A stretch of DNA of 64,000 nucleotides, taken from NCBI GenBank assembly GCA_964035545.1, contig OZ037766.1, forward strand, positions 17,757,081 to 17,821,080, read 5' to 3'. Origin of the DNA: Bugula neritina (lineage: Eukaryota; Animalia; Bryozoa). The notes below the pieces were generated by a model that worked only from the letters and a program-made list of their open reading frames with translations, did no database searches and was not told where the DNA came from. Positions 1-64,000 of the stretch are shown piece by piece. A program made the position numbers and the translations under genes. Positions within the stretch are counted from its first letter, which is position 1. Every line of letters starts with the position of its first letter.

Positions 1-65
1 ATATATATATATATATATATATGTGTGTATTTATATGTATATATATATGTATATATAATATATAT
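1..65. repeat. Imperfect (TA)n microsatellite in a Dab intron
   Basis: Direct inspection. Confidence 0.85.
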
Positions 66-98
66 GCAGTAGTTCCTACAACCTGTTATTAATTTCAG

Positions 99-3000
99 TT
101 GAAGTTATATGACCATGCTGTCAACAAAATTTCCTACATAGCAAAAGATCCAACTGACAACAGAGCATTTGGCTATATTTACACAGAAGCGAAGGGAAAA
201 CATATGTACTTTGGCATAAAGACTGATAGACCCGTATGCATTCTCATTAGTCATCCATATTATACTATTTTATTTCAGGAGGCTCTAGTAAATTCCTGGT
301 GTTTTATGTGAACGTGAACTGGTAAAAATGTTTTGCAATTATTGCTGCACATATCTTTTACATATTTTGCTAGTAAATTGAGTGTGTTTAATGTCTTTAT
401 ATTTTGAGTTGGGAAAACTTGTAAAAAAAAATTCTGGACTATTTTTGCAGCTACTGAAATAATGTACATAAGTTTTTATTGGCCAGATTGTCATTCTGTA
501 CTGACAGGCTGAGGCAACTATTTTGGCACTCAAAGATATGTTTCAAGCGGTATCAGAGCAAGCCAAGTCGTCAGCAGGGCTTACAACTCTTCCTGAGGCT
601 GCTTCAACAGATACTAATGCTTCAGAAATCAAACCAGCTGAGACTCCCAATGTAGTTGAAGCTGCAGAAACAACCACGCCCTCCACTGAGCCAGCACTGG
701 TAACTTTTTATCGATAAAAAAATGTATGCATATGGAATTTAACAATCGAGAAAACTAATGATTTTTATTACTGAGGCATGGCGTTATTCAAACCAAATGT
801 ATGTATTTTAATAATTTGATTATGAAGTTATTGAAAAACTCAAGACATAAATACAATTCTTTGATCTTTTTAAATTAGTATTTTAAAATTGCCCATGAAA
901 TATGATAATGAAGATTTTGTGAAATAACAACCATGTCTTGTTAGGGAGAAGCACTCGAAAACAAGGAAGAAAAATCTGTGAAGAGAGACAACTCTAGCTC
1001 CAGTTTACTGGATCTGCTGGATGACCTGTCATTTGTAAGCCTAAATACTTTAAATTTTAATATTTCGATTTGCAAAGTATATGTGCTATATTTGCAATCT
1101 GCTAGCCGCATATTCCTATAATTTAGTTCTTATTTAAGCCATGATGCTCTGCTAATCTGGCTTGATCAAAAGATTTTTTTTGTATAACTTTTAAATAACA
1201 TTAATTTCAAGTTTTCAGCCAAAAATTCTCCTTTTCTCACAAAAAATTGAATTCCCCCAGTAAATGTACAATATTTAAATAATTTTTCACAGCTTTAATG
1301 AAAACTTTTACCATGTCCTTAATACTCAAATAGCAATTAAGAGTTTCATACCTTTAGCAGGTACATCTTTTAACCATATAATTGTTGTGACTTTGTTTAA
1401 AGTGTAATGCTGTGGTGGCAGCTATGGTATAATTGCCCTAATCAATAGACCATGTAAGATTGGTACATTTAGTACCTTGAACCAATTCTAGATACTCACC
1501 ACTATAACTTATATAAACTTCTGCAAGTTCAAATGCAAAATGCATACTTCTAGGAAATAGCTGTGCAACTTTTATTACATGCATTATTTTATTTCATATC
1601 TTAAATTTATGAATCATGAGTTCATTTTTCAAAATGTTTAAATTAAGTGCTTAAAAAATGCATTTAAAGAATGTATTCCTGAAAAATTACCCTGGAGCAG
1701 TTTGACCACAACCCCAGCTGTTTTGGCAAAACACATTTAATGACATTTTCATCGACATAGTGGTAAATTGGCTGGTTGTTTTTGGCAGATGAGTAGCACG
1801 CTGGCTGGCTGCAACTTTATACAATTCTGATTGGCTGGACTCTACATGACCAGCTAATGATTGTATCTGATTGGCCTAATAATGTAGAGTTTTATATAAG
1901 TTATAGTGGTGATATTTTAGAGTTGGTACACACCCCTTTTTTGGTTGAGTTTTATAATCTGATCACGCTGTAGTCATCTACAACACTTCAGTGTATGGGG
2001 AAATTATTAGTATTGCGAAATCTGTTTTGGCTTATATTGCTATGCCAGTTTTCTGACTTGGTTTGTAATAAACCATAGGCAGCTATATAACTTAGGTGAT
2101 TTCATCAAAGGTAGACATTACTTAGACCTTAGAACATCAAATCAACCAGTGCTGCTGTTACTTGGTTTTATTGCAAAGCAGTAGTGAGAGCATAGCACAC
2201 TAGCACAGTCACCTAGCTGCAATAGCAGTGGCCACACTAAACTCACCAGTTTTATTAAAATATCTTATGTAAGGCACTTAAATACACTAGCCTAGTCTGT
2301 TAGTATGTAGAGCAGTAACACAGTTACAGCAGTCACATCACCCCTCTCTATCTTGTCTACCAAGTACAGAGGTTGCAAAAATGATAATCATTTCATGATT
2401 TAGTTTTAAATCAATGCATATTACTGAATACATTCTCATAGTCTGATTATTTTGCGCTTCAGTTTACTTTAATGTGATAATTTAAAAAATTGCTTCACAT
2501 GCATATTACAAATGCATGAACCTACGCTAACCATAAATTATTTGCTTGTGTACTCACTACTGTTTTATTTTAAATTTATATAGCAGTAGCTTTTTTAATC
2601 AATCACATATTAATCTGCAAGAGTTTAATTGCACAGATAATGTAGACATTTTGTATAAAAATTAGTATTAACATGTAATGCCTTGCATGTGGGTCTATAT
2701 TGCCAGTTGGTATCATCACCTATAATACCATGTTGATAACCCTTTCTTGTATACGATTTACTTAGCGAAACAGCATGATTATCTTACAAATGTAATGACA
2801 TCAGCCGTGGGACAATATAGTCTAGAATCTAGACTCTAGATTCTTTTAACTGTGAAGTAATCAGCCTCAAACCATTGCTGGATGAAGTGCCTACACTTAG
2901 CTGTGAAGCTACTGCAATAACATCAACAATTTTACTAATGAGTTTTCAATACATGTTTTAGTCAGTTGGGTAAAATACAAAGGTTCTCTGGTATATGCTA

Positions 3001-6000
3001 GAATAAATGATGATTAAACATTGGATTTGATGAACATTTTTTCATGTTGTGTGATGCAACATGATAGTTACAGAGAAAACGCTGATCCCACTAAAACTGT
3101 AATGAAGGCATTATATTTCAACACTGACTGCATACAACATTGTTACCAACAGAATATTATCCATATATGAGTTTGTATTTTGCAAAATAAGCATCGAGTC
3201 TGAGCTGCCATTTTCTTTCACCCAAAAACCATTAATATCAGACTTTAGCTTACAAAGCATAGTGGTATAGCACATGCATATACAATAGCACACCAAAAAA
3301 AATATTATTAAGTGCTACACTTTATTGGTTACCAAGGGTGGCTGCAGAAAGCACAGCAGACTATTATAATCTTTTCTAAAAGAGGTGCAAACAGTAAGCT
3401 CCAGGACTATTTAGGATATCAAGTCCTTTATGGGTTGATTGCTCTTTTAACCTGGATTCTAAGAATAGCAATTAATTTAGTTTAGAGTTACTGCATTCTA
3501 GTCAGTTGAAAATGGCCTTTCTTTCCAGGTGGCATGGCCAGGAAATAAGTAAATACTGTAAGAGGATCGCCATGTAGTAGAAATAGGTGTGCTCCGGAAG
3601 CACTATAGTGAAGTTTTAATGGCTGGCATATGGTATTGGATACTAGCCCTCAGAATGTTTTTGTCATCTTCCTGCCTCAATGGTGGTTGATGATTACTTT
3701 GAGTGAGGAAAAACATGTATTGAAAACTCATTAGTATAGCTTCAGAGCTAGGTGCAGATATTTCCTCGAACAATGACTTGAGACTGAGAAGCTCACGTTA
3801 AAATGAAGCAAGCTGCTAACAAAATTACTTCATAGTTGAAAAAACTGGACTATATTGTCCTATGGCTGATGGCATTGCATTTGTGGGATAAACATGCTGT
3901 TTCACTAAGGAAATCATGTACAAATTGGTGATGATACCAAGTAACAGTATAGACTAGCATGCCAAGCACTACAGGTTAAAGCTCATTTTTATATAAATCG
4001 TCTATGTTTTCTGTTGCTAAAAGCTGTGCATTTTAACTCCTGCAAATAAATATGCAACCAAGTCAAAAAAATTACTGTTGTAATTTTTTTAAGTAAAATA
4101 ATGGTGGGCACATAAGCAACTATAATTTATGCTTAGCACATGCTTATACATGTGTTTGTCAGTGTGCTGTAAATATATGCTAGTGATGATAAATATGGTG
4201 CAGCACTGCCATTACAGTTTGCTGACTGTGCTATGCTATTGCTACTGTTTTGCAATAGTAACAACAGTGTTTGATTCGCTGCACCTAAACAGTGTCTACC
4301 TTCGATGAAATCACCTAAGTTATATAGCTGCCTATGGTTTATTACAAACCAAGTCAGAAAACTGGCATAGCAATATAAGCCAAAACAGATTTCGCAATAC
4401 TAATAATTTCCCCATACACTGAAGTGTTGTAGATGACTACAGCGTGATCAGATTATAAAACTCAACCAAAAAAGGGGTGTGTACCAACTCTAAAATATCA
4501 CCACTATAACTTATATAAAACTCTACATTATTAGGCCAATCAGATACAATCATTAGCTGGTCATGTAGAGTCCAGCCAATCAGAATTGTATAAAGTTGCA
4601 GCCAGCCAGCGTGCTACTCATCTGCCAAAAACAACCAGCCAATTTACCACTATGTCGATGAAAATGTCATTAAATGTGTTTTGCCAAAACAGCTGGGGTT
4701 GTGGTCAAACTGCTCCAGGGTAATTTTTCAGGAATACATTCTTTAAATGCATTTTTTAAGCACTTAATTTAAACATTTTGAAAAATGAACTCATGATTCA
4801 TAAATTTAAGATATGAAATAAAATAATGCATGTAATAAAAGTTGCACAGCTATTTCCTAGAAGTATGCATTTTGCATTTGAACTTGCAGAAGTTTATATA
4901 AGTTATAGTGGTGAGTATCTAGAATTGGTTCAAGGTACTAAATGTACCAATCTTACATGGTCTATTGTTCTGCTGGCTGTCACCATTCTGTTTATAGCTG
5001 TTAAACTTTCAACTCTTTGGATAATGAGCAGTATTTGTATCATAGATTACATACATGACGAGTAGGCATGTGATCTAATCAGTAACATGTATCATTTTAG
5101 TAAGACAGTGCTGACTATTTCTATAGTGCAACTTACCATTTTAATATCTAAGAGTTGAAAAGTTAACAATTATATGCAGAGTTGGGACAGCCAACACAAA
5201 AATGCTTTCAAGTTTATTTTTCTTAAAATTTATCATATAAAGAATTATTTCTAAAAAAGGTTTTTGAACTGTTAATATGTGTGCTTATACCAAAACATCT
5301 ATTTCTTAACAGAACAATTCTATAATATAGTTGGCGTTTTATATAGTAGTCAAACTTTAAATATTTAATGTTATTTGCTCTCTACATTATTGTGGTTTAA
5401 TTATATACCTGCTAAGAGGAGAGAACTCTTAGTTATAAATTGAATGGTGAGATATTAGAAAAAAGTTTATTCTACACAGCCAGCATATTTTCTTGCTCAC
5501 TTTATTCAAAGAAAAAAATCAATGGCCTTTGTATTAAGAAAGTTTCGTTTACTTTCAAATATAAAAATTTAGGTTACAAAATTTGTTCATTGGAAAAATG
5601 AGCTGTTATCTAAGTATTACAAAACATATTTCTAAGTTGCTGTATTATTTATTAACATAGAATCCAACTCCCCAGCCAACTGCTGTCGCTACACCAGCTG
5701 GTCAGCCTTGGCCACCCCAGAATGCTGCTGCTTTGTCGTGGGGTAATGCTTTACCAACTCAAGTGAGTTTCACTGCTTCACTGTTGTGAAATTATTTTAC
5801 TCAAAATTGGTGCTTTTTTAGATTCTCCGCAAAATTGCATACATGAACAGAGGTGTCCCCTTTTCTATATCATCTATGTATTTTAATTTAAATGTGTTTA
5901 TAAAAATATTTTTTTTCCATCTTGTAGAGGAATAATTAAAAATGAAGAATTTGTATGTTTATATTGATTGCGCCCTGTATGATAGTGTGATGCTGCACTA

Positions 6001-7245
6001 CCTTTAAATATTTTCCTATTTTATATTGCAGAATGATCCATTTGCCACACAGCCGCAACAAAATGCATTCAGTCAACAAAAACCAACGTTTCCCCAGCAG
6101 CCATACAGTCAGCCAAGCAACCAGTCTTCTTTCAATCAGCCATTTCCTCAACCAGCTGTGTTTGCAAGCCAACAGCAACCACAAATGTTTCACTCTCAAG
6201 CAGTGTCTGGTGGATTTGCTGCAGCTAATCCCCAGTCCAGTGGCCTCTTTCAGCAACCAGTTCAACCACAAACTACTATGACCTCACCATTTGGCCAACA
6301 GTCAACTCAGTCACCAGCATTTCTGAAGGACCCATTCCTTACTCCTGCTACATTTCAGCAAACGGCCCAGCCAGTGCAACCAGCTGTTTCAGTGCAATCG
6401 ACCAATCCTTTTTCCCCTGGTGGCAATCAGTCATTTGGTGTCCTCCAGCCACAACAAGTGCCACACCCAGTGCAGACACCTGCATATGGTCAGCAATCTA
6501 ATAATTTATTTTCCGATTTGAATCCTCTTCCATCAAACAACCAGCAAGTTCGGAAAGATCAATTTTTTAGCGATGTCAAAAATCCTTCAAAGCCTAAAAT
6601 GAATGAAATGCAAACAAGCCAAGACTCTGCTGCTTCGATCAACCGTATGTACAACATGTTTATTACAAAATTGTTTTGCTCTCGCATGATTTGCACTAGT
6701 GATGAATGCTGTTGGTAATGCACTATAATAGTATAATTCACTTCTTGGTAATAATATGCTTGATTCTCCTATGTACATTACCTTTAATTAGCTTCCTGGT
6801 GTCAGTAAATGATCATCTTCGCTTCTTGATTATATTCACTGCTTTTCTAAGCTTATGCAAATGGATTTCTCATTCGATGTTTGGAAACCATGAGTTAATG
6901 CAAACCGCAACCACAAATCCATCAGAGCATCCATTAGCATATGCAAAGCCATGGAAACACAGTGATTATTGCTGTCAATACCCTGGGCTTTCAACCCATG
7001 GATTTTGTCCCTTCTACTTTCTACTTTTAATCCATATACTTGATTGTCAACCAATTTCAGTGACAATGGGTAATAACCAGCCCATGGCTAGAGATTTTGA
7101 TTGGTTAAGTCAATTTATGGGCCAACCTCTAGTCACTCGGCAGTCAGTCCAATTAAATACTACAACCCCAGTTGGTTTGGTTGCTGCTCCTCCTAGTCAC
7201 AGCAGACAGAGGCAAGGGCAAACTTCCTCGGCTCTACCTATGTAG
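99..7245 (+). CDS. Dab: Disabled (Dab1/Dab2-like) PTB-domain endocytic adaptor, 5'-partial; exons 99-233, 508-699, 945-1034, 5661-5762, 6032-6644, 7061-7245
   Basis: Exons 1-2 read HAVNKISYIAKDPTDNRAFGY...FGIKTDRP|AEATILALKDMFQ, matching the C-terminal half of the Dab PTB domain. The Q/P-rich tail has DPF x2 and NPF motifs and LFSDLNPL...KDQFFSDVKNP, resembling the invertebrate Dab C-terminal block. All junctions are GT-AG with phases 0,0,0,0,1. The last exon is the least certain. Confidence 0.9.
1447..4963. mobile_element. Long inverted-repeat DNA element in a Dab intron (AGACC...GGTCT ends, apparent AT duplication at a CAATTG site; ISL2EU/Harbinger-like, tentative)
   Basis: 1443-2106 is the reverse complement of 4304-4967 with no indels. 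Diverged inverted homology continues about 2107-2720 vs 3925-4303. Flanks are caAT|agacc ... ggtct|ATtg. Confidence 0.75.
4970..5198. mobile_element. Small degenerate MITE with about 50-bp inverted ends
   Basis: ggctgtcaccattctgtttatagctgttaaactttcaactct pairs with agagttgaaaagttaacaattatatgcagagttgggacagcc; a related end occurs at about 29255-29306. Confidence 0.55.
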
Positions 7246-8543
7246 CCAGGTAAACTTTTAAAGGGAAATAATTGCTGCAGTCTGGGAGGAGACAACTCCT
7301 ATTTCCATACACTTAGTGAAGAAATAGCGCAAAATCGCATAATTATTATAAATGTATATATGCAAGGCTGTTAACATCTAGAGTTACCTGTGCTTTCTGG
7401 CTTGAGTTTACATACATTTGAAGTGAACTTTATTAGAAACGTAAGTTTCTTCTATTGCAAAAATGTCAGCCATGAAACTGTTCTGTGCTGACAAGGGTAT
7501 AAACCCTGAAACTGCTGTACACAGATTGAGGTGTGCATATATATAGGTATATATGCTAATGCACGGTTTCTTCTACAATGTAGTTTGCTGAAAAGTTATG
7601 CTGCTTTGCTATTTTAGTGAACAAATTAATTTTTGACAATTTTAGATGGGGCCTTATGGTAAATCTTGGTTTAACAGGAAACAAGTTTTCCAGGTAAGTT
7701 CCTGTAAAACTAACTCAATGAAAGAGTTGTAGTTTTGTTTATAGAAATGAAAAAAACTGCATGAAATTCTAATTTTTATTGTAGACCAAGATGTTCCAGA
7801 GCTTTGATATGTTGGCATCTAATTAGAAACTGTTATCCCAGAGACCATTCATACTTTATGTATTACAGATGATTATTCCACAAATTACTTAGCTCTAAGG
7901 CATACGTGTTTCCTTTCATTTTGCAAATTGTTTCAGTTAATTTCTTTTATTCATATTTAGGGTGCAGGTTTTTTTAGTCTCGACTTATTTTATGGAAATA
8001 ATTTCAATAACTATATTACTCAATTAGGAACTGAATTTATTGTTGCTTAGTTTTACTGATATATTGGTGCTTATTCACCTAATTTCTCTTATATTTGTGT
8101 AATGTCACAGCGTTTGCTAATGATTTACTGATATAATAATTAATATTGCTGTTCGAACTGCCTATCACCAGTACAGTTACGAGTCTGCACTGACGATTGT
8201 CAAATTATACATTATGCAAATTATAAATATAATAATTTATACATTTTCACAGGTGTATTGTTGACCGCATGCTCAGCTAGCCATTATAATATAGTATTCA
8301 GTATATACAGATACAAGCCATAAACATATAATTCAATCAATTATAATACCACTGAGATATTTTTTAATGTACATACAACTGAAGACAACACTATACATGA
8401 TTTCAATACAGTATAAGATAATTGTTTCAACTAGTACCATTGTATTAATACCAGAATTTGGCTTTCTGTTCTTATCGATTGCAATTATATAACATAGTGT
8501 TGGAACGCGGGAAGTTTTCTTGAATCTGTTTCTCAAAACATAT

Positions 8544-11500
8544 TTATAATTCATCATGATCATGATCAAGTTCATCTTCCTAAAATACCAATTTAAACAG
8601 TTATACTGGATACAAATCATACATACTCATGCATCAAACTGAAAGCATGAACAATTTTATTGAATGCTAACTGACCTAATAAAATTAACTTAGTTGATAT
8701 GAAGAATTTTATAGACCTAGCTTCTTCAGGTGAATACAAACACTAACCTCCATTTCATTGATTGGCTCATGATCGTCTTCAGCATCTTCATCATTGTCTG
8801 TTTCTCCATTGGCCTTAGCCTCTTCATCCATTTTCTTCTGTTCTTCCTCTTCCTTCAACCGTTTCTCTTCATCTTGAGCTTCCTTCATTTTTTTCTCGCC
8901 CTCGGATTGAGTTTTCCATGCAGCGGCCAGTTCTTTTACATCCTCTTCATTATCTGTTATCAAGACGTTATCAAAGATGGTTCCAGCTTTCACCTAAAAC
9001 AATAAGAATAAGAGGATACATATTACAATAAATATATAGCCAAAACCATCAAAAGAAAACTTCTGAAGCAACATATTTAAGCATTCCCAATGTATTCTGC
9101 TGCTTAACACACCTGCCACAAATCAAAACCTAAAATTCCAAAGTCTTCATATGCGTACAGCTTTTCGTCTGGAGTAAACTCGGGATTATCAATTTCTGGA
9201 TGGATCCATTTGCCTTTGTACTCAGGGTTGTCAATTTGCTTGGGCTTCCATTCACCCTTGTATTCTGGATTATCAATCATTGGTGGTTCCCATTCACCAT
9301 CCATTTCATCATCCCAATCTTCAGGTTTGGTAGCATCAGGGTCAGCAATGTGTTCTGGCTTATCCCAATCTTCTGGCTTTGTGTCTTCTGGGTCATCAAT
9401 TTTCTCTCGTTCATCCCAATCATCTGGTTTCTTTGCTTCAGGGTCTTTAATCTTTTTTGGTGGTAAGATGTCCCAGTCTTCTTCCAGACTACCACTTTCA
9501 ACTTTTTTATCATCAATTCTTACTTCATAACTATTATCAGGATTGACGACCAGAGTGTATAAATGAGTGTATACATCATCTTTACACCTAATATCTTTTT
9601 TAATAAGATGGTTCTTGCCTTTATATGCGAAAATTACGTGAACTTTTTTGGTACCTGGCCCGCAAATATCTGGTCCTAAAAATAAATTGCAGTACATATA
9701 CACACACGCATATGCAAAAATATAAAGCTATATGTTGTCATCCACAAACTCAAAAAATATCATCTATTAGGACAATATCTATCATTTGGGGCCCATTAGA
9801 CCATTAAATTAACTTTGTTGACATGCCTTTTCTTAATTGATGAGACAAAAAGAGAAAGCTATTTCTTAACAATTATTTATGCCATATACAAAACCATTCA
9901 GAGAGATTTAAAATTTTTTTCTAGTTTTGAAGTCCCTACAACTTATTATTTGCATAATGCCGCTAGAAAATCCAACAGAAAATGCATTGCCTCTACAAAT
10001 CCAATGTTAAATGAGAAGCCTACACTCTTTAGTCAGTTGCCTTGACTTATTGTCAGCATTTATGTACTTGGTCTTTTTGTGTACATATAAAACATAAGAG
10101 TCTAGGCATATATGAAACAATAATTGGACTAAACTTGATTAACTTAGCAAACATTTCAACACTATTGAAATTTTAATTCTGCTATTTTTTTATGTTAGGC
10201 ATCGTATTATTGTGGCAGCAGCACACGCAATATTTTAGCCAGGTCTGAAATCAGCATATTGTAGCAAACAACTTTTGCTAGGGATTTGCTACACAGTAAA
10301 TAAATTAAAAACACATAAACAGCATACCAGCTTACCAAACATGATATTGTAAGGTGACTCTCCATGCATATCAGTTTGATCCAGATCACTAGCGAACAAC
10401 TTTACATAGCCACCACCACAGTCAATGTTTTGTTCATGTTTCACTGAAAACTGGACATACAAGGTTTTCCCTTCATTACTAAATTTCTCGAATTTAGTAG
10501 AAAGTCCATAGAACTTTGCATTTTCTGCAGTTTTAATACCTGCAAAAAGAAAGGGACAAAACAAAATTAATTGAGCCCAACATCAACATCAACATCAACA
10601 CATTAACAGCCAAAATTGACCCTGATGCCAAAATTTGATGATTACTAACCCTTGTCTGCCATCTCATCACTATAAAATTCTCCAGCAGTCCACTCCCAGT
10701 TCCCAGCTTCTGCTCCTTTGTGTTTAGACTCGATCCATCTTTCTTTCCAACTCTCTAAAGTAAAATAAATATGCAGTGTACAACTATAATCTATATTGAT
10801 CCAATGACATGTATATGGCTACTAAGAAATAGGTATGTTTTAGCATTTTTTTATTTGTGCAAAAGCAGTTTGGAGTTAGAGTTTTGGGGGCAAACACTAC
10901 CAAAATATTCTTATAACACAACAAAAATAATTCAGTGAAGGTTAGTTCAAACCCCACTTTCAGAGATCATAAAACTAAAAATGGTTTGGCAACAAGGTTA
11001 GTAACAGCCTTTAGCTCATAAGCAGTAAATTAGCTATAATACTTTGTATATAAAACATCAATATTAACAGAACTGGGCTGAAGTTTCCGGTTAAGCGCTT
11101 AAAATTAATTAATTTTGATGACACTTTGTAAGCCTTGGTGAAATTGCTACAAGTTTTTGTACATAAGTTTTTGTACACCTCTACAGATAAATTTGTCAAA
11201 TCATGATTAGATAGACTAAGGCTAATTCAAATTATGATGTCAATGCTGATGGAAAGATTACAGCTATCATAGGCTGCTAAAATTTATGTAACTTGACTAT
11301 CAATTTATAATATTTGGATGTAATATTTTTCAAGCCATCCTAGACATTAACTTGATGAAGTACTTAAAAGTCAATTTAGATGGACTCTCCTGAAAGACAG
11401 GTGGATAAAACATGAAATTAACTATGGTTTAACAGCACCAATTTCATGTGACTTTAAATTAGTGCTGTTAAACCATAAGAACCGCCAAGTTAGATTTTAA

Positions 11501-13482
11501 TAAGTAATGGTTATTTTACTATGAAGCTGGCTGCTGGATTTAGATTTATGGTACTACTAGGAGACTATTAAATGCTGTGTTTACTTAATAAATTATAGTG
11601 TAGATATTTCTAGCAATAACGTATTCACCGGCTTTCCATGGATCGATCGATCCATGGAAAGACGTCAAACCATCGATCTGAGCTGGTCGGTCTGTAGAGT
11701 TCGAACTCAGATCGATCTCAAGGCACTAAGACCATGGAAAGACGAAAGATCAATCTAAGAAGAAGAAAAATTTCGTCCGCTAATAAAAATGATAAATTAT
11801 TAATTACTAAGCAAATTACTTAATAATTACGATAGCCACATTTTCAGATGCCAAAACTTTGACTTATATAAAATTATAGAGGATAGAAGGTACAAAAAAT
11901 GGGAGCATTTAAATTGAATTTAAATGGCTAGTAAAATTTACTTCAATTAGCTATTTGCTGTGTAATTTCAAGCCTAACAATCCTGTAAGTTTATGAATAA
12001 TCTGCAAGACAGCTATTAATTTTATATAAGCTGTCAAGCTAAAAAATTAGTTAGGAAGAGTTCATATATGCAAATCAGTTTAAAAATCAAAATAATGATT
12101 CATTTCTTTATCAACACCTTTAAGGAATAGCATAAACATAAGTATTTTTTAGTTTTAAACCCTACCACCAATAAATTTTGTGATTTTAAATATTACAATA
12201 TTCCACTCACTTAATGTATATCACTACCATACTCGTAATGATACTACATAAGTCATAAACCATTACCAGGAACTTATCCCAACAAACACAGTAAAGGTGT
12301 CACTCCTAGACCAACTGTAACTCTAGGACTTAGTGTTACTCATACTGTTAGTATTACTAGCCAAGTACTAGCAGTAGTAGACAGTAGCATGTTGTATAAC
12401 TGCAAGTGTAAGCGACCAAATCTTGACTGCCTAACAGTAACGCCCTCATTCTTGACTTATACTTAATCTAACAGTAAATGTTCACTTATAGTTATTGAAT
12501 TTGCATCTTACTTAGTCTTGCTCTTAGATTTTAAAGTTTCAAGCTTTAGCTGAGAGTTTAGACTATACACACCTTGAACATAGAATTGTCCTATAAGCAG
12601 CTCCGAGTTATGGGTGAATCAGCGTAGTAGTTGAAGGTTCTGGAGTTTGGAGCTCCACGAAACACCAACTCTAAACTCAAGAACCCCAAACTATTGCACT
12701 CACTCCTAGTCACCCCCTAAATTCAGAGCTGCTTAGAGTTGCATTAGTGCATGAGGGGTTACTGTTGCTTCGGACACAAGTTGCCTCGTACACAAACTGC
12801 TATCCATTTCGTACACAAAATAAATAATAAATTATTAATTAATCAACTGCATAACCACTTGAATGATACCAGTTTATTTATTTATTGCATCCCAACATCA
12901 ACATGTTTTTCAAACAAAAAATAATATACATAAAGTTAAACTAAGTGATAAGTCACTCTAACTCTAAGTGCAGTCAATGTCATCTATGACTACTGATAAC
13001 AATATGAATATATACACCAAAAGAGTAGTACCCCTAACATTTACTTCTACATCTACATCACTAGGGTGGTGTATCAGTTATCACTAACACTAACATTAGT
13101 GTATCAGTTATCACTAACACTAACATTAACTGTTAATAAGTATTACTATTACATTTACTATGGCTCATAGTCAATGTCATAGTCCTACATCAATTAATAA
13201 ATAGATATAACAAATATGTTAGTTTACTTTTAAGTAATTTACTTCGAAGTGCACGAAAAGAGCTGAAAAAGTAGGTACGAAACGACTTGTCATTTTGTGT
13301 ACGAAATGACCTGCACTGGCTTAGAGAACCATTCCATGGACATCATGGTCAAGTTCAACTTGAGTTGAATAGCAAATTTACTTTTAACCGATAAACTTAC
13401 CATCAAATGTTTCTTTTAAATGCGTGGTAGCGATTACTGAACCAAGTAATGCTGAGATAACTAGCACCAACTTCATCTTCAT
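8544..13482 (-). CDS. CALR: Calreticulin, about 411 aa; exons 13482-13401, 10754-10650, 10539-10336, 9675-9113, 8993-8748, 8579-8544
   Basis: Signal peptide MKMKLVLVISALLGSVIA; KHEQNIDCGGGYVKLF and IMFGPDICG signatures; P-domain repeats (IDDPEDTKPEDWD, GEWEPPMIDNPEYK); acidic C-domain; terminal exon EDELDHDHDEL*. Exon lengths sum to 1236 nt in frame. Confidence 0.98.
11622..11760. repeat. Palindrome-rich repeat end; inverted related copy at about 16585-16720
   Basis: Perfect 30-bp palindrome ctttccatggatcgatcgatccatggaaag (11632-11661) and an atcgatctgag...ctcagatcgat stem. The blocks attcaccg..tttccatg and tctgagctggtcggtctgt recur inverted at 16591-16720. Confidence 0.65.
12594..12735. mobile_element. 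Short hairpin-type MITE relic in calreticulin intron 1
   Basis: taagcagctc...gagctgctta termini with imperfect internal self-complementarity. Confidence 0.5.
13069..13128. repeat. 30-bp exact tandem duplication
   Basis: gtgtatcagttatcactaacactaacatta occurs twice in tandem. Confidence 0.8.
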
Positions 13483-13641
13483 TTCCAAAATGTACTTTCT
13501 GTGACCAGTAACCTACTGAGAGTGAAAACGAAGAAAAGCAAATGGTTATAAACGTTTACAATTCAATGAATGAATAAGGTACACGTGAGGAGACCGGTGA
13601 CAGATGTACTGATGTGATTGGTACACAGCTTACGGCCATGT

Positions 13642-13660
13642 CCAATAATATTAGCCCACG
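13642..13660 (+). promoter_or_regulatory. ER stress response element (ERSE, CCAAT-N9-CCACG)
   Basis: CCAAT-aatattagc-CCACG is an exact consensus match 160 bp upstream of the calreticulin ATG. A reverse CCAAT (13617-13621), a CACGTG (13582-13587) and a minus-strand TATAA (about 13547-13552) lie nearby in a locally CpG-rich stretch. Confidence 0.85.
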
Positions 13661-13854
13661 CTTCGCGTTGCTCCGGAATTTGATCGGATATTTATAATAC
13701 AGTGCATTGTGGTCTAGCTATGGCCCTCCTATCCTGAAATATAAACCGTCACCATAATCGACAATAGTCCGTGTATCGGTGATGACAATTAAACAAAATA
13801 GATCTAAAATTTACCGTTACTATAACGTGACTCTAAAACGATTAATAACACGAA

Positions 13855-14280
13855 TAGTAATAGTTATAGTTCTACTGCTATTGCCTATTAGTATTGCTAT
13901 TAGCAAAACTCCAAGAAGTAAGGAAAATTATAAATTATTGAATGTTAATTATACTAATACTAATACTAATAGTACTTAGTAGTAAAAGTAATACTGAGTC
14001 TAATAGTATTGCTAATCGTAACGGTAATCAGAAATGCCTAATGGTATTACTATAAGTATAAGTATACGTGACACTAACAGTAATACTAATACTATTACTA
14101 ATACTATTACTAATATATTATTACTATTACTATTAGTAATAGTATTACTATTACTATTAGTTTTAGTATTAATAATACTAGCGGTATTGTTTTAATTATA
14201 CTTTAAATTATAGTAATTTACTGAAAAAGTAATACTAATAGTAATAGTAATAAGCAATAATGCTAATACTAATAGTAATT
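13855..14280. repeat. Degenerate (TAA/TAC/TAG)n low-complexity tract
   Basis: Runs such as taatactaatactattactaatactattac and aatagtaatagtaat. Confidence 0.75.
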
Positions 14281-15149
14281 TCACACCAACATTAAATCTA
14301 ATGGGTAACACTAACTGTAATGACTAATGAGTGAGTAACGTTGATTTTGAATTGAAATTTATAATAAAAAAAAAATAAAAAGTTCACCTAGTGCAAAAAA
14401 TCAAAAGCTAGAAAATTAAAATTAAGCACTGGCAAAAACGGTTCAAGTAAAAACTTTATGTTACCTTTTTGACCAAATACCATAGGCCTACACAATGAAA
14501 TTAATAACAGTCTCATTTTATTAAACAACCACATTCGGAGCAATGGACCTCTGAACTAATGGGCCTTCGGAATTTACAAGTATAGTAATTTAATCATAAT
14601 TTTCATGCACAAATTACAGCAAAAGCAAGGTTTAACAGGAACAATCAACTTAACTACCGACACTGATATACTATAGTAACACTGACAGTATTGTTTTTAA
14701 TAATAAGGTTGTACATGGGCTTGCTAGCAAGCTAAAGGTCATTCCAGCCCCAGGACCTAGCAAATGATTTTCATTTACGTTGAAACATAATTGCAAAAAA
14801 ATGCTATTTGAGTTATAGTTATTGTTGTTGCCTTTAATTCAGGCGAAGTAAATATAAGTTAATTATGAATTTGAATGAGTTAATAACATTGAAAGTTAAT
14901 TAGCCTATACATAATATATGTGGCCTGCATATACTAATACATGACTTAAAATACTTTAATTGTGGCAATTTATACTCAAACTGGTGCCCATGATTTGTTG
15001 AATTGCTTCAAGTGATCACCTCTTGATTGAACTATTTGGACCCAGGCTTTACAGATTATGGCTTTAAAAATAATAGCTATAAGAACAGTTTAGGTGGCTG
15101 AAAGCGCTGTTGAACTTGATTTTATGGCTTTTTTTATCCTTTTAATGTT

Positions 15150-15637
15150 TTCCGGTAAAAGTGGCACAGGTAATACTGGCCTAAAGGAAAAAGTAGGTAA
15201 AAATGACACTTTTTTAAAATTGAGGTAGGGGTTTTGAGGTTGTGGCTTTGGGGTTTGAGTGTAGAGGTTTAGGTTTAGGGAAATTTAACATTAGTGTGCC
15301 ATTTATATATATTTTACCTGATTTTAGGTAAAAATGGCACCGGTGAAAATATCAGAGGTATAATTGGCATCGTAAAAATGGCACAGATAATAGTGGCACA
15401 GGTAATAATGGCACAACTGGTAAAGTAGGTAAGAATGGCACACTGATGTTAAATTTTTCCAAACCTCAAACCCGCAATCCTTAAACCCCAATCCTAAACT
15501 CAAACCCATCCCCAAACCTAAATTCCCATTCCAAACCTCCAATCCTCACCCAAATCCTAATATTGAAAATGTCATTTTTACCTACTGTGCCATTACTACC
15601 TGTGTCATTTTTACCTGTGCCATTTTTACCTAAAATC
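15150..15637. mobile_element. Two back-to-back copies of a short non-autonomous element with subterminal inverted AAAATGGCAC repeats and a telomere-like core (HINE/MITE-like)
   Basis: Repeated ggtaaaaatggcac / gtgccatttttacc motifs flank gggtttgagt / aaacccc cores. Same family at 20154-20415 and 28125-28466. Confidence 0.7.
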
Positions 15638-15970
15638 CCTTTCAACTTAATTTAATCATAAAATTTTAGTAGCCACTTATGACACTATTTAAAGAATATT
15701 TGAATAGTTTGGTTGTTCAAAGAATGTTTGTACAAAATTTATTATAAAAAAAAAATTTGTTAGACCATGCAAAGCCAAAACAGTTCGTAGATGATAGCTA
15801 AGGTGCATGTGAATATTTTATAATAAATGCAAAGTGTCAGGGGTTCTTTAACTTTTATTTCATTAGGATTATTACATTTTATTAACTGTGGTTCAATTTC
15901 ATGCAAGTAGCTATGACGAGTAGTCAGGATTTAGAGTAGGTATCTGGAATTAAGTCATAATTGATGCAAT

Positions 15971-17004
15971 AGACCATGTGAAACTCAGCTAATCAGGAGA
16001 TTTTGCTGCTGAAATATCTCACCCTTATAACATAAGATTCTGCACTCTCAAATGCAAAATGCATGTTTCTAAAAATAGTTGTGCAGATTTTGCTATGTGC
16101 ATTCTTTAGTCTCATATATCTTGAGTTTAGAGCATTTGGTACCATAAATTTACCATCTAGTTATTTTCTTCCCAAGGATAAAATAGTGCATGCAGTGCAG
16201 AAGCAACAATTTCTCATCACCTCATTTAAAAAACATTTAATTGCCAGAACTTGCGTTATAAAAATTTCTCAAGTTGTTTTTTTATTTCAATAAAATTCCG
16301 CATTAATTTTTTGTGTCCTGTCATTTTGAAAAAAATTCAACACCTTAGTTATCAACTTCACAAGCAAATTAAAGGTGATGGAGTTAACAAATGGTTGCAG
16401 AAATATAATTTTTAAAATCCCTAAAAGATTTTTTGATGGGAAAAGTTCAAAACTGAAAACTAGCTCCAATCTTCAGAGTATCCAAATGAAACTTTTATTT
16501 ACTACATTTCATAAATGCTGCTAAGTGCTTGGTTTTGTCGGACTTTTTCCTTTTCCTCAACTGTAAACGGGCGTGTATCATACTCAGCTAACAGACCGAC
16601 CAGCTCAGACATAAACATATTATTATATTGTTAAGCAAGTTTAAGTTCCATGGAAAGATCTTTGATATCTTTCCATGGATTGATCTGGCTGCGATCGATC
16701 CGCATGGAAAGGCGGTGAATGTATTGTATGTTATTCCAGCTGCCGCTGGAGTAGCTGTACAGCTTGTCCATGGTATGTTTTTGACACGTAATTTCTAATT
16801 GCAATTTTAAACATTTAAATTTAGAAATATTAAAAATTAAACTCAATGCTCTACACTTAGAATATGAAACTAAATATTGAACATAGCAAAAGTTGCACAG
16901 GTGTTTTTAAAAGCATGCATTTTGCACTTGTATAATTTTATATAGGTTATAATGGTGAGACATTAAGTGACGCAATCCCTAATTGGCTGAGTTTATCAAA
17001 GTCT
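15971..17004. mobile_element. Second member of the AGAC...GTCT inverted-repeat family, older, with a nested insert
   Basis: gcaAT|agacc ... agtct|ATtgg; arms about 15971-16140 and 16845-17004 are homologous to each other and to 1447-1610. Confidence 0.7.
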
Positions 17005-17204
17005 ATTGGCAAACAACATATCCCAGCATGCAGAATAAAAAAAATTGGAGCAATCAAAGTTGAATGAAGATGAAAATATGATAAATATTAACAATAAGTA
17101 ATAGTTATACTAGGTTTTTAGTAAATGAGTTGGCTGTAATTTTTCAGCCATTTATTTTTCTTATCTTGTTGATTGTAGATACTCATTAGTCCGTTGTCGA
17201 TTTT

Positions 17205-20200
17205 ATGATGTCAAGAAATCCAACTGCTCTAAATAAAGTATCCAACACCTTCAAAAAGAGTTCTACCTATTCTGTTGGCCAGAAGCCCTCAGTCAATTCA
17301 GAAATCAGCGATGATGCAGTTGAGCTTAATGTGAGTATTCTAAACCGCACAGTTCACACACAATTTTGGCATACGTCAGATTTTTTCAGTTTTCCATGCT
17401 AATTGGTACTAATGCACTCCCTACTATTTTCCTTGAAGCACTTAGGATCACAGATTAGGAAATGCAACCAAAAAGCATTGTCACAAAGAAAGCTAGCCAA
17501 AAACTTTACTTTCTCAGCAAATTTTAGCTCATCTTGTATAAATGCATCTGTGTTTTCTTTTTGGAATTCATGTCAAGTAAGCAAGAACTGCAGCTGTGTT
17601 ATCTAATGACAAGCATTTAAAACCACTTATCTATGAAAAACTAATTACATATTGACTGTTATTCTATCACTACGGCTCCATCCATTTGCATTATGGGAAT
17701 GGATTTTTCATTCGCCTTTTGCGACAGAGGCAGAGATCAGTGATTGTGGTGGCTAGCAGCATAGTTATGTGATGTAAACAATAATTCAAATGTAAGTTGT
17801 TTTATTTGTTTTAGCTGCTATTATTTAAATCTTGAATTTATAAAACTATTGTGTAAGCCAAAGCATTCCCAAGCTAAAAATAAATTAACATGTATTTTTA
17901 TTTTGAAAATTTAAATTACTCCTAAGCTTTAGTTTACCGGTCACAAAATACTTTATGTTTTCATTGATTTGTGCTTGGTAATTTAAAATAAATTGATTCA
18001 AAATTGTGTATTTAAGGAATTTAATTTATCAAAAATGTCGGCCTAGGCGGTAATTAAATTGTCATTTGGCATGGACACCGACTCAAAGTTGGCCATATTA
18101 GTTTACATTTTAATTCAGCTGGCACAACTGCAAAGAGAAGATAACTTCATACAGATTGCATAGGACTCGTGGTTTTCTTTCGATGTAATCCATATGGGCA
18201 TCCGTACAGATTCACTCGCCTTCATAGAAACCCAATGTATTTTCCTAAACACAGGGTACATTATCAGGTTGATGTTTATTATAAAAATATGTTTATTAGA
18301 AGCATTAATTGGTTTTTCAGAATTGATGATGGCATTGCTTCGTACAAAAAAAGTTACACCGCTAAGCTGCAAATTGGGCTCAAAAGACTTTGCACATAAA
18401 ACTAAAAGCATAAGGAATAATTAAAAATATATTCAAATCATTCATTCCACACTTGCTTTGACTGATTTAGGAAAATACTTGACTTTTTTTAGCTCTGATG
18501 TTTTTGATAATCATTCAAAATATTTAGCTAAACATGTGAGCAGATTTAATTTATCTTACATGTAAAACTGAATCAACAGTCACTCAGCTCATATACCATA
18601 TGAAAAATGATGCCCTGTATGAAGAATAGGAATGGGCTATTACAATAATTTTTATAAGGACTGTATCAGTATACAAATCAAATGTAGGGACATCTTTCAA
18701 TTCTATAAGTTCTGCCATTCCATAAAAGATAATAGTAGGCTTGTAGGCAAGAGAATGTGTGAAAATTTTAGCCAACCGCATTGTTTTAAAAAAAAACGCA
18801 TTGCTTATATTTAATACATTATATATATAGTTCAATTTAAATTTGTTGGTAAAGCTCAATCGTTCACATTTAAAATATTATCGTCCAGATTCCAGACCAA
18901 CCTGCTCATACTTCTCATTACTTTTTTGTAGAAGTAGTTATGAAATTTAAAATGGTGAAGAAAATCATTATCAGACATAGATTTATTAATATTTAGACTT
19001 TTTTCACAGCTGACTAATAATAATGCTCACCAACTAAACAGACCCAGTCCCTTGCTTTGTTTAGTCCATGTCCCACTTTCCTTTAGGTGCTTTTACAAGA
19101 AAATCACAAGAATTAAACTCTGGAAAGTGAAAATGCATCTATGATCATCTGCAGAAGTTTTTATGTGTGTGTATATATTATAATAAGTTACCTTTGATAA
19201 TTTCAAGATAATATTTAACAGATTTAAACAAAACTAGGAGAAAACAACTCCCGTGAAAGTTTGAAGAGCTTTTGTGGCTAACTGGGTGGACAAACAGTCT
19301 AAAGCTTTTACAACAAAAATTGAGGGAAGCATCTATGATAATCTGCAATTTTTTTCTGTATATGAAATAGAAATCTTCAATAATTCCAAAATATTTACAC
19401 GGATGTCAAGAGAAGATAACTCTTTATTGTTTCAAAAGTTTGATGAGCTTTTGTGGCTAACTGGGTGCACAGAACAATCTAGAATTTTCACAGATTAATT
19501 AGCACCCTTAAAACTCTCAAGTTATAAAAAAAATTATGCAGTCCACGCTGGAGTGCCTGTAATGTGGAAAAGATAGTTGGAGGTTACTTCTAGAATCTAG
19601 AATCTAGACTATATGTAATAATACAGTTCTATAACTCATCATTTGTAATATTGCCTAAAACCAAGTGATAGATATGCCCATACTTTTTTCATGATACTAA
19701 TGGCAATCAGGGATGTAGTGGTGGCCTGCCTGTATGATCACTTTGCTAAACAGTTGCTGTGCTTTGTACCTGTGGGTAAATATTTATGAATACACCACTG
19801 CTTGTAGTGATAATGTCCTAATGGCAGTGATAGCCACTATGAGTATTGTGGTGACTAGTGATAGTCTTACAGTCTTAATATTAAATTAGTAGTCAATAAT
19901 TATAAACTATAGTTATATGACACACACATATATAACTAGGTACTGATAGTACTATGAGTCTCTCTAGTACCAATTTTCAGTAACCTCAGCCTATACTACT
20001 CGCTGCCTATTTATTTTGTGGTGGTGACTTAAAGTTGATATGGTAGTCGCAATACAAGTATCACGCTACCAGTAACAACGCTGCTAGAGCGAGTGTTAGT
20101 GGCAGCTCTATGCTAGTAAATGTATTAGTAGTAGCTACAAATATTGGTAGTTACCGGTGTCCGTTAAAAATGGCGCAGATAATAATGGCACAAATGGAAA

Positions 20201-23200
20201 AGTAGGCAAAAATGACACATTTTCAATATTGGGCTTGTTGTAGGGTTTGGGTTGGGAATTTATGTTTGAGGATGGGGTTTGGGGGTAGGCCTAGGGGCTA
20301 TGGGTTTGGAGTGGGGGTTTGAAAAAATTTATCATCAGCATGCTATTTTACCTACTTTTCCATTTGTGCCTATATTACCTCTGCCATTTGTACTATGCCA
20401 TTCTTACCTAAAATCAGTATTTACCATATCCAAATAACCTGATATCTATACATGCACGAGCACACACACATACTGTGAGGTGTATATGTGCGCAAGTGTG
20501 TGTTTGTGTAATATATACTAAAATGTATGTACTTTAAATAGTTTTAGACTTATAGTGTACTATTAGAACAGGCTCAATGCCAAGTAGAGCTTACTATAAA
20601 ACTATATATGACATGATATGGTTGTAGTTGTTGAAATGTTTTACTAGTGATTTCATATGTTTACTCATCAGATTTAAAATATCATCGTTTACATTATTAT
20701 GAGTACTGGTGTAGAATATACATATATGTACTCGTGTTCACATGTTTATGAAAATTTATCTGTGTATTGTTCAGGATAAAATCTCTTTATAGCCTTATTT
20801 GGTGTTTCTGAGTTGGCAGTACCCCATTCTGCTATATCTTGCATGTATTAGTTAAACATAAATTAATGGTAATGCATTTTATGCCTGCTTGTAGAGGTTT
20901 CTGGCAGGATTATCTCAGCATACCAAAGCAACTGGTGTGCCTCATAACTTCAGTGATATATCAATCTCTAGTGATGAAGACTTTAAGAAATTAAAAGTTA
21001 TAGGTTCAAGTGCTGACAGTGGTGGAGGCACAATGCATACAGCTACTAGTACTGGTAGTAAATTTCTAAAGACTAACCCATCCACTTGTAAGTAGCATGG
21101 TTATATTATATTATAGTTTTGTAGCTGACCTGTGCACCTTATAACATTGTGCATTATATTTATTAAGACTGTTTTTAATGCAGTAGGGGTAACGGGGGAG
21201 GGGGGCACAACGGTCATAGGGGTACAAAAAGCCGGCAAAATTGTGAGAGAACTTATTGACTTAGAGTTGTGATTTTTTTTAATAAAAAGATATTGACATA
21301 ATTATTCAGCCTTTGTAGTTTCAACACTTGCAGAACATACATGTTGAAAAATCGAGTAAAAAACTGTTTTTACCTACTTTTTGTAAATTTTTTAGGATGT
21401 CGTTAAAGCTTTATAACTTTTTACACTCAAAGGCAAGAAGCCTATATTTTACTAATATTGTTGCTATTGCTTGTCTCTACATTGCTTAACTAGTATAATA
21501 GCAAAATCTGAAATAAATTTTCCTTGAGGCACATTTATTTTCAATTTGGCCACACGGGGCACAATGGGCCAGGCTGACCGGGGCACAATGGGCCAGGCTG
21601 ACCGGGGCACAATGGGCCACCTAATTATTGCACCCTGATCACTGTTATTAGTTTGTTTGCCCAAAAATTTAGTTGAAATGTTACTAAAATCTATAGATAT
21701 AGCCATTTCTGACCTTTTTGTAAAATATCAAAGATATCATGATAAGTTTACCAAACTACAAGGTGAAGCTCCCCTAATATATAAATCTGGTGAGGTTAAA
21801 GCCTTGCCATTTTATACATAATACAAAACACTCTGCTGTTGCTACTTGCTACTAGTAGATAGTCATGATATTCATTATATAATACACCATTGAGGGAATA
21901 TACATGTATTTGACTAAAATAAATTGTGATTTGCTCATTTGCTCCCCCCTCTCCTTTCCGTACTCCAGTCACAAACCTCAGCCATGCACCTTAGCTACAG
22001 TTCATAGAAAAAAGGCCACTCACAGTTTTGTAGTACATGTTACTAAAGTTTTTTTTCAATAAACGTTCCTCTGGGGTGAAAATAAAAGAAAATTTTTAGT
22101 TCTAAACAGTAATGATAATGGCACTGCAGAGCCGAGTGACGTGCGTTTGATTTTGCCTTCCTCTGCTATCCGTAGTTGCACAAACTGTACAGCTAAAACA
22201 TTAATTTTGCTGTAGATCTAAAAGATTATCTTTATTTATTTGTAATATTAAATAAATAAAGATCAGATGTAACAAAATCCGCACAATTTCAATATATTTG
22301 TTATGTCCCACCCAGTGGCCCATTGTACCCCGGTACCGGGGCACAATGGGCCAATTTTTTCGTCATGAAAATTTCATTATTCTGAAAGTTGTGAGAGAGA
22401 TAGAAACAACAAACTGATACCTGTAATAAACAACAGATGCAGCATTAAGACTAGAGATTATTGAACTAGTAACTTGAAAAACAGACGAATGAGAGCAACA
22501 AATGCAAAATTCGGCCCGTTGTGCTCCCCCCCCCCCCGTTACCCCTACTTTTAATTAAATTTACATATATCTAGTTCTGAATTGTATGACAATTTTACAT
22601 GCTTAAAAATTTTTAACTCTGTGATCAAATTTATTCTGAAGAGATCACATCTAGTTTTTATTTTCAATAGCCAATAATTTTTTAATTAAGCTGGATGTCT
22701 ATTAATTATTCATAAATTTATTTTTTGAATTTTATTTTATAGCAATTTACTATTTCTAGCAGCTCAAGTAAAATATTCTACTTCCTTCCCTGTAAAGTCA
22801 GCTTCCATTGCACAATCACCAGCCCTAAAACGACTTTCCCAGCACAATCAGAATCTTATGAAAAAGGCAAACATTCCAACTAGTTCATCAATTGCTGAGA
22901 CCACATGCTTTAGTCAAGATAGTACAATAGAGAGTGAAGCTATTGGCACTAAGGGTAGCAAGTTTTTGAAAAGTAAACAGACAAAATATTCTACTCAACA
23001 TAAAACTCCCACACCAGGTAATTTGTTAAACAGTTTATACTAGTTAGGCTATATATTTATGTTACAATTTAAATTTTATGCTGTGTGTTGGAGCATTTAT
23101 TTATTACAACCATTTTCTACCCTGTGTTACCAGTTTTATGTTAAAAGCACAAGCAACTTTTTGTTTTCAGAAAGAGAGCAATTGAAGTTATAATAAAGTT

Positions 23201-26200
23201 ATTATTGGTCTTCTTTATAATAATCAACTTCTCAATATAATAATATTAAAATACTTAAATTAGTGGTTGCTAAGTTATTGTAAAGCAGGCAGTTGTGCTT
23301 CTAATGTACATGTTTATATTCATTAAGCATGGTGTTGTAAATTTATTCCATTTTTGGTCCCATAAACTCATTTTCTATTTTTTTGTGATAAAAAAAGATA
23401 ATTTTAAGTATTCTATAAAAGCTTTACTTGAAATGAAAATATATCATTGCAATCACTTGTTGCTGTTTGTTCAGTTAAACTGTACTTTCTTTTAGAGTAG
23501 TGCTGATTTATACTTGTAGAACAGTTATGTGCTTTAATCCCTTATAAAAATCAATTTATAGACAACAATAATTTCAGGTTTTTTTATTATATTGTAGTTT
23601 ATTCACTATTTTTCCTCCAATATTGCTGTCAATTATTTCATAAGCTATTGTTTCATTACTGTAATAAATAGTGATCTTAGCACAAGTTATTTTAATTTTT
23701 CTTCATCTGTCATATATTTTTAGCTCAGTCGGCCGGTACTAGTACTGAATATGACTCAGACATGGCTGCATATATGCAGGGGTTGTCTGCTTCTATCACA
23801 GAAATCTCTGATAATAAAAATATGGACAAACTTTCTAGAGATACAGATAAGGTTTAATTCTAGTACTCTATCAAGGAGAAATTTTGGGGTTTTGACTAAA
23901 ATAGTTGTCGCGAACAATTTTGTTTTATTTTCAGATTTTTAGACAGCTGTGACTGTTAAGATTATTGTTAAATAAATCTTCAGTGAATAATGAACATTTC
24001 ACAATCGTTTAAACCAAAAACATGAATAAATAATGATTAAATTAATTTTAACAAAAACAAACTTATTAAGAGTTATCTTTCCTAATCAAAAATTTAATTT
24101 TCACTTAATTTTACTGTTATCGTTATGATCATAGACATGCTAACTTATGAAACATGTACTTTAAACTATTAAAAACATTTTGAGCAATATTAACAAACAA
24201 AAATGTCTACAAAATGTGAAAATAAAACTAAAAATATTCGCGACACCTATTTTAGTTAAAACACCCACGAATGACTAAAATGGGTGTCACTGTGATTTTT
24301 GCTTTATTTTTAGCTTTCTGGGCGGTTTTGGATACTATAAATTATGTCATGTTGAAACTTTTACTTGCTTTTACTAATTAAAAATATTAAATTTTTTAAT
24401 ACTCACAAATATTAGGGAAAAATCATAAAAACAAAACTAAGAACTAAGGAAAGATAACTCTAGGGGGTGTCACTGATGTTTCTGTTTTTATTACATTTTA
24501 TTATTGTAAATTATTATTTAATACTACTGTCATTTAAGGTGAAACAGTTATAATATATTAGAGTTTTCCTAAAGTTTTGATCAACAACCAATTTAACAAC
24601 AAGAATTGCCAAAAAGCTAAAAAATAGAGTAAAAATCACCGTGACACCCATTTTAGTCATTTGGGGGGGGGGGGGGGGGTTGACTAAAATGGGTGTCGCA
24701 CAAATTTTTAGTTTTATTTTCACATTTTGTGAACATTTTTTTGTTAATATTGCTCTCAGTATTTTTACTAGTTTAAAGTATATGGTTCATTAGTCAGCAT
24801 GTCTAGAAACTGAAAAAAAACTATGAAATTAAATTAAAATACATGTATTGAATTCTTTGCGACACCCTCTAGTTTTTGACCGCAAAGGTTTTCACAATAA
24901 CTTTAATCTTATTTATCCTATGGCGTAGTTTCGTAGCTTTTTAATTAGCTAAGCTGGTGTAAAAATGCAAAAGCAGTTTAATGATGTCAAGTGTAAAAAT
25001 ATATCTATCCTCAATGCTAAATGCACATAAAAAAATCTTGTGACACCCATTTAAGTCATTCTGGACCAAAATGGGTGTCGCGAATATTTTTAGTTTTATT
25101 TTCACATTTTGTAGACATTTTTGTTTGTTAATATTGCTCAAAATGTTTTTAATAGTTTAAAGTACATGTTTCATAAGTTAGCATGTCTATGATCATAACA
25201 ATAACAGTAAAATTAAGTGAAAATTAAATTTTTGATTAGGAAAGATAACTCTTAATAAGTTTGTTTTTTGTTAAAATTAATTTAATCATTATTTATTCAT
25301 GTTTTTGGTTTAAACGATTGTGAAATGTTCATTATTCACTGAAGATTTATTTAACAATAATCTTAACAGTCACAACTGTCTAAAAATCTGAAAATAAAAC
25401 AAAATTGTTCGCGACACCCATTTTAGTCAAACCCCCCCTTGTGACTAAAATGGGTGTCACGGACCGCGACACCGGGTGGCCACCCATTTTAGTCACACCC
25501 GAAATTTTGTAATGGAAATCTTTTATCAAAATTATCTTTTCAGTTTTCATGCAGCTCAACAACTAAAAAGGCTATCATCAAAAGTGCAAGTGGTTCATTT
25601 AGTTGCGAGTTGTAAGCCTATTTGGTCATTTTATCAATTTTTTTATATTGAATGCTTTTAATTTTGAATTTTATGAGTAAATTTAAATAGAGCTAATGGG
25701 AACAAACAAAGTGTTCCTTGAACCGTGGTTGTTTGTTTATTTGACTGTAAGGCAAAAATTGCTTTGCATTTTGAGTGGAGTTATATGTACCTTTCTCAAA
25801 TCTTAGGTGAATACAGAAGTAACAGGGTCGACTCATAACAATGACAGTTCATTTGCTACAGAAACATTTTCTTCTCGGTCGCTTGTTGATCAAAAATACA
25901 GTATGTCTGAGCAGGATGACAGTGAAATTCAAACTGTTAGTGAAGGTAAATGATTTTGAATTTGCCAATTTTAAATTTATTAAAATTAAAAAACATGCAT
26001 CAGTTACAGCAGTATTGATGAGAAAGCTTCTTATATGAAAATCTTTCAAATTTTTATTTCAAAGTTTTCTTATGCTATATAGCACTTCCATTTCTTCATG
26101 CTTTTAATAGGTACAATATTAAGGTAAAATTACTTGTACATGTCCATAATTATAATATCTCGACTATAGCATCTTTTTATATTTTTGTGTTTATGCTCAA

Positions 26201-29200
26201 TTCTTTTGATAGGTGCTCTTGAAACTAATGTGATGGACATTAGCACTCTAAGTCTAGGCGAGGATATCTTAGTGGAATCTAAGAAATCTTACCATCTAGT
26301 TTCCCCAGCAAAGACTTCAATTTCTAGTCCATTTTATCCTGCTAAAGAGGATGGCATAACTAGCAGACATTCAGAGTTAAAAGACATAAGTAAATGTGAA
26401 AAGCAATCAATAATTGATACAATAAGTTTAAAGACAGTTGATGACCTTCTGATAGCTCAGGTCTCAAGTGTTAAACTTGAGTCTAGTAGAAAGAGTTCCA
26501 AAAAATTTTCTGAGAAAGTTCCTGATCCTAAAAGCTCATCTATTTCCACTTACAACGTCTCACCTAAAACTCAGTCGATAGACAGTGAAATCAAGACTAT
26601 TTCTACTAGTACAATTTTAAGTGAGAATTATGATAGTGACTTTGATGACACAGTACGAGAAACTGGCTCCATTCATACTAACAGTGGCTCTCTGTCACGA
26701 AATAGCTCTCACTATAGGTCATGCACAAGCTCACCTGCTGGGTAAGCAAAATAGAGAGTAATTTTTATGTGTCTGTAAAATAGCTTACAGATTAGCAAAT
26801 AGTTATGTGGATATGGGTCCCTAAACTAAGGAGCATAATTTTAATTGGGATTCACTTGCTTTTAATCCGTTGGTAATAATTGATTCTGCTAAAGCATTCC
26901 TTGGCATTTCTGAAAGTTTATTTCTGTCAACATTTGTTATTATTATATCATTTTAGACCAACTATTTATTTGGTTTTATTATGTGCATATATATACAAGT
27001 ACGGTGTTTCTAGGTTTGGAGAAAGCAGCAAGAGTAACAGTCTTTCATGTAGTTCTTCAAGTTTAGATTATAAAAGCTCCTTTCACTCAACATCCAAGTT
27101 ATGCTCTGACTCCAGATCTCCTGCAATGTCTCATTCAAGGTCAAGATCTTCTTCAGTGTCAAGTTCTTACTCAAGGTCTTTGTCTCAGTCAAAGAGAACA
27201 TTGCGCTCAAAGTCAAATTCACGATCATACTCACCATTCTTGTCCTCTTCTAACGCCAGCACAACCTATTCTTCATTCTCACATCATTCAGATAGTTTTG
27301 AAGACACATCTCAGGTGGATGCACCTCATACATCTAGGTAAGCTTTGTGAAAGAAAACTTTTGAGCCACAATTGAACAAACTTTAATCGAATCTATTGCT
27401 TTGTTCTATAATTTATAAAGAATTTTGTTGTAGCTAAGTTTAAGCTTTTCATAATCTTAGTTGTTACTAACTTAATGGTGCTTCTTCATTTCTCTTTTTC
27501 TTTTCTGGGACTCACTGTGATGTTATTTTCTTGTCGGCCTCAGAAAATCTCTAAACTGCGCAGATGCTGGTGTTCAAACTGGAATTGACTTAGAGGAGAT
27601 TATTTTGAAATACTGTTGGACCAGTGATAGTGCAGGTCCTTCTAATCTATCTGAACCATGTGCTACGCAAGTTTTAAAACCGGCAGAAGTTTCAAAGCTA
27701 GCAGTTGATAATGATGCTTTGGCAGGTGATTAATTTCCTATCTTTTGCTATATACTATTTTCACAGTTCCATAAATTTATTGTTGTAAAAATATCATTCA
27801 ACATGGATTTGTAATCAGTTAATGAAACCTAACCTAATTAGAATCATAAAATTGTTAGTTACCTATTTTACTGTAATGTTATAATATACTGCTTTAAACT
27901 AAATTGCATGTAACCAGTGTGGCTTGAATCTTCAAGTACCCTTGTCCTAGAAGTCTTAAGTCAGCAACCAGTACGAAACCGTTGCGCTATTAGGCTATGG
28001 TTTTCAGAAAATAACTAGAAATCTAGTCTATGAGTCTATGAGACTGGCGGTTATGCTAAGCAGTTAATGCAGTAGGAGCTTCACCTCTTCTGCCAAAAGA
28101 CATTTTTAGTTTTTAATGTTATGGATTTTAGAATTTAGTTAAAAGTGGTACAGGTAATAATAGCACAAACGGAAAAGTAGGTAAAATGGCACACTGATGT
28201 TAACTTTTCCCAAACCCTAAACTCAAACCCCACACCTACCACTCCAAACCCTGAACCTCAAACTCAAACCCCAAACCTAAACCCCCATCCCAAATGCCCA
28301 TCCCTAAACTCAAAGCCTTAAACCCCCATACCAAACTCAAAACCCCAATATTGAAAATGTGCCATTTTACCTACTTTTCCATTTGTGCCATGAATACCTG
28401 TGCCATTTTTGTTTGCGATATTTTTGCTGTACCATTTTCACCTGTGCCATTTTTACCGGACATCGGATTTCTAATTTAACTAAAATTAAAAGTGCTTTGT
28501 TGACTAGTAAAAAAAATACGTAACTTTAATGCCTAGCACTGGCAGTGATTCTGGAAATGATGAGAACTTTTTGAATTACTTCTTTTAACTGTTTGTAGCT
28601 ATAAACACATTGTTTTATCATTTTAGTTCTGACCACATTTAATCCTGCACTTCTAGCCTTGAATGACATGATGAGACAACAAGTAGATTTGAGTAAGCAA
28701 TTCCTAAGCTTGCAGAATAATTTGCATAAAAGTGTTTTAGAAAGCATTGAGAAAGAGCATATATACACCACGATGGAAGAAACTAAGCAAGTAAGTGATA
28801 TTGCGGCATACTAGTTTAAGGTGCTCTTACAACTCCATTAATTTTTTGCTACCTGTAGTTATAGCCTGTAATTCTTAGGCTTTTTGTACCACCTCTCCCT
28901 AAATAAGTCAGGATTGGCTAAAGTTGTGAAAAAATTATGGACATTGAAAAGGTCTGTCATCACACAGTAGACCCCTTTCACAAGTCTCTTTAGGGGCATT
29001 TATAATTTGAAGTTGTCTCCTCTCACCAGGTACAAGGGGAAGCCTCCATGATAAAAAAGCACATAAAATCAGTAGAAATTTAAGGTTTGTGTAAAGACTA
29101 ATGCTAGCATGAGGTGCATTTTCTCTGAGATAAATATTTTGGCACGGGCACACATAGCAGTTTCAGAAATTTTTTAAAAATTATTTTTCTTGATAAATTT

Positions 29201-29446
29201 AAAAAAAATAAACTTCAACGCTGTCAGATAAATTCTTCTAATTATTTGTTTTGTTGGCTGCACCGGTCACCACTCTGTTTAGAGCTGTTAACTTTTCAAC
29301 TCTTAGAATAATAATAACTTGCTCATGATATTACAAATTTAATCTATCTATTTTAATCCATAATATCTTTATATTTAGCTGATATTGGCAAACTTAAAAT
29401 TCATTGAAAACTTTTGATTAAAAAACTGGTACACCATATTAATGAT

Positions 29447-29488
<42 letters not shown>

Positions 29489-30801
29489 ACAGGGGGGGGG
29501 GGGGCACAACGGCCGGCCAAATTGTGAGAGAACTTATTAACTTAGAGTTGTGATTTTTTTTCATAGAAAGGTATTGACATATTATTCAGCCATTGTAGTT
29601 TCAACACTTGCGGAACTGTTGAAAAGGCAAGTAAAAAACTGTTTTTACCTACTTTTTGTAAATCTTTTAAGAAGTCGTTAAAGCTTTATAACTTTTTGCA
29701 TTCAAAGGCAACCAGCCTAGATTCTACTGATATTGTTGCCATTGCTTGTCTCTACATTGCTTAACTAGTATAACAACAAACTCTAAAATAAATTTTCCTT
29801 GAGCCACATTTATTTTCAGTTTGGCCACTGGGGCACAGTGAACCACGCTGACCGGGGCACAATGGGCCACCTGATAGTTGCACCCTAATCACTGTTATTA
29901 GTTTGTTTGCTCAAAAGTTGGTTGAAATGTTAATAAAATCTATAGATATAGCCATATCTGACCTTTTTGTAAAATATCAAAGACATCATGGTGACTGGTG
30001 AGACTACAAAACTGCAAGGTGAAGCTCCCCTAATATATACATCTGGTGAGGTTAAAGCTTTGCTGTTTTATACATAATACAAAACACTCTGCTGTTGCTA
30101 CTAGTAGATAGTCATGATATTCATTATATATTATATCATTGAGCGAATATTCATGTATTTGACTAAATTAAATTGTGATTTGCTCATTTGCTCCCCCCCC
30201 CCCCCCCGTCGCCCTTCGGTACTTCAGCCACAAACCGAAGCCATGCACTTTAGCTACAGTTCATAGAAAAAAGTTCACTCGGAATTTTGTAGTACATGTT
30301 ACTAAAGTTTTTTTCTGATAAAAGTTCCTCTGAAGTGAAAATAAAAAACATTTTTAGTTTTAAACAGTAATGATAATGGCACCGTAGAACTGAGTGATGT
30401 GCGTTTGATTTTGCCTTCCCCTGCTATCCGTGGTGGCACAAACTGTACAGCAAAACATGAATTTTGCTGTAGATCTGAAAGAATATCTTTATTTGTAATA
30501 TTAAATAAATACAGATCAGATGCGACAAAATCTGCAAAGTTTCAATATATTTGTTGTGTCCCACCCAGTGGCCCATTGTACCCAGGTAGCTGGGCACAAT
30601 GGGCCGATTTTTTCGCCATGAAAATTTCATTATTCTGAAAGTTGTGAAAGAGCTAGAAACAACAAACTGATACCTGTAATAGACAACAGTTGCAACATTA
30701 AAACTAGAGATTATTAAACTAGAAACTTGAAAAACAGACAAATGAGAGCAACAAATGCAAATTTCGGCCCGTTGTGCTTCCCCCCCCCCCCCCCGTTACC
30801 C

Positions 30802-30850
<49 letters not shown>

Positions 30851-33800
30851 CAGTATATATGTGTATATATATGTATACAGCATATATGTATATATATATA
30901 TACACATATATGCACACACGCGCGCACACACACACAGGAAGGTGGGACTAGTTGAACTGAAGTTGCGTTTTTGAGAATAATTTCTGAAGAAATCTTTTGC
31001 CAATCCAAAAAGCAGCATCATGAAAGTCAGTCATTGTATCTGCTTCTCAATAGCTACAAGGAGTCTTGACAGAGTATATACTTGCTTTATTGTGATGTAA
31101 CTTTATTAACAACTCTTTGTTCACTCGTGAAAACTGTAGCAAAACATAAGATATGTTTCAAGTTGCTCTGAACTTTCACTGTACACAGAAATATTCCAGC
31201 TGCACTGACAATATTAAAGCTCTCAATTAGAGTAGACTCATCCTTACCTTTGGGTTGAGTTGGAATACTTTTATTAGAAATCGTAACACTGTTTGTGTTA
31301 GTCATGACTGTTCTAAATTTAAATACTTACATAAAACACAGTAAACTGCCTGTTTTAACGGCACTACTCAATGACGATATAAAACTTTAATTTCCTCGAT
31401 TGCAATGGGCTATCGAGATAGAGTGGGGCTAGTGGGAACTTGCTAATTACTAATTGATTTAAAAGCAGTTTGGAAATAGCTGACAATGATATCAACCTTG
31501 TGCTAAAGATTACAGAAGTACATATAGTTGACATAGAAAACTAAAGCTAAACCAACGCTAATAGAAGTGATGATAACAATAATAATATAATAATTTGACC
31601 AAATAAAATTGAAAATATCAGAAAACCTCTTCTCTAGTTTGACAGTAGTTATATCAAAATAAACAACAAGTCATATGCAGTCAATTTTTAAATTCAATTA
31701 CATCAATTTAACTGCCTCGATCTATTAATTTGCTGAACGGTTCTATGCATGAGTTTGAATAACTTCCTATTACAAAATTTCTATGGCCTTTCAGTATCTA
31801 TAGTGAATGTTACAGTATATTGATAGTTCACTTTTACTTAGCTGTTGAGACTTTGCTGCTTGTTGACTGTTGTGTTCTTCTATGGTGACTGGAGACTGTA
31901 GGGGTTGTCTGTATTGACTATATGTAGACTATAGGTTGTTGATTATGATTGTAGAATTGTTCTATGTTGCTTAGTTCAGTGGTCATTAAATGTGTAGGTG
32001 AGAATAATATTTCTAGAGCATCGGTGAATGTTGTCAGCTTGGATCAAGTTTATGTTAGATAGAGTTGAGTTTCACTTGATGATCAGAGTAGAGTTGTCAC
32101 TGTGATGAGAGTAGAGTTTTCACTGTATCTGCTTCCCAATGGCTAAAACGAATCTCGACAGGGTAAATGTTTTATTTTGATGTAACTTTATTAACAACCC
32201 TTTGTTCACCCGTGAAAACTGTAACAACAAAACATAAGATATATACAGTAAACCACCATCTTAAGTGACCAACAAATCAAAAAAAATTCTAAATATTGTA
32301 ACATTTCAAAGTAACTAGCACAATACAAAAAGATAATATTGGCATTAATAGTAACAGTACACATAGCAATTAATGTACACATACCCCTGTTTTTTCGCAT
32401 CATGAGATGCAGATAACTATATTCTGTAATTTGACTATATTATATATTATTTTACAAATCTATGTATGAAAAACTATATGCTGTTGACTATAGCAATAAG
32501 TTTCAATTGCATTACTTGTGTAAATAAGATGTTACCGTGATGCCATTACTTTGAGCTATAGCCACAAAATGATACAATAAGAATGCAATACACTATAGCC
32601 ATGCACAAGTATGATACCATTGTTAGCAGAAAATAAACAAGGATGTTTATTCTTACTATTGAATTAAAAGATAATGAAAGCATAAAAAAGTTGCAAGAAG
32701 TTAATAATAATATGGTGAAATTTATTGTGATGAAAATAGTACTTATTCTATTAAAAGTTGTGCAGCCAATCCATTACAGTCATATGTTGCTGTTTTTTCA
32801 ATTAAAACTGGATGTATAAACATTTTACTCACTAAGATAGAGTCAATTTTCTGACTGTAAGTTTTTTTGGTACAACGTGCCCGGTAGATTAAACCATCCT
32901 GTGTGAAAGTTGAACAGGATTCATTTATCCTATGATAAAAATTGTTTTACCCATTTTGCAAGTTGAAACAATTTTTTAAAAATAACAATAATTAAGCAAA
33001 ATAAGAATAAATTCGCATAAACAAATAGCTGAGACTCTGGATGTGATCTGTCATTGTACCCATTTGACATTTCAAAGATAGGCGATTTAGAAAATCTTTT
33101 AAAACCTAAGCAGCAGCAGCAAACTAGTGGGAAAGCTTTTATAAGTTGCTGTTTTGTAGGTCATCCTTAAGCAAATTACATGTATGAAATAGGGTCCTTT
33201 TATATATGAGAACAGAAATTACACGTGTGGTTGAGCATAATCAACTTTTTAGAGGGCTGTTTGAAGGCTCTCAACTTAATGATAGATGATTTACGCCACT
33301 GCCTGGCTTTACCATATTTATTACTGTAATTAAGTTTTCCTAATCTGTTTTTCCCTGTTTGTTTTCAGGATAAAATTTTCCACCATTCTGAAAATAATTG
33401 CAGAATGGATTAATTACACTATTAACCTACATTTTTATTTGTTTTAGGACTAAATGTATGTTTGGATTTAAATATTGATGGCAGAATGATTTATTGAGAA
33501 AAATATAAACTTAAATGTAAAAACTGGTGTGCCCAATTATAATAAACATAGGGAAAATAGTTAGTGGGACAACTCACCCCACTTCCTCTGTGATTAACTA
33601 GCCCACACTGTCACGCTACAAGATGTTGTCAATATCTGCTGTGAATGAGATATCTCTGCAACTTTAGGTCATTGCTCAGCTTTGAAAGCATGTTGACAAT
33701 ACATGCCTGAAATTATTTGACTGGGTTCTTAAAATTTGAAAAGCTATGCAACTTTTTATGAAAGAAATAAATTTTTAGTTTGCTCATTTTTTATGCAAAA

Positions 33801-34274
33801 GGTTTGAAAAATACTCACTCACCTGAAAACTTCTGCTTTGATTTTATATATTTTTATATGACTGGTAGTTCAACTCAAGTGCTAATAAGTAAAAGAAGTA
33901 AAATAGTACAATGATTTTAAGAAGAAAGTTTGGAGCATGTGGTTCAACTAGCCCTGTGGTTCAAATATCCTCACTCTCCCCTATTTATTTATTTATTTAT
34001 CTATATTTCCATTTGTGAGTCAAATTAATACGAACTAGTCAACTTGATTCATTGGTTTGAACTGAAGTTTTTAGGTTTAGACTATAAGCCATGGCTTTAT
34101 TTGCTACAATTTCATTTCTGCTGTAAGACAATTTCAAAAAGAAAACCATTTGAAATACTTGCATTTCTTATGCTCATAGTTTTGTTTTAGTTTATTGAAA
34201 GTAGAAGACAGCCAAAACTGACCTTTGAACAAGCTTTAGCCATGGTGAAGGAAGAGATGGGACTGCAGCTATAG
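17205..34274 (+). CDS. C19orf44: C19orf44-like (DUF4614) protein, about 708 aa; exons 17205-17330, 20895-21087, 22760-23017, 23724-23851, 25807-25945, 26213-26741, 27014-27337, 27544-27725, 28627-28790, 34191-34274
   Basis: C-terminus DAGVQT...KYCW...LAVDNDALAVLTTFNPALLALNDMMRQQVDLSKQFL...HIYTTMEETKQFIESRRQPKLTFEQALAMVKEEM parallels the recalled C19orf44 C-terminus ([26 protein letters not shown]...YHTLEEAKEYI...LTMEDALEEV). The N-terminus has NFSDISIS and SKFLK motifs and the middle is Ser-rich. Ten GT-AG exons, phases consistent, 2127 nt. Confidence 0.85.
19130..19610. repeat. Interspersed repeat with about 180-bp internal tandem units; second copy about 57420-57785
   Basis: tgaagagcttttgtggctaactgggtg...caatctaga occurs twice in each copy. 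Confidence 0.65.
20154..20415. mobile_element. Telomere-like-core short element, further copy
   Basis: ccggtgtccgttaaaaatggcgcag...gggtttggg...ttacctaaaatc. Confidence 0.65.
21186..22545. mobile_element. TA-flanked non-autonomous Tc1/mariner-pogo-type element, copy 1
   Basis: TA|GGGGTAACGGGG..GCACAACGG ... CCGTTGTGC..CCCCGTTACCCC|TA, with internal GGGGCACAATGGGCCA motifs. Near full-length direct copy at 29487-30802. Confidence 0.85.
23887..25500. mobile_element. Foldback/Mutator-like non-autonomous element with 9-bp TSD GAAATTTTG
   Basis: gaaattttg at 23878-23886 and 25501-25509; near-perfect arms about 23890-24260 vs 25065-25437; at least eight copies of the motif TGACTAAAATGGGTGTC in both orientations. 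Confidence 0.85.
28125..28466. mobile_element. Telomere-like-core short element, further copy
   Basis: aaaagtggtacaggtaataatagcac...(aaaccc-rich core)...gtgccatttttaccggacatcgg. Confidence 0.65.
29487..30802. mobile_element. TA-flanked non-autonomous element, copy 2, embedded in (TA)n/(TG)n
   Basis: Colinear with 21186-22545 (roughly 85-90% by eye). The left terminus is eroded into a (TA)n tract; the right end is GTTACCCC|TATATA. Confidence 0.85.
30803..30935. repeat. Compound (TA)n/(TG)n/(CA)n microsatellite
   Basis: Direct inspection. Confidence 0.9.
30936..33983 (-). mobile_element. Decayed pogo-like DNA transposon
   Basis: Ends aggaaggtgggactagttgaac and gttcaactagccc..cactctccccta. 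A duplicated 130-bp block (31034-31153, 32121-32242) reads FATVFTSEQ on the minus strand, like the start of a pogo CENP-B HTH. 33040-33983 is the reverse complement of 48476-49410. Confidence 0.55.
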
Positions 34275-35721
34275 TTTTACTATCAAATTGTGTGTGTTGG
34301 CTAAAATTAATTTACAAGGTTGCACTTGAAATAAATATTATATAGTTTTGAATATTTATGTATGTTCATGCTTTTCTGTTATAATATGCAATTTTTGGGT
34401 GCTGATATTAACAGGTTTTTAAAACTGGCACTGTCATCAAAATTTTGTTTATACAGTCTTCTGACAGCTGCTGCTTTTGCTGCTTGCCAGCTCATAAGTG
34501 TAATTTATAAGTTTAGGTCACAAGTGAGTGGTTTCTATTTTGAAATCTAGTATATATTATTTTAGTGTGGAAATACTTCAAAGTAAGTTTATAAATTCAT
34601 TGCATGAATTTTTTATCTCAAGATTTTATTCAGATTTTGTATTGGGATTTTGTTTCATATATAATAGCCTATATAGTGAACAAATTAATCATCTTTTGGA
34701 CCTAGAGATACTATCTTTTACCATGTTTTCCATATATTATAACAATTTATCTTGAATATGAATAAAAGGTAAAATAATAAGCAATAATTTTTTTATACTA
34801 TTTGGAAACCATACTGCAAACATTATCGCAATAATATTTTCTGATTTAGTTATGTAATATATTATGTCTAGCCACTGATCAGTATTCAGGATATAGCTTT
34901 CTAATGTTTCCAGTAAAGGTTTCAATTGTGAAGCAATTTGTTTATATAGTTGACTCTATGTTTTAATTTTGATATTGTTAGTTTTACGTTGGTTTCATGC
35001 AAGTCTTGGAAATAGTCACAATTTATAGGTATTTATAAATCTGAACAGTACAGTGAATTATTGGTAATAACCCAAAGTTTGGTCTGCAAGATAATATTTG
35101 CTACTTATATTATTTAAATTATAAAGAGTTTCTAAGTGTTAAAATGGGTTCAATTTTATGCACACTTAATTTGAAATACCTAATAGATCGCAGAGAACCT
35201 GCTGCCCTAGAAAATCTTGCAAATCAGCAACCAGAAAAATAATAAAACAAACTTTAGACCAAATTACCAAATAATGGTGTTTGCAGCTCAATTGTTTTTA
35301 AAAATCTGCTGTGCCCTCTTACATTGTGTGGATTTGGCTGTTGATATGGGCATGAATAGAATTTTTATCTAAAATGTTATGCATAAAATTATACTCAACT
35401 GATGATGAATTACAAAACTTTTGTTGAGTGGGTTGAATGTATGTATGTATATACAAACCAAAATCATAATATAAGTTGCACTGTACATGGAAAAAAAAAA
35501 TAAACATTTATATAAAGATCTCAACCTGTGTACAGCAGCTGTTTCAGTATTTTCTCGTCATCAGCACAGAACAGAGCACCACCTTAGCAATAGTAGAAAC
35601 TTATGTTTCTGCTAAAGCATATTTAAAGGTATGCAAACTCAAGCCAGAGTGCTCAAGGGACTCTAGGGGTCACCTAGGAGTCACGAGATTTGCAAAATTC
35701 TAACAGCTTGAGTTTGTCGCG

Positions 35722-37270
35722 TCCTAGTTAAAGTGCTCAAAAAAAGCTAAAATTGTTCCTCTACACAAAAAAGGCATAGCTACTGATGTAAGAAATTACC
35801 GCCCAATCTCTATATTACCTGCTTTCAGTAAGATAGCTGAAAAGATTTTAAATAAGCAAATAGTAGATTTTCTAGAAAGCAAAAATTATTTAACTGATAA
35901 GCAGTAAGGCTTTAGACAAAATAGAAGCACAAATATTGCCTTAATTAATCCAACAAATAAGGTTTTTAATGCTATGAACAATGGTAATTCTGTAGCGGAA
36001 TTTTCCTCAATTTTAGTAAGGCCTTTGACACAATAAATCATAAAATCTTATTAGCTAAATTAAAAATGCTCCACTTTTCAAGTATTAGCTAATTAAAAAT
36101 TATCTGTCCAATCGTCAACAGTCTACTATTATCAACAACACATATTCTGACTTTATTCATATCACATGTGGAGTACCACAATGATCCATACTTGGTCCCA
36201 CACTATTCCTAATTTATATAAATGATCTTCCAGATGTAACTATGCATTTAGACCCTATATTATTTGCCGACGATACGAACCTTTTCTTTGAATCAAAAAA
36301 TCTATTAAACAATATGGACATCATAAACTGTGAATTAAAGAAAATTGAAACTTAGTGCAATAAAAATAAATTAACTGTAAACATGAGTAAAACAAACTAT
36401 ATGATAATCAAAACAGCGCAAAATAAACAAGATTTAAATGGCTCTGCCTTAGAAATGTTCAACAAAAAATTAGTGGAGGTAAAATCAACTATACCTTCTT
36501 AGGTATTATAATAAATTCACATCTTTCTTGGCAACAACATTGCAGCAAACTTTGTCAAAACCTAAGGCCCTTAGTAGGCTTGATAAGTAAATGTTCCCAT
36601 CATCTACCTAGAAAAATTCCAATACAAGTATATAACTCTTTTGTAAATTCTAAATTAACATATTGTCTAGAATCGTGGGGTAATACAGCAAACATTTATC
36701 TTGAACCATTACATTTACTACAAAAGAAAATACTGAGAATTATATATAAAAAGCATCACCTTTCCCCATCTAAACCACTGTTTCTTAGTTTTTCAATCAT
36801 GCCTATTCACACTCTACACAAATTCAAACTAATACTGCTCTCACATAAACTTTACTACTCTCAACTAACACATCTCACACATAACTATCCCACAAGATTT
36901 TCAGAGTTCAGCCTACAAACTCCTCCATCATCAACTGCTGCAGGTCAACGAAGAGTGGAATTCCAATGTTTGGAATAAATTGCCTAGTTCTATTCATGCT
37001 GTGGAGAGGGAGGCTGGTTTCAAACTTGCCCTAAGAGACCACCTAATGGCAAATTTCCAGATAAAAAAATAATACTCTTTGAGTTGCTAAAACTCTCCAA
37101 AAACCTAAAAAAAATCTTATATAACAGAAAATAATAAGCTGACTGTCAACCATTCATGGCTAGGTGCCTCGACTAGCTACAGTGCTATTGCGCCATAGGC
37201 CCTGTCATTTTGTTTATTTTTTCTCAATTAATTCCCCCCACCTGTGGCAAAATAAAAACAAACAAACAAA
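35722..37270 (+). mobile_element. 5'-truncated degenerate CR1/L2-like LINE (RT domain, 3' UTR, (AAAC)n tail)
   Basis: AKIVPLHKKG..NYRPISILPAFSKIAEK, FSKAFDTINH, CGVPQ*SILGPTLFLIYINDL, LFADDTNL, with stops and frameshifts; ends aataaaaacaaacaaacaaac. Confidence 0.93.
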
Positions 37271-37311
37271 CTCTAAATGTCATTGCTGAGCATAAAATGG
37301 GAGCATTATAT

Positions 37312-37417
<106 letters not shown>

Positions 37418-37530
37418 GCTGTAGCGTGAGTTTTTTAAAACAGCAGACAAAAAAGTGCTCAAATTATTATGTGTATAATAATGAGCAATTATATTATTGA
37501 GAAAAAGAGCAATTTAATTAGATGTTATTT

Positions 37531-37585
37531 TATTGTGCTACTAGTAGTTTTATGCCTCTTCAGCACTCCACAGGCACATGAATAT
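37531..37585 (-). ncRNA. Degenerate minimal type I hammerhead ribozyme in pseudo-LTR
   Basis: Reverse complement gtgc-CTGTGGA-gtgctgaagaggcat-AAAA-ctactag-TA-gcacaata; both core boxes are mutated. Confidence 0.5.
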
Positions 37586-38153
37586 TGACGAATTTAAATT
37601 TTTACATCAAGAAAATCAACATGCTAAACAGAAAGTAAATCATCATTTAAAAACAAGGAGAAAGCAAATCAAACAGAAAGTTTAGCAAATACATTTGGCA
37701 ACTAACTAACAAAAACATTAAACACAACATAAGTTGGAAAATATTTAGAAAAGCAAAACCATACAACACATTTATCAAAAGGTGTAATTTATGCCTATGG
37801 GAATGTTTTTTTATTTTATACATACCCAACATGTGTACTTTAAACAAACAAAACGAACTCTTATCAACCTGCCCACACTCAAAAAAATTCTTGCTGTGCA
37901 ACCATAAAACCTAGAAACTCTGTATTTATATTTTATGTAGCCTACTATAGTAAACAACATCCAAATACCCACAGAGTATAGTCACCCAACAACAACTTCA
38001 TCTGCTATAAATTGTGTTTTTACATTATGTTTTTCATATATATAATAACACTTACAAACCTATATAGCAACAAAGCCACTGCTATGTTTGCATTACGTTT
38101 TACGTTTTGTTTAGCATGTTGATTTTCTTAATGTAAAAATTTAAATTCGTCAA

Positions 38154-38204
38154 TATTGTGCCTGATGAGTGCTGAAGAGACATGAAACTACTAGCAGCAC
38201 AATA
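38154..38204 (+). ncRNA. Minimal type I hammerhead ribozyme motif, cleavage triplet mutated
   Basis: tattgtgc-CTGATGA-gtgctgaagagacat-GAAA-ctactag-cA-gcacaata, with a perfect 8-bp stem I. Confidence 0.7.
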
Positions 38205-38235
38205 AGATAACATCTAATTAAATTGCTCTTTTTCT

Positions 38236-38285
<50 letters not shown>

Positions 38286-39134
38286 AGCCAGCAATTCATT
38301 AATGAATATGTATAGAAACAAAATTTTGGTTTTGTCACTTTATTAAATAAAGCAAACTGATATTTCGGGCATGACTGTGCCCATCTGCAGAGTAACAACG
38401 TTGCGTTAAACTGTATATGGTGACTTATATCAACGATCAACTTTTAGGCTCCTTCAATTTGATGTTTTATGCAAATTGTTACAAAAACTTATTTTGAGCA
38501 ATTATCAGCTTGTTTCATGATCATAATATATGCTTAAAAGTTTGTTTGTGTGAAGTTTTACATCTATACATAGTAAAGGTAAAACATCAAAGTATTTTGG
38601 AATGTATGCGTGTGTTAAATGTTATTAGTTTAATATGCATGACTTTAGATTAGCCTTATGTTTTACATCGCTCAAACTAAGTTATCAAAATAATAACTTA
38701 TTAATCTTTAAATTACTTCCGGTTGGTAACTTTGGTTTCACTGTGCATTGGTTAATTCCTTTTAATATAGTATGTGATGACAAAAGCAAGCAATCTCAAT
38801 TTTAAACTACTATGTAAATGTCATCTGAAAAGTTATTTTATTAAGATTCAAATTTTGATTTGGAAAGCTTCATTGTGTTTTATAGAAGTATTTAATTTTA
38901 TCTTTACTTACGTAAATAAAATTACATAATTGCTTGTTTGCTCATGTCTAACAACTTTGTATGCAACTTTTTAAGTGCCAAATAGTCATTCCATAGGCAT
39001 GTTATCATTTTCAACAAGTGATAAGGCTTGATAGTAGTCATATCAACTAATGACTTTGTCAACTAAACACTTCAGTTTCACATATTTCTTTCTTTTTCTT
39101 GCTCCCTGTTGATGCATTAACTACATTTGACAGC

Positions 39135-42100
39135 ATGCATACTTCCACGATTTGTTTTTCTGTCGCTATTTTGTGGATAGGAGGTAAGTTCTTTCAAATT
39201 AATGTTCAAATTGTTATCAATTTTAGAAAGACATACTTTTTGTGTTTTTGATTTTCTATGTCAATAGGTTTTTGACCAGCAACCAAAATTTATAGATTTC
39301 CATCGCATTAATAAACAAGTTCACACATAATTCTATAAAACTATTGTAATGCACTTTTCATTGATTAGTAATGGTAATTGAAAAAAGATCTAGTATAAAT
39401 TGCATAATTGTACGTTTTATTATTTTGATAAATAATGTAAAAAAGTAGGCTTCTGCACATTGATAATAAGAATTTTACAGTTTTGCTTTAAGCAAAAAAC
39501 CAGTTTTAACCGAGAGACTCATTTAGCCAATAAGATCTTATGTGATATTTAGGATTTTTCAGAGTTTCTCATTTTGAAATAAATACTTAGCATATTACGA
39601 GCTCATATCAATGCATGTCCACTATTGCAATTAACAAAAATGTTTAGCTCTACTGTATGCAACATATTTTATAGTATATGCAACTTTAAGGTGAGTTACC
39701 AGAAAAGGTATAATTCAAAGGTAAAACTTGCAGCTGTGTTTAAAAGGTTTTGTTAGTGCTTTGAGCATCTTTCAATAAGTTTTGATAATATAGATGAAGT
39801 ATCATGTTGTAGGAAGCTGGGCAGTCAGTATTTATGACTGTGATTTTGAAACCAGTTTTTGCAACTGGACACCACACAGCTCATATTGGAATTTTGAGTG
39901 GAAACGAAGACAAGGGGGTACGCCATCACGTGCAACTGGACCTGCAACAGATGCTTCAGGCCAACAAGCTGGTAAATTTTGTTTTCAAAAGCTGAGTATT
40001 GCAGTTAAAACATTTATATCACACTGTATGTCTGTAATTGTGCATATACCAAAGTTCTACCAAACGCTTTCTGATCATTGCAAAATTTATAAAATGCAAA
40101 ATCTAGCTATTAAGTTTTTCTTATTGCCCTTAAATATTTTGTTTCTCAATCTATATTTTCTCGCTGGAATTTAGGCTGACTGAACTTATATCATCATTTA
40201 TGTTGTTTTCAGATTCATTTCTTTTTTATTTCCTAAACATCTATAAAATTATATTCTTATGCCATATTAATTTTTGATCAGCTACAGTATTGAACATCTT
40301 AACTTTGTCTATTTATGCATATTCTGTAGGTCATTTCGTCAATGTGGCCATTTTAAAGGAGAAGACCGAGGCAAAAATGTCACTAACTTCTCCATCAATG
40401 GCTAGTTCAACAGTGAGCTCTAATTGCCAGCTTCATTTCTCCTATAGCATTTTTACAGGATATCCAAGTGCGTATTAAAATTGAAAATGATATTGTGATG
40501 TAACCCAATTTTGCAGTTTAGCTTAATAAATAACAGGATTGTGATGTAAATTGAAATGAATTAAATGTCTTGCAATAGAAGCTCTCACTAGCTATAAGCA
40601 TTAGTGATTGCATAAGTGCTTAGCATGTCTAAATGTATTTTCCAGGAAGTGTGTATAGATTACAAATATAATGTATAGTTGTAGTATCCTGAGAATATAC
40701 ACCGCACTGTTACCAGTATAATTATAAATAAACTTGCAATATTAATTTACTCTAGAGATATTATTATAGCTAAAAAACAAAAATACATAACCGAAATGTT
40801 GTACTTGAAAAAATTTGCAGTATATTATTTAATACAAATAGCTGTTATTTAAGCTAACTGCTAGTGCTTGGTAATTAATCTTTTTTACACATTTCTTTTG
40901 CTACCTCAGTTGTTGTACCATAATAAAATAAGAAAACAATTGCTGAAAGGCAAATATCTTTTTTGAATACAGGGTTTTGCATTAATCAGAAGGGAGACTC
41001 AATATGTCAACGGTTGAACACACCTCAAAACCGAGCTACCATGTGTGTTCCTGGTCATCAGTTTTACCAATACATGAAGACGAACTGCGCTAAAGTTTGT
41101 AGCATCCAATGCTGTAAGTGTTGCTATAATTTATATAAGTATTTTCAAACATCTTAATTGTTGTAAAATCAGAATAATTATGGTAGTCTCAGTACAAATT
41201 TTTATTTAAAGTAATTATTTCAACTACTTTTTTCCACAAATTTAGTATACTTTCTATAATGAGCACAATAAAATGATTGCATTTGAAATAGCTGTGTCAT
41301 TGTATGTCACATGCAAAACATTTCATGAGGGAAACATGTGACATCATTGTTATAATTCTTAATCATGATGTAATTCTGTATATAGCATGGTTTAGGCAAT
41401 GGGTCTGAGGTAAACATGCAGACAAAATTTTAAATGCAAAAAGAAAAATTTGCTTATGTAACCATGGTTACTATGTTACAAAGGTTATTGTCTCAAGAAA
41501 TTGCAATATTTAATTGGAAGCAATATTTCAATATTTTATCAGCAATCAAAAGTGTTTTAAATTGGCCAAAAATTGTCAAAAAATTGTAACCTACATTATT
41601 CAAAATTAAAATATTTGTTATTTCTATAAATTTGAAAGAAAAAATGGTGGAGGATGTTTAGATGGACAAAATATAATTGCAATACCACCCCCCCCCCCTC
41701 TTTCTTCTGCTTACCAAAAAAAGATAATCTTTTTCAGCATGTCAGTTGAGTTGTGATGCAGAGTAATGTATGGAATACTAAAATTGTATATATAAGATTA
41801 GTGAAAGTGTAAAAGTACAAGTATAAAGCAGTTTTAAAATAATCCAAGTGCTGGAATTGAACATGATATATATTTATAAATAATAAACAACTTTAATAGG
41901 TCTTTGAACTTCGGTATGTGTATTTTTTATTCAACTACCTCAAAGTCACAATGATACTATCTAACCAATGAGTTGGTCTAATGAGAGCAAGTTGAAAGCA
42001 TACAATGAAAGTCTGAAAGATGATTTTTTACTTATATGTTTAAACTTTAAATGCTAGGTTATGAAATTATACTTTATCTTATCATATATGTTTCCAGCTA

Positions 42101-45100
42101 AGTTAAAGGTCAAGGTTGATGGGCCCAAAGGCAGAGAGGAGTTTGCCATCAATGTTGTCAACAGTCAAACATGGACTGATGAAATAGTCACAATTCCTGA
42201 CAAGTATACAGGGCAGAGTATGGAGGTAAGTGTAATTGCTAGCAGCTTAATGGTTGCCCTATATTTTCAATCTTTAGATACCTTCATTTCTGAATGCAGT
42301 TGAGATTAGATAATTCAAATTTTAATTTTGATTTTCCTGAGTTGTAATTACAATTTAAAAAACAAATAAGATAGTTTGATAGTTATACTTATGTTATATA
42401 TTTTAAAATATGCAAGCTGCGCTCATTTTTATTTACTCTGTTTTTATTGATACCTAGTAACACAAAATGCAACAATTAATTAATTAATGGTAATTTGCAC
42501 TTTCAAGCTTATCATAATGGTACAAATTGCATGGTCGAGCCTTATGGTCAGCGTGTTTGATGGAGACAACAAAAGTTTAATCCACCATGAAATAATTTGG
42601 CTTCAGATTAACTGCAGGATAATGTTTGACAAAAATATTATTTTATAAAAACATTAAATCTGTCTATGTTGCAGAAATTCGATTATATAACTTTATAGTT
42701 TAATCTTTTTTAGATCACTATAGAGGCCCTCACTAGCTGGGATATATACTCGTATATTGCTGTAGATAACATCTACTTCACTGGCTGTAGTGAGTGCATA
42801 CAAAAATTATAGCTATAACTAAATGAAAGAACAAGTAATATAGTAACACAATTTATGCGGTTTAATTTGTAGTGAGACTTTGTAACATAATTTGAAAACT
42901 ATTGAGAGAGCTCTTCTTTGATCGCTATTTTAATAACTTTGATAACTTTGCTTTTTTTTGTCAGAGTTAGAAAATGTTCACATGACTCGAAAGTTTGTCA
43001 GCCATATCCAAATATAAACAAGAGTGCATGAGTAGAAGATTGAAAAAAATTGCCTTTTTCAGAGAGCAGCATTAGCAATTTTTACTTATGTGCTTGAATC
43101 ATTTTTATTTAGGTTTCTTTATAAAATGGTTTAATAAGTTTTTATACATCTACATTTCAAGAGTATTACCAAAATTAAACGTATATTAAATATAATTATT
43201 CTAATTCTTGATTAATTCTAGGGTTTTTAAGTGGAGTTTAGTAGCTGCTGAACTTTGCCTATTGACCCAAACATTGTTAACTTATAGGTTTACAATTAGG
43301 TATAACTTGAAAACTAAGTAAATTGTAAAGCGTGGATGTATGTAAATAAAGCCTAGTGACGCAGGATAAAACTGGGGAGATTCAGTGAGCTGAGTTAACT
43401 ACACTCAAACCTAAGGCATTTCATCCTTGCTGCACTCATTGTTTTTTGTTATTACAGCTATAATTATAATTTTTATAGCTGGTCTTTAATTGGCAAAAGT
43501 TTTCTTATTAAGTTATGCTATCATAATTACATTTTTAAGTTAAGGAGTACTTACTGTGTAAAAATTACTTTCATTAAAAAGCAATCTCAAGCAATATCTA
43601 ATAATAAATAAAAGTGAGCATTAAGGTGAATTGCTGTGTTTCTGACGAAAACACTGAGATTTTAGCTGGCACACATTTTTAAAAGAAACTGGTGACATTA
43701 ATTAAAATTTGCATTAATCACTAGGTTTTTAGCACCGGTAGACTCTGTCTAAGCACACAGTTAGTGAAGAAGTATTAAACAGAATTGCTTGTAAGCATGA
43801 AGTGTTATGGTGAAGGCTGAAATTGAACACAGAATTTTCTTAATAAAAATTAATCTGCTAAAAATATAAGAACTTTAATTTGAGTCTCTTTATTAACTGT
43901 CCTCTGTTTTTGTGTGATTTGTTTTATAACGCCCATTGAGCAGCTTTAAGTCTTGAACTACCAATTAATAAAACACAAGTTTCTGAACACAGTGATTAAA
44001 TGAACAAGTTCATGCATGAACTGCTTGCAGCATAATTTATATCTGTAATCTGCAAAAATCTGCAATATTAGCATATATTTCTTATTTGTGAATTTGTGGA
44101 AGTTAATTATAACACATTTATAACCTCTTTTATTTTCAAACACATCTAATCTAAATTACTATATGTTTTTAGATTTTCCAGATCCTAGTCAAACTACAAC
44201 TACACAGCCAACCACAACCCTGGCACTAACAACATCTACTGCAACACTAACCACAACTTCATCTACAGTTCCATTGAGTTTTATCAAACCAGGTAAAACT
44301 ACGTTATTTAAAAGTGCACAGCATAAATTAAAGTGATAATTGCAAATTTGCCTATTTCAGTAAGAGAATTTCGTGCGTAATGCGTAAATAAAGAATAGGC
44401 AGTCTATTCAAGTAATACTTACTATCATAGCTACTGTGTTTCAGTTTTTTAAATCAATATTGAATAGTAAATGAAGTGAGTCTTGAGCGGCATTTGTGGT
44501 AATTTAATTTCTGTTAAATTTTTGAAGTTAAGGGTTCAATTTTTTTCAAGTATAGTTCACTAGACCGTCCCATAAACTTTTCTCATTTATCTATAACTTT
44601 CTGAATTATTTGGCTAGTCAAACTTGTGTAGAGCACAGTGTATAACATAGTCACAATACTTCAAATATATTACATACTTTTTTGAATGGTCAATTGTCAA
44701 AGAAAAATAGTTTTAATAGCAAAAGTTAATTGAAAGGGAGCATGGGACATGACGTTGCCATTCATTGACTACTCTGTTTTCTGTTTCAGTATTCCGTGCA
44801 TAAATACTTGACTCAAATTTTTCCTACCTTGGATCTTTGGCCTAAAACAAAAAATAGTTTTTTTTTACAGATATGTATGATTGCGACTTTGAGCAGGGCT
44901 CTCTCTGTGGTTGGACAAGCCATTCATACTATTGGGACTGGGTTATTGGTAGCCAAGGAAGTTTAGCATTAGGAACTGGACCCTCTGTTGATGCTTCTGG
45001 TTCATCATCTGGTAAAACTTTCAACTCACTTAAATACTGCAGTACTGCGCACCACGTATAGATACTGCCTGAAATATAAATATTATTGGTATTTGGTATT

Positions 45101-48100
45101 TTAGGAAGTTTTGCTTTCATGTCTGTTACACAAAGAGGGAAAACAGAGCAAGCCACTCTCACATCTCCAATAATAAACCAGTTCACTTCCAGTTCAAATT
45201 GTCACCTTACCTTTAAGTACAGTACTTATTCTCCTACTTTCTGTAAGTCTACCATAACTTCGTTTCGGCATATGTAAAAATTGTAGTTTACCACTCAAAG
45301 GTGTTTCAAGAGCAAAATACTTTAGAGCGTGCACTATATAATCTCAAAAACCTAATTATTTGCGTTTAATGATATATCTGGAATTTTACTGCATAACCAT
45401 GACTATACCTATTTATATACTGATTAGCCTAATGCACCAGAGAAATATAAAGCGGATTAAGTTTTTAGCTTATATTTGCCTTATTTGCTATTTATCAATT
45501 CCAGATGCACATTTTACATTAAAAACTGATTTTAGAATAAAAAGCTTTATACTATATAATTGTTTCTCTATATTCATATTCAACGGATGCACGTTTGTTT
45601 AGTGAATTGCAAGAATGATCAGGGTGATTCAGCATGTAAAGCGTGGGAACAGACTCGAGAGACTACCTGTGTAAATTTTGCAAGTTACATGAAAAGAAAC
45701 TGCGCCAAAGTGTGTGGCTTTAATTGCCGTAAGTAGTACAACTTAATGGAAACCCCTTACATTAGAATAGTTTAGATTAATAATTACATTAAAAAAATTC
45801 TACTTTTGTTGCTAGCACAGATATTTCAAATATTTTAAGACTTGATTATCTAGTTGCAAATAGTTGTCATAGATGTAAAATAGGTAGCATAATTTTAGTC
45901 TAAATGTGCTGTCCACAACAATGCAAAACAGTATGTAGTCTTGTTTTAGATCATGACTTAAAATTCCTGAAACCGGTTTCATAGTACCTTTTATAATACT
46001 GAACAAATGTTATATTGTAACCATGAACAATTTGAAAATAGAAAGAAAACTTAAATGACATGGCAGAAAATTTTATAAAAAGCTTAAATTTGTTGATAGA
46101 TTACTTTAATACAGATTTACAAATTCTATAAAAATATTTCATCAAATGTGCCTCATTATAACCAATTTTTATAATAGTAACACACTAATAATGAAATAAA
46201 TTTCTAATATTCAAAATATGCATTAGCTTGCTATCAGCTACATGCAGTTATATTACTCAAAATTATTTTTAAATTATAGAAAATTTTAAAGTGTATGTAA
46301 CAAGTGACCTGCACAATCTTGGTAAACATGAGTTTCATGTGCCAGCACCAGGTGATGACAAATGGTACCCTGCTGATATCGATATAAGCATTTACACTCA
46401 AAAAGATTTTCAGGTATATTCACTATGTCTATGGCAGTTGCACATATCATACAAACTGTTATTTTTGTGTTCAGTCTACTTTTATGTATAAAAGCTTAGC
46501 ATAACACGACCATTACCTAATGTTTAAGATATCACATAATATATATGCATATGTAAACAACAAATAACTTTAGTTAATGGATGACATACTGCAAACTGAT
46601 TTTCTCACTTTTTAATATAACCCTTTACAAATAACTTTTTTAAACCTTTTGCCTTTTTGTTTAGTAAAATACACATCACAGTAAATAGCATTATTTTAAT
46701 TATATTCAGTTTCAAATTTTCTAAAGCCTATTAAAAATGTTATTGGTACCCAGTAAAACAACTAAAATTATGGAAGGCCAAATATTCAGAAATTCCCTCT
46801 ATCATTAAATCTCAAATGCTCACAATAAAGTATCTAGCCGTTATTTTTCTCATATGTTCGAAACATGCATTCATAAGTCTATAATTTTCTCTTAAGTCTA
46901 GAACTTGGTCTCATACTGTTATTATTCATTCCCATGCCCTCTTCTATGCTCATTGTTCAGTCTTGTAACTCGATTATGTCATCTCAGTACTCATATCATT
47001 TGCTCTGTTATAATCATTATTTACTATCCTATGGCTATTATAACCTCTCATACCCGTATTACAGTACTTGCTCTCACAGGCATTATTAATTCCCTTACCG
47101 TTATTCTGAAGCACCAGCATAATTAATTAATTAATAGTTAGTTAATTAATAGTAATATATCACCTATAATTAATGGTCCTTCCTTTATTTCAGTTAATAC
47201 CTAGTATATACTTCCTCACAAACCATAAAAAAATTTTATAAAGAGTTTTGCTATATACAGCAATTAGTAGTGTTGGGTCTACACAACTCTTTGTCATTTG
47301 ATAAATTCAAACTGACTGATTTAACAGATATGGCTTATCAAATTCAGTGACAATAAGAGACATTATTAAAAAGAAAATTTTTGTATTTTACAGCTTGTGC
47401 TACCTGCTACCAATGAGTTTACGGGATGCAATTTGCAATATGAACTGATAACTGCTGCCTGATTTAGGACTGCTATTATAGGCAGTTAAAAACTATGCAA
47501 AAGCAATTGTTTAATAAAGAATTATTTACTTGCAACCAAAAATAACTCTGGGATAAGCAAAGCACATCATTTTCAACTGTAGACTTACTGTATTATAAAT
47601 GGTCATGAGGAAGATCTAATTAGACAACCTCCAAATGTAGTCCAAATATTTTGAAGGTAAATGTTGCTTTGCTTGAGTAGAGCTGCAAATTGGGTACTTA
47701 TAGTTGGATAGTTTTAAAAGTTTATTAGATTATACTTCATTATCTTTAACAAAATTCACCAAGTAAAAACAGTAGTTTTCAAAAAGTGACTCAAACTGGC
47801 TAAAATGTACAAGATTAAAATTAGGATACTAATTTAGCTGCCACAATTCTGGTACAACCTGCATGCTTATTCACTCTCTTGATAAATGAAGAATAGCTAA
47901 CTAAACAGAGGCATACAACCAACAAATTGATATTAAAATTATTAATAAAAACTATTATACAATGAAGCAGAGCTTAGCCTATTTATCAGTAGCTAGTAAA
48001 CCTATAGACTGGTACATACTGAAATAATGCGACGTGCACACAAATACTGGTGCTTCAGAATAGGGGTACAAGAGCAAGTACTATAATAAGGGCATGGGAA

Positions 48101-51100
48101 GTTATAATAGCCATAAGTCATAGGGTAGTAAATAATGACTCTAAAAAAGCAAATAATAAAGGTATAAGAAAAAAGAATAGAGGTATGTGACTAAATAATG
48201 AGCATGGAAGAGAAAGAAATAAGGGTATGATAATTAACAATAACAGCGTGAGACTAAATAATATACATCAGAGTATGAATGATGTGAGTATGAGAGCAAA
48301 TTATAGACCTATGAAAGAATTTTGTGAGCATATGAATAGGAATAACAGCTAGATATTTTATCGTGAGCATATGAAATACAATAATGAGTAAATTTTTCAC
48401 CATTTGGCATTCTACATAAAGTAGTGTGTAATAACTATTTTTGTATAAAAAAGTACTAGTAACAAAAGATAAGCAGGGGAGAGTGGAGCTAGTTGAGCTA
48501 CAAAGCTATTTGAACCATATGCTTTAAACTTTTTCCTTTAAATCGTTGCACAATTTTACCTCCTTTATTTAAAAGCGCTTTAGGTGAATTACCAAACATA
48601 TGGAAATATATGGAATCAACGTAAAAGTTTTTAGGTGAGTGAGTGTTTTTTACACTTGTTGCGCATAAAATGAGCAAACTAAAATTTCAATTTTTTGTAA
48701 AAAACTGCATAGCTTCTCAAATTTCAATAGCACGATCAAATAAAGTCAGCTGCGCATTTTAAACATAATTTTAAAGCTGAGCAATATGACCTAAAATTGC
48801 AAAAATATCTCATCCAAAATAGATATTGGCTAGAATCTGTAGTGTGACAGTGTGGGGCTAGTAGACTCGCATTGGAAGTGCGGCAAGTTTAACTAGGTAC
48901 AACTTGCCTAACTAATTATTTTCACAATGTTCATTATACTTGTGCAGTTTGACTTCTACATTTAAGTTGATATTTTTCTTTATTACTTTTTTTCTGTCAT
49001 CAATATTTAAATCCAAAGATGCATTTAACATTAGAACAAATGAAAACGTAGGCCAACAGTGTATTTAAACTATTCTGCAAATTTTCTTAGAATGGTGCAA
49101 AATTACATACAGGAAACAAACAAGAGAACAGATAAAGAAAGCATAACTACTGTAATGAATATGGTAAAGCAGTGATGTAAATTATCTGCCATTGTTGAGA
49201 ATTCTCAGGCAGCCCTTTTAAGAAGTTGGTTATGCTCAACAATACCATGTATTTTCTGATGTCGTATGAAAGGATCCACTTCATATCTGCAAAGCTTGTT
49301 TAAATATAAATTACAAAAGACAACTTTCAAAAGCATTCTTACCAGTTTGCTGCTACTGCTTGGCTTTTAAATATTCTTCTGCATCGGCGATCTTTGAGAA
49401 GTTAAATGAGTGTTATTATAGTTTTATGCAGTAAAACTACTAAATTGCTGGTTATGCCTATGTTGTAAAGCTAGAACATACTTTTTGCACGTTTAAGAAA
49501 GAGAACTGGAATTGTAATCCGCGAGAGAATAAACTATATTTACTCTACTTTACAATTACAATTACATCGGGATAAAAGTCAATAACAATTATACAAGCTA
49601 TACATTAGTAATCACATTAGTGACCCTACTTGGCAAGTGTCACTGGGCGTACAAAATGTTTTGCTTTTAAAGAAGAGCTTTATGCTAATTGGCCCTTTAG
49701 GTTTCAGATCGCAGCATAGGCTGCAAAGTGCTTTCACAGCATTTCAGAGTGCTGTCGAGGCTTTAGGAAATTGCCATAATATAAATTGTCCACAATACAA
49801 TGCTGCTTAATGACTAACTCGTGGACTAGGTTTAAAGTAGGATGTGGGGAAGGGGGGTAGCACGACATGTCTCATAGCCATCACATGAAGTCATTTGTTT
49901 ATGCCATTTCAGTTTTTATGTTTTTTATTGGTAATCTTTAATAACTGTTTTTCAGCTTGAAAAACAGTTAAAACATTTTTGACACTGGTTCAACTTGCTC
50001 ATTGGGGGGGGGGGGAGAAATTCATTGTACCAACAAAGTTACGGGCAACAATTTGGCTATCTTAATGAGTGAAGCTTTTATGCATTTTGTTTGAAAAAAA
50101 CAGCAATATGTGACCATCTTTCAAAACCTATGTGTTAAAAAGTGCAATTTTTGGTTCAACTAGAGCTCCATCATCACCTATATTATTTTTTAAAAATATA
50201 ATGAAAATAAAAACACATGCCATTATTAAAATTTTATGTGGTGAGTGTAGCTTGACACTATTTCTATATACAGGTGGTATTTGAAGGAATTAGCGGATTA
50301 GACATACACTCATATATTGCTGTTGATAACATAAGGTTTGTCGGGTGTGGTAAGTATACTGCTCTTTTCTCTTAGAATGAGAGTATTTATAACTTTTTTA
50401 TTTTATTACCTTCTAATTATAAAAGTGATTTCCCTACATTTCTTTACTTTTGCACTTTTCAAGTCTATGTAAAATTAAAGACAGTAACATGAACATCTTG
50501 CTAAGTATTAACTACCTGGTGTCAACGGCATACAATCTGCTATAAAAATTATAAAACCAGTAACAGGATCAACGAAATTGTTTAGGTTGCACAAGAAAGT
50601 TTACTCATTAGTCTAGGAGCAATCTCCAAAAAGGGCCCCTTTTTATCATTGTAGTTAACTGTGATTGGGCAGGACCTCTACCACATAGTAGGGTCCAACA
50701 AACTTGGGATGAGTTTTAGCCGACTGTCTGCGATGCCTACAATGACTGACCATCTAAACCCAGTCCCCTACTAAAGGGTGGGGGGTTCCTTAGAGTTTTC
50801 TGCCCACACCTTCTACTGATTTTCTTGTAGAATTTCATGAGTCATTTGTATTCCGTTGATCAGTTTCTTTACGTACTCATGTACAAGGGCCTCGTAGGCC
50901 GGAACATTGTATACCAGGTGCTCTGGAAGCCAGGTCTGGAAGCCAAGTCTCGAAGCCGAGCATCAGGAGGTTCGGGGTCTCTTGAGTAATGAAGTGCGGT
51001 GTGCTGTAGTATGCCCACATGATTTGTGGCAGCACCCATTCTATTCCTCCTGACCCTGTCTAGGAGAAGGCTTCTCAGGGCATCACCCAACAATCTGTTG

Positions 51101-54100
51101 TTTCACTTCACGACTCCATTCTCTTGCAGGTCATATAGGGTTGTCCAACTCTGACTCACTCCCCATATCCGGCCTAGGTCATTCATTAGCTTAAACTAAA
51201 ACTGGGCACCCTGGTCTATATAGATTTGCTCTGGTAGCCTGAAAAAAAACATACATTGGTTCAGGACATGAACCACCGTGGGAACTGACGCGTCTAGAAC
51301 AGCCAGGACATCTGCGCTCTGGATGAGGTGGTCCGTGATCACTAGAATGTAGGTGTTCCTTCTAGCAGATAACGGCATAGGTCTGAATACGTCCACCACT
51401 ACTATTATTTGTCATGGCTGACTAGCGCCAATTAGTTGTTTGCGTTTGACGGCCATGCTTACTAGCCTGGCAGACCTTGCACTACCGTATCTGCAATCAC
51501 ACATCCCTAGTCAGTCCAGGCCAATACTACCGCAGCTGCAGACATCTGGTTGCCAAACTGGCTCTAGAATGGGCCTGCTTATGAATGTCTCAGATCAACT
51601 CTTCTCTGAAAGCAATTTTACAGACCACCTGCTTCCTCTCTTGGTGTCAGCTGGCAGTGATATGATCAACAGGCATTTCTCGTTGATCCTGAGGGAATCC
51701 TAGCAGCGAAAGAAATACTGGAACTCAGCGTCTTCCTGTTACTGCTGCTTTTTGTTTGGTTATCTTTCATCCTTCTTGACCTGGAAACTGTCTGCTACCG
51801 CGCGCCGCACAAGATGGATAAGGGCAACTTCTCAGGTATAACTGCCTTGCTGAGGCCACATTATTAGTATATAAGAATTCAGTCTCGCCAAATAAAGTCT
51901 CACCTAATTGTGTTAGAATAAAATTTTAAAAACTCTGTTGCAGATCTTGCTTTTCCTATTGAGTAAATTTTTTTAGAATTTTCAATATTGATTTTTTTTA
52001 AAAGTTATAGACAAAAAAATGCCTATTTTTGGCCAATTTTGTCAGAAAAGTTGATTTTTAGTTCCCACCAAGTATCTCAACAGGAAAGCATGGTATAAAA
52101 AAAGCGCTGTTGGAATCCTGACAAATTTCTGCAGAGTAAATATTTCTATTTTTCCAATAGATTTAATAGATTTTCTATAAACTTCTAATTTATACACTAA
52201 AAATGTGATGTTTTTTTTGTAAATAATCAATATTGCGTAGCACTTCGCACTTCAGTAAACACATAGAGATGAGAAGATACTGATGCACATATTACTAATT
52301 ACAGGCTTGCTAGTTGACAGGCTAGTGAATAGCTTGGTGTCTACTTTGTTTATGAAGCACCCGTAATAGAATGTTGATAGATGGTACAGCCTAAATTGAG
52401 ATTGCTGTTTATTGGTTGTAGTTTAATCTTGGGCTAAACAATCGTGAGCAAGCAACGCACATGCCACCCAAAGAACAATGCTATAGCCGGGTCATTGCGC
52501 TTCAACTCAACAAATAGCCTATGCCTTTGTGTCTCAGATTTTGTTCGTATTTACACCAGTTAGCCCGAAACATGTCTTGAGTACTATGGTTGAATATTTT
52601 TGGCCTGGCACGAAAAAGTTTTGAGAAATGATTATTTCCGTGAGCAAAGGTTGGGAAAAATTTGCAAGAAGATTTTTGATTTTTACTTTTAGACCAATCT
52701 ATAAATGTCTATATCTCAATCACTTTTTTAGACTGAGCCTTAAAATTTGCTGTGTGATTTTATAACATTCATCAATTTGCACTAGTAATAACACATACTA
52801 CAAAATTTTGTGTGTGCACGTATGCTAAGTCTTTGAATATTGACAATTTTTTGTAAATTTTAAAATTTTTGAATATTCGCCACATCATAAAAGGCATTTA
52901 TTTTTATTTTACTTTCATAAATTTTTATCCATAAATACTTGATTATAATGGCTTTATACTACTCAGTTTGTGTAATTTTAAAAATAATATTTTTTGAGAT
53001 ATAGACACTCAAAGTGAAGAAAATGTGAAAATTTGCCCAACTTGACAAAGATGTAACCCATTGTTTGAATACAGTAAAATCTTTTAAACAAGCATTTTCT
53101 GTAAGGTTATTTAGTTTATTTTGTAGATTCATAAATTTGAACATCCTTATATTGTCCAAACTTAACAAATATCACATGGGAAAATGGTATGCGTACAAAA
53201 ATCGACAAATTGCAATTTTTCAATATATGTTGAGATCATACATTTTTTATCATTCATATTGGTCAAAATATCAAGTAGATACATATATATATTATTCTTA
53301 TATATGTCAAATCTACTGAAAGTTACAATGAAATCTTATTTGTGTGTAATATTGGAAAGAAAATCTGCCGATTGGCATTACATGATATTCCCATTAAGTT
53401 TCAGCTAGCAATTGTTATTTCCGTGAGTGAATAGTGTGAAACAGCTGAAATCTTGATAAAATCAAGTTCATTAAGTAGCTGAGGCAAGGGTGGCTTCCAA
53501 ACCATACTCAAATATAACACCATGGCCCTGAACACAATAGGCCAAATTTGGTCGATGAGGGGGGTTAATGCATGCTGGAAACAATTGTAGCTTTTGAAAC
53601 AGATCGTGTCTAAATATAGCAGAATGGTTCTAGCCTCACCTTAATTAGGTCAGTAATTTGCCCTGAGCCTAGTATAATATTCATTATCTTGAAAAAACCT
53701 ATACAACTTTTTCTTTTAAATGTAGAGATAATGGTCTTCCAACTTTAGCATCTGGTTCATAAAGGATTCCCTTTGAAATTTTCTGGCTTGCTGGGCTAGG
53801 AAATTGTTTGCCCCAAACTCTGTGGCTGTTCTATTCATGGTCCAGCTTTCCATGCTAATGTCAATAACTGAACCTTCTCTATTCGCAAGGAAACTTTCAC
53901 ATCCTTATTAAAGGAACATAATAATTTGTTCAAATCTTCATTATTACTAGGCTTTATACAGGCATTTGTTGCTTCTGGGTAGAGTTCATCTTTATTTATA
54001 CCCAAGACTGTGTCCACCTTCTCAGTAATGACCTCCTTCACTTTCTTCAGTTTTCTTTTACCAGAGCTCACTTTATTGGATGAGCTGATTTTTGCAGCTT

Positions 54101-57100
54101 TCAAAAAAACTCCCAATCCTATCATTCCACTGTTCAGTGTCTGTGCTTCCTTCTCAACTTGAAGAAATGCATCCCTTTCAGGTTCCTAAAAGTATCCTGA
54201 GAGCTCAGCTTTTTTAAAGCAATTAATTATGCACAGTTTCTCTCAGTTTCTACGATTCAAAGGAGTAAAATTATACCAAAAGAGGCCCAAAAGTCAGCCC
54301 ATCTAGTAAAGTAAACTATATGGAAAAAAACGGATTCAAGTGGAGGAGGCCATTACCAAGAAAGTTGCTACAGTAGAAAGTATAGAGGGAGAGGCACTCC
54401 ACCTGGAAGCAACAAATGCTTGTATAAAGCCTAATAATCAAAGATTTGAACATATTAATATGTTTCTTGAATAAGAAGGTGAAAGTTTTTTTGGGACAAA
54501 AGAAAGTCTAGTTACTGACATTGGCATCAGAAAGCTGGACCATTCATAAGACATTCGCAGAATTTGGAATAAACAATTACCTTGCATGACAAGCCAGAAG
54601 ACTGCAGAAGGATTTTTGTCTGAATCAGATACTAAAATTGGAAGACCATTGTTTTCAGTTATGAAAAAGAGAGTTGCAAGTTTTTTCAGGATGATGAACA
54701 TTAGACATGGCATGGGGCCAATTACTTGATTATTTAACCAGTACTGACCAAATTAAGGTGAGGTGAAAACCATTCTGCTATATTTAAGCACATCTATTTC
54801 AAAAGCCACAATTATTTTCGGGGTGTATTAAACACAGCCCCCCCCCTCATCAAATTAATTAGGCCTATTGTGTTCAGGGCCATAGTGTTATATTATTTGG
54901 GTATGTTTTTGAAGCTGCTCTTGTCTCAGCTACTCAATGTACTAGCTTGATTTTATCAAGATTTTAGCTGTTTCACACCATTCACTCACACAAATAACAA
55001 TTGCTACCTGAAACTTAATGGGAGTATCAAATAATGCCAAACGGCAGAACTTTTTTCCAATATTACACACAAATCAGATTTCATTGTACTAACTTTTAGT
55101 AGATTTGACATAAATTTGTATATAGGAAGCATATATGTATCTACTTGATATTTTGACCAATATGAATAATAAAAAATGTGTGATCCCAACATATTACATT
55201 GAAAAATTGCATTTTGTCGATTTTCGTACGAATACCATTTTTCCGTGCAATTTACGTTAAGTTTGGACAATATAAGGACCTTTAAACTTATGAATCTACA
55301 AAATATACACTAAATAAACTTACAGAAAATGTTTGTTTGAAAGATTTTATTGTATTCAGACTTTGGATTACACCTTTGTGAAATTGAGCAAATTTTCACA
55401 TTTTCTTTACTTTGGGTGTCTATATCTCGGAAAATATTATTTTCAAAATTACACAAACTGACTAGTATAAAGTCACTATAATCAACTATTTATGGATAAA
55501 AATGTGTAGAAGTAAAAAAAAATAAATGTCTTATGATGTGGCGGATATTCGAAATTTTTCAAAATTTACAAAAATTTGTCAATATTAAATGGCTTAGCAT
55601 ATATGCACGCAAAAAATTCTGTAGTATGTGTTACTACTAGTGAAAATTAATAGGTGTTATCAAACCACACAGCTAATTCTATGGTTCATTCTAGAAAAAT
55701 GATTGAGATATGAACATTTATAAATTGGTCTAAAAGAAAAAATCACAAATTTTCCTCAAAGTTTTTCTCAACCTTTGTTTACGGAAGTAGTCATTTCTCA
55801 AAAAACTTTTGTGTCAGGCCAGAAATATACCCAAAGAATAGTACTCAGGACATGCGTAGGTCCATTTGGTGTAAATATGACTAAAATCTGAAATGAACAG
55901 GCGTGGGACTTTCTGAAATTTGGTTGATTTGACACGGAATGACCCAGAAAAAACTTGAACTACATTGTGAGCTAAATTTATGATATTCTTAGTGAGAAAG
56001 CATTTAACTATCTTGTGTGGGTTGCGTCTCTTGGAGTCGGCAGAGCTTCCTGACATTCTGGTACACACTGGGGCTAATACGGAGGGCGTTGACAGCATCT
56101 GATTAGGTTTCAGACAGCAGATGGTCATGCCCCCAGGCTATGATTGCTGGCGTCTGTGTCCAAAATGTACTCCTTGGCTGAATCTGAATATGCCAAGATG
56201 GGCGCTTCTACCAGCCAGTCCTTGAGGTGGTCGAATGCCTGCTGCTCCTCCTGTGCTTACTGCTACCTGACTTACCCCTTTGTGGCTAGTTGATTTAATA
56301 GCTGTGCCACACCTGAAAACTTGGATATGTACTGCCTGTAGTACTCTACCGCAGCTCATAGAGGTCTTGGGAGCAGTCCACTCTTCTACAGCCTGTACTT
56401 TTTCTGGATCTGTTGCAACACCATCTCAGATACTTGATCTTCTGTTGTAAGAGTGCACACTAAAAAGTTTCAACTTCAGTCCTGCTGCCTGGAGGTAGTC
56501 AAAGACCTTCCCCAGATGACTGACACTAGACGCAAAGTCTGGGGAGATGTAAAATACACCGTCAAAAAATGAACAGTGTATTCCAGTGTAGCCCACTGAG
56601 GGCCTGATCTATGAGTCGTTAGAAAGTTGCTGAGGCAGACGTTAGTCCAGATGGCAGTACTTTCCTCTTCCGGAGACTATCACGGGTAATGAATGCTGCT
56701 TTATCCTGGGCATCAAAACTGAGGGATACTTGCCATTTCCAATTGAAGTACTTGCATCCTGCGAGAACATTCAGTGACTTGTCTATCCGAGGGAGGGGTA
56801 TGCATCTTTGATGATAACACTGTTGAGCTTTTGGCAGTCTATGCAGAACTTACAACTACCATCTGTCTTCTTGACCAAAACTACTGGTGAGCTTCACGCA
56901 CAGTGGGCTGGCTTAATTAGGTCCCAGTTAGGAAGGTCTTGCACTTGCCAGATAACCTTTTTCTTTTTCTCCGGGCGTAGTCATTGGTTAGGGTGCTGAT
57001 AAAGATGGTATCGGACGCCAGAAGCAACTTGTGGCAAACGGCTTTTGTCAGCCTTATGTCATTGTCTCTGCAACTGAATACATCACCCCATTTTAAGAGT

Positions 57101-60014
57101 AGTTGAGCCAGTTTCTATCGTTTTCAATTACCTCCACAGCTTCTACAGACACCCTGGTACAGGTCAGCCACATGTTTTAGAACACCTCCCGTCTAGTTTG
57201 AGGATGTCTCCAGTGCTGCAGTCCCACATCTTCTTATTTGATAGAATGGTAGTTACCCATCAACACACCAGTGGGCAGCTTGAGGGGCTTTATGAATGGG
57301 GTTGATACATTGCACAAAGAGTTCCCCCTACAATCTAGCCGGTTTTGGCTGTTTGCCAAACATATATATAATAAACTAGTTTTAATCATTTTAAAATATG
57401 TTACTGGTATAGACAAACGCTAGATGATACAACTTTTAATTTATTTCCAAAGGTTGAAGAGGTTTTGTGGCTAACTGGGTAAACAGAACAATCTAGAGTT
57501 TTTACAGAAAGCGATTATCTGTAGAAAATTTTATGTGCATATATATCAAATAAATTAGCTTTAACAATTCTAAGATATTTAATCAACTTAGACAAAAGTT
57601 AAAAAAAAGCAGCTTATATTTTTTTCCAAATTTGAAGAGCCTTTGTGGCTAACTGGGTGCACAACACAATGTAGAGTTTTTACAGATTAATTAGGACCGT
57701 TAAAACTTCCAATTTATAAAGCAATCGTGCGGCCTACCCTCAGAATGTAATGAGTGAAAGATAACTGGAGGTTGCTTCTACACTGCAACTTAAACTTTAC
57801 AATCAAAAATTTTGCGATAGATGACCTGAAAAGAATATACTCAGTGTTGACAAACAATCATGCATACCCATCGATATTCACATGACAATCAAGTGACAAT
57901 ATAGTAACTAATTACTGTACTAGAATCGCTGTATTCTTTTGCCCCCATTCTTTTATTTATGTTTTCTGTAATACAAACCATTGTGCTGTTTCTTTTATTC
58001 AAAGAAATATTTCATTAACAATTAATTAAACCAGTTAATCAGTTTGCAGCACTAACGTACTTCATAGTTAATACTTTACACAATGGCCATACATGCAACA
58101 CTATAAAAATATGTTGTACTATTTTACAGCTATAAGCCTAGGGCCACATTGTGCGTATTTTCGCAAGCGAAAATTGAAATCACAAGTAGCAAAGGTGTCC
58201 ACTGTGCGCGTTGAGAAAACCTTCGCACTCGTCTCTCTGCATTCTCAACGCAAGTGCGAATCGTCTCTGTCGTCGTCACCTAATCGGCTGGTAGTTATTC
58301 AGCGAGCCCAATTTCTTTATTTTAGTGCTACATTCCAGTAAATTGCGTTTTATTGAAAGCGAGTGCGATTTAAAAATGAAAGCTTTATTTATCACGCATC
58401 ACTGACGCTACAGTGGACGCCTTTGCTACTTGTGGTTTCAATTTTCGCATGCGAAAATACGCGCCGTGTGGCCCTAGGCTAAACCTTAATATAGTGGACA
58501 TACACTGCATTATTACACGTTTTTCCTTGCAGATCTGAAAATAACAACAGCACAGCCTACAGAAACATCAACTGCTAGGCTGGAGTCATCTATTACAACT
58601 ACTACAAGCGAACCTACAACAACAGCCATTATACCATCCCTCACTGCATACTTGGGAACTACCAGCCAAAATACATTTGCTATTACAAACAATAAGAGTC
58701 TTACAACCATGCTACAAAACAGTGCAGTAGCAAAGACATCGCAATTATCCAGCAAACACCCTAAAGCAGGCTTCCTGGTTTCCAGGTAATTTATTTTGAC
58801 CTAAATGTTAATGTTTATTTATTCGATTTTGGAACAATATTAGACTGCAACTTGGATAATTTTTTGTGTACAAAAACGCACCTATGCAATAAAAGCAAAG
58901 AATTTTATTATGATACCTGATCACAGATTTATTTAAATTATAAATTCATCTTTTAGTTTAGAAAACGTCTGTTAAGGCAAACTGCTGAATATGTAAAATA
59001 GGCTCAAATCTAACGAGCTAACAAGTTAATAAAAGTTGCAACAACCAACCTCAGTCATTTTTTTTCAGAAAAGCTACATATGTACCCAATTACTATAATT
59101 GATCAGGAATGCATCTTTGTAAATTTATTATAGCCACAACAAGCAAATCTAAAAGTGTTACTGATGCAAGACTGTATTTAAAAACATATGAAAAGAACGA
59201 TGAAAACATAATCACCTTCAATAATACATAGATACTCACGCAAACATCAATTGGTATCAAGCTGCACTTTTAGTCATGCCTACTTGTAAAATCGCATAAA
59301 AAGTTAGAAAAGTAATTTTAACTGTTTTCGGTAGGCAGAATAAAGCTATTTTACATATAGCCCTCAGATTAAAAACACCCAACAATTAAACGGACCACTA
59401 GGCCTTAACAACAGATACAAGTAAAAAAAAATATTTCTAATAATGTAGTACACAATAAAATAATTAGTGGGCTAACAAATTAACTGCTAAAATTGCTACT
59501 AGTAAAAAGTTGTATCGTTTTGATGTCGTGCTATTAGTTTTACTATATATTTGATAATTTTAGTTTTATATTCTATGTTCTATAAAACCTCTATAAAAAT
59601 TATCTAAGTTTTTATGATGGCTCAATTCTAAAGTGTGGATAAAAGAATGCTATGGTAATTAAAGCTGGTATTTGATTAAAAACAATCTAAAACTAAATGT
59701 TTCTTACTTTATAGAACAGGGTTATAATTTGCATTACTAACATTAATCTTTGCTTGGTTATGAAGAGTATACCAACAGTGACCTGGTTAAATTCCATGAT
59801 TTACAGAGATGATGAAAAAAAGTCTACAGAAGGTATGAATGTGATGGGATTGGGAATTGGAGTTGCTGCAGCAGTTATTGTAGTAGTTATTGCTGTTGCT
59901 GCTATTGTGTACCATGTAAAAAGACAAAAAAATCGAGAGAAGAGTATGCCAAATTTCGACAGGCGACGATCAACTGTCTCTCCAACCCCAGTAACAGAAG
60001 CATGGAAAAATTAA
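39135..60014 (+). CDS. Type I membrane protein, about 628 aa: signal peptide - MAM[ShKT insert] - Thr-rich linker - MAM[ShKT insert] - Ser/Thr stalk - TM - short tail; exons 39135-39183, 39813-39971, 40330-40467, 40973-41113, 42098-42225, 42714-42789, 44173-44292, 44871-45011, 45105-45242, 45603-45728, 46280-46413, 50274-50349, 58533-58785, 59807-60014
   Basis: Two MAM motif sets (CDFE...C.W; TGP..DASG; LTSP...C.L.F.Y; IAVDNI.F.GC), hydrophobic start MHTSTICFSVAILWIGG, TM segment GLGIGVAAAVIVVVIAVAAIVY followed by KRQK. Fourteen GT-AG exons join in frame (1887 nt). Confidence 0.88.
40973..41113 (+). CDS. ShKT-like six-cysteine exon 1, inside MAM repeat 1 (phase 1-1)
   Basis: FCINQKGDSICQRLNTPQNRATMCVPGHQFYQYMKTNCAKVCSIQC; spacing C-x8-C-x12-C-x13-C-x3-C-x3-C; tacag acceptor and gtaagt donor. 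Confidence 0.82.
45603..45728 (+). CDS. ShKT-like six-cysteine exon 2, inside MAM repeat 2 (phase 1-1)
   Basis: NCKNDQGDSACKAWEQTRETTCVNFASYMKRNCAKVCGFNC; spacing C-x8-C-x10-C-x10-C-x3-C-x3-C; tttag acceptor and gtaagt donor. Not present in the ORF track. Confidence 0.82.
46790..48410. repeat. Diverged inverted repeat pair (about 46790-47120 / 48045-48410) in MAM-gene intron 11
   Basis: ttatttactatcctatggctattataac..agtacttgctct..tattctgaagcaccag vs ctggtgcttcagaata..agagcaagtact..gttataatagccata..tagtaaataatga. Confidence 0.7.
48476..50178 (+). mobile_element. pogo-like family deletion derivative (same family as 30936-33983) with an internal insert
   Basis: Starts aggggagagtggagctagttgag and ends ggttcaactagagctccatcatcacc; homologous in reverse to about 32740-33983. 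Confidence 0.65.
50600..51860 (-). mobile_element. Degenerate Ty3/Gypsy retrotransposon, integrase portion
   Basis: VDVFRPMPLSARRNTYILVITDH...LPEQIYIDQGAQF (integrase core) and HPKFVGPYYVVE (GPY/F motif), with many disablements. Confidence 0.88.
52489..55945. mobile_element. 3.4-kb imperfect palindrome of two divergent DNA-transposon 3' halves (GGGTCATT termini; Sola-like, tentative) nested in the Gypsy element
   Basis: gggtcatt at 52489 and aatgaccc ending at 55945; arms about 52489-53985 vs 54400-55945. Both arms carry a decayed EKVQLLTLA...FFQDDE transposase-like reading pointing outward. Confidence 0.7.
56000..57330 (-). mobile_element. Degenerate Ty3/Gypsy retrotransposon, RT/RNase H portion
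   Basis: [41 protein letters not shown] and GVATDPEKVQAVEEWTAPK; same strand as, and upstream of, the integrase part. Confidence 0.9.
58136..58479. mobile_element. PIF/Harbinger (Tourist-like) MITE, TAA TSD, about 70-bp TIRs
   Basis: TAA|gcctagggccac...gtggccctaggc|TAA; TIRs have few mismatches; CpG-rich relative to the flanks. Confidence 0.88.
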
Positions 60015-61024
60015 TTGACTTTAAGAATTATATTCAAAGATATCAACATAGACAAACTAATTCAACTTTATTGTAAGCATTATAGTAGTATTTTTTCTAG
60101 TATTCTCTGATAGCTTTTTATTACCCAATTTATGCCTTTATCTGTCAAAAAATTTAAAAAACAAAATGGATTGAATTGTTCAAGTATGTAATCAATTTTG
60201 TATTTTCACTATGTTTATAGTAACTATTAGATTTGCTTTGAATAAATAACTAGGCACAGCAAAATTAATGTAAATCTATAGAGAACAGTAAAACTAAAAC
60301 AAACTGACATATTAGAGATGTTCACCCTAATCATAAAATCCTCTGACATCAGTTACAAATCTTTAGTGCGTACATAAATTTACTACCGTAGATTTCATAA
60401 GAAACTGATGCTTGAAACATGTGAACACTTTATAGTAGTGCGAAAAAAAAGAGGAGCATTTGTCAGTCAGAAATTTGTTTTGAAGGCTTGCTAATTATCA
60501 AAGTCCAAGCCTGAATCTTTACAAGTAGCGTAATTGCAGACATAAAATATAATTATATAAGTATTGAGCGTAACATGACTAGCGCAGCTATACTCCATGA
60601 CTCAATGTGCTAAAGCATTTCATTTTACTTGTATATAAGTGAGACGCCTTAGCTTAGTTGGTTCATCTTTTGGCCCATCTATGGCAATGAATCTCATAAA
60701 TGGTGCCCCCCAGTCACAGTCGTTAACAAGGGGAGGGGGGAGTAAATTGATCATTTAGGACTGGGAACATAATCAGTATTTACAATTAGCCAACGAAAAG
60801 AAGTAGTGCACATGATGATAGCAAGAGTATGCACTGTTACGCGCAAAGTAAAAATAGAATGAACAGTTTAACTGAGTATACACAGTTACTGAATACTAAC
60901 AAAATTATAAACAAAGGGCTACAGGCTAAGCCAAGGAGAAAACAATGCAAGGTTAAAATCTATCGTGCACGTACGCACACAAAAACACACACACTTTATA
61001 TACATGTATATATATATATATATA

Positions 61025-62604
61025 ATAGTCATAGCGTGAGTTTTTTTAAAAAACAGCAGATGTAAAATTGCTCAAATTATTATGTGTATAATAATGAGCA
61101 ATTATATTATTAAAGAAAAGAGCAATTTAATTATATGTTTTATTGCGCTACTAATAGTTTCACGCCTCTTCGGCACTCCTCAGGCACAATATTGGTGGAT
61201 TTAAATTTTTACTTTAAAAAAATCAACATGCTAAACATAACGTAAAACGTAATGCAAACACAGCAGTGGTTTTGTTGTTATATAGGTTTGTAAGTGTAAT
61301 TAAATATATAAAATAAACACATAATGTAAAAACACAATTTATAGCAGATGCATGAAGTTGTTGTTGAGTGATTATACTTTATAGGTATTTGGATATTATT
61401 TACTATAGTACATAAAATATAAATGGGCTACAGAGTTTCTAGGTTTTGTGGTTGCGCAGTAAAAATTTTTTTGAGTGTTGGCAGGTTGATAAAAGTTCGT
61501 TTCGCTTGTTTAAAGTACACATGTTGGGTTTGTATAAAATAAAAAAACATTCCCATAGGCATAAATTACACCTTTTGGTAATTGTGTTGTATGGTTTAGC
61601 TTTCTTTAATATTTTACAACCTAAATTATGTTTAATGTTTTTGTTAGTTAGTTGCCAAATGTATTTGCTAAGTTCTGTTTGATTTGCTTTTTCCTTGTTT
61701 TTGAATGATGATTTGTGGCTTGCGTATCTTATAAGTTTGAACGGTCCTTCACTTAGGCCAATGTGTGTTGCAGGTGCGTTTTCGGTGGTTTCTACAGTTG
61801 CTTAGTATATTACCCTGCTCTCCTGACAGTTTCCTTTCAGTGGACAATTTTCTTTTTTTCTGCAGTTGCAGTTTTTTCTGGGGGTTTTGTTTTGTTGCTT
61901 TTGTTTCTCTAAAATTATGTTATTGTGGGCATTTATGGTCTGTTTTATGTTTGGCATGCAGCTGTAGCTAACTTTTATATTGTTGTTGTTGATTGGGTGT
62001 TGTTTCAGAAATTCCTCAATCATGATTTTAAAGAAGTCTTTTGCAAATTTTGTGGTTACATGTTGGCTGTATGGTGGATTGTACCAAACAACTTTTCTTT
62101 TTTGGTTTCGGGATTTCTGTTGTGTGTTGTCTGTTTGTGTTCTTGGTAGGAATTGTAGTTGGTGTTTATAGCTACTTTGGTTTAGGAGGTTTTGGTGGTT
62201 GTAGGTGGATTGTGTGAAAATCGTCTCATTAGATGATATTTACAACAGTCGTTTGTTAACAGACAAGGGTAGGTTGGAGATTATGCTTGGTGGGTGGTTG
62301 GATTTGCTATGAGTATATTTAGTAGAACTGTTTGGCTTAGTGTATATGGTGTGTAGGTTTTGTTGTTTAGGTTGAGCGTGGTGTCTAAGAAGTTGATAAT
62401 TTCTTTATTTGCTTCGATTGTTATTTTTATTCCATTTTTATAAAATATTTTGCAGACATCCTTTTTTATGTTCTCTATTTTTTTTGGTGTTTTGGCGGAG
62501 ACTCCTAAGGCTTTATCCCTGTACAGGCCGAAGCTTTTGCCATGCTTTTGTGTTATTAGGTTTAAAATGTACGCCCCAACTAGCTCGCATGTTTCAGCCC
62601 CGTA

Positions 62605-62672
<68 letters not shown>

Positions 62673-62737
62673 AAGTCATAGCGCTAGTTTTAAAAAAAAC
62701 AGCAGATAAAAAAGTGCTCAAATTATTATGTGTATAA
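61025..62737 (-). mobile_element. Penelope-like (Naiad-type) retroelement, 5'-truncated, partial tandem split by (TA)n at 62607-62663
   Basis: RT fragment [14 protein letters not shown]...[13 protein letters not shown], linker NCNCRKKENCPLKGNC, GIY-YIG VIY...IGLSEGPFK, CNLCLWE, stop at 61439-61441. The same 3' tail occurs at 61025, 62671 and 37415, each abutting (TA)n. Confidence 0.9.
61141..61191 (-). ncRNA. Minimal type I hammerhead ribozyme with intact catalytic core
   Basis: Reverse complement tattgtgc-CTGAGGA-gtgcc(gaaga)ggcgt-GAAA-ctattag-TA-gcgcaata: CUGANGA and GAAA boxes, stems I and II, very short stem III, GUA cleavage triplet. Confidence 0.78.
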
Positions 62738-63199
62738 GGGTTGAAGAATAAATTATTTAAGAATATGATGACATGTAATGCAACTAGAATTATTTTTATT
62801 ATCTACATTTTTCCACTGTAACGAAATGTTTATGTTTCCTGGTTTTTACCTATTTATTCTGCATATTTTTTACACGTACTTACCACGGTAAATATTATAG
62901 TTATCCCACTTGACGCATTACTTATGGCTATTTTTTAAATACTGTGGTTATAGCTAAGTTTATGTTGTGCAACTTTTTTATCGTAAACACTATAGCTATT
63001 GTTAAGCTTTTAGAGTAGTCAATAGTTTATCCCTTTCCCATCTTTACAAATTACAATGTTGTGCACTTGTTTTGGTTCAGTTTTGCTGATGTAAGATAAG
63101 GTCCATTTCGAGCTTCAGGCACCTGAAGACTGGAGCTCAGACTGAAGAGGATCAAGTAAAGCAATAAAGAATTACACTACCAACACTCGATCATAGATA

Positions 63200-63600
63200 G
63201 TACCATTGAATTTCCAACATTCTAACATTCCAGCAAAATAATATGACAGGGCTCTGTCTAACACTTTCAACAATTATCCAAAAGTGTTGATATATAACAT
63301 AATGTGGAGAAATTGAAAGTGTTGTATAGTAAATTCTTATATGTGATTTCCAATATCTCCATTACTACACCTACCTCCTTTATTTGGATTCATTTGCGTT
63401 ATGAGTTTTAACAGCTAGTTTCATTAACATGCTAAAGTTCAAAAGCCTCATCAGTGCTGTTACTAATTTACTAATTTCATTGTTCATAAAATTTAGAAGC
63501 TAGGTGCTTTTCAATATTACTAAAGTAAAAGTTAAATTCTTCAGCTATTTCTGTATCGCTCAAGGCTACCCAAGATGGATAGTCTTGATAGCATATTGTA
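63200..63600 (-). mobile_element. Heavily decayed, internally deleted CR1/L2-like LINE fragment
   Basis: Minus strand reads DTEIAEEFNFYFSNIEKHLASKF (typical endonuclease-RT linker); a downstream gccctgtca resembles the 3' UTR motif at 37199. Confidence 0.5.
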
Positions 63601-64000
63601 AGGGATTTTAGTTATGTTATTATCGAAAAGATAACTCCTCGTGGCTTACTCTCTATACGCTTGGCATAATGGCTATAAGTATTAAAGATCAATTATCATA
63701 ATAGCTGACAATTGGAATGCGTACAATCTCTCTTGTACTTGGCTGGACAATTATTGCTAGCTACTATTGCACGCAGTTAAACAAGGCAGGACTAGTTAAA
63801 TAGAATCAACAACTGTACGCAGAATAGCCAGTTAGCTCAATAGGAGGTGTAGATGGTTTGCACTGACAGTTAGCGTGCTTAGTAGAAGATGCTAGCGTTA
63901 TGCTTATGGTTATGGAATTAATTAGCATCGGCAGGGACGACTCAGCGTTGACTGTTATCCGACAGTATTTTACAGTCGACAGTGGCACCACTAACGCTAG

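Follow-up and report, generated by a model that had tools for sequence, protein, structure and literature searches.

Does a cell-surface protein of Bugula neritina carry a toxin-type, cysteine-rich module inside each of its two MAM domains rather than beside them, and what might such a module do there? The question is raised by a gene on the forward strand of the 64,000-nucleotide genomic stretch analysed here (hereafter the window), in which a first-pass annotation, made from the letters alone, had noticed exons with six cysteines that resemble ShK toxin (ShKT) domains and seem to be grafted into a loop of either MAM domain.

Gene structure, splicing and surroundings

The gene (39135-60014, +) comprises 14 exons (E1-E14), which join into an open frame of 628 amino acids with no internal stop, and its 13 introns all have GT-AG ends. 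The encoded order is a signal peptide, a first MAM unit (E2-E6), a Thr-rich linker, a second MAM unit (E8-E12), a stalk, a helix and a tail. E1 (39135-39183) supplies the start codon and the predicted signal peptide, with hydrophobic windows at residues 5-24. In the first unit, E2 (39813-39971) encodes the N-terminal part of the MAM domain with Cys26 and Cys33 and matches Pfam MAM below the cut-off (E=3.5e-05); E3 (40330-40467) continues through the strand of the third cysteine (Cys102), its profile match reaching to about position 90, and ends at the insertion loop; E4 (40973-41113) is the 141-nt exon of insert 1; E5 (42098-42225) takes up the MAM domain past the insert; and E6 (42714-42789) encodes the C-terminal strands with Cys230, these last two exons being covered by the MAM profile. 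E7 (44173-44292) is the Thr-rich linker by composition, with 50% Ser+Thr. The second unit consists of E8 (44871-45011), the N-terminal part with Cys275 and Cys283 (Pfam MAM E=7.1e-05); E9 (45105-45242), which runs as far as the insertion loop and holds Cys350 (Pfam MAM E=0.0089); E10 (45603-45728), the 126-nt exon of insert 2 (Pfam ShK E=0.0032); E11 (46280-46413), which continues past the insert; and E12 (50274-50349), the C-terminal strands with Cys475, the latter two again within the MAM profile.

E4 and E10 each encode six cysteines, spaced 8,12,13,3,3 and 8,10,10,3,3 respectively, and are symmetric exons of phase 1-1; both five-exon units have the phase pattern 1-1, 1-1, 1-1, 1-0, 0-1. 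Beyond the insert cysteines each unit has four conserved MAM cysteines, which would pair as two disulfides. The membrane anchor on a mucin stalk that had been claimed for this protein is borne out by the last two exons: E13 (58533-58785) has the Ser/Thr-rich composition of a mucin-like stalk (38% Ser+Thr), and E14 (59807-60014), whose acceptor was set by a joint of the X1 contig, encodes a candidate transmembrane helix at about residues 572-595 (hydropathy peak 3.0 in a 19-residue window), a short, basic tail of about 35 residues and the stop codon. The gene product is hence predicted to be a single-pass, type I membrane protein.

A contig of 1,961 nt from sequencing run X1 (depth 64.7, about 97% alike) extends from E1 beyond the stop codon and joins all 13 introns, including those of E3-E4-E5 and E9-E10-E11, so that the proposed 14-exon structure holds at every junction with both six-cysteine exons spliced in; this evidence is one contig from one run, which is RNA-Seq by its library label only, a guess of the index. 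Run X2 covers the genomic stretch: its main contigs have no differences from it, and among the joints listed for this run are none of those of the first five introns. In the window's allele, a transcript that skips E10 would meet a stop codon at the new junction, and insert 2 is therefore obligatory there; the 8 X1 joints of one listing include no E10-skipping joint. Skipping of E4 stays in frame and could occur, as 23 joints lie outside the listing that gave the first five introns and contigs drop rare forms.

Several repeats and neighbouring genes were also observed. Intron 12 holds a long inverted repeat of about 3.2 kb (52594-55828), with nine arm pairs that are 72-95% complementary, and broken retrotransposon-like fragments on the reverse strand (51196-51408 and about 56100-57100), among them a weak match to the rve integrase (E=0.0021); the rest, which have no Pfam match, bear what we take to be a Gypsy-like look. 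Just 5' of E13 lies a short element (58135-58480) with 71-nt inverted ends (92%), whose bin has an extreme summed X1 depth and which is probably a high-copy miniature transposon. Open frames at 61442-62802 (-) have no Pfam match at E 0.01 and resemble a Penelope-type retroelement, and a calreticulin gene at 8700-10600 (-) has its closest match at 98%, with named animals at 87% or less among the best 120 matches listed. The calreticulin is of animal type; in a quick tree of 55 of those sequences the 98% match grouped with a single other sequence, outside any named group.

Nesting within the MAM domains and the nature of the insert

Both units were compared with a MAM profile of 166 positions, for which three database proteins supplied 25 repeats. 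Once its insert is taken out, each unit yields a single match that is ungapped at the junction (profile positions 2-155 and 2-154 of 166; 72.8 and 86.1 bits), whereas with the insert left in it breaks into two half matches. This comparison and the presence of both flanking peptide strings that the first-pass annotation had quoted uphold its central claim: the six-cysteine inserts are nested inside both MAM sequences. As there is no gap where the two halves meet and the four cysteines of each unit are retained, the MAM sandwich would still be expected to fold. None of the 30 database MAM repeats that cover the span has a comparable insert; 9-31 residues occupy this span of 21 positions, and in the MDGA1-like and enteropeptidase-like repeats the equivalent stretch is a few residues separating two strand motifs. 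Nor was a database protein found that carries the spliced MAM-plus-insert domain. Domain scans do report the broken matches that had been predicted: not one of the 13 exons scanned against Pfam (E1 is too short for the scan) reaches a curated cut-off, and the units fall apart when the inserts are left in. HMMER can align the second half of the insert with the MAM Cys-strand. We rejected an origin of the insert by internal duplication of MAM sequence, as the two inserts of a second locus (L001, described below) reach 0.7 and -0.8 bits when compared with that MAM profile.

The five inserts available each have six cysteines in about 35-45 residues and share 11 invariant positions, namely the six cysteines, the motif N-x-x-G-D and, following the fourth cysteine, A-K, the loops being variable. 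ShK is the sole Pfam family matched by four of the five, always below its cut-off of 20.9 bits: E10 scores 18.4, P0001 (a near-identical single-exon call) 16.1 and the two L001 inserts 14.5 and 13.6, and E4 has no match. These scores bear in both directions on the idea that the inserts are a different six-cysteine module, similar to ShKT only in the last helix and the cysteine pattern, which we regard as quite unlikely. It is favoured by the fact that all five fall short of the cut-off, and it has to contend with ShK being the one family that comes up at all. With a profile of our own, made from six database ShK domains, E10 reached 30.1 bits and E4 19.1, values attained by none of 500 Cys-fixed shuffles for either insert, which again speaks against a different module; the alignment of E4 is confined to its last 20 residues, as such a module would have it. 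Profile-profile comparison with the six ShK domains gave probabilities of 97% and 96%, and 78% with P0008 alone, further counting against it; the former support is not fully independent, since the six domains had been picked by their likeness to the inserts. On the side of a different module are also the recognition values in the Atlas, which lie under the Atlas threshold even though ShK-bearing clusters were found there at 0.89-0.92, and the search of solved sequences with the five-insert profile, in which no ShK entry came up; E10 itself and the profile of the two window inserts likewise found none there, and once database ShK proteins were mixed into the profile, 2k72 was matched at no better than E=0.061. 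Two AlphaFold runs on E10 gave two helices with pLDDT 46.1 and 49.1, too low for use; for these low-confidence models Foldseek returned no match and VIA a best Z of 3.1 and 3.6, on unrelated helices. Of the ShKT identity first proposed, the resemblance thus stands and a score above the Pfam cut-off does not, and we call the inserts ShKT-like, with family membership unproven.

Searches for other nested proteins that started from the inserts gave no further case. A profile of the two window inserts, run against 1.84 billion representatives, had 8 matches, none with a MAM domain: P0001, three proteins with several ShK domains each and four repetitive ones, which were discarded as noise. This two-sequence profile of 46 positions missed the L001 inserts too, and distant nested relatives could escape it likewise. 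Longer proteins were sought by a word search with E10, which produced no candidate, and the insert alignment yielded no confirmed locus among 468 pattern matches in metagenome contigs.

An orthologous locus and the history of the layout

Metagenome searches with E2 and E8 confirmed three loci among 185 pattern matches. Two of them, L002 and L003, are multi-MAM genes of the ordinary kind and give no insert match; a protein search with the same two exons had 3 matches among 251 candidates, all of them ordinary multi-MAM proteins. The third, L001, has a GC content of 43% compared to about 31% in the window and contains counterparts of E1-E11 in 447 codons with no stop; its contig stops after E11, the stalk and anchor lying beyond its end, and its splicing is deduced from the sequence. 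All 11 exon phases agree with those of the window, the inserts measure 141 and 126 nt, exactly as in the window, and identity is 29-56% per exon, the inserts being at 48% and 37%. The first L001 unit gives a whole MAM match only without its insert (78.5 bits, profile 2-155). In both cases a gene for a DUF4614 protein lies upstream of the MAM gene (26170-28800, +, in the window; 500-2810 in L001), at a distance of about 10 kb in the window and about 1 kb in L001. As the same neighbour occupies the same side, L001 is taken as the syntenic orthologue, and on these sequence features the nested layout is conserved in it across a deep species split. In L001, skipping of insert 1 would produce an extra Cys codon at the 4925/5657 junction, and skipping of insert 2 would produce a Ser codon; the stop that E10 skipping creates in the window is absent from L001.

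E4 and E10 are 54% identical to each other, the MAM exons of unit 1 and unit 2 28-56%, and between window and L001 the cross-unit identities are about equal to the same-unit ones. These relationships suggest that a phase 1-1 exon was probably inserted once and that the five-exon unit was then duplicated, both before the window and L001 lineages split; in the simplest history the duplication would have occurred shortly before the split, or saturation would have blurred the identities since. Two independent grafts were rejected, given that the inserts agree in position, phase and sequence. As no uninserted orthologue was found, the insertion itself is deduced from the ordinary MAM repeats. The proposed route has a precedent, in that ShK domains in Nematostella trypsins are encoded by single exons and readily gained (10.1101/645952). 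Against it weighs the finding that insertion into introns, although a real route, accounts for less than 10% of domain gains in animals (PMC2926785).

The window and the X1 contig differ at 40 listed coding positions in 39 codons, 25 with replacement and 14 silent changes, which gives a pN/pS of 0.56 for this one sequence pair, with differences near exon ends left out. This value lies above 0.15 (p=5e-05) and is indistinguishable from neutral (p=0.09); as neutrality is not rejected, relaxed constraint fits the data as well as diversifying selection does. The listed differences include no change of a cysteine and 4 changes in the tail. In the nearby calreticulin gene, 4 of the 188 residues of one exon are different in the closest database match, a sequence that possibly comes from another source. 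As the inserts are about as conserved between window and L001 as the MAM exons, they are not hypervariable overall. Run X2 also has short extra contigs, about 88-91% alike, at 40389-40492, 40959-41100 and 45596-45700 (E3, E4 and E10), and these suggest at least one paralogue, itself putatively insert-bearing.

Candidate functions and comparison with known systems

The first-pass annotation had offered three options for the protein, a channel modulator, a defence or recognition receptor or an adhesion-specificity module, the first of them a toxin-like reading. In ShK the dyad Lys22-Tyr23 is held essential for binding, and the MMP23 domain has Arg-Leu there (PMC6409789). We calibrated this position on alignments in which 2mcr has Lys-Tyr, and 2k72 Arg-Leu, at the sixth and fifth residues ahead of the fourth cysteine. 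At these two places the inserts read Gln-Tyr, Ser-Tyr, Ser-Tyr, Thr-Trp and Asp-Phe: the aromatic residue is retained, and Lys or Arg is lacking in all five, which tells against the channel option. A membrane-tethered blocker or modulator of potassium channels, with the inserts acting like ShK, is accordingly very unlikely in our judgement, and yet two reported facts keep the idea alive: the dyad is described as neither necessary nor sufficient, so that channel activity may exist in its absence (PMC6409789), and anemone toxins engineered into a tethered form do block channels when given a linker of sufficient length, some of them through an Arg (PMC7056315). The ShKT-like sequence of the inserts and the net basic charge of the two in the window (+4 and +2) also agree with a blocker, whereas those of L001 are close to neutral (0 and +1), and an insert would be anchored at either end to a domain of 160 residues instead of sitting on a free linker.

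The reading that we prefer, to which we give about an even chance and which fits best among the three options of the first-pass annotation, is that the protein is a fast-evolving cell-surface receptor for recognition or adhesion, in which the inserts provide a variable binding surface on a mucin stalk. Each MAM domain, interrupted at one and the same point by a ShKT-like exon with six cysteines, would bear a predicted disulfide-stapled knob. ShK has the connectivity C1-C6, C2-C4 and C3-C5 (PMC6409789), and the C1-C6 bond of this fold would hold the two ends of the insert together in a short turn, with the Ser/Thr stalk raising the MAM heads above the cell coat. MAM domains are adhesive and their loops set their function (PMC9848320); a stapled knob placed in one of the turns would accordingly be expected to alter what the head binds. 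With its MAM heads, mucin-like stalk, short tail and fast turnover of sequence, the predicted protein resembles recognition and adhesion receptors such as insect SR-C and zonadhesin. An insect SR-C protein binds a bacterial protein through its MAM domain, and Drosophila SR-CI recognises bacteria (PMC6191154). Given the short and changeable tail, capture or adhesion would be likelier than signalling by the protein itself. Going further, we consider it somewhat unlikely that the gene represents an undescribed, lineage-specific receptor family in which a toxin-type fold set in one MAM turn serves as a knob that picks partners, for instance symbiotic bacteria; the host group of that candidate family is little sampled and probably symbiont-bearing.

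Two other roles for the inserts have to be weighed against recognition. They may be structural or steric, stabilising the MAM heads, masking or changing a face for self-association or toughening a protein of the mucus coat, with no specific outside ligand. This seems unlikely to us, though several observations agree with it: the invariant insert residues look structural, MAM domains drive oligomerisation in meprins (PMC9848320, PMC4460706), insert 2 is obligatory in the window's allele and the pN/pS value fits loose constraint. A purely structural part is harder to reconcile with an insert length kept to the nucleotide over a deep split while the loop sequences change, and with ordinary MAM domains, which fold without one, none of the 30 repeats compared having such an insert. 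The inserts might alternatively be surface-displayed modules for antimicrobial defence or symbiont control, comparable to aurelin, a peptide that is ShK-like and antimicrobial (PMC6409789); the run with the spliced form, X1, is labelled a symbiont metagenome. We see at best a slight chance of this, as the net charge is low, above all in L001, the run label is uninformative on the role of the gene, and no processing site that would release the inserts was identified.

Whichever role applies, the locus provides a clear natural example of an entire disulfide module residing within a MAM domain. The module is spliced in and has persisted through a deep species split, and the locus indicates that one MAM turn tolerates a guest of 42-47 residues. 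For ShKT-like domains, few of which have a known function, it also suggests a role other than that of a toxin, and one that can be tested. Pfam misses the architecture twice over, in host and guest alike, and such nested arrangements would be overlooked because scanners see only broken matches. The weight of the case is limited in that neither domain is rare, exon insertion is a familiar process and the function is predicted only.

The claim that this nesting was undescribed fits the literature searched: a full-text search, whose scope leaves most subscription journals, supplements and the InterPro architectures outside, found no description of a MAM domain with a nested ShKT domain. In the excerpted text of the sources that mention the two, MAM and ShKT appear as domains of proteases or in separate proteins and never nested (PMC9848320, PMC4460706, PMC8083181, PMC6409789, 10.1101/645952). 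Nested extracellular domains that arose by exon insertion are already known, and it is the MAM-ShKT combination for which we found no description. The laminin LF domain within the LE array (PMC5338690) is likewise a module within a module or array, with a different host and guest. Astacins with MAM and ShKT, such as Hydra HMP2 and its relatives, have both domain types in one protein (PMC9848320, PMC8083181, PMC4460706); these are proteases with the extra domains placed after the catalytic domain, and the excerpts describe no nesting, whereas the present protein has a membrane anchor instead, no Pfam match to an astacin protease domain on the 13 scanned exons and no room for one in 628 residues. 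Zonadhesin and zonadhesin-like proteins share N-terminal MAM domains and mucin regions, and fish zonadhesin also a transmembrane helix with a short tail; the excerpted account mentions no insert in their MAM domains (PMC1325057). The VWD and EGF domains of zonadhesin are absent here, with no Pfam match on the same 13 exons. As for the guest, ShK, the MMP23 domain (2k72) and 2mcr share with the inserts the six cysteines, a residue five positions ahead of the fourth cysteine that is aromatic or hydrophobic, and a C-x-K-x-C-like end; the inserts differ in having no Lys or Arg six before the fourth cysteine, in scoring below the Pfam cut-off and in being nested rather than free or in tandem. ShK itself, we assume, has a shorter C2-C3 loop and two residues between the last two cysteines, where the inserts have three.

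The SR-C receptors (dSR-CI, Sf-SR-C and the structure 8yt7) share with the present protein a type I anchor, MAM, a small Cys-rich module and a Ser/Thr stalk, and in SR-C the MAM domain binds a ligand (PMC6191154). The best PDB match of E8 is 8yt7, an SR-C-like MAM domain (E=0.0086). Neither CCP nor somatomedin B domains have a Pfam match on 13 of the 14 exons, and the two units, linker, stalk and helix fill the protein. Where SR-C sets CCP and somatomedin B domains beside a single MAM domain, the Bugula protein has two MAM domains with a ShKT-like insert inside each.
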